Assembly (NCBI GenBank): GCA_008632985.1 | Contig: QPGO01000357.1 | Location: 1-41,579, forward strand | Direction of reading: 5' to 3' | DNA from: Psammoneis japonica | Lineage: Eukaryota | Length of the DNA stretch: 41,579 bases | Part shown: in pieces, positions 1 through 41,579 of the stretch | Layout of the letters: each line of letters starts with the position of its first letter | How positions within the stretch are numbered: position 1 is the first letter of the stretch | Translations under genes and position numbers: made by a program | The notes under the pieces: model-generated | Told to the model about the DNA's origin: nothing | Databases searched by the model: none | What the model saw: only the letters and a program-made list of their open reading frames with translations

Positions 1-246
1 GCACACAGAGATCACCGATGCCACGCCAAGAAGACAACAAAAACCTGGCAACATGCTGACATTGGCGCCAGAATCGACTCGGATCCCACGCGCACAGCCC
101 GCAAAAACTGCATGCAACAACCACCCCTTGTTCCTTGTTCGTACGGTGTGACTGCATTGACCACACAATTTCCACTTTCAAAAGATTTCACTGAGGAAAA
201 CATTGCAATGATGACTTCAATTGTTGTGGGACGGATCTGTTGCAAC

Positions 247-423
247 GATTCTTGAGAATCTGCGATTCTTGAGAATCCGGACATGGAATTTTGTGAAAAC
301 CGTTTTTTAAGAATCGGACCTCGTGCAAATTTCCCGTTTGTTGTGAACCACCGATTCTCCAGAATCATGGTCACCGATTCACAAGAACTCCCTTTTTGGC
401 CATTTTCCAGATTCTCAAGAATG
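247..423. repeat. Six degenerate copies of the 14-bp palindrome GATTCTTAAGAATC (subterminal repeats)
   Basis: gattcttgagaatc 247-260 and 264-277; gttttttaagaatc 302-315; gattctccagaatc 353-366; gattcacaagaact 376-389; gattctcaagaatg 410-423. Confidence 0.75.
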
Positions 424-621
424 GCAGACATGCTCAAGATGTGGCACCCTTGCTCTTCGGCCTCCTCTTTCTTTGCTCCTGTTTTCACTTTGTGCCATTC
501 TGTTGTTCTTCTTGGCCAAGATTGGCCCCACATTGTCGCATCCACCGCCATGTCCGTTGCTCTCCCTCCCTCCCAACCAGATGCCACTGTCCTCACATCT
601 TCCAAGAAGGTGAGGGCCATC

Positions 622-1055
622 TGCCCCATGCATGCACTGGGCGCTGAAAAAGAAGATGTGTCACGACTTTGTCGTTGTGAAAATCATGAGCCAGTTTAGA
701 GTAGAAAAAGTGGGATCGTGCGAATGGGGAATCTTGCCAAATCCCTGTTCGCTCGCATTTGGATCGCATCAAATCGATCGTGCGCTCGCATTGTGGATCG
801 TGCAAATCAAGCCATCACGCACCACACACGAGTGATGTCATCGTGTGGAATCACACTGCCATCGTTGGCCAGATGACGGGCTAGTGTGCTTCACACGGAC
901 GCTCTCTTAGCATCCTTCTGGAATTGCTGAAGACCTAGAGCCACGCCCTCCTGTGGTCGTGCTTCCCAGGTACGTGTTAACAATACTACGTTGCCACGTA
1001 CAAGAGGCTTATGCACGGTCTCGCCGTGTTGTCCAGTAACGAGGCATGCTGCACA
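622..1055 (-). repeat. 3' LTR (last few bases and TSD damaged)
   Basis: Matches 5442-5874 and the reverse complement of 2806-3241. On the minus strand it begins TGTGCA right after the PPT catgggggag. Confidence 0.92.
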
Positions 1056-1092
1056 CTCCCCCATGATCAGGGCCGTTAAGTGACAGAATGTC

Positions 1093-2396
1093 TTACTGGT
1101 GATAGGGTACAATCTGCCGTAGTTTATACGTATCTATCAGCGCTCCGTTCTGGATACGCAACGTGCCGTTGTCATATACACGGACAACTCTGGCGGGTCC
1201 TGCATAGCTGTCAGAACCGTATTTAGAGGATTGTTCCTGTTTGATAAGTACCAATTGCCCTACGGTATATTGATACTCTTTGCGTTTCTGATTTTCACGC
1301 TTGTTGTTTAAGTGGATAAGCTTCTGCTTTCTGGTTTCTATGTGCTTCCACTTAGCACGATAGGCAATAGATAAAACCGCATCGCGTCCGAAGACCAATT
1401 GCATGGGACTTGCACGCGTGGTCGTGTGTACCGTAGCTCTAATAGCGAAGGCTACTGCGGAGAGGATGCCACTCCATGGGTCATCTTCATCCAGTTCCAT
1501 ATCCTGTACTGAAAAGGAACGTACCATGTTACCAAGTGTCTGGTGTACACGTTCCACTATGGCATTCGCCTGTGGATTCCGTTTACTTATGGGTTTCTTC
1601 AAAATCCCATGGTCATTTTTAATCATCTGGCTGAATTCTGCCATAAATTCTGTCCCACGGTCATTTGGCTAAATATATAAATTCTGCCATAAATTCTGTC
1701 CCACGGTCATAAACCACCTGGGTTGGCCACGGATATCTGCATAGCCACGTTTGTTCTACGACGTTTGCTACGACGTCTGCGCGTTTCGTAGACACTTCTT
1801 TAATCTCGAACCACCCGGTTGCTGGGTCAATCATTGTGACCGCCCATAATTGCAAAGTGTCCTTTCCGTGTCTTTTAATTTTATATGGCCCTATCATATC
1901 TATGCACAGAGTCTCCCATGGAATTATCTCGGCGACCTTTTCTGGTAGCTTCCCATAACGCTGCGTTCGGCGTTTTGTCTTCTGACATCGATCGCACTTA
2001 AAGGACGTAGAATGCACCGTAGACCTCATACTAGGCCAGTAGAAGTGCTGGGCAATAGATATTTCCGGACGTGTCTCACCTGGATGACACAGTGTCTCGT
2101 GGCACCATTCAGTTAGCGGAACCTGCAATGACTGTGGTACTGCGATTTTGTCCTTATGACCCTCCCCCACGATACGCGCGAATGGAGTAGTCGGACGAGT
2201 CCTTAGCTCGTGAGAGCAGGCACTTGTCCTTTTGTTGTTCTTTTTGAATGCGCTTGAAGTTAACAGGCAGATATAGCTCATCTTGAGCGTCTGCATTAAA
2301 GGCTTCATGCAAAGGACGACTCGATGGAGTGTCTTTTACATCCGGATTGGCCTCGGAAGGCAAGCTGGGTGCCAGTCGAAGGCGACTGAGAGCATC
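1093..2396 (-). pseudogene. Gypsy pol 3' part: RNase H end plus integrase (HHCC, D,D-35-E, C-terminal GP motif); frameshifted, mostly TpA-intact
   Basis: Motifs DALSRL, HETLCH...CDRC, LCIDMIGP, YDRGTEF, NPQANAIVERVH, YAGPARVV. Frameshifts near 2155 and at 1634-1710, where a 31-bp duplication plus 15-bp filler hits YDRGTEF. Confidence 0.93.
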
Positions 2397-2805
2397 CTCT
2401 CCGCAGCAGCCTTCGCCATTAGAGCTGCGGCACACACGACCACGCGTGCAAGTCCCATGCAATTGGTCTTTGGATGCAATGCGGTTTTATCTATTGCCCA
2501 TCGTGCTGAGTGGAAGCACATAGAAACCAGAAAGCAGAAGCTCACCCACTTAAACAACAAGCGTGAAAATCAGAAACGCAAAGAGCATCAACATGCCGCA
2601 GGGCAATTGGCACTTGTCAAACAGGAACAATCCTCTAAATGCGGTTCTGACAGCCATGCAGGACCCGCCAGAGTTGTCCGTGCACATGACAACGGCACGT
2701 TGCGCATCCAGAACGGAGCGCTGACAGATGCGCACAATCTACGGCAGATTGCACCCCATCACCAGCAAGACATTCTGTCACTCAACGGCCCTGATCATGG
2801 GGGAG
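2392..2805 (+). pseudogene. Inverted, TpA-hypermutated second copy of the integrase C-terminus plus PPT
   Basis: Gapless match to the reverse complement of 1056-1469; all Tyr codons became His/Cys and the TAA stop became CAA. Confidence 0.95.
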
Positions 2806-3608
2806 TGTGCAGCATGCCTCGTCACTGGACAACACGGCGAGACCGTGCACAAGCCTCTTGCACGTGGCAATGCAGTGTTGTTGACACGCACCTGGGAAGC
2901 ACGACCACAGGAGGGCGTGGCTCCAGGTCTCAGGCAATTCCAGAAGGATGCCAAGAGAGCATCCGTGTGAAGCACACCAGCCCGTCGTCTGGCCAACGAT
3001 GGCAGTGTGATTCCACATGATGACATCACTCGTGCACAGCATGTGATGGCTTGATTCGCACGATCCACAATGCGAACGCACGATCGATTTGATGCGATCC
3101 AAATGCGAACGAACAGGGATTTGGCAAGATTCCCCATTCGCACGATCCCACTTTTTCTACTCTAAACCAGCTCATAATTTTCACAACGACAAAGTCGCAA
3201 CACATCTTCTTTTTCAGCACCTGGCACACACACAGGGCACAGCATTGTTGACACGCACCTGGGAAGCACGACCACAGGAGGGCGTGGCTCCAGGTCTCAG
3301 GCAATTCCAGAAGGATGCTAAGAGAGCATCCGTGTGAAGCACACCAACCCGTTGTCTGGCCCACGATGGTGGCGTGATTCCACACGATGACATCACTCGT
3401 GCATGGCGCGTGATGGCTTGATTCGCACGATCCACAATGCGAACGCACGATCGATTTGATGCGATCCAAATGCGAGCGAATGGGGATTTGGCAAGATTCC
3501 CCATTCGCACAATCCCACTTTTTATGCTCTAAACTGGCTCACAATTTTCACAACGACAAAGTTGCAACGCATCTTCTTGTTCAGCGCCCAGTGCATGCAT
3601 GGGGCACA
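2806..3608 (+). repeat. Full LTR (2806-3241) followed head-to-tail by a 5'-truncated LTR (3242-3608)
   Basis: TGTGC...GCACA termini on the full copy; the second copy restarts about 68 bp inside the LTR and ends ggggcaca at 3608. Confidence 0.92.
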
Positions 3609-3611
3609 GTG

Positions 3612-5350
3612 ACAGTGTGTGTCGACTGTCGAGCAGAGCACTGCTGGCGCCACTGTCTGGCAGTGCCTCAATGGTTTGAGTCTTGCCCTTGCCATGTTTG
3701 GCATTCACAGCCATGAACAAGATTGGAGCAAGATGAGTCTTTTTAACTCGTTTGCGGGATTGGCCTACAACACGTGTACGATGGCAACTCAATTGTTCAT
3801 CAGTGCATTCACCCAATGTGTTGAAATTACCTGCATCGTGTCGGCAAGTGTCGAGTCTTCGGAATCACTTAAGTTGAGGTCGCGGAAGTGATTGAGCTCC
3901 TCCTCGCGTGCCTTGCGCTTTTTCTGAGCGTTGGGAAAGAACTCCTCGACCTTCGGTCCGTTGAGAGCATCGGTGTCTTCCTCATTCCGAGGTTTTACAT
4001 TGGGCTTGCTGCCTCCATCACTGGAATGTCCAGTCTTGACACGTTTCACGTGGTTGTTCGGTTGGGTCGTGATCAACGACTCACAATTGTCCGTTCTACG
4101 TCCCCGCTTGCGTGAAACCCTGGCATGTGGGTCGCGGTTACCTTCGGCAAGCTCGACCTGCTCGGTGCGCTTGCAGAACTGTGCAAATTTGGCGACAGCA
4201 TGCGCCAACGGATCAAAAGTCTGTAACATCATGAACTTCTGCCATGCGTTCGGCACACCGTACAGTCTGCTCACGTTAACATGTGCTGGGGGTGCATGCC
4301 GAATTTCAGCACATGTTGTAGAGAGGGTGCACGTCATCGCTTCTTGGCACAAATGCACGTGTCTTTGCCACATGAGCAGCATGAGTGATGAGAAATGCGT
4401 AGATTGAAATCTTGTGCTTCGCCCTCACGACTCATGACGCTTTTGGGCCACGTTCGCGCGGCGCCACCACTGTAATTTTTGAAAAAAACCCATGGCTGCC
4501 TTCATCAATTCTTTGGTCCTGCCAGGTGCAAAGAAGCCCAGGACCACTTCTCAGAGGCACAAAATGGTCAATGAGGGCATTTGCAGTTGTTGCAAGTGCA
4601 GTCTTGATGATTTCATCGCCTCAAACTAGTCGCATCATCGACACATCACGGATTCGCGACATGGTCTGTCGGTCTGTCAGTCCATCTGTTGACAGGGAAG
4701 TCTGACCTTCGTCCGAGGGGTCAGGCCGGATTTTCAGTGTGTGTTGCAGAGAGGGTGCATGTTAAAAAGCATGTGTCAACGTGAGCAGACTGTGCTCGAA
4801 CATGTCGCATGGTTCGTCATCAGGTGATGGTGCCGGTGCTTCTCCATCCGCCGTCACAGGTGGAAACTGAGAGACACAGCCGTCAACTTCAACAGCCCTC
4901 GCGACATGGTCACGAGCAGAAACCTCTGCGGGCTTGCGCATGAAGCGCCTGAGACAACGCTTCTGCAATGGTGCCGCCCCATGTGGGAAGATGCTTTCCT
5001 TTAGCTTCGCGACGCATGCTGCGTGCGCAGCGTTGGTTTGGGATGCCTGCTTCTCAGCGGCATTGTTGAATGACGTCAGAGCATCGCCCTGAAGCAGGTC
5101 ACGCACAAGGGCAAATTTCGCTGGCCCGGTCGTGATGTTTTGTCCATCATGCACGCGTTCCACGTTGCGCAGAAAGATCAGGAGTGTCTCGCATGTAGCC
5201 ACAGAAAGGCACGGGATGCCCATCTCGTGCGTTGGACCATCCGCATCAGTGGGGTTGTTACGTAGCTTGAACGTCTGGTGCTCGCCCTGCTGCAGCTCTT
5301 TCTTCTCCGGCCGTGCGAACAGAATCGGCGGCTCAACCCGCTTCTTCATG
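3612..5350 (-). pseudogene. Gypsy gag and N-terminal half of the aspartic protease, interrupted by a MITE
   Basis: MKKRVEPPILFARP...LLQGDALTSF...RRFMRKP gag signature. Removing 4263-4792 restores ...FE-YGVPNAWQKFM. The protease active site reads ALPDSGAS (expected ALLDSGAS). Confidence 0.85.
4263..4792. mobile_element. 530-bp non-autonomous Tc1/mariner-type MITE inserted in gag
   Basis: 25-bp TIRs CAGTCTGCTCACGTT(A/G)ACA.... TSD is TA at 4261-4262 and TG (converted TA) at 4793-4794. Excision restores the gag frame. Confidence 0.88.
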
Positions 5351-5441
5351 GTCGTTTTGAGATTTGTCGGTCCTGCCAACATTTCGTAGTTTCGTTTCTG
5401 TAGATTTCGTTGCCTCGCACAATGTGCGGGAGTGATGTTGC

Positions 5442-5874
5442 TGTGCCCCATGCATGCACCAGGCGCTGAAAAAGAAGATGTGTTACGACTTTGTCGTTGA
5501 GAAAATTGTGAGCTAGTTTGGAGTAGAAAAAGTGGGATCGTGCGAGGGAATCTTGCCAAATCCCCATTCGTTCGCATTTGGATCGCATCAAATCGATCGT
5601 GCGCTTGCATTGTGGATCGTGTGAATCAAGCCATCACGCGCTGTGCACGAGTGATGTCATCGTGTGGAATCACACTGCCATCGTTGGCCAGATGACGGGC
5701 TAGTGTGCTTCACACGGATGCTCTCTTAGCATCCTTCTGGAATTGCCCAAGACCTGGAGCCACGCCCTCCTGTGGTCGTGCTTCCCAGGTGCGTGTTGAC
5801 AACACTGCGTTGCCACGTGCAAGAGGCTTGTGCACGGTCTCGCCGTGTTGTCCAGTGACGAGGCACACTGCACA
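5442..5874 (-). repeat. 5' LTR
   Basis: TGTGC...GCACA termini; lies directly upstream of the gag leader; matches the other three LTR copies. Confidence 0.92.
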
Positions 5875-5876
5875 TC

Positions 5877-7150
5877 TTCATGGAGACCAAACACCATGAA
5901 GCTTTCAACTTGATCGCCTTTGGCGTCAAGGACAACCAATTTGATGATGTGTTGCTTGTGAACAACTCCAAGTTGATGCTTCGTTCTGAGTGGAAAACGA
6001 AGGTTCGCACTGTCAAGTTCTGGAACACCGGACTGGATGGGCTTGACCAAAAGGAGCTCTGCAAGCAAGTTGGCAACCAAGCTTGCTCCTGGGTTTGCCT
6101 CCACCTTGCAGAGACAAATGACTTTGGTTGCGACACTCTCTTCCAAACCAAGAAGAACTCCGATGGAGAGATTGTTTCAAAGCTCACAGCTGTTCACCTT
6201 GAGCAGACATTTGATGTCATGGTGCAGCACCATCACCAGACAGGCGGTCATCTAAAGCTTGCCCGAACATTCAATGACATCAAGAAAAAATGCTGCAATG
6301 TGACAGAACAGCTGGTTTCCCACTGCATTGATCTGTGCCCCACTTGCAGCAAGACCCAGCCATCTGTGGCAAGAGTTGAGGGGGCTCGTGTCCCAATCAT
6401 GAGCCGGAGTTTTTGTGACAGGTTTCAGATGGACCTTGTTGACTGCCGAAAGGACCCTCACCAGTTCTGCCCAGGGGACCCCAACTCCCCAACCATGAAG
6501 TGGCTCATGGTTTTGAAAGACCACTGCACCAGGTTGCTCTGGACCTCTGCCATTCCCTCCAAGGAAGCAAAGTGGGTTGCCAAGGAGTTCTGCCACATTT
6601 GTTCTTTGATCGGCTGCCCCCTTGCAAGCCACACAGACAATGGGAAGGAGCTCACAGCAGAGCAAGTGACTGAAGCCATCCAGGAGCTCAACCCGTGCTG
6701 CAGCACTGTCCAGGGTGGTGCCAGAATGCCTTCGCACCAGGGTTCTGTGGAGCACTCAAACCACCCAATTAAATCAGCCATCGCTTTGCTTGTCAAGGAA
6801 GAGATCCACAAGGGAAGCACCAATGCATCATGGGTGACGGGGCACCCCAAGGCAATGGCGTCTCTCAATGCAACTGCCAACAAGGGAAAAAGCGAGTGCT
6901 CTGCCTGCTTCCATGTCTTTGGCATGGAGTTCCATGAACTCCTGACAACCGTTCCCCTTGCAAACCTGCAAAGTGCCAAGACTGTTGCTGAGAGATGTGC
7001 CATCATTGGTGGAGACTACAAGAGGAAGATGCTGGCAATGGGCAAGGTCACTGAAGAAGAGATTGCTGCTGTTGTTTCCAGCAAAATTGGTCCATCAAAT
7101 CTCTCAGCCACTGACTCTGTTGCTTCAGTGGGTGATCCTCCTCCATCATT
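5877..7150 (+). pseudogene. Ginger/KRBA2-like integrase (HHCC plus DDE core), TpA-hypermutated
   Basis: HHQTGGH...CPTC; FQMDLVD; VLKDHCTR; HTDNGKEL; RMPSHQGSVEHSN; almost no Tyr and excess Cys/His. Confidence 0.85.
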
Positions 7151-7159
7151 TGGAAATGT

Positions 7160-7393
7160 GTGCATTTGGCGCAATTGGCTTTTTCCAAATCCGTTTTTTG
7201 CCAAATCGAAGGGCAAGTGCACACTTTGCATGTATTTTTGGGTGCACACTCACCTTTCGATTTTCGAAACGATCAAAATTGAAGGAGTTAATTGCACTAA
7301 ACTGCGCAGAACATCGGCCTCTCGCGTGATGAAAAGCAGAGCACCTGGAGCTGGAACAGGCCTGCAGGCAATCTCGCTGCCAACTTCCACGCA
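7160..7393. mobile_element. Possible ~234-bp insertion in the Ginger ORF
   Basis: Non-coding-looking stretch flanked by a gaaatgt direct repeat (7153-7159, 7394-7400); no convincing TIR. Confidence 0.3.
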
Positions 7394-8059
7394 GAAATGT
7401 CATCCCCCTCTCCCAAAAAATTGAACGCCTCTGCATCTGCAGTCACTTTGTTCTCACCAATTGAGTCTGGCAAAAACAATGGAGAGCAACCCGCATTGCC
7501 ACACTCACCAGCAGACACGGAACAACCAACCCCCCCCCCCCCCCCCCCCCTCCTTCGATTGCAGCCAAGGCATCACCAAACAATGTGAAGGCACCCCTGT
7601 CCAATCCAACCAGTGTGCTGTCCAAGCCGTGTGCATCCAAGGAATCACCAACCAATGCAGAGCCACCCAAAGCCAATTCAATTGCTGTGCTGCCCAAATT
7701 GGTCACAGCCAAGGAATCACCCACTGACGTGGAGGTTGAAAAAGATTCACAAACCACAGTTGGGCTGCCAACAGAATTGCCAACAGATGTGGAGCCATCC
7801 AAAGCCGGGGTTGCCAAGGCACAAGCAAAGCTGGAGCAATTTTTTTCTGGCTGCAACACTGAAGACACAAGTTGCCAAAAAAAATTTTTGGTCAAAGTTT
7901 CACTTCAACCGTTGGATGGCTTTGTCAAGCACAAGACACCGTGTGACCCTGGATGACGGCACCACACCAAAGTGTGTTCATCCACAACTTGATTGCCCCA
8001 GGTGCTGCCTGTCGGGCAAACCTTTCAAGGTGGCATGCTGTGACAACGATCACATCCAC

Positions 8060-8990
8060 AACAGCAGGAGCAGAAGCCAATGGTTTGACACAAAATTTGT
8101 CTCAAGTTTTGCACAGTTGCTTGCACACGAGGGTCACCCGCAAAACACGAGGATGCTTCATGTCATGTGTGGTGCAACGTCCTTGGCTCAACTTCAAGGG
8201 TCATTGAACAGTTGACCAATCTCGCTTTCAGGGTCAGTCACAACTCTCTGCTCCGCAGCCAACCAGTCATCACATTTTGCTGTGCTTAAATTTTTGTTGC
8301 CGGAAAAAAATGTTCAAGTTTTTGAGGGCCTTGGGTGCAAACTCACCACCTGGAATGACGAAATCATGTGCGCTCTCAAGAGGTGCGGCCTTGTGTCCAA
8401 GGAATCTCTCAAGCAAGATGTGTCTTGGAACATGAAGAGAATGGAACTCCACCAGCAGCCAAGAATTGTCATTCAGGTGCATGGAAAGTGCAAAGAGGAG
8501 AGGTGTCAGCAGCACAAACGGACACCCACAGCTGCGGCCCTCGTGCTTGCGTTTTACTTTGGGACATTCTGTCACCCAGGACAATGCCCTTGTCCTTGCA
8601 ATTGATGTCTCCCGAAAACTGTTGCCTTGCTGTGATGAACAAGCATTGTGATCTTTTGGAAAATGATCAATCAAAAGATTTGCAATTTCTCCGAAAAGTC
8701 AAGGGTGTCACCATTGACTGGGAAGAAGAAGAGCATCATCCCAAAGTTCCCAACTCTAACATTGTCACGATTGACCAAGAAGTTTCCACAAAAAACACTT
8801 CAACAGATGATCCCACAGTGCCTCAAAGGATGCGTTGTGGATTGTGCCTTGACAAGGAGCTTCCGGTGGACACGGTGCTTCATTGCTGCCAACTGACTTT
8901 GCATCTGCACTGTGCACTGGGCTGCCTTAACTCTGACAGTTTGTGCCCCTGCTGCCACTCAGAAATTGACGAGGCTTGCCTCGAAAAACT
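8060..8990 (+). pseudogene. Ulp1/C48-like cysteine protease remnant followed by a RING-like Cys cluster, within the Ginger element
   Basis: HFAVLKF...VQVFEGL...QTDTHSCGPRAC fits the H...D/E...QxDxxxCG layout; CGLC...CCQLTLHLHC...CPCC; several frameshifts. Confidence 0.6.
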
Positions 8991-10315
8991 CAATGACGAC
9001 AACGTCAAGTTGCTTCTGGCGGGGTCTGGAGCAGAAGCATCCTCACAGGTTCAAGATTGTGGGAAGCCTGGAAAACTGTCAGTTGTCCACAAGACAGAAA
9101 GTGTCTCGGACAGCTCAGAAAGGAAGGAAGACACAGATGACAAGTTGTCGCAGTCACCCCACTGTTGCGAGAAAAAAAATCCCAAGGGCTCATTTCTGAA
9201 AACAGGAACACAAATGAGGTTCAAAAGTTGCAGCTCTTTTTGGAAAGAACGCAAAGCCACAATTGCCGGATTCCACAGAAACACGGTGGTGACCTCTGAA
9301 GGCGACTGGTGGTTGGGATTCAAGAGTGAAAAGGAGGAAGATGAAACCATTGAAGAGTGGGAAAAAGTTGATGTGCATGATCCAGCAATTGCCTTGGAGC
9401 CACCACCAGGTGAACGACCCATTTGCATGTCATTGTGACTGTGGCATGTGTGCGTTGACAAGGAATTGCAAGAGTGGTTGCGGGAGGCAAAGTTGAAGCG
9501 ACCAACAATTTATGACCAACTCATTGCCAAAACAACAAAGGAATGTGGCGAAGGCAGTGCCTGGGCCATTGCCAAACCAACTGGTGTCGCAGCGAAACGC
9601 CAAACAATTGCCAAGATGAAGGACTTGGGAACCATGCCTGAACCCAAAACAGGACCTCCATGCAAGACATGGAAGCTGGATGGTGGCACACCAACCAGTG
9701 ATTTGCTCCCAAACGACGATCATCAAAACCGCAGAAACAAGAGAGCACACAGTGACAAACTCGCTAAAGATCATCAAGAACGCGGTCACAAGAAAATGAA
9801 GGTGCGATTTGAAAAAAGTTGTGCTCTTGTTCCCGGCTGTTTGGCCGGAATGAAGGTGGACAAAAGAGATCGCAACAAAGGCAACCATCTTGGAATCATT
9901 GGTGTGGTGCATGAACAACATCCAGAGAGCATGTTGGTCAAGGTGGTGACAGAAAGGTGGCATCACATCCACTCGCAACAAACCAAGAAACATTCAAGCA
10001 AGAGATTGCAGCCCTTTGCAGAACCAGCATGTGCCCGTCACCAAAGCACTTGACAAGTGGCGACAACAAGTCAGGGACGGCACGTTCGATGAATCATCTT
10101 GTCCAAAGACAAGTTTGAACAAGGCCCACAAGAACAGCACAGGAGACCAACCCAACAACATTGATCAAAAACAGGGTGCGGTTGTCACATGTTGCTTTTC
10201 ATTGCGAGGCAAACCCCCTCAACAAAATTTCAACTTTTTTCATCATTTTAACTTTAGCGCGACGTTGTCACAAGACTGAATGGAAAGTCTCGACACAAAC
10301 AGTTGACAAAAATCG

Positions 10316-10949
10316 GAATCCCACGGATTCCCTGCCTCCGCCTTGGCTGTCTGCACTCCGATGACATGGCACAGTGGAAGCATCTCTTGTCAATCGATGC
10401 AATCACATGGATGTTGTCTAGTGTGTGTGCAATGTTCGCACCCGCACATGGACTCACAGTGTTTGCCACGATGAAAATGGTCGCCAGCAGGTGAAGCAAT
10501 TGGGACATGGGACCAGGCTTGGAATCGCCAGTGCCAAGAAATTGGTTCCCTTTTTCACTGTGCACAGGGGAGGGAGAGGTGGGTTTTTCAATTTTCATCA
10601 TTGGCATCTCCTTGGAGATGCCTCGACAGTGCCATGGTGTCTCTCATCCTGCCAGACAATGAGGAATCCCTTGGGCTGTCCTCGTTTCCGCTCGTCTCGT
10701 CCGTCGTCCATCCTTCAACCCATTTCGCTGCTGCATTCGCACGTTGACTCTTGGTCCAGTCAAGGAGGTCCTCTCCTTGCTTGGCTTAGAGTCTTGGCTG
10801 TGAGAATCCCACAGATTCCCTGCCTCCGCCTTGGCTGTCTGCACTCCGATGACATGGCACAGTGGAAGCGTCTCTTGTCAATCGATGCAATCACATGGAT
10901 GTTGTCCAGTGTGTGCGCAATGTTCGCATCCGCATGTAGACTCACAGTG
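10316..10949. repeat. 3'-terminal repeat set: 146-bp direct repeats B2 (10316-10461) and B1 (10804-10949) around A2 (10586-10803)
   Basis: gaatcccac(g/a)gattccctgcctccgccttggctg...gactcacagtg occurs twice; A2 aligns to 21349-21566. Confidence 0.9.
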
Positions 10950-11189
10950 CTGCAAGCATTGCGACAGCGCCCATGTCAATGGAGGCAGAGCCAACCGGAA
11001 AAAAAAAGAGATTGTCTTCTGACATGAGGAACAGACAAATGTTCCTCTCGAATGTGGCACTTGAATCTGAAGTTCAGATGAAATTTTTAAAATTTCAATT
11101 TTGAATGTCTGATGCAGAAAAACGACAGCATGCGGATGGCATCGTACAGAGAGGACGAAAATGGAACAGACATGTGTGAACAGCAAGAA

Positions 11190-12330
11190 AACAAATTGGT
11201 CAAAGAATGGCACAGGTGCCGCCTTGTCGAGGGCTCGGCAGTGGGCCTGAGAGAGACCCAAGCAGTTACGGAGGTGCACCATGAAGGCGTTGGATTGCCA
11301 TCTTAGCAGCCATTTAATCTGCTCGGTGCCAAAATTCATCTCATGGAGGATGTTGCAGGCTCCAACATGGAGGGAATGTGCTGACCATTTGCTGACAGCC
11401 TTTTTGTCCTTCACCTGGTCGAGGTGGTGCACCTCTGCTGCAATTCGGCGCATGTGGGCCTCAATTTTCTTGGTTGTCACAAGGCAGCACTCATTCTCCT
11501 TGGGATCGAAATGGAGGGCCAGGGGGCAGGTTTTGTCATCTTCGCTGCGGACCCGTGCGAAGCGTCAGATCACGCGAAGCATCGGCTTGACCAAGTCGTG
11601 AGTGCCCGTGAGGTTCAAGGCGAACTGGCGCTCCTCGCCATGTTGCAAGTTCTTCTGGGCTTGAAACACAACAAACATGCTCTCGATGTCATCTTGCTTG
11701 GGGGCAAGGCAATCAGCCCCAGTGCATCGGTGCTTGTCCTTGGTCTCAATGCGCACATCATCAAGGCAGAACGCGCATGTCTCCTCGAAGATGTTGAGCC
11801 TGGGATTCTCCACGTCTGAGTGGTCATTGGACTGTGCCCACTCAATGCTGCGCAGGCCTGCCATCAGGCCGATCTCAAACCAGTCAGCGAGGACCACCTC
11901 GATTGCGTCGAGGTCAGTTTCTTGCATGTCTGCTGCTGTTGAAGTCGCGTGTTGTTGCACAAGCAACGTGTGCGACTCGCGTCGGCTCGGGACCTTGTCA
12001 CGCCATTGGAGTTCATCAAACACTCCCCTGAGGATCCATCCCATTTTGGTGTCCACACTGTTGTCCTTGCGGACGTCCCGACAGTTGGAACCAAACAGAG
12101 ACACGAACGTGGAGACGTCGTGGATGCATTCCTTGATGGCACCTGCAGAAATGTTTTTACAGTGCAGGGTGGCCCCGGTTGCCAGATGTGATGCATGCAT
12201 GGCTGGCACCAATTGGCAACATTTTAGGTCCTTTCCAACCACAGTCATTTCCGGATCGTCTAGATCCCACCTCACACTCTTGTAAAAGTGGAGGAAATGG
12301 ATTTGGCGGGAACGAGCTGTCCCCAAGTCG
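11190..12330 (-). pseudogene. Tyrosine recombinase of the DIRS/Ngaro-type element, inactivated
   Basis: GLMAGLRSIEW (box I Arg); SAHSLHVGA (HxxR box with R->H); LLRWQSNAFMVHLRN (catalytic Tyr reads His); frame break near 11565. Limits approximate. Confidence 0.9.
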
Positions 12331-12855
12331 CTTGGGATCTGGGGTGCTGTTCTGTGCTTGGCAGACAGCTGTGAGGAGAGGAGCTGTGAGAGCTCTTGAC
12401 TCGGCTGGAAATGGCCCCAGGTCTTCAGAAAGGGACACTTCCAAAACAGCTGTTCAGAATGGTGACGATTCGAGATCAGGGCAAAAACAGAAGGTCGTGA
12501 GATGTCATCTGCGACAAAATTCTTGTCACCGAAGATGTGATCGCCATTTGGGTTGGCATGCGCACGACGCAGCAATTCACAAAAAACCCATGTGAGTCGT
12601 TGCCCTTGTGGCGACTTCGAAGTGGCTTTGTTTGTCCGGTTGACTGATGCCATGTCATCTGAGTGACTTCTGACAACCAGATGCAGGGGGACGACGCCGT
12701 CCCGGAAGAACTCATGCACCTGTTCTGGAGTCACATTCTCCATGCGAACAACAATGGCTGCCAACTTGAGCATGATGACAACAAACTCCGCTGTGTTGAC
12801 ATGGACACAGTCCGGATCCGTTGACTTCCGCAGCCTGAGACCCTTTGCGATTTTT

Positions 12856-13245
12856 GACGCGTTCCAGCCCCAGGTGGGACTCCATGTGACATTGGGCCCG
12901 TAGAATTCCATGTGCGAGCTCCGCAGTTGAAGAATTTAATTGATGGACACATTTGTCTTCAACATCAAATGAACGGCCAAGTTTGTGGTGCAATTGTGCC
13001 TCTTGCCACTCGACGTTTTTGCAAATGCGCCTGCCCCACGCGATTCTTAAGACATTCTAGAATCGCGCTGTAACAAAAAATGTCAAAAGTTGTTGGACGG
13101 ATCGCTCAACAAGTGCACCGTAAAATGACACAAAATGTCGAAAAATTCACGTAGAAATCTGCGTGCGCGACATGCGACGTGATTCAAAAAACTGTCGATG
13201 TCACAGTTCAGTGGCACGAGGTCCCACCTAGACCTGGAACGCGTC
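12856..13245. mobile_element. 390-bp MITE (GACGCGTTCCAG termini), TpA-converted copy, inserted in RNase H
   Basis: ~25-bp TIR; 4-bp TSD tttt; excision restores WRPKIAKGLRL; second copy at 24237-24627. Confidence 0.92.
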
Positions 13246-14124
13246 TTTTGGTCTCCAAAAGAAAAGCAAACAAAAATTTGAGCTTGCAGCAACAGGCACC
13301 TCCGCCGACGTTGCTGGCGTCTCCAATTGCTTGGCAGTGGGGCACCCGAGGGATGACACATCCCATCGGTGCCGACCATGGGTCTGGAGTTGATTGGATG
13401 TGTGATTTCACTTCCTTGATCACATCCATTACATCGGAGGTCATCGGGATCTCAATTTTCAGCTTGTAGAGGAGCTGGGCCTGGGCGCGTGCGAGCAAGC
13501 TTGGCAGCCTGTTCCGGAGTTGGCTTGGCAGTTGAGTTTCAAAATTTGATTTCAAATTTTGGCGCTCGAGGATGCGCTTCACAATGGCGCACTGGACGAC
13601 CATCGCTCGATGCATGGAGTTCTGGAGTGCAAAAAAATGGGGTCGAGCCCATGGGCAATGCCTCACATGGAACTCAAATTGACCATGCAGATTCGCTGCA
13701 TCTAGCAGTGTGTGTCGTTGTCTGCCAAGCCACTCATGGAGTGTTTCAAGGAGCTGTTCCCGTTTGCATGGTGGCGTGCCCACCGACATCTTTCTCGAGT
13801 TGAAATGCTGGCCCAAGGCTTTTCGCAAATGTGAACAGAGCGCATCCAATTTTTCTTTGCTGAGGAAATCAGGAGTCTCGTCGCGGGGGAAACCCAGCAG
13901 GACACAGACCGCCAAAGCACTCGCCACGACGGTCCGCTCCATGAAGTCGTGCATGTTGCCACAAAAGTTGTTGTCGACATGGTGCTTGCAGGTCGGCAGG
14001 AGACGATGGCCATCAAGAAAGACTCCAGGGTTGATGGCATTGGCTTCCACGGGAGAAAAGGATGCAATCTCCTCGGCAGTGGGCTGCTCCGCAAACGACA
14101 TGGTCGGCAGGTGCTGATGAGCCA

Positions 14125-14680
14125 GACGTGTTCCAGCCGCACGTGAACCAAATCGTGCACAAAAACGACATTTGCGCGATTTTTGCGCGGTCCCCAACTT
14201 GCGATCGAACTTTCACCAACAAAAGCACAGATTCACACAAATGCAAATGTTTTGCAACACTGACAAGACTCGTGTGAGTGTTGCAACATCATTGTCATTG
14301 TGCCATCTGTGTTTTTCATTGCGTTAAAAGATTCGCAACACAACGGATGATTTTCGGCGAAAACATTGCCGTCATTTGGATGTCACCCAAAAACATCTTT
14401 CTACGATGCTGCTTGGTGGGTTTTCCACCTGCAAAAAAATCTCAGCATAAATCTGCTGATGTACAATCAGTGTTGAGTCTGCTGAGGAAGTTTGTGATGC
14501 ATGTCCCATGAGGATTTGAACACCCCTCAAAAAAACCATTTAAATGTTCATGCTCTAGAAGCCTGCAAAAGTCAATCCGTCTAAGCATTTTTGTTAAAAT
14601 GCCACATGCACCAAAACATGCATAAATTGCACTCCAAATCCGATTGTCGTTTTGTGCGTCACCTGGGACTGGAGCACGTC
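14125..14680. mobile_element. 556-bp MITE with related GACGTG(T/C)TCCAG termini, inserted in RT
   Basis: TIRs gacgtgttccagccgcacgtga and gacgtgctccagtcccaggtga; 4-bp TSD gcca at 14121-14124 and 14681-14684; excision rejoins VIELA-HQHLPTMSF. Confidence 0.88.
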
Positions 14681-16187
14681 GCCAGCTCGATGACATTGGG
14701 AACAAGCCAAAAATGTTGAGCCAGGGATTGCCTTGCATTTGCAATGGGGTCCCAGTTGCTCGGGTTGATCTTGTCCCCGAAGGTGCAACCCGTTTGCAGG
14801 ACGCCTGGTCCGCATTGGACGCTGGCATGCATGCTGACGAGGTTCGGGTGATGCTTCACATTGCGGAACATGCCACTCACGTCATCGTCCCCGAGGCAAA
14901 TCTCCTCATGTGGGTGTGAGATCCTCATGTTCCATGTCCACACCATGAAGTCCATTTCAGCTGATGGGAATGTGATTGGAGGTTCATTCTCCAGATCCAG
15001 TGTGTCGTTGATTGCCATGCCGCCCGGTGTTGGGCGCATCGTGCTGTCAAAGATTGGACGCGGGCTTTTGCACTTCTTGTCCAAATCTGCCATTCCTTGT
15101 GGAGTTAGATGGCAATTCAGCAAGTGCGGCACGAGCTGCTGGTCAAATGGCAATGTGAACCCCTTGCGAGATTGTCCTTGACAACTGCTGACAATGTCTT
15201 TGCAGGATCTGCATCAACAGTCTTGTGGTTGCCATGGCACAAGGCTGCTTGAAAGTTGGCTTCCGAGAAGGCAGCATTGCATTTCACTGGCACCCTGTCT
15301 TGGAAGATGCGGCGGACATGTGCCATTGTTTCATTGGGGACTCGGCCTTGCATGAAACGGAGGATTTTTGTCCGTGTCGCGGTGCTCGCCAACATGTGGT
15401 CCGCCAACCCAGCGCACCAGATTCGCCGGGTCTCCATCGAAGTGCAACAGCACAGCACTTGTCATTGCTGCTTGGTCATCATTGACTTCAGTCTCCATTT
15501 GCCACCCTTTTGGGATGGCCACGCAGCAGGTTGAAGTCAACATCGCCGTGTTCTTGGACCAGACCCATGAACACAGCCACTCCCGGGACAGCGGCGCCAA
15601 AATTCAACCAATCCTCACCAAAATGGATGCTGACAGACGCAGGATTCATGTGTTTGATTGGTGGTGACAGATGTCCCGACTTCCAGAGTGGCAACAGCAC
15701 ATGATGCAGACAGGCTTCGGACACAAAACATTGGTTCAAATTTTCCTTGCCGAATTTTTGGTCCAACTTGGCGCGAACCCCCGGAGACAGTTGCGCACTG
15801 GCAAAGTGCTCGCAAGCTGCCTTGTTGAAACCATTGTTGATGGCTGGGATCAAATCCGCACCCTTCTTCTTGTGAACCAACGTAAAAGTCGGGAACAGCT
15901 CCACCAGCTCTCTCTCTCTTCGAGAGGTGCCGTCGGCACAACCGCAAGCCAACGCAGGCTCGGATGTGGTTCCATCACAGACGTGGCAAGCGCAGCATCT
16001 GTGGCTGGAATGGCATCCTGAATGCTCATTCCGGCCTCCTCTGGCTCTGCATCTGCTGCTTCACACTCCGGGTCGCTGTCGTCGTCCACATCCATTGCAA
16101 TGAGACGAGATGACCCATCCGGGATGACACAGACCAGTCAAAAGATTGATGGCACAGATTGAAACAACACTGGGTTTTCAAATGTGT

Positions 16188-18143
16188 TTAGGATGCACCA
16201 TCTGGGCCCTTTCCTGGGACAAATTCGAGCCCCTGGGTGTCCCGGACAAATTGGCAAAAGGCGTCTCGCTTTGCCTCCAGAATCTTTGACACCAATGATG
16301 GGTGTGGCTTTGGGCAGTTAGGGAACTTGCAGCAGCATCCTTCAGCACAAAAATGCATGCAAACACGTTCCTCCTGGTCTGATCCGTTCTTCTCATAAAA
16401 GACTGGACAGGCAGGAGGGCGCCTTGTTGTTCCCGAAAAAGTGAGCATGCCCATTGCCTTGTAGAGCTCGGCCGCACTGTCGGTCGTGTCCTCCGCACGC
16501 GGCTTCTTCTTAGGAGGTTGACCAGACTTGGTCTTTTCATCCTGTTTGTCTCCAGCAGGGGGCAACACAGAACTCCCGAGAGGGACAAGGGCCAATGCAG
16601 ACGCTTCAGCAAAGGCGAGAGGCTTGCCCCGTGTGATGGCCGTGTTGAGATCCGCGATGAGGGACTTTGCCAGAGCACGAGCATCCTTCGCAATCTGATG
16701 GCTCAGTGGGCGCTCGGTTTCAACCGCCTGGCGGTGCAATGGAGAGTCCCCAATCTCGAAATGAACCTTGACAATGGTCTGGAAATCATCCATGACACTG
16801 GCAACGACTGGTTTCGGGTCCTCAAGGTTTTTGAGCCACGCACGGCCAGGATGCGACCAAAGGACCTTCGCGCATGCATCCAATGATTTCCACAACTCGG
16901 CATTGTCGAAGTCTTTGATCCAACAGCCAAAGACACAACGAAAGTTGCACAGTGCCGACCACAGATTGCTGGTGGCATCCATCCTCCCTTGGACACACAG
17001 GTCGCTTGCCTTTGCGTCGTCTGGGATCTTGCAGTCCGATCTGTCAGCAAGCACCCAATGGAGCGTCCTCCCTTCCTCCTCAAGGCTGGCAAAAGAAGAT
17101 GATGCAGTCTGGGGCGGAAGGAAGGGGAGGATTGACAGCTTTGTGCGGTGAGAAGCCTGGCTGTGCTGCGGAGGCTCCGCAACCACGTCAAAGCCGCAGA
17201 AACAATCCGCGCAGGCTTTGTTGACGACGGTGCACTTGTAGTCGACTCCGGCATCAAGACCACTGTCGCCACGAGCCGAAGCCACAACAGCCATCTTAAC
17301 AAGGTCCGCAAGGTCTCGGTTGGCGTTGGCTGCCGATGTGTCTTGTGGGATCTTGACTGCACTGTCCGCAAGCTCCCTGACAATGACCATGGGCGGGTCT
17401 TCCGGACCGGCACCAGCAGTCGCTCGGAACGCACATGGAGACCAGCGGTGACCAACATCACGCGCCCTCAACTTCTGATCTGACTCCTTCTTCGAATCCT
17501 GGCATGAGACATTGATGGTGTGGTTCGGGACCAGGCCGTTGGCGCCCTGAGCTGGAGCGGCGGGAGCTTGTGCATGCGCAGGCTCTTCACCACCGAGCTG
17601 CCTCCAAGTCTCATTCGCAAAGGCATCCATCGTGCTCTTGACTAGAGCACACCAATCCGTGAGAGGCTGGAGCATCTGTGCATCGTCATCATCAAGATTG
17701 CAGACCTCCAAACCGGAGAATTTGTCGATGACAGCAAAGCCAGTCTGCTCAAACACAGGGCCGCCTTCCGCGACGGAGACAGAAGCGTTGTGCTGCAGCA
17801 ACCAGTCGATGCCCTCAGCCCATGCCGCTCCAAGCGGAAAGTCAGCAGCAAGGGATGCTGGGGGGTTTGCCGGGTCGAAGTCAACAGGAAGAGCAACGCC
17901 CACAGGGATTGGTGGGAAAAGCGGGAGCGCAACAATGGCAGGGCGCTCAGCCGGTCCAGTGGGATTCCCAAAATGGAGACGACCCACCGACGCAGGGTCA
18001 CTGGTCCCGTCGTTGCCGACAGGACCGTCGGTTTCGTCAGGGCTCAGTTCGCACTTGGGCAGGTGGCAAGCATCCACGGCGCCTTGGGGAACTAAAGTGG
18101 TGACATGGCCTTGGAAACGAGTCCAACGGCCTGCAGCAGGCAT
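16188..18143 (-). pseudogene. ORF1 (gag-like) of the YR retroelement, with C-terminal CCCH-like zinc motif; open but TpA-hypermutated
   Basis: Long ORF upstream of RT ending in CMHF...C...C...H. Start placed at ATG 18143 because the TpA-intact paralog (19701-19944) has TAG stops in the upstream extension called in the ORF track. Confidence 0.75.
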
Positions 18144-18561
18144 CCCTGCGCAGCCGTCGTTGATGCCACTTTCCTGCGTCTGTGGGCTGTCCGTAGCGAC
18201 GCTGATCCCGCAGAAGCGCGCATTGGAAAACGCGACTCCTGGCACAAGACCTGTGAGAGGCTGCAGGAGGTCCATGCAACTGAGACCGGTGCGACTGGCC
18301 ATCGCGCAAGTGACTCACCTTGCATGAAGGGACTGCGTGGGGTGCACGCAGTGCCGAGTGTGAGCCTGTGGATTGGCTCTGCATGAGTGTCTGTGAGTCA
18401 CACAAAAGACTTGTCTCAGTTGCATGGACCTCCTGCAGCCTCTCGTGGGTCTCATGCTGGGAGTCGCGTTTTCCAATGCGCGCTTCTGCAGGATCAGCGT
18501 CGCTGCGGACAGCCTGCAGACGCAGGAAAGTGGCGTCAACNGACGGCTGCGCAGGGATGCC
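18139..18561. repeat. Fold-back: 18413-18561 is an inverted copy of 18139-18287
   Basis: Direct reverse-complement match of ~150 bp; contains an N at 18541. Confidence 0.9.
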
Positions 18562-19000
18562 CACTGCACTCGCCCCTGTGACAAGGTCGTACGAGTGACA
18601 GAAGGTCCTGCTGCTGGAGATGGACATTTTGAGGCATTTCACATGTGTCCACCAGCGCACCTTCTCGCACACGAAGTGTGACATTTTCGTCGACTTGAAC
18701 AACTGCAGCTGGCCCTGCATGACTGTCGGTGCCCGCCACTGTTCGTCCGTTGTTCTTGCTTGACAAGCACAAGTTGTCCCTTCGTTTGTTGGCACTCTCT
18801 TCTCTTAAAGTTCTCACGCTTGTCATTCAAGCGGAACATTTTCTGCTTTCTGTCTGCGACATGCCTCCACTTGGCACAACAGGCAACAGATGAACTTGTG
18901 TTGCGTCCGAAGACTGTCTGCATCAGAGTTGCCTTGGCAGTGGTCTGCAGCCCTGCAGTTGTACGTACAGCAAAGGTCACGGCAGAAAGTTTCAATCCAA
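18562..19000 (-). pseudogene. Diverged Gypsy integrase C-terminal fragment with PPT-like end
   Basis: LSAVTFAVRTT...MQTVFGRN...KWRHVADRKQK...NDKRENFKRRE...GQLVLVKQEQ, homologous to the 1093-1469 protein. Confidence 0.8.
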
Positions 19001-19700
19001 GGGTCGTCCTAACTCCATGTCTTGCAGTCCACTCGGATTGCTGTGTCAAGAACGCAGGTGTCACGCGGCTCCATTCCACCATGGAGTTCGCCCTGGGCAA
19101 AAAAAAAAAAGAAAAAAAGGCAGCGCATCGACACAATTGCAGAGGTGATCAGGCTCCACTTTCTGTCATGGCAACACCCATTCTGTCTTTGACAGGCAAT
19201 AGACAAAGCAAAAATTTCTTGCTCATATCACATTCTTTCACCTTCACGGAAAGAACGCATCTTTGAATGGCGGGCTTTTCGTCATAAAGCTCTTTTTTAC
19301 GCCAGTTCAGGTTGTTTTTTTTGAAGTTTACATGTTTTTTTGGCTCTTTTACGCCTTTTTTTGGCATTTTTATACTTTTGCAATTTTTATAGCCGAAGTG
19401 TCATATCCTTATATATAATATTCGGCGTTTCAAAAACGGCATTTTTCTTGTCCGTTGGCGTCGTTGAATTCAGTTAAACCGAATGGTCTGCAGCCCATGA
19501 GCGGTTAAGTACTCTGATTTTTTAGAGCATAAGATTGACTTTTACGCGGGTATTTGTCATATGTTGGGTTTTTTCGTTTAACCCTTCGAGCGTTTCGTCA
19601 CATAACGCCTCGTTCGTACTTTTGCACATAAAAGTAATAGCACTGTAGAATGTATGTATCTACTTTCACAGTATGTGCATCGTTTTCTGACACATGTAGA

Positions 19701-19944
19701 TTTCCTGCGTCTGTGGGCTGTCCGTAGCGACGCTGATCCCGCAGAAGCGCGTATTAGAAAACGCGAATCCTAGTATAAGACCTACGAGAGGCTACAGGAG
19801 GTCCATACAACTGAGACCGGCGCGACTGGCCATCGCGCAAGTGACTCACCTTGTATGAAGGGACTGCGTAGGGTGTACGCAGTGCCGAGTATGAGCCTGT
19901 GGATTGGCTCCGCATGAGTGTCTATAAGTCATACAAAAAGACTT
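19701..19944. repeat. TpA-intact direct copy of the YR-element leader 18170-18412
   Basis: Colinear alignment with 15 TpA->TG/CA, 3 CpG transitions, 1 other substitution and 1 indel. Confidence 0.95.
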
Positions 19945-21566
19945 ATGCTTAAGTCTTTCCAATGACTTATTGTGTAACAAGAATTCTGGTTTCTTGGAAA
20001 AGAACACCATCGCGTGTTTCTGCTCTAACTAAAATAATCTCATAATTTCTAAATTTCACACACAACAGAAATTCTCTGTCTCTCTACGACTAAGCACTTG
20101 GACCCCATTTTTGCATGGGGCAGGCCGGACATCGGGATGACCTCACCGATCGTATCCGAGAGGCTCCCAATCCACCTCATGTTCCCATCAGCATGCTGCC
20201 TGGGGCGAGGTTTCACCACAACCGTGATCTTGCGATTGTGGACCGTGTGGAAAAGGTCCGAGGTCGCGAAGACATGGTCACGAAGCTCCTTCTGGGCATC
20301 ATGGTGGACCGTCGTCGAGACAGACTCGAGCACACCCGCAGAGGAGGGCAGAGTGGCAGAGTGCCACTTGGTGGCGGCCAGCTTGCCACGGTTGATGGCA
20401 GCAACATGGGCTCAGCTTATGGTGGAACAACAGAAATGTCGGAAAACAAAGGCTCGTCCAATCTTGAAAAAAAGGAAAAGTGAGAACAAACACGCTGGAA
20501 AGTGAAAGCGACCAGCGTGTGAAATTGCTCAGGAAGGACAAGCGTTGACCGACATCATGTCGGTTCCGCGAACGTAACCCCACCTGATTCCTGTGCTCAT
20601 CCAACACATGAAGACAAGGATGAATCGAGCATTTGGTCCCACGTGACGGGTCGGTTTCCATCACCATTCATCATCATGATTGCGCGCATTTCGCGAGAAA
20701 ACGAGAAAACTCCGAAAAACGTGGTGACAATTTTCGTTTTGGCCAAACCCTCCCGAGAATGAACATGTGTGCACGCAATCAGCATCGGCCAAACAACTGT
20801 GATGCATCCGACACAACACAGTGTGTGAATGCACACATCTGTGCATGGCATGTCTCGGTGAGAGGGGAGAAAAATTTGGACACGCCGAGAGGAAAGGTGA
20901 TGACCATGGCCGAAAAAGCGGAGAAAAAAGGAGGGGCCAGCATGGGCGCCCATGAAAAGAGCAGCAAATGGATTGAAAAACCACACTGATGTTGCCCATG
21001 TGGGACTTAAATGGCACTTGGACCGTGCGTGTGAGGATGCACTCCTTGTGAGAAAGGCACCATTGAGAGGTGTGGCAAAACAGGCCAGAGTGCGAGGCAA
21101 TCCTCGGCCGCCGAAGCGGTCCCTGCCATGAGCGGACCCAATCGGGATTTAGAGCAATGCCCATGTGACATGGCTCCGAAATGGTGTGACCTCAGTCAAC
21201 ATTGACAGGAAAGGTGGGAGGTGCATCCACAGGACAGCGCCGAAATGGCGTGGCAACAATGGGCGCCAATGCACGAGACACTCCCGACTGCGCAAACGCA
21301 GACCACGCAAGGGATTTTCCATTGACTGACAGGGAGGAGAAAGTCACCTTTCAATTTTCATCGTTGGCATCTCCTTGGAGACGCCTCGACAGCACCATGG
21401 TGTCTCCCATCCTGCCAGACAATGAGGGATCCCTTGGGCTGGCCTCGTTTCCGCTCATCTTGTCCGTCATCCGTCCTTCAACCCATTTTGCTGCCACATT
21501 CGCGCGGTGACTCTCGGTCCAGTCAAGGAGGTCCTCTCCTTGCTTGGCCTGGAGTCTTGGCTGCGA

Positions 21567-21964
21567 GTCATTAAATCAATCGTCAAATGATTGCACCCAC
21601 AGCACTGCTAAAGTGATCAGTGAAGTCATCATTTGTGCGGACAAAAATCCACGTGATGAGGTCATTCGATGACCGATTTCCCAACAACATTGATCAAAAA
21701 CAGCTTTGTCGCAGGGTGCGGTTATCCCCAGGCAGGGCCTAAACCCCCTCAACAAATTTTCAACTTTTTTCATCATTTTGACTTTGGCATGACGTTGTCA
21801 TGAGACTGAATGGAAAGTTTCAACACAAACAATTGACAAACATCGGTCATTGAACCAATCTTAAAATGATCACACCCAAGGCACTGCCAGCGCAATTAGT
21901 GAAGTCATCGTTTGTGCAGACAAAAAAACACGTGATGAGGTCATTCGATGACCGATTTGCCCAG
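21567..21964. repeat. ~279-bp tandem repeat (unit 21567-21845, partial unit from 21846); the preceding partial unit lies at 10151-10315
   Basis: gtgaagtcatc...cacgtgatgaggtcattcgatgaccgattt occurs twice; 21680-21845 aligns with 10151-10315. Confidence 0.82.
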
Positions 21965-22159
21965 AACTTAAACAGAAAACAGTTTTCCATTTAAATTTTA
22001 GTCAAATCGGTCACAGTCATCAGAGCAAAAATGAGGACATGAATGTCAATTGGCCGTCATTCTGGTCATCTACATGAGACAATCAAGCTGTGAGGGAAAA
22101 ACCATGGTGCAGCTGCATCCATCACGCCACCACCATGAATGGGTCCATGCGTCACGACA

Positions 22160-22237
22160 CCAAACAACAGGTGTTGTCCCTCCACCGGTGGATTCCGAGA
22201 CCAAACAACAGCTGTTGTCCCTCCACCAGTGGATTCC
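22160..22237. repeat. Two-copy 41-bp-period tandem repeat
   Basis: ccaaacaacag(g/c)tgttgtccctccacc(g/a)gtggattcc twice. Confidence 0.85.
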
Positions 22238-24236
22238 CCCCTTCCTCCTTCGGCGGCACATGTGCTGGTGGAGGCTGTTCTTCTGGTGGCATGGCAATCA
22301 AAGCACGAATGGTCGGTTGGTGCAGTGCCACGTCGACATCATAAAACAACAGGTCAATGGGTGGTGCGTGCAATGTGTGTCAGTCTTGCCTGCATGTGGA
22401 AAAAACACTGAATTGCTCTGTGGGAAATTTTCTGCTTTTTTCATGCTTTTTTAACTTTTGCGTGACGTCATCGTAATGCGGGGGTTGCATGTTCCAAAGC
22501 TCCGATTGGTTCCACTGGGCTCTGGGTGAGTCTCAATCACCTCCAGATGGAGGAGGTTCTGCTTGGGAATGATCATCCTGAGAAAAGTCATCACCACACC
22601 TCCTGTCGTGGATGCTCCTCTGCCATGCCCGCGCCCATGCAAGGAGCATCGACCAGTGCATTGGTGCTCGTTGATCCTGTGCCTTTGTTGTTCCAAGCAA
22701 AATCGCCTTGCTCTGCAAAAAAAAAGGCCCGCTTGCATCCACAGCAGTCGGAGCACGAGTGAGATTGTTTTGCCTTGTTGTTGCATTGTGCTTGATTACA
22801 GCACTCAATGACAAATGGCGGCAATGTCATCCACGGTCAATTTTAGATCCGATGAAAATGGGCCCAAACTTCAGGATTGCAAATCTGCTGTGTTTGGGTC
22901 ACAACAGCGGGTTTGACGGCACCGGCCAACATGGAAGAGACTGCTGTGTCAGGAACGGCAGGTGGGTGTGCGTCAGGTGGTGTGGGGGATGAAGAACGGG
23001 AGGTCGTCATGGTCAAGTCGTCGAAACACGTGATGTTTTGGTGTGTGCGCTGTCTTCCAAAAAGTGCGCTTCCGCACCCTTGGTTTTTGGTGGTTGGAGT
23101 TTTAGGGGAGAATGTGGCTCAGGATTTTTCCTGCTGCTGTTGGCATTTGTGTGCAAATGCACAAATGAACGCAAGAACATTTGTGCAAAAATGTGATGAA
23201 CAAGACACAAACTGCCACGCAACCATGACATCACCACATTCTCCCCCACCACAGGGGTGTGTCTGCTGGTTTTGCCATTTGCTGCGGTGTGAGTGACAGA
23301 CACACAGGAGAGAGACGGCGCGTGCATGCGCGTGCGGCACAAGTGTGGCACACGTGATGCGAGGAGGAGTCAGTGACCATGGCGGTGTCAAGTGTCAATC
23401 ACAACCTCCTCCAGCTGTTTCTCTGTGCACTTCAACAATGCAACAGGGTTCAGATGACTCCCATGATTTGTGATTGTTTGAAAGTGACAATGATTGTTTG
23501 AAAGTGACAATCGAAACACTCGGCATTTCGCTGCTTCGACTTGGTTCCATGAATGAGGATGACAGCCATCAGAAGTCAGAATCGAGCTCTTGTTGTGGAT
23601 CTGGACTTCTCGAGCAAACTCATCAGCACGTCTGCCACGTTTGTTTGGGCTGCTCACTGGCGCACTTTTTGATTGGCTGCTTGCTGCCCTTCTTCTTGCT
23701 GGTCTTGTTGCTGTCTCCAAACAATGCCAAATCTGGAAAGATGTTGGTTTTGCTGCTTGGTGCTGAAACAACTGGCAACATTTTGCCCAGCTGTGGGGGC
23801 TTGTGTCTCTGCAAGGGGCTGCGGCAGTTTTCGGAACACCCCTGCTGCACAACAGCCTTGGCAATTCAAGCATCATGCACAGCACATCTTGGCACATCCC
23901 CCATCAGTTGTCTCTTGTTGGAACCAAACATGGTGCACCACCCAGTTTTGTGTTTTGCTGTGGATGGTTGTCTTTGTGTTCATGTGCTTGCCATTTTGCT
24001 GGCAACCAGCCAAGGTGCAACTCATGTGCACACATCATCAACCAGAACAAGAAACAAGGATCATGGCAACAGCAAGGGAGGTTCCATTCAATGTGGTGTG
24101 ACAGTCAATGCCAGGGAAGAAGAGGATGCTTGGAGTGATGATGGCTTGCCTTGCGACCTTCTTGTGAAACCTGGCAAGAGTCAAAAGTGAGAGGACACCA
24201 GTGGTTGCCTTCTTGGGTGAGTTGAGCTTTGGATGC

Positions 24237-24627
24237 GACGCGTTCCAGCCCTAGGTGGGACTCCGTGTGACATTGGGCCCGTAGAATTCTACGTGCGAGC
24301 TCCGTAGTACGAGAATTTAATTAATGGATATATTTATCTTCAACATCAAATAAACGCCCAAGTTTGTGGTACAATTATGCCTCTTACCACTCGACGTTTT
24401 TGCAACTTCGCCTGCCCTACGCGATTCTAGAGACATTATAGAATCGCGCTGTAACAAAAAATGTCAAAAGTTGTTGGACGGATCGCTCAATAAGTGTACC
24501 GTAAAATGACACAAAATATCGAAAAAAATCACGTAGAAATCTACGTGCGCGACATACGACGAGACTCAAAAAACTGTCGATGTCACAGTTCAGCAGTGCG
24601 AGGTCCCACCTAGACCTGGAACGCGTC
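24237..24627. mobile_element. 391-bp MITE, largely TpA-intact copy of 12856-13245
   Basis: Same TIRs; 4-bp TSD atgc at 24233-24236 and 24628-24631. Confidence 0.93.
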
Positions 24628-24859
24628 ATGCTTCTTGCTGGCGTTGGGCTGGAGTGATGGCAGTCCAGCAAGTGTCGCACAAGCAAAAATGCTTTGCTCA
24701 GCGCTGGGAGCTTTTGGGTTGCAAGAACGACTGAAGAACAACTGTCTCACCACCTGGTTCAGAAACATCTTGTTGCTTGCTTTTTGCAACATCTCCATGC
24801 AGAACAGAAGAAGCTGCTTCCTCAGCACACAGTGCACAAGATGCTGCATCCTTGTCAGA

Positions 24860-25803
24860 TGCACTGTTGTTGTTCATCTTGCCCACTTGCTTGGATGCAC
24901 TCCTGCAGAAATGACAAGCTCGCGCAATGTTCAATGCGAAGAAAGAACATGACGTTGCAAATCAATTCACACCATCGCCATTTGGAGAGTCTGCATGCTC
25001 AAGAAAATGACAACAAAAATCAAGGCAACGAGGAAGAAGAGGAGCACAAATCCCAAGATGAACGAAACAATGATGACGATCCCTGCGCATTGTTGGCATC
25101 GGCATCAAGTCGCAGCATGGCATTTGTCGGACTGCACACCATGATTCTAGCCATGGGCCTGTCTCTGTGTGGATCGACGGCAATTGTTGGATTTGCATCG
25201 CTGCGAGGGGATTGCATCGCTCCGTGCTTTTCCAGTGACAATTTGAGCATGCGTGTCGGGATGTTTGGTGGAGCCATTGTTGTTTTTGCAAATTTGCTGC
25301 TGCTCTGTGCCGTGATTTTTGGGGAATTTCGAGTGAGCAAGCACAAAAGAATGCTGTGTGCAAGCTTTTGTTGCTTCTGCTGCTGTCTGTGGAAATGAGA
25401 CGTGTTGCCACACAACCACTGCCAACATGCAGCAGCTCTTGCCATTCATGTGCACAGACTTTCATTCAATGGACCTTCATTCAATGTTGCTTCATGCTCA
25501 ACATTTCGTTTTGCTTTTCTTTTGCAGGTGGAAGACTTTGTGGATCAACGAGAAAAGGAAGAGATGGAACCCTGTGCCGTGGAGCGAATGTCCAGCGCAT
25601 TGGCCATTGCTTGCATGTTTCTGAGTGTGCTGTACACGACATTGGCCGTCTTGCTCTTTTTGTGCTCTGAAAAATCAGAGGAACCAAAAAAAGTGGATGC
25701 GGACCACGAGTCGTCCCATCACACCAAGCCGTTGGTGACGGTTGGTCCTCGTGATCCAAACGTGTCGTCTTCAGGATTTCTTACAATGGAGACAACGACG
25801 TGG
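24860..25803 (+). pseudogene. Host-type multi-pass membrane protein gene or gene copy with intron 25333-25527, TpA-hypermutated
   Basis: Hydrophobic segments continue in frame across gtgagc...tttgcag; Cys/His stand where Tyr would be expected; TGG at 25801 is a probable former TAG stop (inference); 5' limit uncertain. Confidence 0.6.
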
Positions 25804-25981
25804 TCCACGTTTGGACCAAATCTAGAGTCGCAAAGCATCCACTTGGTGCATTGTGTTGGGATCTTCTTTTGCATTGGGCCTTTTTCATTGAGTTGACACT
25901 TTTGGCCATGTGTTGACTCTTGTTTAAAGCACTGCCTTCCTGCAAAGACTACTCTAGAGTAGCTAGTAGAGCTAAGAGTAC

Positions 25982-25993
25982 GTAGGGCCCTAC
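25982..25993. promoter_or_regulatory. Perfect palindrome GTAGGGCCCTAC upstream of the IPI1-like gene (second copy at 37050-37061)
   Basis: Exact 12-bp palindrome present twice, each upstream of a gene start; function inferred only. Confidence 0.35.
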
Positions 25994-26146
25994 CTCTGCT
26001 AGCTCTAGGCCGCTACTCTCTCTATGAGACCGGCAAACTCTTACTTGCTAGCTGGGGCCGGGGGCGGGGTGGCTAGTTGCGGATGGATGGACGGACGGAT
26101 TGTTCCGACAATGAAGTCTGTCAGTTATCCGTTGCATCTTTGCGCT

Positions 26147-26215
26147 ACACACACACACACACACCACACCCCACACACGCACGCACACGACACAGCGCAC
26201 AGCGCAGCACACAAC
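26147..26215. repeat. Imperfect (CA)n microsatellite in the 5' region of the IPI1-like gene
   Basis: acacacacacacacacaccacaccccacacacgcacgcacacg... Confidence 0.8.
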
Positions 26216-26261
26216 ATTTCTCATGAAAAAATAGCCAACGACAACAACCTATGTTTGCACC

Positions 26262-29014
26262 ATGTCTTCCAAACGCAACCGTAGTAGTAGCACAGGATCA
26301 GCCCCCAAGAAACGACTAAAAGCAAAAGTTGGAAAACGAGCTACCACCAAGAACGAGACGGACACTGATTTCAAGGCTGTTTCGGTACAGGTTTCACATC
26401 AACGAATTTCTGTAGAACAATCCTTGCAAGAATTGCTACCCAAAGCAAGTCATCCCTCGGCTGTGGTACGCAAATCATGTCTACAGACAATGTTGCAACA
26501 GAATTTGTTACAAGAAAATTCCGTTTCATCGCTGTGGATACCCGTCGTGACCAAGTGTGCCAGTGTCGATGAGGATGAGAGTGTGAGACGGGTGGGATTT
26601 CAAATTTTGCAACAAGAGTGTCTCGAGATATCGCCACATCATTTATCCATTATTCTGGCCTATGTGTCATCCGCCATGGTCCATCTCAATGTGGATATTC
26701 GGTTTCACGGATGCAAACTATTGACGCTCTTTTGTACTAACAACAACCACGTTTTGCGGGATCTGCAGTGCGTCTTTTTACCGCTCTTTCCGAGACTGCT
26801 AAGGGATGCCTCGAGTGTGACCAAGAGCGATTACAACAAGACCAATAAGTATGGTGAAAAATCCAAAAAGAAAAAGAGCACATTGGAAGATCGGTTATCG
26901 ATTGTGTTGGAGGCGCTCGTGGCGTTTCTAAAAGCATCGTTTTCACAACAACAAGCTTTGGCAGAGATGAGAGAATCATTTCCAATCGAATTTCGTACCG
27001 CTTCATCCAACGGTGTATTCGTATCTCCTTCGCGAGCAGTTTCTACAATAGATACACCAATTCAGAGCATGAGTGACTTTTGCAACATGTTGCAGCAACA
27101 ACAACAAGAATATTCTTTGGAAACGAAAAGTCGAGACTTGCCGTTTCCAACCGACTGCGTGTCGATCCTGGAACGACTCTGTGACGTGTTGATTGAGTTA
27201 CAACAACAGTCGAACAAGTCTTCTCCATCGCACCTATTGCTTGTACTGGAATCGGTTCGCATTCTGTGGAAACAAATCGTATCCTTGGAAAAGTTGTCGG
27301 GACGTTTGCTCAAGCTCTTGTTGGAACTCTATAATCCCATTCACGTGGGTAATTCTGCAAACATGGCATTATTACAAGTCAATACATTGTTGGTTTGTCT
27401 CTTGGTGGAACTTGGGCGTGATCAAAATAGCAACAAGGATTGGATGCATCCCGTTGTTTCGGTTTGTACTAGTACTACACAGAATTCGAGTAGTTTCGAG
27501 GCTATTGAAACCTTGTTGGGAGATTGGAACCCAAACGACAACGAGAACGACGACAACGACGACACTACGAGTAGTAGTGCCATGTGTCACGAGGTGTTTC
27601 AATCCGTGTGTGATTTGTACTTTTCTCATGACCAAGAAACAACGGTGGATCCATTGTCTTCCCGCAAAGCCGTAAAACTCGTGCTGGGTATAATCACTCG
27701 ATACAACAACGATTCGAATGACAATGTAAACGAAAAGTCTCGGAAGCGATTCATTGCCTTGACGAGAAATGTCATTTCAGGTTTACCAAAGTATATCACA
27801 GCATGGGACACATGTTATTCGGACGGTTCGACTGTGGTATGGAAGTTCTTGTTGGATGCGATACGAAAGCACGACTTGACCGAAAAGGAGAAAAATACAA
27901 TCATGACGAAGGATTTGATGCAAATATTGTCAACGGATACTTCTCGTTGTCTTTTTAAAGGTACGAAAAAGAAGCAACCAATTTTATTTGTACGGTATCC
28001 TGAGCATATCCAGCGTATAGTGGTGGCATTCCTCGGGACGCTAATTCAGTCTCATCACGAGGGCAACGCAGACACTATTGTACGGGGACTGGCCAAGTCG
28101 TGTCAACCACAAGCTACTACGCTGAGTCCTATGATTTGCGATTATGTGTTTGACGTGATGCACACGGTCCGACGATGCGTGTCTATGCAAACGTATTTGG
28201 AATTCGTCATGGACAGTGTGACTATCAAGGGCACGAAACAGAATGACAATCCAGACAAATGTATCTCGTGCCAAGCAATCATGAAACACGACGAGTCATT
28301 CAAGCGTGCGTGCCGTGCCCTTGTTGAATGTGGGAGTGCCTCCAAGGTTTTGATGGCTCTTGAGGAAGTCTTGTTGAGCTGGATTAGCAGTACGGAATCC
28401 TCTTGTCTCGATTCGATTCGAACCAAGCGGGCGGCAATTCTAGTGTTTGCGAGCTTTTCTCTACACCTCAACAGAGATGACTCGTCTGTGTTTCAAGTTC
28501 TGCCACATCTCTATGATCCCACAGCAAATGGCGTTTTTGTGACTTGCTTTCGAAGTTTATGTTTGCTAGTGAAAATGCCAGCAGTAGCAATAGCCAGTTT
28601 GACGCTCTGATTCGGCCCATCTTGGTGAGAAAATGACAGTCTCCTGAATTCGCATGCATGCTACTGTTTGTCGCATTTGCCGTTCTCATGTACATTGCCT
28701 CGTTTTCATAGGTCTTGATCAACTGCGAGCCTCGTTTACTATCGGCCATCTTTCAAGAAGCTGCCAATAGAATTGTTGGCTATGAGAAACATACGGACGA
28801 AGCAGAGGCATTCTCGTCCGATACGCTTCTCTTGCGAGCATTGATTAAACTGATTCCGTCACCAGAGATTGTCAGTGTGGTTCGACAAGAGTCGGAGCAA
28901 CTGAAAAGAAATTGTCAAACGATTGAGTCCCACATTGCAAACTGTGGATCTCGGAACGATCACCTCGGCGGGAACCTCCGGACAAGACTCGATGCGATTG
29001 TTGGATTTTCCTAA
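26262..29014 (+). CDS. IPI1: IPI1/TEX10-like Rix1-complex pre-rRNA processing protein; intron 28625-28711; apparent +2 frameshift at ~28535
   Basis: N-terminal KKRLKAKVGKR...NETDTDFKA...Q and SHPSAVVRK...DEDESVRR...SSAMVHLNVDIR match the Ipi1_N pattern. GT-AG intron is conserved in the duplicate. ggcgtttttgtg here versus ggcgtttgtg in the duplicate. Confidence 0.78.
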
Positions 29015-29558
29015 GACACGTAATGGCACCTAACGAATGCAAAGTGTTGCGGCTTCGACTGTGACTGCTTCTACGGCTCAAGCAAGCAATAAGTAGAAGG
29101 AGCACCAAATCGCAATGATTGGTGTGTCTACTACCATACTCCTCCTTCGCACTCTGTTGGCGCTGGAGGTGCAGTACGTTTGCTAGGAATGCGAACAATA
29201 CACTACTACTTCTCCGTTCGATGCATCATTTCATACACGTATTTTAACGCACACGACTTTGGTAGGTAAAGACAAAGTGTTCCTACACAAGTCTCTAGTT
29301 GCGGAAAAAATGGATTTCGTTTTGACATCTCATTAAAATAAACAAGAGTGGAGTTTCGATGGTAACGACATATCGCTTTGCGTTGTCCTCCATGCCAATG
29401 TCTGGCACACTGCCAGTTTCCTCTTCCATGGAGATTCTAAAATATAAATGTTGGAACAACAGGTGTAGTCTAGCAGGTCTGGATTTATAATATCGCAGAT
29501 CTCCCTATAGAATTTAGCGCCGTCTATCTTGACGTCCATCGCCTGTTTCCCGTGTTCT

Positions 29559-31175
29559 CATTGTTGGTTTGTCTCTTGGTGGAACTTGGGCGTGATCAAA
29601 ATAGCAACAAGGATTGGATGCATCCCGTTGTTTCGTTTTGTACTTGTACTACACAGAATTCGAGTAGTTTCGAGGCTATTGAAACCTTGTTGGGAGATTG
29701 GAACCCAAACGACAACGACGACGACAACACTACGAGTAGTAGTGCCATGTGTCACAAGGTGTTTCAATCCGTGTGTGATTTGTACTTTTCTCATGACCAA
29801 GAAACAACGGTGGATCCATTGTCTTCCCGCAAAGCCGTAAAACTCGTGCTGGGTATAATCACTCGATACAACGATTCGAATGACAATGTAAATGAAAAGT
29901 CTCGGAAGCGATTCATTGCCTTGACGAGAAATGTCATTATAGGTTTACCAAAGTATATCGCAACATGGGAAACATCCTATTTGGACGATTCCACTGTGGT
30001 ATGGAAGTTCTTGTTGGATACGATACGAAAGCACGACTTGACCGAAAAGGAGAAAAGTACAATCATGACGAAGGATCTGATGCAAATCTTGTCGACGGAT
30101 ACTTCTCGTTGTCTTTTTAAAGGTACAAAAAAGAAGCAACCAATGTTATTTGTACGGTATCCTGGGCATATCCAGCGTGTAGTGGTGGCATTCCTCGGGA
30201 CGCTAATTCAGTCTCACGAGGGCAACGCAGACACTATTTATTGTACGGGGACTCGCCAAGTCGTGTCAACCACAAGCTACTGCGCTGAGTCCTATGATTT
30301 GCGATTATGTGTTTGACGTGATGCACACGGTCCGACGATGCGTGTCTATGCAAACGTATTTGGAATTCGTCATGGACAGTGTGACTATCAAGGGAACGAA
30401 AAAAGATGACGATCCAGACGAATGTATCTCGTGCCAAGCAATCATGAAACACGACGAGTCATTCAAGCGTGCATGCCGTGCCCTTGTTGAATGTGGGAGT
30501 GCCTCCAAGGTTTTAATGGCTCTTGAGGAAGTCTTGTCGAGCTGGATTAGCAATACGGAACCCTCGTGTTTCGACTCGATTCGAACCAAGAGAGCGGCAA
30601 TCCTAGTGTTTGCGAGTTTTTCTCTACACCTCAACAGAGACGACTCGTCTGTGTTTGAAGTGCTGCCACATCTCTATGATCCCACAATAAGTGGCGTTTG
30701 TGACTTGCTTTCGAAGTTCATGTTTGCGAGTGAAAATGCCAGCAATAGCGATAGCCAGTTTGACGCTCTGATTCGGCCAATCATGGTGAGAAAATGGCAG
30801 TCTCCTGAATTCGCATGCATGCTACTGTTTGTCGCATTTGCCGTTCTCATGTACATTGCCTCGTTTTCATAGGTCTTGATCAACTGCGAGCCTCGTTTAC
30901 TATCGGCCATCTTTCAAGAAGCTGCCAATAGAATTGTGGGCTATGAGAAACATGTGGACGAAGCAGAGGCATCGTCGTCCGATACGCTTCTCTTGCGAGC
31001 ATTGATTGAACTGATTCCGTCACCAAGGATTGTCAGTGTGGTTCGACAAGAGTCGGAGGAACTGAAAAGACATTGTCAAACGATTGAGTCCCACATTGCA
31101 AACAGTGGATCTCGGAACGATCACCTCGGCGGGAACCTCCGGACAAGACTTGATGCGATTGTTGGATTTTCCTAG
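29559..31175 (+). pseudogene. 5'-truncated tandem duplicate of the IPI1-like gene (copy of 27385 onward); intron 30786-30872; +4 frameshift at ~30238
   Basis: High identity to 27385-29014, continuing into the 3' flank; actatttattgta versus actattgta. Confidence 0.9.
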
Positions 31176-31437
31176 TACACATACACTGTAATGTCACCCA
31201 ACGAATGCAAATTTTGTATCTTTGACCTGTGACTGCTTCTATGGCTCAAGCAAGCAATGAGTCGACGGAGCACCAAATCGCAATGATTTGTGTATCACGG
31301 CGGGTTTCATGGCTTATTTGCGCGCAATGCGGGCAAAGGCGGAGAGCGTCAGAAGAAGATAGAGTCTTCTATCATCATCATTTCGATACCTCTCCTCGCG
31401 TCCATACCATTCGCTACACTGCTTACAAACGTCAAGA

Positions 31438-32468
31438 ATGAAGTCCAATTCATGCATAGTGTTGTTTCTCATCAATTCTATTCGTTTGTCGTTTGCGAAT
31501 TATGTATTCAACGACACCAACATTCGCAAGGCGGTGCGTGTGTGGGTCGCCAATGAGACGCTCGCCAATGCCACCTATGGGCATATTTCAACTTGGAACA
31601 CTTCGCTGGTGACAGACATGTCCGTATTGTTCGCCCCCACTCTCACTTTTCCAGCCGAAACCTTCAACGACGATGTAAGGGGATGGGACACGTCCAACGT
31701 GGTAAATATGGCTGGTATGTTTGACGAAGCTTTGGCCTTTAATCAAGATATTGGAAAATGGAATGTCGGGTACGTATGAAGCCTTTGCGATGCTGTAGTT
31801 ACAGATCTTGTGTATTTTGCAAAGTGGAAATTGTTTGCGTTTCATTCGTTTGTTGCAAATCTTACACTCTACCAATTTCGTTTTCTCTAATCATATGAAG
31901 CTCCGTCACGAAAATGTTTGGAATGTTTGCGCGTGCTCGAGCCTTTAATCGAGATATTGGAGAATGGGACCTTTCTTCGGTCGAGGATTTGCAGTCCATG
32001 TTTGTTTCTGCCACCAATTTCACGGCAAACTCGATTCAGAACTGGAACACGTCATCTGTAACAACTATGCTGTACATGTTTCGTGGAGCCGTCAATGTCA
32101 ATGGCAGCTTTATCAACAGTTGGGATTTATCCAGTGTCCAAGACATGGCCTTTATGTTTGAAAAAACGCCCTCCTTTACACAGCAAGTATGTTTTGCGTC
32201 TCCTCTAGCTTACACAGTCAATATCACGGGTATGTTTTGCAATTCCAATGGAGAATTCGCCGTGGCTTGTCCTACCGTCTCTGCAGGACAGCGTGTCGAG
32301 TCAACACGAGGTTGCTCCATTGAACAAGTAACGCCGTCGCCGTCACCAACAATGACATTGGTACCGTCGGCGGCAACCAGCAGTAGCCTGTATGGCTCTC
32401 CTTGTCTTGTCATGCGGGTTTTTGCCATTGCAACGAGTTTGTTCATGGTCTTTACTACAATGGTTTGA
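31438..32468 (+). CDS. DUF285/BspA-like repeat surface protein with signal peptide and hydrophobic C-terminal tail; intron 31770-31900
   Basis: Repeats [63 protein letters not shown]. Splicing gtacgt...ctaat...ag joins [13 protein letters not shown] in frame. Ends in a Pro/Ser/Thr stalk and a hydrophobic tail. Confidence 0.9.
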
Positions 32469-35440
32469 ACCATTGCTAACGAGCGGAGCAGAATAGGGGA
32501 AAACCTAAAATCCTATGGTTAATTTCTCAAAGTATTGAAAGGGGGCCTGAAGAGGGATCGAGACGCAGACACCTGAACAGGCGGTTTCAGAGCAGTTAAA
32601 TTTGTTTGTTCAATGGCGGCTAAGAAAATACACGAGGCCCAAATGGAACGTTCAAAGACGGAATCGAGGGAAAAAAGGGTACCGTATACCAGTCCGCCGG
32701 TGCCGTAGTAGCGTCTGATCCCTTTGAACTTAGTGCAACATGCCTCGATGATGCACGAATGTCTACCACAAACAGCGGGGATCGAAGGCAGCATGGTTTC
32801 TTCCGTTCCGACGAGAATCTTGCCAGGCAATCACTTGTCAATAGGAGTGTACAGGTATAATTGTAGTGAGTCTAGAAAACGAAAAAGATGAGGACCTCTG
32901 ATACTGAGTCACGAAACCGCCTCCTTTATGATAAGTTACTTCCAAGGGATCGACCGAAATCGCTATCTTCTTGGTCTACTGGTGCGAGCGTACAGAAATG
33001 TAACGGAGCAGTTGTCTTTGTATCGCCATCGCAAGAGAAGTTGGATTCAAAATCACCGCCGTGAGATAAGAGATCCCGAGAAACACGAAATCATCCTTAT
33101 TGCTGAAGTAGAGTTGCGCCCTTCGGTGGCATAGCTGGCGACAAACTCACCGATCTGAAACTGAATCGGGTAGCACATAGTTGACTTCAATCGTGAACAG
33201 ATGGACTGGAAATCCTGCGACTACTCGCCTTGGTAGAACCATGATAAGGATGTTGCAGCCGAACACACACGCAGGAATGAGGCCCAGACGCTTGAAGAAC
33301 AATTGAGTACGCGCTGCTGAAATGAAATGGTACATGAAACTCGAATCACAAACCGATTCCGTCGGATTCCTGAAACGTTCATGAACTCCCAAACCTGTAC
33401 GTCCATATTTCTGTTGTATTGGTCCTTTTCCCGTCTATTTCCCAGGGACTACTGTATGTGCCATTGTACTGTAAATGCAATCCTTAACGCGTGACAAACC
33501 CTTATGTCAACGGTAGCTTGAAGTGGACTTCAACAGCTCCATCTGGTTAGCACGATTATCCGATGGAAAATGAAGCTGAGCCGATGTGACAGACGCTAAA
33601 TCTATTTTTGCGTGACATTTTCCGTCGAAATATGCTTGGAGTTTCGCAGGGGACGGCTCTGTACGGTACGATGGGAAAACGAAGCATAGCGAGTTCCCAT
33701 TGATGTTCAGTTGGTCCCAAATTCTTGGGTGCAGTTACAACAACCGTCTGTCGTGTCCAAATGGGTGGTGTTGTGTTCAATTGCGACGGACGGTGTTAAA
33801 AAAGTGACGAAAAACAAACCGGACGAGCCCAACTCGAATTTGCATCGTTTCGAAGCAAGCACGAATCCGAATTCCAAACGACGTTGGAAACTATTGAATT
33901 AATGTTGGGTGTATCTCGATGCGCCGCTCGTCTCTTACCCCAGCCGAATAAGGATGGTAGGACCAAAAGAAAAGAGTGCAAACTACCCAAGACCTTTTCC
34001 CATTCTGGTCTGATGACAGAAGAAGTTGTTGAGCTTGTAATGGATGCCTTGTTGCACGCTGAAGTTGGAACGTGTCGCTTCTGCTTCCGTAACACTACGG
34101 TTCTCTTTTTTGGTATAATGGAGCCCTCATTTTCTAATAGGGACATTCTTCTGTGTTCATGGAAAAGGAGATCCAAACGATGGCTGCCAACTCTGTGATG
34201 ATGGCAATTGAGTCATACGGCGTGGCTTGGTATCCAACGCATTGACTGCTCCAAAGAACCAATCACACCTTACCCTTACCGGAACCTTTGATGAGATTTC
34301 CATTTGGGGATTCTACACCACTGATAGAACGATGCGCCCGGGAGTGTCAGTGTCTTTATCGGTAACTCGGTATGATGAGTACTCTCCTGAACTAGCCGAA
34401 GAAATTGATGCGTAAGAAGCTTCAATGAGAAAAGCTGAGAGAACTATGGAATTTGCAACATGGTGTTGCGAGATCCGGGACGGCTTTTAGCATTTGGGTA
34501 CAACACAACGTTCTTGCCGAAGCTGTCGTTTATGAGAAGAGGAGCGTGGGAAGAGGCCCTCTACCAGATAGCATCAATGAACTGTTACCGTTGGAACTGT
34601 CACCATTAGATTGAGCTTCGGGTCTCATTTGAGTCAAGAGCGTACAAGCAGCGCCTCTTGTTCCATAGAGTCATCACTACACCCAAGTTGGAGCATGCCA
34701 CGGTTGGCTCTTGTCCATGCTTACAGAGGAACTTGTGCGAGATAAGTTGGAGGACACAAAGGGAGACGACTAGATCGAAGTCAGTGCAATCAACGCGACA
34801 AGGCAACACCACGCTACATTCCAGCTTTGTCGCTTGAGCCATGCTACGGAAGCACGTCTAAACGAGTCCTGTGTTTGTTTGTCGACGCTCGCACGGAACC
34901 GCGTGTGAAAGTTTCCTATACCATAAATGGAGAAAAATTGTAACTTGGATGATGCTGAATCCGAGTAAGAAAATGGCGATGAATTCGGCGGGGAAGTTTG
35001 AATGGAAGTAACTTTATGTGGCGACGAGAACCGAACAGCGGTCGGTCGACGCCACCAGATCTATTTCGACAATCACGGGCGATGGATGTCTATCTTATTG
35101 AAGTGGCCGCTTCTAAACCTGTCGTAACCAATTCGTGTGTAACGTACCAGCATATTAATGCCAGTAGCTATTGACTATCGATTTGGTAAACGTATGCACA
35201 ATAGAACGTGTCTGACACAACAGCCAGAGCCTGCTAGAGTACTAACGTAGTCTCTTTCCTCTATTCGTACTTCGAAAATGTGGTGCTAGTTTAGATTCTA
35301 AACCTGTCGTGCACAATTCGTACCGGCATGCAAAGTGGCAGCACAGCTATCGACAGCAGCGAACAACAAATTACCAAAATAGCACAAGTGCAAGTGCCAC
35401 ATGATGTTGGGTAGACCGGCTTTCTTGCTCTGGGAAGCAG

Positions 35441-36952
35441 TCACAACCAGTCTTCGGATTTGGGCATGTGATCAAAGCAGCAATACACGTAAATCGACTT
35501 GCACAGACCTTCTTGATGGGCGCTCCAAATTTCAACGCGCTCCTTGCAACCCAAATGACCGCATTCATCAAATTCTCTGTCCGGATGAGAGGAATGAGGG
35601 AGAGTCGTATCCTCCGTTGGTGGCGCGTCTTTGTCTTCGTCGCTTGAGTCGTCGTCTAGGGCAAGGTTATTGACTCCTTCCTCCAACACCACATCGTCGC
35701 TTGAGTCGTCGTCTTGGGTAAGGTCATAAACTCCAGACAGAGGTACTCCTTTCTTCACTACCACATCAATGATGCATTCGTCTTCCATGTGTGGGGCGAA
35801 ATCTTTTGGTGTGTGTGTCGGTGGGATTTCATCTCCATCAAATATGAAAGCAAACCTGTCGGGCGCCTGCACATCCGTTCGCGTTTTTTTGTAGCGATCA
35901 AACACTTCTTGAAAAACTATGTCTGCACAAACCACAAATTCATTTTGCATTGACTTTTCCTGAAACTTCAACTTTAAAAACGGAGGTCCTCCTGGTTGCA
36001 GTTGTTCCTCTTGTAGGGTTAGGGTTTCGTCCGTGGCGGCACGAGGAGCCATGCTGGCGTCACGAGCATCCTTCCATTGGGGCTTGTTGATCGAAAGCCA
36101 TTCCCCTACCTCCCCTTGTCGTCCCGGAAATTCCTCCTCGAGCTCAGGAATGATCGCATACGGAGGCCCTCCTGGTTGTAGTTGTTCCTCTTGTAGCATC
36201 TCTTTACGAATGCGCTTTACAACGGGTGGCTTTCGGTTCCGGTTCCGTTGTTTCCTCAAGAATTCCTTTCGCTTGGCCACTTTGGCTTCCTCCCACTCAC
36301 AGGCTGCCAGCGCTTCCTCCGAAGGACGGCGCGGAGGGTGAGGTTGCAGAGCGGTAATAAGCTCGGCTAAGACTCGTTTTTGAAAGAAGGTTTGCTTTGA
36401 CTTTTTATCTCGATACCTCTGCTGCCGTTCTGCACCGGTCAGTGGGCGCGAAATGCGGTGGCGAGTGGTGTGGCGAGCCGCTTGTTCAGTGTCGTCCGAT
36501 GCTGCACGGTGAGGATGCAGAGCGGTAATAAGCTCGGCTAAGACTCGTTTTTGAAAGAAGGTTTGCTTTGACTTTTTATCTCGATACCTCTGCTGCCGTT
36601 CTGCACCGGTCAGTGGGCGCGAATTGGGGTGGCGAGTGGGGTGGCGAGCCGCTTGTTCAGTGTCGATCGATGCTGCAAGCTTGGGGGCACTATCAGCACA
36701 CTTGATGAAACGATCCATCTTCCATTTGACCTTTCTCTTGGTCATCCATCTTCCAAACTGCGCTTCCTGACCCGCAAATTCCTCGGCTATCTGAGGAAAC
36801 TTCTTATACAACGTCGAAACCTGGTAATACGGCATAAAGACCTCATCCAACTTTCCATTTCTGGCAGGCTCGATGACGAGCTCGCTCAACGTGCGGTTGT
36901 GATCGTCAATCGTACCATAGAGTTCGTCGGGTTTGTCGGACAAAGTACTCAT
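35441..36952 (-). CDS. ~503-aa protein with internal repeats, a SUMO/Rad60-SLD-like ubiquitin-fold domain, SIM-like acidic motifs and a C-terminal Cys/His cluster
   Basis: Uninterrupted ORF, first ATG at 36952 (the ORF track start is TTG). FLKLKF...FQEVFDRY...FAFIFDGDEIPPTHTPKDF..MEDECIIDV resembles SUMO-like domains. Also VYDLTQDDDSSD and a 171-bp internal duplication. Confidence 0.75.
   Translation of the reverse strand: MSTLSDKPDELYGTIDDHNRTLSELVIEPARNGKLDEVFMPYYQVSTLYKKFPQIAEEFAGQEAQFGRWMTKRKVKWKMDRFIKCADSAPKLAASIDTEQAARHPTRHPNSRPLTGAERQQRYRDKKSKQTFFQKRVLAELITALHPHRAASDDTEQAARHTTRHRISRPLTGAERQQRYRDKKSKQTFFQKRVLAELITALQPHPPRRPSEEALAACEWEEAKVAKRKEFLRKQRNRNRKPPVVKRIRKEMLQEEQLQPGGPPYAIIPELEEEFPGRQGEVGEWLSINKPQWKDARDASMAPRAATDETLTLQEEQLQPGGPPFLKLKFQEKSMQNEFVVCADIVFQEVFDRYKKTRTDVQAPDRFAFIFDGDEIPPTHTPKDFAPHMEDECIIDVVVKKGVPLSGVYDLTQDDDSSDDVVLEEGVNNLALDDDSSDEDKDAPPTEDTTLPHSSHPDREFDECGHLGCKERVEIWSAHQEGLCKSIYVYCCFDHMPKSEDWL
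36338..36665. repeat. In-frame 171-bp-period tandem duplication inside the CDS
   Basis: DTEQAARH..RH..SRPLTGAERQQRYRDKKSKQTFFQKRVLAELITAL.PH occurs twice. Confidence 0.92.
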
Positions 36953-37420
36953 CTTGGAGATAGATACAGTGATCGTAGTCGTAGGAACCGAAAGCAAAAC
37001 AGCCGCAACAATGACAACAACAACTACAGCGTCATCGAGTGAGGAGTGAGTAGGGCCCTACGCGTTTTGGAGTTTTCGATCGTTCCGTTATCTCCCTCCC
37101 GAGCGCCGGCCTCGGCGACGTTTATTTTTAACAGAAGTATGAAGCTATTAATGAATGAAGGTTTTTTGATCTATAAGTTATATCAATCATTTTAAATCTG
37201 ACAAGGTTTCAATTGTATATCTAATTCTAGGTATTTCACTTATGAATATATCACTAAAGCTTCTACCAAGCAATCACGTATGTAGAGAAGTTACGTAGCT
37301 ACAAGCAAGGCACGACTATCAACGGAAAAACAAATATTTTTTTAGCACGAATCAAAATCGTGTGTCCGCGCGCACGGAGCCTGTGCGCGACGACGCTCCC
37401 ATGCCTCTCATGCATTCACC

Positions 37421-39426
37421 ATGTCACTTCTGGAAGCGCCGCGACGACGGAAAATGACGACGATACCCGGCGCTGTGCCTCCTCAGATCCTATCTGCATT
37501 GGAGGAGCTTCGCACACCCTCGAGCTACTCCAATTCAGAAAAAGCGGCATGCGAGCTTTTCGAATTCTGCAATGAGCGGAAGAACAAAATTCCTCAGTCG
37601 CTCACCGAAGCCGGATTTCTTGAGACAATCAGTGGTGCAATGGATCACGATGGGCAAAGCAACTCCTTTTGCTTGTATGTCATTCTTGTGATCCAAACTT
37701 TCATGCAGTCAAATGAAGATGACACAGAAGAATTCCTTGAAAAGGGCGGTCTCAAAAGAATGGTGTTTCTGATGGATGCATTTGTCACTGACAAAATCAT
37801 TCAGGCGGCGGGAGTTCAATGCCTCTGTCACCTTATGTTAAGAAACAGTAAGACAAGCGCAGTTGAAATGGGGACAAGCATCATGGAGTGCATTGTCAGA
37901 GCGATGGAAGTTCACAATGACTCAGTCGTGATCGCTGATTTTGGTGTTGCAGGTCTGGTGAAGGCATCGGACTTGCTGCAACATGCATTTCATAACAAGT
38001 TGATGCTTCGGTGCAAAACATGTCTCAAGTGTTTGCTCCCAAACCATCTGCCTGACACTGAGGGATGTAAGAAGAGCTGTTCGCACTTGCTTGAGGAGTT
38101 TGACAAAATGCTCTTTCTCCGTCGTGAGCTGGAGAGAAACTGAGCAAAATTCATCTCTCAGTGCATCGGAGGCCACGCAGCTCTTTCATGCTGTTGCATT
38201 GTTTGTTGCCAAGCCGGGCATGTCAGGAGCACCAGTTGGCAGCAGATTTTTCAAAATGGCCATTGCTTCATTGAATGACAGTGGGCAGACCCAAGAGGTC
38301 TGTGAACAGCTTTGTGTGATGCTCGCCATGTTCATGGGCCACAACAACAAAGGCAAGGATTGCACAAAACAAATCCTTTGTGTGGGTGGCCTCAAAAGTG
38401 CTCTTTGCATGTCAACAGTTTCCCAAAAGATGAAAGGTGTCAGGGATTGGCACTGGACCTTTGCCACTTTTTCTGCATGAACAGCATTGATGCAAAGAAC
38501 GGGGCGGATGTTGCAAACACAGTGCTTGAAAGCACAATCAACATCATGAGCAACCATGAAGACTCATTGCTTGTCTTCAGGCCATCTTGCCAGGTGATTT
38601 GTGAGGCATTGGTTGTTCTTGATTTCTCTGTCATTGACGAAGCACTCTTTGACCAATGCATCAACTGCGTTTCCACTGGGGTTGCAAAGCATTGGAATGA
38701 CAATGAATCTGTCGGAGTTGGTTGATGTGTGCTGGAAGTTTTGATTGGAGTGGATGCTTCAAACAAGGTGTTGGCAAAGCACTCCATGTCACATTTCACT
38801 TCCCAACTGGAGAAACTTTGTCATCTGTCTCGCAATTCCGTGAAGGCGATCGCGGCCGCACGGGAGCTTCACTCCGCAATCGATGCGGAAAATTCCCCCC
38901 TGTCCCTTGTCGATGCTGATTTTTGGATGCAATCACCCGTGCCATGAATCACCTTGGCCAGTCCAGAAGGTTCCATTTTCATTTGTTGAGGATCCTTGTG
39001 AATCTCGTGATTTCACTGGAAGATGCAACTGAGAAAATTGTTGAGAGCGGAGGCATCGCAAGATTGCTTGGTTTTATGAAATCCTTTGCAAATGAAGAGA
39101 AATGGAAGCGGATGGCTCTTGACGTCATCCAACATTTTGCTTCAGAGAAGGATGGTGCCTTTGCTGCTGCCATTGTCGAGAACGATGCAGAGGTGATGCA
39201 AGCCCACAAGGACATGACAAAAATCTACTCCGCGGGTTGCAAGGCACTTCAGCACTCGCTGGAATCAATTGGATGGTGTGTTAAAGATGAAAAATTGCTC
39301 AAGAAAGTTGTGGACTGCGTTTGGCATGGCATTGCAAATCATCCCTGCGATGATGACTTGCAGCAGTTGCAAGGTCGTGCAAGCTGCTGCACGCATTGGT
39401 TGGAGACGAGGCTGCCAAAGAAATGA
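37421..39426 (+). pseudogene. Armadillo-like helical-repeat protein gene, frameshifted and TpA-depleted
   Basis: Repeats of EKGGLKRM / ESGGIARL and IVRAMEVH / INIMSNH / EVMQAH, spread over ORF pieces 37421-38143, ~38150-38450, ~38450-38947 and 38923-39426; Tyr nearly absent after the first ~90 codons. Confidence 0.65.
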
Positions 39427-41160
39427 TTTCACATTCAGAGTGTTGCCATCATGCCAATGCTTGCTGCAGTGCTGCTGCTTGAGAGGCACAGTTGTGAATT
39501 CTGAGATTGCTTTGGATTTTGAAGTGGATTTGCAGTTTTTCATGCTTGAGCAGACTCAGACAAGCTGCGGCACCCATCTGTCCCTTCTTGATCTCTCCTT
39601 CTCCATTCCCGGTGTGAGAAAACAAGGATCAAGACAAGACGGCCGTGCATCCACAGCAGAGAAACGTGCAGCAATCATGCAAGAAAAAATCCCAACAATT
39701 TTCGTTTCGTGCCTTTCAACTGCACATGCACCCTTTTCTCTTTATTTTCTTGTGATCGAACAAATGCATTTCTCATTGCAACATTTGTGATGCACTTTGA
39801 TGCAAAGTTCAGCATTCTGGTTTGAGTGCTTGTCAGGATTGCGAACACAAATGTGGGTGCGGGCTGTCTTGAAGAGAGAATGTGGGGCCATCAGTGCTGC
39901 TCTGCAGCAGCAGCAGCTCTCAAATAAAATGCACACTGTGCAGTTGCAATGGTCACACGCACTGTGTTGCAGCAACAACCTCATTTGTTGTTGCTGTTGT
40001 TCTGTTTGATGCCCAAGGGCTGAGTGTGGTGCAACTCCAAGACATTCAGAGAACAAAAGGTTGTGGTGTCCACACTGCACGGCACTGCAAGATCTTGGTT
40101 TTGCAGCCATTGTTTCAGAAGATGATGTGTCCTTTGCATCAACCTTTGGTCTTGGAGGCATGCAATGCCCATTTTTGTGTGTGGGGGGCGTGTGTGCCAA
40201 CCTCCCAGTGAACACTGGGCAGTTGTGCCAATGACAAAGATGCCTGGGGTTTAGAGGAGAGACTTCAAACCCACTTGCACACCTTCTTTCTAGATTGCAG
40301 CACACTTTGCCCCAAAGAGGCAGGTGGAATGGTTGTCTGATGCCGCCAACCACAAAAATCATGTGTGTGCACAGATTGCTGCTGCGAAACTCACCAGATG
40401 GGGTCATTTGTTGACTGTTGGCCAGCACACCCAGTGACGCCACAAGGCTCACAAGGACACACCAGAATGTTGGCAAGCGCCAGTGGCTGAGAACAAGAAG
40501 GTCTCTGAGTTCCAGGAGGGGCATCTCTGACCCCAGGTTGGAGACAAGGAAGAGTGTGATGGATGGAAACCATGCCAAGCTTGCGAGCTTTGAGGCTCGC
40601 CAGCAGCACGTCAAAGCTCTGGTGGTCAAGTGTGCCAAGAGCTGGCACAGGGCCAAAACTCACACAACTGCCGGTGTTGGTCAACATGAGAACAACTGAC
40701 ACAGAAAGCAAGGTGGTGAGCAAGGTTCAAAGAAGAAAATGCCTGGGATTGGGGCAGACTGCTGATGAGTGATGAGGCTGGCTCTGTTTGCTCTGCAGCT
40801 CCAGTGTGTGCATGCACGACCCCCTCATTTTTTTGGAATGCTCTGCATGACAAAGTCTCACACAAAACAAACTTGCACATCCAATGATGATCAATTGCAC
40901 AGCATCAACAAAGCCAGCACCCTTCACCGTCCAACCGGTCCATTTCATCCAAGACTGAACGAGTGCAAAATCATCACTTTTTTGGTTGGTGCTGACATTG
41001 TGCGTCATGTTGATTGTCATCATGCACTTGGCTTTGTTGCACCTTGCAAGCCTTGGTGTGGAAATGTGTGTGTCTTGTGATTGTCTTGGCTGTGGTTGTT
41101 GTCCTGAAATGGCTCTGTCATTTGTGAGAGTTGACTTGCCAGACATGTGCCCACTCGTGG

Positions 41161-41579
41161 GTGTTGCAGGAGCTGCTCGTATTTGCTCAAACTGACAACG
41201 AAGGAAACAATGAAGAGCGCAAGATAAAATTCTTCAATGGACTCAAGGTCAACAGTTCCCTGCGAGAATTGACAATTCGGTTTGATTCTTGTGGCCCAGA
41301 TGCTGCAGATGCATTGGGTAATGCGATGGCTGAGAATGGAACGCTCAGAAGCCTCCACCTTGAACATGAAGAAGGCGGTTTTCTTCAAGACCGAATCTTG
41401 CGTCAGGTGGGAAGAGGGCTTCGATACAACACGTCGTTGCAGTACCTCGCGGTTGGATTTCATCCCTTCCAAAGGGGAGGGATTGAGACATTTGCGACGG
41501 CCTTTCGGGAAAATCGAACTTTGGAGACATTGGTGATTCACTCTTGGGAACAAGTTGGGCCTGTGGGCGCAACTCACTT
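41161..41579 (+). CDS. Partial RNI-like (NLRC3-type) leucine-rich-repeat coding sequence, running off the window
   Basis: Open frame not in the ORF track: GLKVNSSLRELTI...ALGNAMAENGTLRSLHL...GLRYNTSLQYLAV...AFRENRTLETLVI; 5' end unresolved. Confidence 0.8.
   Translation, partial: MLQELLVFAQTDNEGNNEERKIKFFNGLKVNSSLRELTIRFDSCGPDAADALGNAMAENGTLRSLHLEHEEGGFLQDRILRQVGRGLRYNTSLQYLAVGFHPFQRGGIETFATAFRENRTLETLVIHSWEQVGPVGATH

Follow-up and report, generated by a model that had tools for sequence, protein, structure and literature searches.

The inverted repeat that joins two copies (A and B) of a Ty3/gypsy-type integrase tail probably bears the footprint of a targeted hypermutation process, which acts within the chromosome on silenced sequence of mobile or foreign origin and turns TpA into TpG or CpA. 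The change is an A:T to G:C transition limited to TpA; it is found on either strand and never continues to CG. Within the window, that is, the whole stretch of 41,579 nt that was analyzed, the hypermutation is confined to particular stretches (table 1), and its trigger is not sequence duplication. Apparently, this is TpA hypermutation of the kind just described for Bigelowiella natans (Mettrop et al., bioRxiv 10.64898/2026.01.13.699255, 2026-04-14 version), in a host other than B. natans.

Table 1. Positions of the repeats, zones, and islands of the window
Feature	Positions	Strand	Remarks
Copy A, integrase C-terminal tail, unmutated	1061..1469	-	33 TpA, normal Tyr/Val/Ile codons, TAA stop
Copy B, integrase tail, hypermutated	2392..2800	+	26/33 TpA converted, stop TAA>CAA
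Inverted repeat, left arm	622..1469		LTR-like part 622-1055 and integrase tail
Inverted repeat, right arm	2392..3239		848 nt; 36 TpA converted, 9 kept
Ty3/gypsy-type integrase, copy A	1093..2335	-	Two ORFs, Integrase_H2C2 and rve
LTR-like copy L2, hypermutated	2806..3239	+	
LTR-like copy L3, partial, hypermutated	3241..3606	+	In tandem after L2
LTR-like copy L4, mostly hypermutated	5444..5874	-	
TpA-depleted zone	1..880		Right edge within copy A's LTR-like part, somewhere in 702-882
Unmutated island 1 (copy A)	882..2340		TpA observed/expected ~1
Main TpA-depleted zone	2392..19190		0-8 TpA per 500 nt
Unmutated island 2	19200..20153		Part 19701-19944 with hypermutated twin 18170-18412
TpA-depleted zone	20160..24250		
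Unmutated island 3	24252..24611		~390-nt repeat unit; hypermutated twin 12856-13245
TpA-depleted zone	24612..25630		
Gene-like block, not hypermutated	25780..37343		Internal control; duplicate 27385-29128 / 29559-31296
TpA-depleted zone	37470..41579		Lowest CpG, 0.22-0.66 per kb window

Differences between the Copies of the Inverted Repeat

The reverse complement of the copy B tail aligns to the copy A tail over 409 bases without gaps and with 31 differences, 27 of which are A>G or T>C. In detail, from copy A to copy B on the plus strand of A there are 21 A>G, 20 of them at TpA, and six T>C, each at TpA. The differences outside TpA are three CpG transitions, one T>A, and one A>G in GpA, the last being the only A>G without a T on its 5′ side. 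The 33 TpA of copy A (again on its plus strand) are represented in copy B by 20 TG, six CA, and seven retained TpA, with no CG, and all seven TpA of copy B are also TpA in copy A.

Of the 31 differences, 26 thus fall on the 66 bases of these dinucleotides (binomial p 2e-16). Among adenines, A>G affected 20/33 in TpA versus 1/60 elsewhere, and among thymines, T>C affected 6/33 in TpA versus 0/91 elsewhere (Fisher p 1e-14). On recount, the alignment and the figures of the initial annotation (31 differences, 26 at TpA) proved exact; its 20 TA->CA and six TA->TG are correct on copy B's own plus strand, its statement that 26/33 TpA were converted and none became CG was confirmed by a per-site count, and the peptides that it quoted for both copies are correct. 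The part that it aligned stands, although the repeat is longer, with arms of 848 nt which are 92% alike. GC-biased gene conversion was rejected because, the single GpA change aside, A:T>G:C is absent outside TpA in the pair.

Over the 848-nt arm, 36 of the 45 TpA of copy A are converted in copy B and nine are kept. On the sense (plus) strand of copy B these changes are 28 T>C and eight A>G, and the two kinds are interleaved: 13 runs were counted by hand against about 13 expected, so that no strand-coordinated tracts appear in copy B. TG or CA replaces 8 of the 54 CpG of copy A, and only seven other (non-YR) differences stand beside the 36 TA-type ones. By our own arithmetic from the arm counts, TpA conversion is about ten times as fast as CpG decay and at least 100 times as fast as the background.

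Between the two tails there are 25 nonsynonymous and four synonymous codon differences. The integrase frame of copy A is itself broken, at 1634-1710, by a tandem duplication with a spacing of 46 nt.

Among the variable sites of the four LTR copies, 15 show TA in some copies and TG and/or CA in others, 13 likewise combine CG with TG and/or CA, and TA and CG never occur at one site. Methyl-CpG decay does not explain the TA sites, the two site classes never being mixed. At the TA-class sites of copy A's LTR, conversion is seen in three of the five left of 702 and in none of the ten right of 882 (hypergeometric p 0.02, worked by hand). No element that keeps both LTRs was found within the 41,579 nt.

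The base that follows the converted site showed the order C>G>T>A (33, 23, 20, and 11 of 87 oriented events); because the pairs overlap in their copies, these events are not independent. In the wider context of the conversions no strong motif past TpA was found.

Ancestral State of the Differing Sites

Judging from related sequences, TA is the ancestral state at the differing sites. The initial annotation had taken the TA copy as ancestral, and this is supported by the outgroups, by a stop-codon test, and by the normal TpA of related elements. In a comparison with 38 outgroup integrases, taken from the best 120 of 1059 matches, 16 of the 24 differing residues favor copy A and four are ambiguous. 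The outgroups match copy B at three residues (His at 103 and 132, Thr at 178) and at one transversion site. Since these three residues favor copy B, a few CpA>TpA changes may also have occurred on copy A's own line.

If the reverse direction is assumed, only 1/12 stop-creating CpA/TpG sites was hit, versus 24/63 others (p 0.05); copy A keeps 11 of its 12 stop-prone codons. Related metagenome elements (n=80) have a TpA observed/expected ratio of 0.57-1.17 (median 0.83). None of these 80 loci is TpA-depleted, and as they were picked by intact peptide motifs, they give the family baseline only. Copy B has no Tyr, versus a family mean of 5.7.

An opposite polarity would mean that a RIP-like or methylation-driven C>T at CpA/TpG turned an ancestor rich in CA/TG into the TpA-rich copy A. 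This is extremely improbable in view of the 16/24 sites, the retained stop-prone codons, the intact relatives with normal TpA, and the missing Tyr of copy B, although the outgroups do favor copy B at 3/24 and RID-like DNMT4 genes, described as of unknown function, are reported from diatoms (PMC9998398).

Other Repeat Pairs and the Duplicated Control

The initial annotation had stated that the same spectrum recurs in other repeat pairs, and this was borne out. Between 24237-24627 and 12856-13245, the first copy has TA at all 17 of the 17 TA/non-TA sites, and between 19701-19944 and 18170-18412 at all 14 of 14. In the arms of the inverted repeat, 36 of the 37 discordant TA sites have TA in copy A, that is, in the island.

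A duplicate of 1.75 kb (93.6% identity) within the gene-like block shows an ordinary spectrum. It consists of 30 transversions, 23 other transitions, 16 CpG-type changes, and 12 TA-type changes, which are split seven and five between the copies, with 56 TpA common to both. Thus, duplication alone is not the trigger. The designation "inverse RIP", in the sense of a repeat-induced process, was therefore abandoned, as this duplicate is untouched and the clean copy A adjoins copy B.

RIP itself was also tried and rejected. Its polarity is opposite, since C>T at CpA with an excess of TpA is not what is found, and in place of two mutated copies the discordant TA lies in one copy of each pair (36/37, 17/17, and 14/14).

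Extent of the TpA-Depleted Zones

The depleted zones total 26,899 nt, or about two-thirds of the window, and retain 148 TpA (observed/expected 0.09). Their CpA and TpG ratios are 1.58-1.59, their CpG ratio is 0.65 versus 1.06-1.12 elsewhere, and their GC content is 0.511. The three unmutated islands have a TpA ratio of 0.89 and a GC content of 0.451, and the gene-like block of about 11.6 kb has ratios of 0.60 for TpA and 1.06 for CpG. The borders between depleted zones and normal DNA are sharp. UV photoproducts at TA, or general damage, were rejected as a cause because the effect is zonal.

In most 1-kb windows of 3001-19000 and 38001-41000, TpA lies at 0.01-0.20 and CpA/TpG at about 1.4-1.9. 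TpA/ApT is 0.10 and (CpA+TpG)/(ApC+GpT) is 1.71. The 1-kb values fall within the cut-off for the long-term signature given in the B. natans preprint, which asks for successive 1-kb windows with TpA Rho <=0.43 and CpA+TpG Rho >=1.52. In the sequence around the 148 TpA that remain, TTAA (3.8x) and CTAA (3.1x) are over-represented, and ATAT (0), ATAG (0.14), and ATAC (0.19) are under-represented.

Retroelement similarity in the main zone is limited to 2392-2816, 3607-5466, and 18635-19097, together with an integrase ORF at 5859-7421. In all, it covers about 4 kb of the 26.9 kb of depleted DNA, and in the remaining ~22 kb no similarity to the retroelement family of copies A and B was detected. A strict Pfam scan of 30 long ORFs of the depleted zones left 29 without a family and found rve in one; a relaxed scan of 12 long ORFs gave noise only. 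As 29/30 of these ORFs have no Pfam family, a mobile or foreign nature is demonstrated for about 4 kb only. The "TE-rich chromatin" of the initial annotation is thus borne out for the integrase and LTR copies that were hit, and only in part for the affected 26.9 kb.

The depleted DNA holds 34 of the 41 ORFs of at least 170 aa. Because TAA and TAG are lost, it is full of long false ORFs, which inflate gene counts and "orphan" protein sets.

DUF285 repeats, which are common in diatoms, and intron-poor genes are present in the window. An Ipi1-like ORF has five homologues with identity of at most 33%. The window contains a single N, at 18541.

A sequencing, base-calling, or polishing error at modified bases, or a chimeric assembly of repeat copies, is very improbable as the source of the pattern. 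The family is indeed very high-copy, with a summed word depth in the thousands, and the read contigs are only 63-106 nt long, so that chimeric joins could make sharp "islands". On the other side, contigs from a public run, which may be the assembly's own source, cover 30/30 bins of 600-3300 with an identity of at least 96%, and since copies A and B are less alike than this, B-like words exist in the reads. Miscalls on two strands predict some CG, of which none is seen, and the 26.9 kb are affected uniformly. The B. natans preprint reports this signature from mutation-accumulation lines sequenced with Illumina, and it is also met in unrelated public proteins.

Proposed Process and Its Chemistry

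According to the proposed mechanism, the palindromic step TpA would be changed to TpG or CpA by A:T>G:C on one strand or the other. A single hit would remove TpA from both strands; the site would then be immune, and for this reason CpG would never be reached. Conversion in targeted zones would become near-complete, raising G+C by about six points. In coding sequence, Tyr would turn into His or Cys, Val into Ala, and Ile into Thr or Val, and the erasure of TAA and TAG stops would ruin the coding capacity and create long false ORFs.

What guides the process is more likely to be a mark of silent chromatin, as CpG decay is also found in the zones that were hit. Copy A and the other two islands may have been inserted more recently, or may be patches not yet reached by the process.

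Two observations point to an action on resident chromosomal DNA: in the LTR of copy A, converted sites seem to lie only toward the outer end, and about 22 kb of DNA without retroelement similarity are depleted. They amount to a hint. Repeats end where islands have their edges, at 2391/2392 and around 24237-24627, so copies that were mutated before integration would also fit. In that case, retroelement RNA or cDNA would be hypermutated during retrotransposition by an ADAR/APOBEC-like activity, and copies would land mutated or clean. The all-or-none state of the copies (A clean, B 80% converted), with a switch exactly at the junction 2391/2392, agrees with this, as does island 3, which is a whole repeat unit, and ADAR prefers a 5′ U according to the Discussion of the B. 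natans preprint.

Such editing is nevertheless improbable. Acting on sense RNA, it predicts A>G only on the sense strand, and this ADAR-type pattern was rejected as 28 of the 36 changes on copy B's sense strand are T>C. It does not predict the ~22 kb of depleted DNA without detectable retroelement similarity or the LTR of copy A, seemingly part-converted at its outer end only, and in B. natans the signature is reported to have arisen in culture, in viral DNA resident in the chromosome.

Turning to the targeted process on the chromosome, the initial annotation had specified a change of A to G at TpA on both strands. The A:T>G:C transition at TpA only is upheld, but not adenine as the target, since T>C on the opposite strand gives the same duplex. 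Provided that the process is real, enzymatic deamination of adenine to hypoxanthine at 5′-TA-3′ in DNA, by analogy with the proposal made for B. natans, is its most likely chemistry, with about an even chance.

As the main alternative, the lesion may lie on thymine, through oxidation or another modification. In silenced DNA, the thymine of TpA would be marked by a TET/JBP-kind dioxygenase or another modifier, as 5hmU and later 5fU; mispairing of this base with G would give T>C, and the loss of TpA would be a by-product of an epigenetic mark, as the loss of CpG is for 5mC. This is unlikely. In its favor, T>C and A>G at TpA are indistinguishable in duplex DNA, T>C dominates the sense strand of copy B (28/36), and the CpG decay of the depleted zones suggests silent chromatin that carries modifications. 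Dinoflagellates produce 5hmU by means of a TET/JBP homologue, and it silences their transposable elements; earlier work cited in the same source has it preferentially replacing thymine in TA and TC (PMC11572971). In the window, TpC shows no comparable loss and T>C away from TpA amounts to 0/91; moreover, a T>C rate as high as the observed one would have to be assumed for 5hmU/5fU, and the B. natans preprint favors adenine deamination, which is itself a proposal.

Relatives in Public Data and Implications

Tyr-poor relatives seem to occur in public data. With hypermutated copy B as the query, the best 150 of 958 matches gave 119 representatives that aligned over 100 residues or more. At most one Tyr and at least nine His+Cys were found in 14 of these 119 integrases, versus 0/38 controls. 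GPH or GPC takes the place of the family consensus GPY in nine of the 14, and the evidence from the public integrases is at the protein level only.

We tentatively suggest that TpA hypermutation could be a widespread, duplication-independent genome defense of marine and freshwater protists, which is not peculiar to one chlorarachniophyte. It would silence retrotransposons and integrated viruses through the erasure of TpA, and hence of Tyr codons and two of the three stops. The window would then be the first saturated example in a second, intron-poor (diatom-like) lineage, and the Tyr-less, His/Cys-rich integrases of metagenomes would be its environmental trace. The lesion could perhaps be a modified thymine and not a deaminated adenine.

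The sole earlier report found is a 2026 preprint on one alga, and a second host with saturation on retrotransposon DNA offers a comparative handle. Genes common to both hosts and absent from protists without the footprint would be the candidates for the enzyme. Clean substrates for a test are available in the three unmutated islands, which are expected to be hit next. A near absence of TpA with CpA/TpG around 1.6, together with proteins that lack Tyr and are rich in His/Cys, can serve as a simple diagnostic across a genome.

Comparison with Known Systems

RIP changes CpA to TpA and raises TpA; it is triggered by duplication and mutates both copies. Similarly to RIP of Neurospora and other fungi, the process in the window riddles mobile DNA with dinucleotide-specific transitions on both strands and leaves a compositional footprint. 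The direction and the target are opposite, the 1.75-kb duplicate has not been hit, and of copies A and B, which lie side by side, only B is mutated.

ADAR/APOBEC editing of retroelements, when fixed by reintegration, affects one strand of RNA or cDNA and gives a one-strand spectrum. Deaminase-type hypermutation of retroelement copies is common to both cases, and the 5′ U preference of ADAR, as given in the B. natans preprint, fits TpA. In contrast to such editing, both strands are hit in the window, mostly with an antisense adenine, and DNA that is not retroelement-like is also affected.

The 5hmU of dinoflagellates is a thymine modification which is tied to TE silencing and is reported to prefer TA and TC (PMC11572971). 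It differs in that TpC is unaffected in the window, and a mutational footprint is absent from the available text of that description. Methyl-CpG decay co-occurs in the depleted zones as a separate process at CG sites, about ten times slower by our own estimate.

The closest system is that of B. natans. The initial annotation knew of no described pathway of this kind, and this no longer holds, since the same TpA>TpG/CpA hypermutation is reported to have arisen de novo in mutation-accumulation lines of B. natans (bioRxiv 10.64898/2026.01.13.699255). In these lines, 231 of 302 single-nucleotide mutations fell in two integrated viral regions; all but one of those in the viral regions were A>G or T>C, all of these at TpA, with a rate of about 6e-7 per site per generation. 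The genome contains 124 TpA-poor/CpA+TpG-rich clusters, low-TpA coding sequences are enriched for reverse transcriptase and DDE domains, and adenine deamination at TpA is proposed (10.64898/2026.01.13.699255). The available text of the preprint names no species besides B. natans for TpA hypermutation, and a literature search of limited coverage found TpA-specific hypermutation reported only for this species and none for diatoms.

In both systems the changes are only A>G/T>C, lie only at TpA, and yield TpG or CpA. Both are region-confined, with the rest of the DNA normal, and show a long-term loss of TpA with a gain of CpA+TpG. The B. natans process was watched in culture, in one giant-virus and one virophage insert, whereas here it is deduced from copies. 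According to the preprint, the B. natans inserts are far from saturated (region TpA Rho 0.45; in the virophage insert, TpA makes up 9.2% of dinucleotides), in contrast to 0.09 over 26.9 kb in the window. Ty3/gypsy-type retroelement DNA is hit in the window, whereas the de novo cases of B. natans are integrated viral DNA. Finally, the genes of the window are intron-poor and B. natans averages eight introns per gene, so that the host of the window is probably a different one.

Substitution Spectrum of the Paired Integrase Tails

The integrase tail of a Ty3/gypsy-type element (copy A, 1061-1469) and the reverse complement of its hypermutated counterpart (copy B, 2392-2800) align without gaps over 409 bases, with 31 differences. 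On the plus strand of copy A, these are 21 A>G changes (20 preceded by T and one in GpA), six T>C changes, each with A on its 3′ side, three CpG transitions and one T>A. Read on copy B's own strand, the 20 TA>CA and six TA>TG changes counted in the initial annotation are correct, as are the peptides that it quoted for the two tails. Its gapless alignment also stands, but the inverted repeat extends further, to 848 nt (622-1469 against 2392-3239) at 92% identity, and the two copies adjoin head to head at 2391/2392.

The 33 TpA of copy A are found in copy B as TG (20), CA (6), unchanged TA (7) and never as CG, whereas every TpA of copy B is also TpA in copy A. Between the copies, A>G affected 20/33 TpA adenines and 1/60 other adenines, and T>C affected 6/33 TpA thymines and 0/91 other thymines (Fisher P = 1e-14). 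Among the 29 codons that differ, 25 are nonsynonymous.

An exact 31-nt repeat with 46-nt spacing is located in the integrase core of copy A and divides the gene into two ORFs; thus, the unmutated copy is likewise defective. No element with both LTRs was found within the window. The single assembly N (18541) is placed in a zone almost without TpA, beside a degraded integrase tail (18635-19097).

Polarity of the Changes

As outgroups, 38 integrases (53-72% identity) were taken out of the best 120 of 1059 matches. At 16 of the 24 residues differing between the copies they support copy A, for instance at Tyr134 (37/38), Ile118 (37/38) and Thr79 (38/38). Copy B is supported at three (His103, His132, and Thr178) and also at Asn182, the lone transversion site, and four residues are ambiguous. 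Under the reverse reading, that is, C>T at CpA/TpG, 1/12 stop-creating sites changed against 24/63 others (P = 0.05), and the sole stop-creating change is the natural stop itself. In metagenome relatives (n = 80 elements), TpA observed/expected is 0.57-1.17 (median 0.83). Together, these comparisons show that the TA-rich copy A represents the original state and copy B the derived one, in agreement with the initial annotation, and a few CpA>TpA changes on copy A's own line are possible.

Extent of TpA Depletion

The A/B pair is a sample of an effect spanning the window (see table). The borders between depleted zones and unmutated islands are sharp, within tens of bases, and each of the three islands is matched by a hypermutated twin at another position in the window. 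At discordant sites, TA is in the island copy at 36/37 for copy A against copy B, at 17/17 for 24237-24627 against 12856-13245, and at 14/14 for 19701-19944 against 18170-18412. Thresholds for RIP were taken as quoted in PMC7884421. CpG observed/expected is just 0.22-0.49 at 6001-10000 and 38001-41000, compared with 0.63-1.0 in most other depleted parts, which suggests greater age or heavier methylation of these low-CpG stretches.

Retroelement copies, gene-like features and TpA-depleted zones of the window, with dinucleotide content as observed/expected
Feature	Position	Strand	Description
Copy A		minus	3′ part of Ty3/gypsy-type element; Integrase_H2C2 and rve
Copy A, first ORF	1661-2335	minus	carries, with the second ORF, Integrase_H2C2 and rve
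Copy A, second ORF	1093-1668	minus	carries, with the first ORF, Integrase_H2C2 and rve
Copy A, tandem duplication	1634-1710		separates the two integrase ORFs
Copy A, LTR-like stretch	622-1055		after the integrase ORFs
Copy B, integrase tail	2392-2800	plus	5′-truncated
Copy B, LTR-like stretch	2806-3239	plus	follows the tail
Further LTR-like copies	3241-3606; 5444-5874		
Depleted zones	1-880; 2392-19190; 20160-24250; 24612-25630; 37470-41579		almost without TpA; 26,899 nt; 148 TpA (0.09); CpA 1.58; TpG 1.59; CpG 0.65; GC 0.511
Islands	882-2340 (copy A); 19200-20153; 24252-24611		2,773 nt; 183 TpA (0.89); CpA 1.10; TpG 1.07; CpG 1.12; GC 0.451
Gene-like block	25780-37343		11,564 nt; 503 TpA (0.60); CpA 1.17; TpG 1.20; CpG 1.06; GC 0.464
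Ipi1-like ORF			791 aa, uninterrupted; gene-like block
Rad60-SLD ORF			538 aa, uninterrupted; gene-like block
DUF285 (BspA-like repeat) gene, intron	31770-31900		~130 nt, GT..AG; joins two ORFs

Properties of the Process

One change renders a TpA site immune to further change. The four LTR copies have 41 variable pyrimidine-purine sites, of which 15 show TA plus TG and/or CA, 13 show CG plus TG and/or CA, and 13 show CA and TG only; TA and CG occur together at none of the 41. In the 848-nt arm of copy B, 36/45 TpA are converted and 8/54 CpG decayed, with seven other differences. By our own arithmetic, TpA conversion runs at ~10 times the rate of methyl-CpG decay and at least 100 times the background.

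The gene-like block provided an internal control, i.e., a 1.75-kb duplicate (27385-29128 and 29559-31296, 93.6% identity) formed by the 3′ half of an Ipi1/TEX10-like gene. It contains 30 transversions, 23 other transitions and 16 CpG-type changes. Just 12 changes are of the TA type, seven in one copy and five in the other, and 56 TpA are in common. This ordinary spectrum shows that the process is not induced by duplication, and the earlier term “repeat-induced” does not apply. A 170-nt tandem repeat (96.5%; 36337-36506 and 36508-36677) is also found in the Rad60-SLD ORF, where it repeats a protein segment of ~57 residues.

On the sense strand of copy B, 28 T>C and 8 A>G changes are intermingled without strand runs. 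Editing of sense RNA is excluded, since both strands were changed. The unequal counts account for the CA/TG skew of copy B; the excess of CA over TG is +0.22 to +0.28 at 2501-3500 and +0.39 at 26001-26500.

The sequence context past the TpA dinucleotide is weak. At edited sites, an A as 3′ neighbour is disfavoured (11/87 oriented events, which are not independent). Within surviving TpA of the depleted zones, TTAA is enriched 3.8 times and CTAA/TTAG 3.1 times, ATAG/ATAC are very few and ATAT is absent. The bias of survivors towards TTAA/CTAA may reflect a weak context preference in the process.

The copies may have been edited before integration, as they appear all-or-none and two island edges match repeat ends. 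Alternatively, hypermutation may act in place on the chromosome, and this is supported by ~22 kb of depleted DNA in which similarity to this retroelement family was not found, by the partial conversion of copy A's LTR (3/5 TA-class sites left of 702 against 0/10 right of 882; P = 0.02 by hand), by CpG decay in the same zones as TpA loss, and by the precedent of Bigelowiella natans.

Coding Consequences

The codon outcomes are Tyr to His/Cys, Val to Ala, and Ile to Thr/Val. Copy B has no Tyr and 12 His, compared with family means of 5.7 and 3.5, respectively. TAA falls from 32.8/kb in islands to 4.6/kb in depleted zones and TAG from 24.5/kb to 3.0/kb, and due to this loss depleted DNA contains 34 of the 41 ORFs that reach 170 aa or more. 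Long ORFs overlap in several frames where TAA/TAG are nearly absent (e.g., 5859-19263), and 29 of 30 depleted-zone ORFs scanned matched no Pfam family. Such DNA gives rise to spurious gene models. A 265-aa ORF (37346-38140) begins exactly at a depleted-zone edge and has no Pfam match; its composition includes 0.8% Tyr, 4.2% His, and 4.9% Cys. Hypermutation may here have reached a host or foreign gene.

Related Integrases in Public Data

With copy B as query, a word-based search yielded P0142, a metagenome integrase with 63% identity. Of five conserved Tyr positions, four (134, 150, 155, and 189) have His/Cys in P0142; Val140 is Ala and Ile142 is Val, giving 5 deviations of the TA-loss type against 0-2 in 38 controls. 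In an exhaustive HMMER search with copy B, 119 of the best 150 of 958 representatives had at least 100 aligned residues, and 14 of these 119 had at most one Tyr and at least nine His+Cys, compared with 0/38 controls. Among these 14 from the best 150 of 958, nine have GPH or GPC in place of the family-consensus GPY, and Asn, Lys, Phe, and Ile remain abundant. Related integrase fragments without Tyr and rich in His/Cys, from public metagenomes and assemblies, are P0142, P0155, P0156, P0165, P0171, P0172, P0182, P0187, P0188, P0201, P0205, P0206, P0239, P0253, and P0291. These fragments probably represent hypermutated copies from other hosts. These protein-level data, obtained with a hypermutated query, suggest that the process acted on several diverged lineages of the retroelement family.

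Comparison with Known Systems

The core of the initial interpretation, a dedicated TpA-specific A:T>G:C process on mobile DNA, holds. The pathway is not undescribed, since a preprint reports TpA-specific hypermutation in B. natans (bioRxiv 10.64898/2026.01.13.699255, version of 2026-04-14), the only such report in the literature searched. According to its text, 231/302 nuclear single-nucleotide mutations of mutation-accumulation lines were in two integrated viral regions; all except one were either A>G or T>C, and every one of the latter two kinds was at TpA. The rate was ~6e-7 per site per generation, in some lines only. Windows poor in TpA and rich in CpA+TpG form 124 clusters in that genome, and low-TpA coding sequences are enriched in reverse transcriptase and DDE domains. 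The same text names no other species, and its authors put forward a DNA adenine deaminase resembling ADAT2/3. An alternative chemistry would be a 5hmU-type thymine mark causing T>C, by analogy with dinoflagellates, where a TET/JBP enzyme makes 5hmU. There, 5hmU silences transposable elements, and it has been reported to take the place of thymine with a preference for TA and TC (PMC11572971).

B. natans has on average 8 introns per gene (table, PMC13746701), in contrast to the uninterrupted ORFs and the only intron identified in the gene-like block here, which makes B. natans an improbable host; a diatom would be plausible. The window is a saturated case of a hypermutation first described in 2026, and probably represents a second lineage with it.

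Follow-up and report, generated by a model that had tools for sequence, protein, structure and literature searches.

Evidence for directional, in-place hypermutation of TpA in repeat DNA of Psammoneis japonica

Introduction

To our knowledge, mutation of A:T to G:C by a cellular process at a single dinucleotide, targeted to certain genome regions, was undescribed before a preprint of 2026. According to the portion of that text drawn on here, two viral regions of Bigelowiella natans gained 231 de novo mutations in mutation-accumulation lines, of which 230 were A>G or T>C, and all 230 fell on TpA (Mettrop et al., bioRxiv 10.64898/2026.01.13.699255). Such mutations are reported to arise there at about 1000-fold the background rate. 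The same authors proposed a deaminase for this signature and named ADAT2 as the candidate; the idea of a deaminase is thus not new. The main text of the preprint gives no −2 or +1 context (the words "trinucleotide," "flanking," and "context" occur 0 times in it). Our search of the literature on TpA-directed hypermutation returned this preprint alone.

Sequence preferences have been described for adenine deaminases of the TadA/ADAT2 type. Among laboratory editors derived from TadA, ABE3.1 prefers YAC, and ABE8e-YA prefers YA with YAY ahead of YAR (excerpts of PMC12528748). On DNA, the amphioxus enzyme BjADAT2 prefers GAA (PMC10354150), and mRNA editing by fungal Tad2/Tad3 takes place in RNA hairpins, with A or G at +1 and C or U at −2 (PMC9600606).

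Here we describe a stretch of 41,579 nucleotides from Psammoneis japonica (GenBank assembly GCA_008632985.1, contig QPGO01000357.1, positions 1–41,579), hereafter the window, that shows an end state: repeat DNA nearly without TpA.

Results

TpA loss in one arm of an inverted repeat

The starting observation concerns an 848-nt inverted repeat (2392–3239 and 622–1469) whose arms are 92% complementary and align without gaps. Arm A (2392–3239, + strand) is a TA-depleted copy of an LTR-like repeat. Its partner, arm B (622–1469, − strand), is depleted of TA between 622 and ~880 but TA-normal from there on (~881–1469); the switch between the two states falls within the repeat itself. Positions 2401–2790 are the portion of arm A that faces the still TA-normal partner. 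Across this portion the reverse complement of arm B holds 33 TA, at which arm A shows 26 conversions (20 to CA and six to TG) and seven survivors, and nowhere does arm A carry a TA opposite a non-TA of arm B. TA-type differences make up 26 of the 31 mismatches.

Our recount of 2401–2790 agrees with the original prediction on the contexts of the 26 events (oriented on A, 14 TAC, five TAT, four TAG, and three TAA) and on the change from GTA to GCA at all ten GTA sites. The arm alignment likewise confirmed the survivor contexts it had listed (TTAG, TTAT, CTAT, ATAG, TTAA, CTAA, and CTAC). The target order read from those counts, TAC > TAT > TAG/TAA, stands only in part: the preference for TAC in 2401–2790 is real, and the rest of the order reflects site availability. 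Normalized to available sites in this portion, the hits are TAC 14/18, TAT 5/22, TAG 4/14, and TAA 3/12 (TAC against the rest, Fisher p = 1.6e-4, a rough value, since the two halves of a TA site depend on each other).

Extent of TpA loss and the map of zones

Arm A is one instance of a process that is window-wide. We consider it very probable that the repeat DNA of the window has undergone directional hypermutation, acting on DNA in place, that turned TpA into CpA or TpG. In the depleted zones, 27,113 bp together, 151 TA are observed where 1,624 are expected (TpA obs/exp ~0.09), compared with 503 observed and 831 expected in the genic zone (25801–37400). TpA obs/exp is at most 0.2 in 46 of 83 intervals of 500 bp, and 17 of 41 intervals of 1 kb combine a TpA value of ≤0.43 with a mean CA/TG value of ≥1.52.

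The zones alternate along the window. A depleted zone occupies the left end (2–880) and is followed by a TA-normal repeat island (881–2391, 12–16 TA per 200 bp), which carries an LTR-retroelement integrase ORF on the − strand. The largest depleted zone (2392–19199) has TpA obs/exp of about 0–0.3 and CA/TG of 1.3–1.8. It includes two depleted copies of the repeat 19701–19944, at 18170–18412 (+) and 18413–18529 (−), with 15/16 and 9/9 of their TA converted; the reference copy itself lies in a second TA-normal island (19200–20160). Further depleted zones span 20161–24236 and 24628–25800, and the first gene ORF begins ~460 bp beyond the end of the latter. The spared genic zone (25801–37400), with Ipi1/TEX10-like, DUF285, and Rad60-SLD ORFs, serves as the baseline, and within it lies a control duplication (27385–29128/29559–31296) with symmetric differences. 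The last depleted zone (37401–41577) is CpG-poor too. The depleted tracts are kilobase-scale and have sharp edges (within 200 bp); they cross element edges, and the adjoining genes are spared.

Only one sequencing run (X1) is listed as containing the window (share 0.28, as contigs), and no RNA run is listed. Its contigs on 801–20800 number 8,543, which indicates a high copy number, and they repeat TA-free stretches, 8548–8884 with one other letter and 15183–15612 with none. Among the 40 listed of 798 differences between X1 contigs and the window, four are TA-linked, 14 CpG-linked, and 18 of other kinds, and four rows are two CA/TG double sites; these listed differences are too few for an analysis of context.

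The decay of methylated CpG is a second, separate process, recognizable in four alignment columns that hold CG, CA, and TG. CpG obs/exp is 0.2–0.5 in 6001–10000 and 38001–41000, and TA-free zones with normal CpG exist as well (e.g., 11501–12000 and 20501–21000). The CA/TG excess is partly due to this decay.

In a Pfam scan of the ORFs, most of the depleted sequence was without a recognizable domain. It should be noted that TA-free zones contain long false ORFs because the stop codons TAA and TAG are lost there, and gene finders may call genes from them. One such case is a 708-aa ORF in a depleted zone (16191–18314, − strand), which we took as false: it has no Pfam match, its Atlas scores are <0.9, and none of the 7,997 scored candidates is a homologue at E ≤ 0.001. 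For the gene ORFs of the window, the Atlas confirms the family level only. Relatives share 21%–33% identity with the Ipi1-like ORF and 35%–55% with the DUF285 ORF. A tRNA scan of the window returned none.

TA as the ancestral state

Matching TA-normal with TA-poor copies gave four pairs, two of them sharing a 117-bp reference, and a small sample of 85 TA sites. A fifth pair (1049–1413 and 18564–18932, 66% identity) has no global alignment and was left out. In the four pairs, 67 of the 85 TA are converted (39 to CA and 28 to TG), none of the 67 to CG, and reverse cases do not occur. Changes of T>C or A>G within a TA of the TA-normal copy account for 67 of the 98 mismatches. Moreover, an alignment of four copies has five columns in which all three states (TA, CA, and TG) are represented among the copies.

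Coding sequence points the same way. The hypermutated integrase-like ORF (P0007; 5859–7421, + strand) encodes 0.3% Tyr, compared with 3.6% (range 2.1–5.4) in 29 homologues, and it has Cys at four of the four columns in which Tyr is the consensus of those homologues. An intact integrase ORF (1664–2335, − strand) matches the Pfam families Integrase_H2C2 (4e-11) and rve (6e-5). The zinc-binding domain scores 4e-11 in this TA-rich ORF and 0.0016 in the depleted one, where it goes unlisted at the 0.001 limit; the rve match is ~6e-5 for both. The two integrase ORFs do not align with each other, and the window therefore offers no coding pair. Among metagenomic relatives of the intact integrase, 49 of 49 loci fall in the TpA obs/exp range 0.57–1.02. 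None of these 49 is TA-depleted, in a search whose patterns came from the Tyr-containing protein and are blind to converted copies. Other metagenome-derived integrase homologues do have <1.2% Tyr, with His or Cys at the Tyr columns. TA is the ancestral state, on the evidence of the three-state columns together with the Cys at Tyr-consensus columns.

Specificity and flanking bases

Sorted by the base 5′ of the adenine, A>G changes in the copy pairs occur at 67 of 170 TA, 0 of 149 AA, three of 135 CA, and one of 140 GA, the last three contexts together giving 4/424. The dinucleotide specificity is >40-fold. In the gene-duplicate control pair, A>G amounts to 2%–5% in every context.

The original prediction also held that the flanking bases matter, and this bias is real by three measures (the rates in the pairs, a joint fit, and the contexts of survivors). 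By 3′ base, the 85 TA of the four pairs give TAC 32/52, TAG 13/41, TAT 15/48, and TAA 7/29, and the rates are unequal (likelihood-ratio test, p = 0.0017). Oriented on A, the joint fit returns relative +1 rates of 1.0 for T and 0.98 for C, about equal, followed by 0.49 for G and 0.26 for A. It also revealed a preference for A at −2 that had gone unnoticed before (A 1.0, then C 0.46 and T 0.45, about equal, then G 0.34). Both terms are required (likelihood-ratio test, p about 1e-5 each). In the composition fit, genic and island TA stand in for the ancestors. TAC ranks above TAT by the pair data alone, and TAT is equal to or above TAC by the survival data. The best site is A-T-A-Y.

It had been remarked by eye that the TA left in depleted zones are often YTAR, and the counts bear this out: 71 of 151 leftover TA are YTAR, compared with 35 of 185 in the TA-normal repeat islands (p = 4e-9) and 76 of 503 in genic sequence (p = 9e-17). 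Conversion ends after one hit because CA and TG are no longer targets, and it continues until the poor-context YTAR sites remain.

Conversion in place, on DNA, and across element types

Conversions fall on both strands of one and the same copy (CA/TG 20/6, 8/9, 6/9, and 5/4 in the four pairs), and the CA and TG outcomes are interleaved along each copy. Among tandem copies of 367 bp, the state of a given site varies from copy to copy.

The targets include LTR-type sequence and a MITE-like DNA element of 391 bp. One copy of the latter (12856–13245, + strand), where the summed depth of X1 contigs is highest, is partly converted, with 17 of 27 TA now CA or TG. The TA-normal copy (24237–24627, + strand) has its 27 TA exactly inside the element edges and a TA-free zone around it; its terminal inverted repeats match at 18 of 20 positions, and ATGC stands on both flanks. 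TA-normal and converted copies thus coexist at ~91%–92% identity, and because they do, triggering purely by homology, as in RIP, is doubtful.

Discussion

A candidate agent

The original prediction was of an adenine-deamination-like chemistry. The direction of change, the rule of a 5′ T, and the flank bias all speak for it; the context order once attached to it does not, and that adenine is the base attacked is an assumption, TpA being palindromic. Conversion depends almost absolutely on a T directly 5′ of the A, and a T (or U) at that position is what would be expected of a TadA/ADAT2-type enzyme. The ranking of pyrimidine over purine at +1 is that of ABE3.1 and ABE8e-YA, is opposite to that of fungal Tad2/Tad3, and is unlike the GAA of BjADAT2. 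As the original prediction stated, the window holds no gene for such an enzyme: in Pfam scans of 17, 150, and 31 ORFs, none matched a deaminase.

In the course of events that we consider most likely, an enzyme is targeted to the chromatin of silent repeats, where the tracts may be chosen through repeat homology, small RNA, or a chromatin mark. There a zinc (CDA-fold) deaminase of the TadA/ADAT2 type would act on the A of TpA in DNA, and the resulting deoxyinosine would be copied as G, giving A:T>G:C at one base of the TA step. The process would then match in kind the de novo TpA hypermutation of B. natans. Taken as a whole, the statement that repeats are hypermutated at TpA with such a DNA adenine deaminase as the agent has, in our judgment, about an even chance of being correct. 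More tentatively, and at somewhat less than an even chance, the system may be a "reverse RIP," in which a DNA adenine deaminase derived from a tRNA enzyme (TadA/ADAT2), guided to silent repeats and with the intrinsic motif A-T-A-Y, erases TpA in place from retroelements and DNA transposons, serving as dedicated genome defence in at least one eukaryote beyond B. natans.

Alternative explanations

The alternative that survives best moves the chemistry to thymine. Because TpA is self-complementary, every event can equally be read as a change of the T in (R)TA(T) to C, and oxidized thymines mispair with G. A TET/JBP-type hydroxylase might mark the T of TpA in silent repeats (5hmU, then 5fU), with the modified base sometimes pairing with G to give T>C in the motif (R)-T-A-(T). 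5hmU is generally a weak mutagen, however, which counts against this account, and so does the sparing of TC, since a T>C change that precedes C equals, on the other strand, A>G following G, found at 1/140. Such a mark does exist in dinoflagellates, in which, by the excerpts of PMC11572971 used here, 5hmU replaces T preferentially in TA and TC, is the product of a TET/JBP homologue, and sits on and silences transposable elements. The flank hierarchy, on the other hand, fits the pattern known for TadA variants (excerpts of PMC12528748), and we regard a thymine target as unlikely.

Alternatively, no deaminase would be needed if polymerase or repair were biased at TpA steps in heterochromatin, that is, in late-replicating or compacted repeats. 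The regional, sharp-edged tracts with spared genes would suit such a bias, but we know of no repair bias of this kind, and a >40-fold specificity for one dinucleotide, combined with a −2/+1 motif that is asymmetric, is what base-flipping enzymes typically show. In addition, the B. natans mutations came in bursts and in some lines only, according to the part of the preprint used here, which suggests a regulated activity (bioRxiv 10.64898/2026.01.13.699255). We hold this explanation to be quite improbable.

It is also conceivable that the signal lies in the reads. Modified bases cause systematic miscalls in long reads, which counts in favor of an artefact, and a modified base at the TpA of repeats might have been misread as C or G. 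X1 contigs are nevertheless near-identical to the window over TA-free stretches, with the proviso that X1 may be the source sample. One homologous copy can carry CA where another carries TG at the same site, and the metagenome-derived integrase homologues with <1.2% Tyr and His or Cys at Tyr columns argue against misreading too, as do the mutations of B. natans, which the text of the preprint drawn on here describes as called from Illumina reads (bioRxiv 10.64898/2026.01.13.699255). An artefact of this kind is very unlikely.

RNA editing would leave a similar trace if transposon transcripts were edited from A to I by an ADAR- or ADAT-type enzyme and then reverse transcribed, so that copies were inserted already mutated. 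LTR-type elements are indeed among the targets, and a preference for 5′ U is known for ADAR and fungal ADAT (PMC9600606, in part). But both strands are converted inside each copy, tandem copies have diverged in place, tracts extend past element edges, and conversion has also reached a MITE-like element, a type with inverted termini that lacks an RNA stage. ADAR is weakly selective at −1 and favors G or A at +1 (PMC9600606, in part), and AA was hit here at 0/149. On the strength of both-strand conversion, the AA count, and the in-place change of MITE-like and tandem copies, we rejected ADAR hyper-editing fixed by retrotransposition, and we give RNA editing in general hardly any credence.

The reverse polarity, by which RIP-like C>T at CpA (the RIP target in fungal repeats, in the sources available to us) made the TA-rich copies from an original TA-free state, draws on the fact that pairwise differences alone are blind to direction, and we set it aside as scarcely credible, given Cys in the TA-free ORF at the Tyr-consensus columns of 29 outside homologues, the five three-state columns, the TpA obs/exp of ~1.0 in TA-rich copies (like the 49 outside relatives, and against ~0.09 in TA-free zones), and the better Pfam zinc-binding match of the TA-rich integrase ORF; RIP-type C>T at CpA that makes TpA is ruled out, since TpA is destroyed here.

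Significance and comparison with known systems

Ordinary transposons, a DNA-type MITE included, are targets in the window, and the action is on DNA in place. The extended site preference (A at −2, T at −1, and a pyrimidine at +1, with YTAR resistant) allows a direct in vitro comparison with candidate enzymes. If the agent is indeed a natural adenine deaminase of DNA, it would bear on how genome defence evolved and on tools for base editing, and a "reverse RIP," if confirmed, would be the natural counterpart of laboratory adenine base editors.

The 5hmU of dinoflagellates resembles the present case in that, in a protist of the SAR group, the T of TpA is modified and the mark is concentrated in transposable elements; it differs in falling on TpC too, and in being reported, in the excerpts used, as a silencing mark and not as a source of T>C (PMC11572971). 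ADAT2/ADAT3 offers a natural CDA-fold enzyme with U before the edited A in tRNA, and the fungal enzyme has a strong −1 U on mRNA, whereas the flank preferences of BjADAT2 and fungal Tad2/Tad3 are opposite to those found here. TadA-derived editors share A>G on DNA, the 5′ pyrimidine, and the 3′ pyrimidine over purine. They are, however, engineered and guided by Cas9, and they accept C at −1, where CA is hit here at 3/135; the effect of A at −2 that is present here is not seen in the portion of the source used (PMC12528748).

Fungal RIP is alike in outcome, as a dinucleotide-specific transition hypermutation of repeated or foreign DNA that leaves a compositional scar and dead elements. It differs in chemistry, RIP making TpA from CpA by C>T where TpA is lost here by A:T>G:C, and converted and unconverted copies of one family coexist in the window. 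The closest described system is that of B. natans, with which, by the part of the preprint drawn on, the window shares A>G or T>C on TpA, TpA-poor sequences that include transposon-type domains, and the sparing of genes. The evidence is historical here and de novo there (in integrated viral DNA), TpA obs/exp is ~0.09 over 27 kb here compared with 0.45 for their NCLDV region, and the targets in P. japonica are high-copy repeats, among them a MITE-like element.

Loss of the TA step within and beyond 2401-2790

The stretch 2401-2790 lies within arm A (2392-3239, plus strand) of an 848-nt inverted repeat, the other arm of which (arm B) occupies 622-1469 on the minus strand. The original prediction was that TA dinucleotides had here become CA or TG, with targets preferred in the order TAC > TAT > TAG/TAA as if by adenine deamination, and its counts were reproduced exactly by ungapped comparison of the arms with a count at each site. 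The partner has 33 TA in this stretch, of which arm A retains seven (in the contexts originally given), the other 26 being CA (20) or TG (6). Oriented on the changed A, the events are TAC 14, TAT 5, TAG 4, and TAA 3, and GTA became GCA at 10 of 10 sites. Of the 31 mismatches in the stretch, 26 are changes of this type. The observation is confirmed and far exceeds what chance would give. Arm B is depleted of TA over 622-880 but has a normal TA density over 881-1469. Homology to other copies continues unbroken across this switch, which could be owing to recombination with an older copy or could mark the edge of a mutation tract.

TA loss is window-wide and not confined to 2401-2790. Across the whole window, the observed/expected ratio of TpA is 0.32, and 46 of 83 500-bp windows have a ratio of 0.2 or less. 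With zones delimited at abrupt steps in TA density, the depleted zones (27,113 bp) contain 151 TA versus 1,624 expected from base composition, and the genic zone (25801-37400) contains 503 versus 831 expected. In most depleted 500-bp windows, CA and TG exceed expectation by a factor of 1.3-1.9, which is 1.5-1.9 in the strongly depleted ones. Zone edges are sharp at the resolution of one 200-bp bin and are separated from the outermost gene ORFs by a few hundred bases.

Specificity for TA was evaluated in four pairs, each a TA-normal and a TA-poor copy: P1 (1071-1469, reverse complement, and 2392-2790; 26 of 33 TA converted), P2 (24237-24627 and 12856-13245; 17 of 27), P3 (19701-19944 and 18170-18412; 15 of 16), and P4 (19701-19817 and 18413-18529, reverse complement; 9 of 9). 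Pooled, 67 of 85 TA were converted (39 to CA, 28 to TG) and three show other changes. Among these 85 there were no CG outcomes and no reverse cases; the lack of CG fits a rule in which a single hit removes the target for the opposite strand. With each A of either strand included, A>G occurred at 67/170 TA, 0/149 AA, 3/135 CA, and 1/140 GA. The control for background substitution, a duplicated gene segment (27385-29128 vs. 29559-31296), has symmetric A>G of 2%-5% in each of the four contexts.

Flanking-base preference

Per available half-site, conversion in 2401-2790 was 14/18 for TAC, 5/22 for TAT, 4/14 for TAG, and 3/12 for TAA (TAC vs. rest, p = 1.6e-4). Across P1-P4 (85 sites in four pairs, with P3 and P4 having a common 117-bp reference, and with two mutually dependent half-sites per TA) the values were TAC 32/52, TAG 13/41, TAT 15/48, and TAA 7/29 (p = 0.0017). 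As had been judged by eye, leftover TA are often in YTAR (pyrimidine-T-A-purine) context: 71 of 151 in depleted zones versus 35 of 185 in TA-normal repeat islands and 76 of 503 in genes. Relative to TA-normal sequence, TTAA (0.47), CTAA/TTAG (0.37), and CTAG (0.29) persist best, and ATAT (0 left), ATAG/CTAT (0.02), and ATAC/GTAT (0.03) are nearly lost.

In survival data, a +1 effect on one strand is confounded with a -2 effect on the opposite strand; the strand-resolved pairs separate the two (ATAC > GTAT 15:2; ATAG > CTAT 4:2; CTAC > GTAG 9:4). In a joint fit of pairs and survival, the composition baseline of which is a proxy for the ancestors of the depleted repeats, terms for both positions are required (LRT p about 1e-5 each), with relative values at -2 of A 1.0, C 0.46, T 0.45, and G 0.34, and at +1 of T 1.0, C 0.98, G 0.49, and A 0.26; the pair data alone place C (1.0) ahead of T (0.59) at +1. 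The preference for a 3' pyrimidine and for A at -2 is real. Thus, a flanking bias stands, but the strict order originally proposed is not established. P1 has 6 TG outcomes against 12.1 +/- 2.4 under the fitted context model, and its 20 CA (T>C on the plus strand) are in excess. This is a weak hint of an additional strand bias; P2-P4 show no such excess.

An adenine deaminase is a plausible reading of the window, and one already in print as a hypothesis. A thymine-directed enzyme recognizing (R)TA(T) would fit equally well, because TA is self-complementary and the same sequence data would result.

What the depleted DNA consists of

Only two ORFs in the window have transposon domains: an intact-looking integrase (1664-2335, minus strand) within a TA-normal island and an integrase-like ORF (5859-7421, plus strand) within a depleted zone. 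The domain scan of window ORFs found nothing recognizable in most depleted sequence. From X1, a public sequencing run, 8,543 contigs match 801-20800 at ≥90%, and the depleted zones are therefore high-copy repeats. Summed X1 contig depth peaks, far above the rest, at 113,900 in bin 12807-13473, over one copy of a 391-bp element (12856-13245 and 24237-24627). We call it MITE-like on account of its 20-nt terminal inverted repeats, which match at 18 of 20 positions, and of short flanks that are identical on either side (ATGC at one copy, TTTT at the other). A palindrome-like stretch in a depleted zone (18132-18568; 437 nt, 77% self-complementary) is composed of inverted copies of the repeat at 19701-19944.

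Long ORFs overlap in multiple frames of the depleted zones (e.g., 16191-18314 and 11568-12935, minus strand; 8359-9435, plus strand) because TAA and TAG are nearly lost: per kb per strand there are 2.3 TAA, 1.5 TAG, and 21 TGA, versus 8.0, 10.5, and 17 in the genic zone. For the 708-aa ORF at 16191-18314, neither a homologue nor a domain was found. False gene calls are to be expected in such zones.

The genic zone contains an Ipi1/TEX10-like ORF, DUF285 ORFs, and a Rad60-SLD ORF, a gene content that marks the source as eukaryotic; the best protein relatives of the window's ORFs are 21%-55% identical. The control segment is a direct duplication (1.75 kb, 93.6% identity) that spans the 3' portion of the Ipi1/TEX10-like ORF together with downstream sequence, and its second copy is split into shorter ORFs. 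Two DUF285 (BspA-type leucine-rich repeat) ORFs lie side by side at 31363-32465, their best named relative being red algal (51% identity over half of the query). Within the Rad60-SLD-containing ORF (35444-37057, minus strand) is a tandem pair of 170-nt copies (36337-36677; 96% identity, start-to-start spacing 171).

Level, timing, and direction of change

Converted copies could in principle derive from RNA editing followed by reverse transcription, but three observations argue against this route. CA and TG outcomes are intermixed in each copy, so both strands were targeted; homologous sites have different states in the tandem copies at 2873-3239 and 3240-3606, so the change came after duplication, in place; and the MITE-like element at 12856-13245, which has no RNA stage, lost 17 of its 27 TA. 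In the copy at 24237-24627, 27 TA lie exactly between the element ends and the surroundings are TA-free, and therefore its insertion postdates clearing of the surroundings and it has not been hit since. These findings point to a process at the DNA level, one that either comes in episodes or proceeds slowly compared with transposition.

An artefact of sequencing is an unlikely cause, as X1 contigs (possibly from the same sample) match TA-free stretches nearly letter for letter, and 7 of the 150 homologues of the hypermutated integrase listed from metagenomes and other public sequence collections have <1.2% Tyr and carry His or Cys where the consensus has Tyr. Four of the homologues with such replacements come from public metagenomes (P0083, P0099, P0058, P0140; Tyr 0%-0.9%), and TpA erosion of the same type seems to occur in these environmentally sampled organisms.

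Because pairwise differences alone give no polarity, it was determined from three independent tests. With four copies of the 367-bp repeat unit aligned, TA, CA, and TG each occur in different copies at five columns, so single steps are possible only from ancestral TA. Homologues of the ORF at 5859-7421 numbered 1,234 at E ≤ 0.001 in a library of 1.84 billion proteins; compared with the 29 aligned of the 33 best-scoring, it has 0.3% Tyr versus a mean of 3.6% (range 2.1-5.4), and Cys at 4 of 4 columns with Tyr in at least half of the 29 (TAY>TGY). Finally, TpA is at an ordinary level in the TA-normal copies and in all 49 relatives of the intact integrase from metagenomes (0.57-1.02), in a search blind to converted copies. 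The three-state columns, the Tyr-to-Cys columns, and this ordinary TpA reject a RIP-like CpA>TpA polarity.

CpG loss accounts for part of the CA/TG excess. Four alignment columns hold CG, CA, and TG, and 14 among the 40 X1 contig differences listed are CpG-linked. CpG observed/expected is 0.2-0.5 in the strongly CpG-poor zones 6001-10000, 23401-24200, and 38001-41000. In some zones (e.g., 11501-12000) TA is absent yet CpG is normal, and the two processes are therefore separable. The CpG-poor subset is suggestive of cytosine methylation decay in repeats that are older or carry a different mark.

Comparison with known systems

For TpA-directed hypermutation, the sole relevant report we found is a 2026 preprint on Bigelowiella natans (bioRxiv 10.64898/2026.01.13.699255). 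In that preprint, 231 of 302 nuclear point mutations in mutation-accumulation lines fell in one integrated giant-virus region and one virophage region, with 230 of these 231 being A>G or T>C changes that the authors place, without exception, on TpA. They describe 124 genomic clusters of windows poor in TpA and rich in CpA+TpG, with reverse-transcriptase and DDE domains enriched in TpA-poor predicted coding sequences, and put forward an ADAT2-type deaminase; flank analysis is absent from the main text.

Among candidate enzymes, the TadA-derived editor ABE3.1 prefers YAC and ABE8e-YA prefers YA, with YAY>YAR (PMC12528748). Amphioxus ADAT2 on DNA prefers GAA, and TCG for cytosine (PMC10354150). 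Fungal Tad2/Tad3 mRNA editing favours U at -1 along with A/G at +1 and C/U at -2, the latter two unlike the flanks measured here, and ADAR is only weakly selective at -1 (PMC9600606). On the thymine side, dinoflagellate 5hmU substitutes for T in TA and TC and sits on transposable elements (PMC11572971). The motif measured here appears most like that of a TadA-fold enzyme acting on DNA.

We file the window with the TpA hypermutation recently described in B. natans. The signature, as that preprint reports it, is the same, although here the stage is much more advanced and the targets are ordinary repeats. What is new is a motif that extends to the flanks, action in place and at the DNA level on a DNA transposon, and an end state that is nearly complete.

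Follow-up and report, generated by a model that had tools for sequence, protein, structure and literature searches.

The family of LTR retrotransposons described here has lost most of its TpA dinucleotides: ∼85% of these sites were converted to CpA or TpG once the copies had inserted, independently in each copy. The underlying process is real and is a variant of a kind that has been described once, to which this family adds testable rules. We analysed 41,579 nucleotides from the diatom Psammoneis japonica (contig QPGO01000357.1 of assembly GCA_008632985.1; this whole stretch is referred to as the window), together with copies of the family from elsewhere in the genome. We hold the descriptive account with great confidence, namely the polarity of the change, its specificity for TpA, its timing after insertion, the independence of the copies, the coupling within TATA, the outlying behaviour of one LTR (copy B), and the existence of spared islands with low CpG decay.

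Across the whole window the ratio of observed to expected TA is 0.32, with values mostly of 0-0.3 in transposon DNA as against 0.3-0.9 in the gene region at 25.5-37.5 kb, and an excess of CA/TG parallels the TA deficit along the window. The element of interest is a 5251-bp insertion on the minus strand, with LTR copy D (5444..5872) as its 5′ LTR and LTR copy A (622..1053), which keeps TA in its inner half, as its 3′ LTR. It is bounded by a 4-bp target-site duplication whose two copies (left, 5873..5876; right, 618..621) both read GATG on the element strand. Copy D is followed, as in other copies, by the gag-side internal region (3619..5443, minus strand, placed by alignment to other copies), whose ORF gave no Pfam match. 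The integrase region (1054..2396, minus strand) contains an ORF at 1661-2335 with Integrase_H2C2 and rve domains, and a TA-retaining island at 960..2340 has a TA ratio of 0.7-1.05 as against 0-0.3 in most adjoining transposon DNA. The RT/RNase H part is absent, and LTR copies B and C stand in its place. Copy B (2808..3239, plus strand) lies within a local duplicate, in inverted orientation, of this element's 3′ end; the duplicate also comprises the integrase tail and polypurine tract (2392..2807, plus strand, with the polypurine tract at 2799-2805). Rare variants at LTR columns 17, 190 and 201, present in 5, 4 and 9 of 120 copies, are common to B, A and D, and the integrase tail of the duplicate has one rare variant in common with A (2/29 rows). 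Copy C (3245..3606, plus strand) stands in tandem behind B and is without its first 70 bp; at columns 190 and 201 it lacks the variants of A, B and D, and it derives from another copy of the family.

The family belongs to the Ty3/gypsy LTR retrotransposons, as established by the domain order protease, RT, RNase H, integrase that Pfam analysis revealed on the reading frames of another copy. A polypurine tract precedes the 3′ LTRs. Among 13 two-LTR elements, the window's included, the 4-bp target-site duplication was exact in 11, had one mismatch in one and was lacking in one. The LTR so defined is 432 bp long and ends in TGCA...GGCA.

The window holds several other elements. The gag side of the D-A element is interrupted by a 530-bp insert with 26-bp inverted ends (4262-4793), probably a small DNA transposon. 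At 5859-10050 there is another integrase-like ORF (weak rve) with long frames, a TA ratio near 0 and a CpG ratio of 0.2-0.5, which may be an older or more fully silenced element. An element with long inverted ends occupies 18132-18932 and 19701-19944; its stretch at 18564-18932 shows 66% likeness to the LTR family's integrase tail, and 16 TA are kept in the 19701 copy and one in the 18170 copy. Two copies of a 390-bp MITE-like repeat, one converted and the other not, lie at 12855-13245 and 24236-24627. We found no tRNA genes in the window.

The polarity of the change was read from an alignment of 120 LTRs, taken from 100 stretches plus the window (four short matches were left out and one near-duplicate pair was kept). 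The 3228 YR cells at 28 LTR sites comprised 1322 CA, 1249 TG, 648 TA and 9 CG, and since single columns hold TA, CA and TG, which is explicable only by a TA start, the direction of conversion is from TA. In the full set of 64 rows and 359 sites, from which five near-duplicate rows had been dropped, the two outcomes numbered 6292 CA and 6544 TG. Transitions from A:T to G:C are nearly confined to TpA, with both CA and TG outcomes present: outside the islands of 28 mosaic rows, A>G per strand was 0.43 at TpA, 0.020 at ApA, 0.013 at CpA and 0.009 at GpA, and transversions amounted to about 0.2%. C>T at CpA was just 0.4-1.1%; TpA was lost, not gained. At 162 isolated sites the flanking bases carried distinct weights, with C (1.71) and T (1.42) ahead of G (0.72) and A (0.57) at +1, C (1.26) and G (1.23) ahead of A (0.62) at +2, and A at 1.45 at -2.

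The proposal, made from the sequence alone, that conversion is largely independent in each copy was borne out. Of the 350 sites converted in both members of 20 LTR pairs from the same element or locus, 223 have the same outcome, as against 220.4 by chance, which places conversion after insertion. Copy B and its template A differ at TA sites, and together with the chance-level agreement of LTR pairs this indicates that B was converted after its duplication. We saw no hidden clades with common converted states besides near-duplicates. Dating by LTR pairs is useless in this family.

Several individual copies and sites deserve mention. An older copy (L031, on C27), with 8% divergence at other sites and an LTR CpG loss of 31-45%, has about the same TA share as young copies. 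Some TA sites resist, LTR column 358 being just 21% converted. Two copies, L007 (C380) and L015/L111 (C133), have 253 of 257 converted states in common, and an internal tandem duplicate has states in common with its source; their likeness reflects either duplication after conversion or allelic contigs. At 27385-31296 a 1.74-kb tandem duplicate, ∼95% identical and overlapping an Ipi1/TEX10-like gene, keeps TA at 57 of 69 sites, which argues, as one test, that repetition alone is no trigger.

Strand choice at neighbouring sites

Conversion consists mostly of scattered events on both strands, with paired events at TATA and one long single-strand sweep. The sequence-only reading had supposed that conversion is sometimes strand-coordinated; this stands for copy B, an outlier, and for TATA, but not for the tract at the LTR end from which it had been drawn, and there is no family-wide processivity. 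The expected excess of long same-strand runs did not appear, the mean longest run being 4.39 as against 4.53 under the null, and family-wide tests of run length and over-dispersion were likewise null. Strand correlation was about zero (r) at 21-600 nt, and at 7-20 nt it was slight (r 0.03, z 2.9 without outlier rows) and confined to the newer rows (z 3.08, against 0.69 in the other half). Once the top two rows are set aside, the variance of per-row strand z is 0.83.

At short range the outcome depends on spacing. True TATA steps, in which the sites are 2 nt apart, were resolved on the same strand with an odds ratio of 4.07 (13 of 15 site pairs; 4.12 and 3.52 when the data are split into halves). 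The same-strand share was 0.643, compared with 0.47-0.49 in memory-less context simulations (paired p 0.0007-0.005), whose weights are additive, so that unmodelled higher-order context could yield part of this coupling. One TATA in a second, unrelated family, the MITE-like repeat, behaved in the same way, with 26+17 same-strand and 10+5 opposite-strand outcomes (OR 8.84, p 3.6e-4); these 43 of 58 were counted by hand among the 100 copies listed of 332 matches, and the copies may be related. This repeat has hundreds of copies in the genome, as judged from the 332 matches to one motif, and TATA is kept in 37 of the 100 listed. TA-N-TA sites (3 nt) tend to be resolved on opposite strands (OR 0.35, model 0.78; 26 of 31 pairs), an effect weaker than that at TATA (paired p 0.02-0.06 against simulation), and at a spacing of 4 nt no coupling is seen (OR 0.89).

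Copy B is the lone real single-strand sweep. Over 850 bp it has 43 CA and 11 TG where 27.9 CA are expected (p 1.2e-6). The bias is seen in the LTR (20 CA:5 TG, or 17:4 without four tract sites, p 0.0025) and also in the integrase tail, whose sites had played no part in the original suggestion (23 CA:6 TG, p 6.5e-4), and it is lacking in the adjoining copy C (9:10). Among 62 rows B is the most strand-biased (0/3000 permutations) and the next row reaches p 0.052, so that the family has one extreme and one borderline outlier, and proves long single-strand sweeps to be rare.

The borderline row (L038/L117, on C50) is a nested element with 130 CA and 191 TG (family-wise p 0.052), and an inverted arm beside an island in L106 (C346) is also a borderline strand outlier (16:6, z 2.93). 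These two and copy B suggested post hoc that inverted arms are a source of strand bias, an idea we rejected when a prediction fixed beforehand failed on one new case (29:26, z 0.54). In L049/L103 (C26), LTR halves placed head to head form a 430-bp palindrome in which the first 10 converted sites are identical between the arms.

TA-rich islands and the agent of conversion

Among the 56 rows of at least 1.5 kb, 28 are mosaics with TA-rich islands, 25 have none and three are TA-rich throughout. Islands measure 250-1880 bp (median 970), have fairly sharp edges and are concentrated near the start of protease/RT, a hotspot that is spared in 23 of the 43-45 rows covering it and for which CpG density, at 4-8 per 100 bp as elsewhere, offers no obvious explanation. 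The contrast in TA between islands and their surroundings is circular by definition, but those in CpG, A:T and transversions are not: within the same element region CpG transitions were 1.7% inside and 6.7% outside, and other A:T transitions 0.46% and 2.1%. Off-context A>G was fourfold higher outside than inside. Transversions were 0.40% inside and 0.15% outside in the larger set and equal in smaller sets, which argues that the islands are not younger patches; the larger set was compared without four rows, three that are TA-rich throughout and one old copy. Islands of the 28 mosaic rows had about twice the frequency of transversions and of non-CpG C>T found outside them. CpG is lost far more slowly than TpA. 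If CpG decay is taken as a proxy for methylation, the islands may be patches that escaped methylation-linked silencing; diatom transposons bear DNMT5-dependent CG methylation, according to PMC9998398.

The best overall explanation, which we consider somewhat probable, is that a host DNA adenine deaminase acts on silenced transposon chromatin in many small visits. A host process would rewrite TpA to TpG in chromosomal transposon copies after their insertion, by A to G on one strand, which appears as CpA when the other strand is struck. Its target would be silenced, CpG-methylated DNA, with patches of ∼1 kb that escape silencing being spared, and many small independent events on either strand would continue until ∼85% of sites are gone. 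At TATA, the A's of one strand, spaced two bases apart, would often be taken in a single visit, and rarely, as in copy B, a whole exposed strand would be swept. The likeliest agent would be a DNA adenine deaminase of TadA/ADAT type, the resulting inosine being read as G. Methylation as the targeting mark, double events in a single visit and the identity of the deaminase are the parts of this account that we infer.

The genome contains an ADAT2-like gene, though such genes are general; among the 120 relatives listed for it, the three that carry an organism name all belong to diatoms. Our search for deaminase domains returned five matches, all looking like ordinary tRNA/dCMP deaminases. A 491-aa frame (L124:316-1791) joins a deaminase domain to an apparent 2-oxoglutarate oxygenase, judging by motifs. 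The preference for C at +1 and for C or G at +2 is loosely like the UACG substrate of TadA (PMC10586758). A more specific form of the deaminase explanation can be offered tentatively, as a possibility: a natural diatom defence that tracks transposon chromatin bearing CpG methylation, removes most TpA shortly after insertion, leaves unmethylated patches untouched, pairs TATA events on the same strand and occasionally sweeps a whole strand.

The order of off-context rates, ApA > CpA > GpA, suits the W-A motif of a polymerase at least as well as it suits the Y-A preference of TadA8e. It is one ground for considering error-prone patch repair of methylated DNA, in which a low-fidelity, pol eta-like polymerase puts G opposite T at TpA. 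Patch repair would agree with the fourfold excess of off-context A>G outside islands, with the coincidence in location with CpG decay and with the weak same-strand correlation at 7-20 nt and none farther, but that correlation is confined to the newer rows. The preference of pol eta for TpA over ApA is roughly 2-fold, far below the ∼45-fold by which TpA exceeds ApA in rate here, and conversion has reached 85% saturation at 0.2% transversions. We judge patch repair rather unlikely.

A second alternative makes thymine the target, in that a T modified within the TpA steps of silenced DNA would mispair with G. From the letters alone A>G cannot be told from T>C on the other strand, the context is strictly TpA, and the 3-nt opposite-strand coupling is something for which a deaminase working on one strand does not account. 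The flank preferences, however, read sensibly from the A, and we know of no such modified T at TpA in diatoms; this explanation appears improbable.

Classical RIP polarity (CA/TG to TA), or an origin of the islands in gene conversion by young copies or in assembly polishing, would suit the fairly sharp island edges and their clustering at one element position. It is very improbable given that TA, CA and TG in one column need a TA start, that the TA ratio is near 1 in TA-rich stretches, and that the islands are not younger, their transversions being equal or higher. A-to-I editing of the element's RNA ahead of reverse transcription, for which the preference of ADAR for U before A might speak (Mettrop et al., bioRxiv 10.64898/2026.01.13.699255), is highly implausible, as both strands are struck equally, a non-retro MITE family is also converted, and the paired LTRs of an insertion differ independently of each other, which refutes it unless later DNA events dominate.

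The tract at the LTR end

The initial observation concerned the ends of the four LTR copies, from which one ancestral (TA)5 run and termini of the form TGTAC...GTACA had been reconstructed, together with conversion that is sometimes processive and can turn (TA)n into (CA)n microsatellites. The four strings quoted are present in the window and are the 3′ ends of the LTRs. Their collapse to (TA)5 proved an over-collapse, and the proposed ancestral run never existed. In the 120-LTR alignment the three states TA, CA and TG occur only at the first, third and fifth steps of the tract; the second and fourth steps, and the one following GGG, read CA in 115/118, 112/118 and 116/118 copies, with TA at the second step in a single copy of 118. 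The tract in B (3221..3239, plus strand) has four three-state TA sites, at LTR columns 417, 420, 424 and 428, amid fixed CA steps. A genome-wide search with a pattern fitting both forms of the tract found three copies, all TACATACATA, and no (TA)5. Nor do the termini TGTGC...GCACA go back to TGTAC...GTACA: the target-site duplications set the LTR ends two bases inward, so that the outer TG and CA lie beyond the LTR, and the inner CAs are invariant (111/111 copies at the 5′ end). Collapsing every CA/TG to TA overshoots.

The "six consecutive" TA to CA changes in B come to three, the other three sites being fixed CA. In the 107 copies converted at all three variable tract sites, the eight outcomes are distributed as independence predicts (chi2 4.24, df 4, p 0.37); all-CA was found in 7 copies, with 5.2 expected, and TG-TG-TG, which A, C and D show, was the commonest outcome (30 vs 24.6 expected). 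The growth of (CA)n microsatellites from (TA)n is possible but minor, since one true (TA)4 tract became (CA)4 in 1 of 46 copies; pure (TG)4 occurred in 3 of 46. A pattern search of the genome gave 121 LTR ends, of which 100 were listed, and a looser pattern gave 208, again with 100 listed; no lengthened CA run was seen among the 100 listed of the 208. Although copy B is strand-biased, TATA coupling exists and TA does stand at the second step of one copy, the reconstruction as a whole, taken with generally processive strand sweeps that build (CA)n microsatellites, is scarcely credible in view of the fixed CA at three of the six sites, the real TACATACATA copies, the independence of the tract sites, the lack of any run-length excess and the rarity of pure (CA)4.

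Comparison with known systems

As an element, the insertion is an ordinary member of the Ty3/gypsy (Metaviridae-type) group, with which it has in common TG...CA LTRs, a polypurine tract, a 4-bp target-site duplication and the protease-RT-RNase H-integrase order; the copy in the window is rearranged.

With RIP in Neurospora the process shares dinucleotide-specific transitions that ruin transposon copies after insertion, but it affects the opposite base pair in the opposite direction, and the C to T change at CpA, with gain of TpA, that marks RIP was not seen here. In RIP a cluster normally consists of C>T changes throughout or of G>A changes throughout (PMC7296669), whereas outcomes here are mixed and lack one-strand clustering, there being no strand correlation beyond 20 nt. 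In contrast to RIP, there was also no sign of a trigger by repetition, in view of the TA kept in the tandem duplicate (57/69) and the TATA kept in MITE copies (37 of the 100 listed).

TadA/ADAT2 and the adenine base editors resemble the present process in the A to G change and in the preference for T (U) at -1, for C at +1 and for either G or C at +2. The A at -2/-3 and the coupling at 2 nt and 3 nt were not found described in the TadA text consulted, and a deaminase is here a candidate.

The closest parallel comes from Bigelowiella natans, in which integrated NCLDV and virophage DNA undergoes hypermutation restricted to TpA (Mettrop et al., bioRxiv 10.64898/2026.01.13.699255). This preprint is the only report of the TpA signature that we found, and diatoms are nowhere mentioned in it; our literature search, with subscription papers mostly outside its coverage, found no diatom report. 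In both systems TpA goes to TpG or CpA in chromosomal DNA, with long-term loss of TpA and gain of CpA/TpG, and the change is confined to foreign or mobile sequence (here judged from the TA ratio, in the window only). In Bigelowiella the signature was measured directly, with an ongoing de novo rate raised ∼1000-fold in some lines, and an ADAT2-type deaminase is the proposed agent; our evidence is sequence inference, in contrast to these direct rates. The present case differs in its host, a diatom, in its targets, multicopy LTR elements and MITEs, and in extent, with 85% conversion compared with a 1.8-fold depletion. The present family, which is young and numbers over 120 LTR copies, adds what the preprint text consulted lacks: a flank preference, a link to CpG decay, spared islands, proof of the rarity of long single-strand sweeps, and strand coupling, the last with the spacing rule of same strand at 2 nt, opposite strands at 3 nt and no coupling at 4 nt. 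Any candidate enzyme must reproduce the flank, spacing, CpG and sweep rules, which makes the question testable in vitro and by knockouts. If the proposed diatom defence is real, then together with Bigelowiella it would make A-to-G DNA editing a form of genome defence in two branches of SAR.

Follow-up and report, generated by a model that had tools for sequence, protein, structure and literature searches.

Inherited and repeated mutation of TpA steps in mobile DNA of the diatom Psammoneis japonica

The genome of the diatom Psammoneis japonica very probably harbours a host process that acts on both strands of chromatin domains with abundant mobile DNA, where it permanently mutates the adenine of TpA steps to guanine; its products are inherited and added to iteratively. 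The change runs from TA to TG or CA, is fixed in the DNA, passes through duplications that then receive later hits, selects its strand site by site, stops at sharp limits and is accompanied by faster CpG decay. We describe it in a window of 41,579 nucleotides (GCA_008632985.1 QPGO01000357.1:1-41579; all positions are counted from the first letter of this whole stretch) and in related copies elsewhere in the genome.

Results

Three LTR pieces in one rearranged insertion

The three copies compared here (A, B and C) lie in a block of about 2 kb (18132-20122) that starts with TG, ends with CA and has GGCC on either side. The first base of the block, which is also that of copy B, is the exact 5′ start of full-length matches from 27 of 28 other LTR loci. 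Searching the genome itself gave at least 43 matches, and 30 loci were aligned together with copy C (31 copies); members of the family have a common 5′ start, and their flanks are unrelated to one another. The insertion is missing from paralog L046 and from eight other paralogs (empty sites). Contigs of one 2019 sample (hereinafter run X1), guessed to be DNA and possibly the assembly's own data, connect 18127 to 20128 and 18131 to 20129, with the flanks fused and the insertion absent.

Between C and A lies an inverted internal piece of 1.07 kb, whose purine-rich tract adjoins copy C. The sequence at 18564-19017 resembles the 3′ end of a gypsy pol and is 65% like positions 1049-1493 of the window, which sit immediately downstream of an integrase ORF (Pfam Integrase_H2C2 and rve). 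The features of a Ty3/gypsy LTR retrotransposon are thereby present, namely TG...CA ends, a short target-site duplication, a purine tract and pol-like internal sequence. From this architecture we infer that a gypsy-type element suffered deletion and was rearranged through an inversion accompanied by duplication, an origin under which A, B and C began nearly identical; A and C probably derive from one 3′ LTR. The ORFs of the host repeat at 15500-18131 are without a Pfam match. The preliminary description of this locus had missed that the copies are LTR pieces of a single insertion and that A is not intact.

Table 1 Positions of the features discussed in the text
Feature	Position	Strand	Remarks
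Host repeat, left part	15500..18131		TpA-depleted; at least 10 genomic copies; LTR element inserted into it
First exact short-read contig	16005..16260		0 differences; depth 31; CA at 16116, TG at 16125, CA at 16130, CA at 16135
Target-site duplication GGCC, left copy	18128..18131	+	L046 has a single GGCC, running directly into sequence like 20127 onward
Copy B	18132..18412	+	LTR positions 1-281 (5′ LTR, truncated); starts TG; nearly all converted
Copy C	18413..18568	-	LTR positions 1-156, inverted; wholly converted; contains the single N at 18541
Internal region preceding the 3′ LTR, inverted	18569..19635	-	Colinear with L017 over 18413-19635
Spared island within the single insertion	19200..20091	.	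TpA near expectation, from TpA density
Copy A	19694..20122	+	LTR positions about 33-460; ends CA; mostly spared
Target-site duplication GGCC, right copy	20123..20126	+	From comparison with the empty-site paralog L046
Host repeat, right part	20127..20850		TpA-depleted
Second exact contig	23457..23721		Depth 43; TG at 23651, CA at 23663, TG at 23682
Control tandem duplication of 1.75 kb, gene island	27385..31296	+	93.6% identical; not TpA-mutated

The preliminary description had named an assembly chimera as the case against its reading, and such an origin of the B-C-A arrangement, or a fold-back read, is improbable. The single N at 18541 would suit it, as would the B-C junction (18412/18413), which has no spanning contig among those shown. 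That N is, however, the sole N in the window, one base that faces a gap in B, and not a scaffold gap. With 11 differences over 117 bases, B and C are not a single molecule read twice, and beyond C the sequence passes into that copy's own internal part, which is colinear with L017. A target-site duplication flanks the whole block, the empty site is known, and the mutation pattern described below holds on 28 other copies regardless of the junction.

Loss of TpA in copies B and C

Copy A contains 16 TpA at 19701-19944, and alignment to it confirms that 15 of these are lost in the corresponding part of B (18170-18412), as had been counted from the sequence alone; nine have become TG and six CA, and the one at 18194 is retained. 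In the inverted copy C, all nine TpA present in A are gone. The three short strings on which the preliminary description had built its comparison were placed correctly, at 19768 (+), at 18237 (+) and in the inverted copy at 18413-18529 (-).

When TA and CG steps are set aside, a single one of 162 columns distinguishes A from B (19767, a transversion), and none of the 74 A/T positions outside TpA has undergone a transition (Fisher p=3.5e-16). The TpA-specific loss in B is far beyond chance. At CpG steps 3 of 19 differ, all of them lost in B. When sites are polarised, 20 of 21 are converted in B and 11 of 11 in C. At the nine sites converted in both B and C (19714 counted), the outcome is the same at five and different at four.

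TpA loss is inherited

The preliminary description had suggested that both adenines of TpA might carry a modification read as G, the signal then being epigenetic. On this reading the assembly would take TG or CA at random. Adenines read as G would make plus-strand copies all TG and minus-strand copies all CA, and live modification therefore makes it impossible for a single word to hold both. Contigs such as those of run X1 are assembled from 31-base words seen in reads, and two of them match the window exactly (Table 1; a gene-region contig has depth 56, for comparison). At the four sites of the first, which span 21 bases, TA is kept in 4, 6, 5 and 7 of nine paralogs, respectively; at the three sites of the second, TA is found in L043, the sole TA-bearing paralog. 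Both outcomes occur inside one 31-base word of these exact contigs, and each such word is found in 1 of the 130 fetched loci. This phasing argument is unaffected if X1 is the same data as the assembly.

Outcomes are also transmitted through duplication. Among host-repeat copies on four contigs (77 columns), L050, L051 and L053 have identical outcomes at 66 of 66 sites and L052 at 65 of 65, L048 and L049 have 51 of 67 outcomes in common, and unrelated pairs agree at about half; the LTR copies L006 and L024 have 11 of 11 in common. The host-repeat duplicates with identical TA outcomes keep private CpG differences. Among the X1 difference rows, of which 40 of 1027 are shown, all 21 that fall in 15633-17535 match known paralogs, and five restore TA (21495, 21826, 23451, 25169 and 25195), the one at 23451 being matched to L043. 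Against the reading as inherited mutation count these restored TA steps, the presence in X1 of only 0.53 of the sampled words from 18545-28500, and position 18254, where all three counted contigs read C, the other copies' letter, and B has T.

As far as the contigs allow, the loss of TpA is attributable to inherited mutation rather than to modified bases that affect the sequencing signal. Live modification is highly unlikely: the coin-flip-like disagreement of B and C, the roughly equal frequency of TG and CA, and the absence of B and C from the 24 of 4564 X1 contig pieces shown would fit it, but its molecules should be strand-pure, whereas the first contig holds CA, TG, CA and CA within its short span, and duplicates on four contigs carry the same outcomes despite their private CpG differences, with every shown difference row in 15633-17535 traced to a known paralog. 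If only one strand were marked at each site, TA plus one outcome would be predicted, from which the words found differ. A short-lived deoxyinosine intermediate within the path of inherited mutation is possible.

Repeated rounds and choice of strand

Later hits on duplicates bear out the several rounds of mutation proposed in the preliminary description. L052 has all 65 outcomes of L050 and then three further conversions against one, and L024 carries two conversions in addition to the 11 that it has in common with L006. Differences between L050 and L052 fall at 12 of 30 TA, 37 of 228 CG and 5 of 2851 other sites, and near-identical duplicates differ almost solely at TA and CG steps. The site first taken as evidence for several rounds, 19714 (tctgtggg in A), gives no proof of them. 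A and B read TG at this site, C reads CA, and 8 of the 31 aligned copies have TA; A was indeed hit there, has a second hit at 19883 and is also converted across its final 30 bases. A and C, however, probably descend from one 3′ LTR, and with CA in C the site would still have been TA when they split; the agreement of A with B can be chance, as TG accounts for 9 of the 23 outcomes in that column.

The strand appears to be chosen site by site. Neighbouring hits lie on the same strand in 124 of 242 cases, compared with 123.9 by permutation (p=0.52; L024 excluded as a duplicate of L006), so that strand runs are absent, and 24 of the 25 copies with at least four hits mix TG and CA. Had a single pulse of deamination preceded replication, the copies would be strand-pure, whereas they are mixed; many sparse events fit this pattern, and so would repair that acts site by site during a single episode. 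Against strand independence stands one gypsy pair with a bias in strand (28 TG to 8 CA). With regard to sequence context, hits favour the CTAC strand (100 to 37), and survival is highest for TTAG/CTAA and TTAA, the copies counted not being independent.

Pre-insertion editing of a retroelement's RNA or cDNA, as by ADAR- or APOBEC-like enzymes, leaves a one-strand signature that is fixed at insertion. That the copies are LTR pieces and that one gypsy pair is strand-biased speak for such editing, yet it very probably does not account for the pattern: the pieces of a single insertion are unequal, with A spared but B and C converted; individual copies have hits on both strands; conversion extends to the host repeat and to a gene-like copy at 23.4-23.8 kb; and hits continue after segmental duplication. 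The 24 mixed copies and the hits after duplication set the mutation described here apart from APOBEC/ADAR editing.

TA is the ancestral state

In the alignment of 31 copies, 14 TA columns (401 cells) hold TA 116, TG 130, CA 155 and CG 0 times, and 29 CG columns hold CG 448, TG 202, CA 198 and TA 0 times; four further columns have both TA and CG, and two have neither. With TA columns lacking CG and CG columns lacking TA, two decays, one from TA and one from CG, converge on TG and CA. For the gypsy pair at 622-1469 and, inverted, 2392-3239, metagenome outgroups at residue-changing sites favour the TA-rich copy 17 times and the converted copy four times, with two ties. The ratio of observed to expected TpA is 0.0-0.3 in most repeat DNA and 0.4-0.9 in the gene island. 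The polarity given in the preliminary description, with TA ancestral, is upheld, and the opposite direction, whether a RIP-like change of CA or TG to TA in A or a CG ancestor passing through TG/CA to TA, is almost certainly wrong, because, although CpG decay yields TG/CA pairs in the 29 columns and four columns hold TA and CG together, one and the same TA column yields TG in some copies and CA in others with no CG in any cell, and outgroup residues and the depletion of TpA across most repeat DNA relative to the gene island also speak against it.

Conversion ends within one element and spares a gene-island duplication

TpA density is 4-11 per 100 bases in the spared island and 0-2 on either side. 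The internal region is converted to about 19170 and unconverted past 19200. Among polarised sites, 29 of 32 are converted in 18200-19199 and 5 of 33 in 19200-19799, and conversion resumes in the last 30 bases of A; this site map uses a loose column filter, and some of the states in A counted as converted could be ones inherited from an old subfamily. As the left edge of the island lies off any sequence junction, inside one colinear segment, sequence age alone offers no explanation for it, barring a refreshment of A and its neighbour by an unsampled copy. A hairpin formed by B and C was considered as a trigger of conversion and dropped, the loop and 600 bases past the arms being converted too.

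The 1.75-kb tandem duplication in the gene island has changed at 12 of 70 TA steps and 55 of 1382 other columns, a twofold ratio. In 11 mobile-DNA pairs the frequency of change at TA steps is 18-118 times that at other sites, these ratios being lower bounds as the targets saturate, and in three gene-region pairs, which include silicon-transporter paralogs, it is 1-2 times that at other sites; a fourth gene-region pair (L059/L060) has a nominal ratio of 24 times that stems from a single change. As the gene-island duplication is untouched, repetition alone is insufficient to attract conversion. The gene-like copy at 23.4-23.8 kb has been converted, as has the host repeat.

In the same mobile-DNA pairs, CpG changes are 4-68 times background, and across copies CpG loss correlates with TpA loss (rho 0.42, p=0.02). 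Taken together, these patterns suggest that targeting may act through silenced, probably 5mC-marked, chromatin rather than through repeat pairing.

Discussion

The inheritance of the changes, their iteration, the boundary inside one element, the untouched gene-island duplicate and the parallel CpG decay are what the present analysis adds. In the mechanism that we propose, a DNA adenine deaminase would turn one adenine of a TpA into deoxyinosine, which would template C, and replication or repair would then fix G:C. The resulting TG or CA would no longer be the palindromic target, so that TA columns would never reach CG, and hits of low density over many cell generations would accumulate into the mixed TG/CA pattern. 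Locally, an LTR element would have inserted into an already repeated host sequence, inversion with duplication would have given rise to B, C and A, and conversion would afterwards have extended over 18132-19170 and, in A, over the final 30 bases, sparing about 900 bases.

Given inherited, iterative mutation, deaminase chemistry is its probable basis, pure A-to-G change at one dinucleotide being the expected product of A-to-I deamination. Pfam searches of the genome with PF00383 (9 matches) and PF02137 (4 matches) returned only ordinary-looking deaminases, presumably a dCMP deaminase, TadA-like, ADAT2-like and RibD-like proteins, two other small deaminases and two ADAT1-like genes, and within the loci read no match is expanded or fused to a chromatin domain. 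A non-deaminase chemistry, in which an adenine methyl group or other adduct miscodes or is badly repaired or in which an error-prone polymerase acts in heterochromatin, would differ from our proposal in the chemistry alone and would share everything else; we regard it as somewhat unlikely. No candidate deaminase is prominent, the parallel CpG decay hints at a common upstream mark, and 27 unclassified matches to PF00145, the family of C5 methyltransferases, occur in the genome, all of which would accommodate it; against it stands the confinement of A-to-G change to a single dinucleotide, the signature of A-to-I. ADAT2/3 acting on DNA has, moreover, been published (PMC10354150).

The locus offers a test case: of three same-age pieces of one LTR, two were rewritten and one was spared 1.3 kb away, which gives an internal control of equal age for whatever guides the mutator. 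Should the process rest on a natural adenine editor of DNA with TpA specificity that works on chromatin, this would be new enzymology. The process also distorts LTR dating and repeat annotation in such genomes.

Our findings appear to widen the range of a process that was described in 2026 in a single rhizarian alga, adding a further major lineage of algae as well as transposons. For Bigelowiella natans, the preprint reports de novo change of TpA to TpG/CpA with a Sanger-checked subset, a rate about 1000 times baseline in integrated viruses, activity in some clonal lines only, and enrichment of TpA-poor sequences for transposon domains (Mettrop et al., bioRxiv 10.64898/2026.01.13.699255). As described there, B. 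natans resembles P. japonica in that TpA becomes TpG/CpA on both strands, the changes are fixed and confined to blocks, TpA-poor stretches are enriched for mobile-element domains, and adenine deamination is proposed. Here too, transitions are confined to TpA, comparison of copies indicates that they are fixed and heritable, and they are restricted to mobile DNA; judged by the sequences, the process in P. japonica matches B. natans TpA hypermutation in its mode of action.

The two systems differ in several respects. B. natans belongs to Rhizaria, whereas the host here is a diatom, in line with 24 silicon-transporter matches in its genome (up to 697 bits) that have mostly Bacillariophyta among their nearest atlas clusters; the live targets reported for B. 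natans are two integrated viruses, one of them single-copy, whereas those here are multi-copy retroelements and other repeats. Near-complete conversion, a boundary inside one element and parallel CpG decay distinguish P. japonica. The preprint reports no comparable G/C-to-A/T excess in the B. natans targets, and the 4-68 times CpG change here may be a separate 5mC process. As to the rate, put at about 1000 times baseline in B. natans, our ratios of 18-118 are lower bounds and are not per generation. A search of largely open-access literature for TpA hypermutation found no report from a diatom and the B. natans preprint alone, the supplements of which could name other taxa. Among metagenome relatives of the window's integrase, 0 of 49 are TpA-depleted (0.57-1.02 of expectation), in a search that favours intact copies.

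RIP converts C to T at CpA and so raises TpA, is triggered by duplication, hits both copies, depends on RID/DNMT4 and acts before meiosis. Ascomycete RIP resembles the present process in being a hypermutation by transitions at one particular dinucleotide, which disables mobile DNA over several rounds, but the chemistry is reversed, RIP making TpA from CpA and the present process turning TA into TG/CA; in addition, a 93.6% identical 1.75-kb duplication is untouched here and one of three linked copies is spared. RIP indices have been used in Rhizoctonia (PMC7884421) and DNMT4/RID has been linked to RIP (PMC9998398).

CG methylation of diatom transposons depends on DNMT5, according to the same source (PMC9998398). 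Decay of 5-methylcytosine at CpG would give TG/CA from CG and explain the 29 CG columns, but is incapable of removing TpA. Amphioxus ADAT2/ADAT3, reported to make both A-to-I and C-to-U in DNA, provides a possible chemistry for both the TpA and the CpG channels; it prefers TCG, GAA and hairpin loops rather than TpA, and its abstract names no genome-defence role (PMC10354150). We tentatively raise the possibility that diatoms and chlorarachniophytes share an old, chromatin-guided defence by TpA-specific DNA adenine deamination, in effect a natural A-to-G base editor, which in P. japonica would act on silenced mobile DNA over many generations, pass over plain duplications, be kept out by an LTR-associated protected zone and maybe also drive the fast CpG decay.

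Strand of TA conversion in the gypsy inverted pair

In the gypsy inverted pair, the converted copy carries 28 TG and 8 CA when oriented like its TA-rich partner, a strand bias that is not seen in the LTR family or the host-repeat family. The few hits in the TA-rich arm lean the opposite way, suggesting that the minus strand of the window may have been the target in each arm.

Features of the window and related copies in the P. japonica genome
Feature	Window position	Strand	Counterpart or location	Pfam
Gypsy inverted pair	622-1469		2392-3239 (inverted)	
Converted copy of gene-like sequence	~23400-25300		TA-richer paralog L043 (G000:C88)	
Short element	24237-24627		12856-13245	
Ipi1/TEX10-like gene	26235-28610			Ipi1_N
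1.75-kb tandem duplication	27385-31296			
538-aa ORF, SUMO-like domain	35441-37057	-		Rad60-SLD
170-bp tandem repeat	36337-36677			
Segmental duplicates L050, L051, L052, L053			G000 C324, C270, C240, C287	

TpA content of repeats and genes

Most TpA is retained in five LTR copies (L003, L004, L010, L018 and L020), several of which lie in TpA-poor surroundings (0.22-0.27 at the L004, L010 and L018 loci); either young insertion or protection of the LTRs may account for this retention. The short element, with 27 TpAs versus 8 in its paralog, is very high-copy, its summed contig depth exceeding 160,000 in the 2019 sample (run X1). The gene-like copy is matched piecewise by a 2434-base contig from runs X1 and X2. 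The tandem duplication, which takes in the 3' part of the Ipi1/TEX10-like gene, served as a control, and the 170-bp repeat is internal to the Rad60-SLD ORF. Elsewhere in the genome, a single 1511-aa open frame encodes a triplicated silicon transporter (G000:C38:226311-230342).

Deaminase and methyltransferase matches, and CpG decay

One locus (L063, G000:C79) fuses a small deaminase domain to an apparent 2-oxoglutarate/Fe(II) oxygenase domain, the latter labelled by eye; the protein probably serves nucleotide metabolism. A PF00145 search returned 27 C5 DNA methyltransferase matches; long open frames are present in at least six of them, and several are broken (C297, C10 and C28). The four host-repeat duplicates are 98-99.6% identical across 3.4 kb, and nearly all differences among them are CpG and TpA transitions. 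CpG decay in these duplicates reaches 20-68x background, which is high for plain methylcytosine decay.

Follow-up and report, generated by a model that had tools for sequence, protein, structure and literature searches.

What removes the dinucleotide TpA from kilobases of DNA almost to exhaustion and leaves the adjoining kilobases intact? The question is raised by the window, i.e., the whole 41,579-nucleotide stretch of Psammoneis japonica DNA analyzed here, about two thirds of which is TpA-depleted and contains mainly old mobile elements and dead gene copies. An earlier note, made by eye, had listed nine intervals of scarce or normal TpA and had proposed their segmentation by a hidden Markov model (HMM). 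We ran it on the 8292 TA, CA, and TG steps of the window (839 of them TA), and over the whole window two states were preferred to one by 434 log-likelihood units. All nine intervals were recovered at matching coordinates, as five TpA-depleted and four TpA-normal blocks, and the TA-rich string that the note quoted at ~25945 is present in the sequence. The blocks are as follows (o/e, observed/expected TpA):

2..874: depleted block 1; 4 TA in 170 steps, o/e 0.07; the outer part of LTR copy a (622-881) makes up its last ~260 nt
882..2551, minus strand: normal island 1; o/e 0.91; rest of LTR copy a (to ~990) and RNase H/integrase end of a Ty3/gypsy pol
2555..19197: depleted block 2; 16.6 kb, 98 TA in 3317 steps, o/e 0.10
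19200..20091: normal island 2; AT-rich, o/e 0.83, depth 775
20095..24246: depleted block 3; 21 TA in 860 steps, o/e 0.08, depth 113-3051
24252..24555 (HMM limits): normal MITE block; o/e 0.99
24567..25921, plus strand: depleted block 4; 5 TA in 291 steps; low-copy gene-like copy
25925..37343: normal gene island; 502 TA in 2175 steps, o/e 0.61, CpG 1.07
37346..41575: depleted block 5; 21 TA in 903 steps, o/e 0.07

In the depleted blocks, TpA o/e is 0.06-0.10, CpA/TpG 1.43-1.71, and CpG o/e 0.50-0.80, versus 0.61-0.99 for TpA and 0.95-1.72 for CpG in the normal ones. CpG decay, a possible proxy for 5mC, thus coincides spatially with TpA depletion, and reaches 0.2-0.3 in block 5 at 38000-38500 and 39750-41000. 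The TpA loss amounts to ~89% in the depleted blocks, i.e., near saturation, and Pfam-detectable domains are lost alongside. The 839 TA compare with a mean of 2665 in 200 mononucleotide shuffles, and the longest TA-free gap (1149 nt) with a maximum of 233 nt in the same shuffles. ApT is kept (o/e 0.93 window-wide; within depleted blocks, individual 500-nt windows give ~0.5-1.4), and ApA/TpT shows no loss at all; there is therefore no general AT to GC drive. The window probably bears the fossil footprint of a TpA-specific A:T to G:C hypermutation, which turns TpA into TpG, or into CpA when the other strand is hit. Neither the gene island nor any of three mobile-element pieces of recent arrival is affected.

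The nature of the change can be read from sister copies. The gypsy piece of island 1 (Pfam Integrase_H2C2, 4.4e-11, and rve) has 458 relatives; by tblastn, residues ~643-1096 of pol relatives map to 2417-1096 with at most 69% identity. It stops at 2391, where an inverted copy starts, and the whole element nest (622-5812) is rearranged. The inverted copy and the features of block 2 are:

2392..3239, plus strand: copy b (depleted), inverted relative to 622-1469, with integrase C-terminus and LTR; 848 nt, 91.5% identical to copy a
3241-3606: LTR copy c
5444-~5812: LTR copy d
5337-4786 and 3825-3607, minus strand: gypsy gag/PR remnants
5859-10050, plus strand: series of ORFs with a weak rve hit; CpG o/e 0.2-0.5
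18314-16191, minus strand: 708-aa ORF
18989-18647, minus strand: gypsy integrase C-terminus remnant

Copies a and b differ by 63 events: 37 are TA versus TG/CA, 9 are CA versus TG at one dinucleotide, 10 are CG versus TG/CA, 5 are other transitions, and 2 are transversions. TA-type sites thus make up 46 of the 63 and transversions only two, so that TpA must have decayed orders of magnitude faster than the background. Island 2, whose depth marks it as repeated sequence, holds a 238-nt copy (19701-19938) of the depleted 18170-18407, and 15 of the 19 differences are TA in the island versus CA/TG in the depleted copy. Depletion is not intrinsic to the gypsy element. Indeed, related gypsy elements at 80 metagenome loci all have a TpA o/e of at least 0.57 (median 0.79), and a 1-kb window below 0.25 is found at none of these 80.

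At 85 TA sites of normal copies, the depleted partner reads TG 45 times and CA 22 times (67/85), 15 sites being retained and 3 otherwise changed. From these 85 sites, the edited A prefers a 3′ C (C 30/53, T 17/46, G 12/39, A 8/32). Surviving TA lie in TTAG, TTAA, CTAG, or CTAA, and some contexts are nearly lost from depleted DNA relative to normal DNA (ATAT, 0 versus 45; ATAG, 0 versus 41; CTAT, 1 versus 56). The strand bias is local: copy b has 28:8, LTR copy a only CA, and 24.9-25.7 kb 13:2, but two other pairs have 6:9 and 8:9. It is independent of element orientation, copies a and b being opposite relative to the element sense strand. LTR copy a shows CA at 622-830 where sister copies retain TA or show TG, and at one and the same site three of the four LTR copies read TA, CA, and TG, respectively. 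The same site is thus hit on different strands in different copies; it was chromosomal DNA that was mutated, and the copies already existed by then.

Two further targets are a MITE and a gene-like copy:

12856..13245: second MITE copy, partly hypermutated, inside block 2; 8 TA left; TTTT flanks
24237..24627: TpA-normal MITE; 27 TA; ~26-nt terminal inverted repeats; ATGC flanks on both sides
24658-25395 and 25399-25893, plus strand: gene-like ORFs in block 4

The MITE copies are 91% identical. The copy at 12856 has lost 17 of 25 shared TA sites to CA/TG, evenly over its length, and retains TA mostly in TTAA, CTAG, GTAA, or GTAG. In block 4, another version, seen in runs X1 and X2, has TA where the window has TG (13 sites) or CA (2 sites). 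The depleted gene-like copy keeps a 195-nt GT..AG stretch (25333-25527) that the X2 contig omits, jumping from 25332 to 25528, and is therefore not a processed copy. The process does not depend on reverse transcription, since a DNA-type MITE copy is hit and the gene-like copy keeps this stretch.

The earlier note had seen a sharp left edge and a more gradual right one. This asymmetry is not confirmed: the 11.4-kb gene island is bounded on either side by a step of less than 10 bases (25921/25925 and 37343/37346), and the right flank (37346-37568, 3 TA in 34 steps) does not significantly exceed the depleted rate (binomial p = 0.063). The note had also suggested that targeting follows a chromatin domain rather than the limits of single elements, a reading that is partly supported. 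One edge (posterior span 846-894) falls ~260 nt inside LTR copy a, an LTR of ~370 nt that is contiguous in four copies aligned within the window, and the MITE copy at 12856 is about two-thirds mutated; copy number is ignored and unrelated families are affected alike. On the other hand, this edge is the only clearly intra-element one, and a younger copy may have created it through gene conversion or recombination. Most island edges are compatible with insertion or rearrangement limits: the island of the MITE at 24237 has both edges at the inverted ends, with a 4-nt duplication, and for the gypsy island the junction 2391/2392 could be the right edge, the apparent extension to 2551 not being significant (p = 0.24). 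Whether DNA is old or newly arrived thus goes far to explain the pattern; element age alone accounts for much of the map.

Such edges also suit another scenario, in which retroelement copies were hypermutated as RNA or cDNA, in ADAR or APOBEC style, before or at integration, the blocks being whole mutated copies. Many depleted pieces are indeed retroelement remnants, and one-strand bias exists locally. We nevertheless consider this scenario unlikely, because a DNA transposon copy and an unprocessed gene-like copy are mutated, the switch at ~846-894 lies within one LTR copy, copies a and b have opposite biases relative to the sense strand, and low-copy flanks devoid of recognizable elements are saturated.

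Depletion is set neither by sequence family nor by copy number. The spared gene island and its right border contain:

25982..25993: palindrome GTAGGGCCCTAC; within the island, 57 nt from its left edge; the ATG of the Ipi1-like ORF follows 270 nt downstream
26262-28607, plus strand: Ipi1-like ORF (Pfam; IPI1 relatives); best match in the protein collection 28% identity, none close
27385-28835 / 29559-30996: tandem duplication of the 3′ part of the Ipi1-like ORF; 1.4 kb, 95.7% identity
31363-32465, plus strand: DUF285 gene (Pfam), with an intron at 31769-31899
35444-37057, minus strand: Rad60-SLD ORF (Pfam)
37050..37061: second match of GTAGGGCCCTAC; within the island, 282 nt from its right edge and ~100 nt ahead of the Rad60-SLD start
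37421-38143, plus strand: gene-like ORF; block 5 starts 75 nt upstream

The palindrome has exactly two matches in the window; at least two matches with at most two mismatches occurred in 1 of 100 shuffles. Most depleted bins have a depth of 255-3051, well above the ~32-65 of single-copy DNA. This would fit a homology-triggered, RIP-like mutation of duplicated sequence in which an A-deaminating enzyme replaces the C-modifying one, an analogy drawn by the authors of a preprint on the alga Bigelowiella natans themselves (Mettrop et al. 2026, bioRxiv 10.64898/2026.01.13.699255). Such a trigger is decidedly improbable. Indeed, the MITE at 24237, at a bin depth of 122,556 (~2000 times single copy), is intact, yet low-copy bins (depth 84-134) are saturated. 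The tandem duplication shows no TA bias (TA-type differences 4 versus 4; 62 and 61 TA), and the saturated inverted partner of the TA-normal gypsy piece, 91.5% identical to it, lies 0-900 nt away.

The reads also bear on whether the depletion is real. In the DNA-like read set, other versions have TA versus TG/CA in the window at 20 of 40 listed differences, and CG versus TG/CA at 11 of 40. An artefact, i.e., a modified base of silent DNA miscalled at TpA, or edges that are contig joins or haplotype switches, could draw on run X1, whose contigs all differ from the window at many listed places and at several all read TA versus TG/CA; X1 contains just 52% of the sampled words of 20101-30100 and may be the assembly's own sample, which limits its support. 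A single N lies at 18541, inside an inverted duplication, but 650 nt from the nearest edge. This possibility is very remote: an X1 contig is identical to the window across the depleted 37647-38106 (0 differences, depth 34.5), both versions coexist at 25574-25699 (the other being 61.1 of 97.5), copies show CA versus TG at one site, contrary to any single rule of miscalling, and the depletion is accompanied by CpG decay and domain loss. It is hardly credible, finally, that selection or composition (TpA avoidance by elements, GC-biased gene conversion, or plain 5mC decay) made the pattern: most genomes are mildly TpA-poor and CpG decay adds to the CpA/TpG excess (10/63 events between a and b, 11/40 read-version differences), but sister copies differ nearly exclusively at TA, relatives elsewhere are not depleted, ApT and ApA/TpT persist, and CpG decay cannot remove TpA.

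Returning to TpA-specific hypermutation, it appears to depend on sequence position and on residence time. An insertion into a targeted block would begin intact (MITE 24237, gypsy piece 882-2391), then be eroded, sometimes from an edge in one-strand tracts (LTR copy a, 622-830, all CA), and end in saturation, the MITE at 12856 having gone about two thirds of the way. The sharpness of the large edges would come from exposed DNA lying directly against the outermost promoters of the gene island. The co-localized CpG decay suggests a silent or methylated chromatin state as the guide. As agent, a TadA/ADAT2-like adenosine deaminase acting on DNA is the candidate; the invariant 5′ T and the preference for a 3′ C (T-A-C) would follow from it. 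The target A of TadA/ADAT is preceded by U/T, with a 3′ C favored, as in U33-A34-C35 of tRNA-Arg. TadA/ADAT2-ADAT3 and TadA-derived adenine base editors share this context; their activity on chromatin DNA here is putative.

Among known defenses, RIP of ascomycete fungi is an irreversible point-mutation process against mobile elements, with a dinucleotide signature, kilobase blocks, and DNA methylation. The likeness lies in the degradation of mobile elements by point mutation, the signature, and the block scale. However, RIP turns CpA into TpA, whereas TpA is destroyed here, the opposite chemistry and direction; RIP requires duplication and hits both copies, whereas copy number does not predict depletion here. 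ADAR hyper-editing and APOBEC3 of animals act on RNA or pre-integration cDNA of retroelements and viruses. They too leave clustered, partly strand-coordinated deaminase-type transitions in selfish nucleic acids, but here resident DNA was changed (a DNA transposon copy, an intron-bearing gene copy), and one edge lies inside an LTR.

The signature appears to match a targeted TpA mutation process known so far from one alga, B. natans. The preprint cited above describes, in mutation-accumulation lines, localized TpA to TpG/CpA hypermutation of integrated viral or foreign DNA, single-copy DNA included: in two viral regions, A to G or T to C changes accounted for 230 of 231 mutations, and the GC-biased mutations all fell on TpA, according to its authors. 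It reports 124 clusters of TpA-poor, CpA+TpG-rich 1-kb windows enriched in RT and DDE domains, proposes an ADAT2-type deaminase, for which it cites DNA activity in amphioxus and trypanosomes, and mentions in its Discussion that ADAR favors a 5′ U. A word search of its text returned no trinucleotide-context, LTR, or boundary analysis. Some features differ: our blocks are near-saturated (o/e 0.06-0.10 versus 0.45 in the B. natans NCLDV region); the targets identified here comprise LTR retroelements, a MITE, and dead gene copies, versus giant-virus and virophage inserts; live mutations were measured there, whereas the process is known here from sequence alone; and B. natans has 8 introns per gene (PMC13746701, Table 1 passage) versus long uninterrupted ORFs in our gene island. 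As far as the preprint describes them, dinucleotide target and products are the same, TpA loss is coupled to CpA+TpG gain over runs of 1-kb windows, the regions are of kilobase scale with a rate far above their surroundings, and reverse-transcriptase and DDE-type elements are among the depleted sequences. Indeed, 17 of the 41 1-kb windows here pass both of its thresholds, including runs of 5 and 3.

TpA is very unevenly distributed in the window, which contains 839 of them in total (window-wide observed/expected ratios, o/e, of 0.32 for TpA, 1.43 for CpA and 1.44 for TpG) and whose longest TA-free gap reaches 1149 nt, against at most 233 nt in 200 shuffles. The earlier note had described by eye a TpA loss organised in kb-scale domains and had asked for a segmentation by hidden Markov model (HMM). 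We ran a two-state HMM on the 8292 TA, CA and TG steps of the window, and the five depleted and four normal blocks that it recovered match the blocks picked by eye to within tens of bases, so the kb-scale domains stand. A one-state model is worse by 434 log-likelihood units. The blocks are the following:

2-874, depleted
882-2551, normal (island 1): Ty3/gypsy piece (LTR plus RNase H/integrase end)
2555-19197, depleted
19200-20091, normal (island 2): repeated AT-rich piece, with 238 nt in common with depleted DNA 1.5 kb away
20095-24246, depleted
24252-24555, normal (island 3, 24237-24627): 391-nt MITE with inverted ends of ~26 nt and a 4-nt flanking duplication
24567-25921, depleted
25925-37343, normal (gene island): Ipi1-like ORF, its 3' part duplicated in tandem; DUF285 gene (intron of 131 nt); Rad60-SLD ORF
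37346-41575, depleted

In the depleted blocks, the TpA o/e is 0.06-0.10 and the CpA/TpG o/e 1.43-1.71, against 0.61-0.99 and 0.78-1.19 in the normal ones. TA represents 0.027 of the TA/CA/TG steps in depleted DNA and 0.248 in normal DNA; assuming a similar ancestral composition, this corresponds to a loss of about 89% of TpA. The 11.4-kb gene island ends in a step on either side (25921/25925 and 37343/37346): directly inside, TA accounts for 19 of 40 steps on the left and 28 of 51 on the right, and directly outside for 2 of 43 and 3 of 34, respectively. The left edge is therefore as sharp as first described, while the gradient proposed for the right edge had to be rejected, 3 TA in 34 steps not being significant (p = 0.063). 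The TpA pattern holds up and is striking, unlike the asymmetry of the edges. The sole N of the window, at 18541, is 650 nt away from the closest edge. It lies in one arm of an inverted duplication (~18100-18600), whose arms, at 18159-18286 and 18413-18540, apparently extend beyond these limits.

Several repeat pairs have one member in normal and the other in depleted DNA. The clearest one associates 622-1469 (copy a, TpA-normal from ~882) with the reverse complement of 2392-3239 (copy b, depleted), which align without gap over 848 nt at 91.5% identity. Their 63 difference events comprise 37 TA versus TG/CA, 9 CA versus TG at one dinucleotide, 10 CG versus TG/CA, 5 other transitions and 2 transversions; hence, 46 of the 63 fall at TA-type sites. 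When three pairs are pooled (the a/b pair through its TA-normal part only, 882-1469 versus 2392-2979), the normal copies present 85 TA sites, 67 of which are TG or CA in the depleted copy (45 TG and 22 CA), 15 kept and 3 other. In island 2, TA is likewise found at 15 of the 19 differences with the depleted partner. Moreover, in a four-copy alignment of the ~370-nt gypsy LTR, a single site can be TA, CA or TG depending on the copy, which implies independent hits in each copy and an ancestral TA. Contigs from a DNA-like public run (X1) carry TA opposite a TG/CA of the window at 20 of the 40 differences listed, and CG at 11 of these 40 (399 further differences exist). Read from these alignments, the changes in depleted DNA are A->G/T->C transitions at TpA, yielding TpG or CpA. 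Depletion is not a trait of the element family, since related gypsy elements in metagenomes have a TpA o/e of at least 0.57 at 80 of 80 loci. As for its speed, about 80% of TpA sites have changed in copies with no more than two transversions between them in 848 nt, so that the TpA process appears to outpace background mutation by orders of magnitude.

A second signature, weaker and less even, overlies the dominant TpA->TpG/CpA change: the decay of CpG to TpG/CpA. The CpG o/e, a possible proxy for chromatin that is methylated or marked by H3K9me or H3K27me3, is 0.50-0.80 in depleted and 0.95-1.72 in normal blocks, and CpG loss is much patchier than TpA loss across the former. The CpG o/e falls to 0.2-0.5 only in some depleted sub-blocks (5750-10000, 23500-24000, 38000-38500 and 39750-41000) and is 0.7-1.1 in the remaining ones, e.g., 2500-5500. 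CpG decay thus seems tied to the element or to its age, whereas TpA loss is uniform.

The small islands are pieces of mobile elements. The gypsy relatives of island 1 are metagenome proteins. Its extension into copy b, up to 2551, was rejected (TA kept at 5/16 versus 4/29 further on, p = 0.24), and the 2391/2392 junction can account for its right edge. At 622-5874, copies of a single gypsy family are nested and rearranged; this region contains four LTR copies, those at 2806-3239 and 3241-3606 being in tandem, and lacks the RT part of pol (~residues 90-640). The internal sequence that follows the fourth LTR copy (d, 5444-~5812) is also the one that follows LTR copy a; their pairing as flanks of one element is therefore not provable, and LTR-pair dating was dropped. 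The MITE family is flanked by 4-nt duplications, ATGC at 24237-24627 and TTTT at 12856-13245, and the former copy keeps 27 TA. A tiny run (X3, 1439 records) maps solely to the MITE, which may hint at small RNAs.

The depleted blocks contain further LTR copies, gypsy gag/PR remnants, the second MITE copy, a heavily decayed series of ORFs on the + strand with a weak integrase (rve) match and, directly adjoining the gene island, low-copy gene-like DNA. That rve match is the only one given by depleted-block ORFs among the 133 ORFs scanned. TpA-free DNA is devoid of TAA and TAG stops and keeps only TGA, so long spurious ORFs arise in all frames; with real domains poorly detectable, such DNA distorts both gene and repeat annotation. 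A 708-aa ORF on the - strand (16191-18314), in GC-rich depleted DNA, belongs to a genuine but unnamed protein family; it has 244 relatives of ~750-800 aa at 23-30% identity, and two of the eight scanned carry a C-terminal CCCH zinc finger. It gave no Pfam, PHROG or PDB match, and no relative among the metagenome and viral contigs searched. The neighbor of this ORF is a remnant of a gypsy integrase, and a retroelement may have carried it as an additional ORF. No relative was found for the ORF at 37421-38140. The TA-bearing version of 24.6-25.9 kb, which may be an allele or a paralogue, has a depth of 61, versus 36 for the version in the window.

In the gene island, the outermost genes point inward. 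The promoter of each of these genes contains the 12-nt palindrome GTAGGGCCCTAC, at 25982-25993 and 37050-37061 (57 and 282 nt inside the island edges), and the window has no other copy of it; a role as promoter or barrier motif is conceivable. Neither tRNA nor Rfam families were found in the window, which leaves no tRNA-type barrier. The Ipi1-like protein has six weak relatives (best match 28% identity), and the 3' part of its gene is duplicated in tandem (27385-28835 and 29559-30996, 95.7% identity, spacing ~2.16 kb). This duplication is bridged (28659->30870) by contigs of X2, a run with GT..AG joints. The Ipi1-like promoter contains an (AC)n-like tract (26147-26216), the only such locus found, and the Rad60-SLD ORF contains a 171-nt unit present twice (96%, 36337-36677). 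X1 contigs identical to the window show a depth of ~32 in some stretches and ~63 in others (32747-35125 versus 35308-36940); these two levels suggest a heterozygous diploid, of which the window is one haplotype.

The earlier note had further proposed that the targeting follows a chromatin domain rather than the limits of single elements, and this idea is partly supported by the sequence evidence. In its favor, one edge (846-894) lies ~260 nt inside LTR copy a: between 622 and 830, the 8-10 ancestral TA sites are all CA, with 2 kept, while from 882 the 7 TA sites of the LTR are all intact, as are all later ones. Such an edge argues for a positional effect. On the other hand, the remaining island edges fit insertion or rearrangement limits, and the switch within the LTR could itself be a recombination or conversion joint. 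We favor the reading in which exposure to TpA mutation would be set by place and by residence time, the sharp large edges being those where long-exposed DNA meets the gene-island promoters.

RNA-level (ADAR-like) editing before integration would affect reverse-transcribed copies only, produce A->G on the sense strand and extend over the whole copy. However, of the 25 TA sites shared by the two MITE copies, 17 have been lost at 12856-13245, spread evenly along the element. The depleted gene-like copy at 24.6-25.9 kb retains a 195-nt GT..AG stretch that an X2 contig of its TA-bearing counterpart skips, X2 being RNA-like by its GT..AG joints only and none of the runs listed for 20101-30100 being RNA. 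Moreover, copies a and b have opposite strand biases relative to the sense strand of the element, and the switch at 846-894 occurs inside an LTR. In fungal RIP, C is changed to T at CpA (or other CpN), raising TpA and lowering CpA/TpG; the direction is the opposite here, with TpA o/e at 0.06-0.10 and CpA/TpG at 1.4-1.7. A RIP-like trigger, in which sequence duplication leads to the mutation of both copies, does not agree with the data either: the MITE bin has a depth of 122,556 in X1, versus ~32-65 for single-copy contigs, yet 24237-24627 is intact; bins 23269-23935, 25270-25936 and 37276-38599 are low copy (depth 84-134) and saturated with TpA loss; the 1.4-kb tandem duplication of the gene island has equal TA counts, with TA-type differences of 4 versus 4; and a normal gypsy piece adjoins its saturated inverted twin, only one member of this 91.5% identical pair being mutated.

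The TA that survive in depleted DNA are mostly TTAG, TTAA, CTAG or CTAA, and ATAT, ATAG, CTAT, ATAC and GTAT are nearly absent. In the pairwise data, the A is edited in 30 of 53 cases when the 3' base is C, 17 of 46 when T, 12 of 39 when G and 8 of 32 when A. This context, a fixed 5' T with a favored 3' C, is the one that TadA/ADAT2-type tRNA adenosine deaminases meet in the anticodon loop. Of five comparisons, three show a strong strand bias that spans a few hundred bases, and two show none (6:9 and 8:9). The biased stretches are the following:

622-830, all CA
2392-3239, 28 versus 8
24889-25699, 13 TG versus 2 CA

This bias does not track element orientation, and it is visible only in pairwise comparisons, the raw CA-versus-TG skew in 500-nt windows being no higher in depleted than in normal DNA. 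It suggests, but does not settle, that TpA changes may come in one-strand tracts.

A tentative scheme, which we consider rather unlikely to be correct in all its parts together, is that of a position-guided adenine-deamination defence, the mirror image of RIP, in a second, intron-poor eukaryotic lineage. Such a defence would mark silent DNA, not repeats as such; it would creep into new insertions via tracts that affect one strand over a few hundred bases, and would halt at the outermost gene-island promoters, here each with GTAGGGCCCTAC. As to the enzyme, the T-A-C preference would suggest a TadA/ADAT2 derivative that is brought to chromatin; it would amount to a natural editor of adenine in DNA, and the flanking-base preference narrows the search for it. 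Regarding the TpA process itself, the locus records its final outcome at the resolution of single copies, with TpA erased while ordinary mutation has hardly acted, no copy-number dependence, and young insertions left as internal clocks.

Among known systems, fungal RIP is a functional analogue of opposite chemistry and with a duplication trigger, two features that both fail in the window. The phenomenon is of a kind described very recently in Bigelowiella natans (B. natans; Mettrop et al., bioRxiv 10.64898/2026.01.13.699255). According to this preprint, in two integrated viral regions of mutation-accumulation lines, A->G or T->C changes made up 230 of 231 mutations, the GC-biased ones all on TpA, at ~1000 times the rate of the rest of the genome and in some lines only. 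In the B. natans genome, it further counts 124 clusters of windows poor in TpA and rich in CpA+TpG, where reverse-transcriptase and DDE domains are enriched, and it names an ADAT2 homologue as candidate agent; flanking-base, LTR and boundary analyses are absent from the text consulted (bioRxiv 10.64898/2026.01.13.699255). Literature searches found no other report of the TpA->TpG/CpA signature, and targeted A-to-G DNA hypermutation as a eukaryotic defence so far rests on this one 2026 preprint and one alga; a source organism other than B. natans would extend the known range of the process. The window resembles B. natans by TpA depletion and CpA+TpG gain in at least three consecutive 1-kb windows, with the thresholds given in the preprint and calibrated on the B. 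natans genome (rho TpA <= 0.43, rho CpA+TpG >= 1.52). Indeed, 26 of 41 1-kb windows pass the TpA threshold and 17 of 41 pass both, with runs of five (6001-10999) and three (38001-40999). In B. natans, foreign or selfish DNA (integrated viruses, transposons) is targeted; the depleted DNA here holds retroelement and MITE remnants, and large parts of it, among them the gene-like flanks and the family of the 708-aa ORF, are unassignable as to origin. Finally, introns are scarce in this locus, compared with the 8 per gene given for B. natans (PMC13746701); the two intron sizes found here, 131 and 195 nt, are nevertheless close to the mean of 182 given for that alga.
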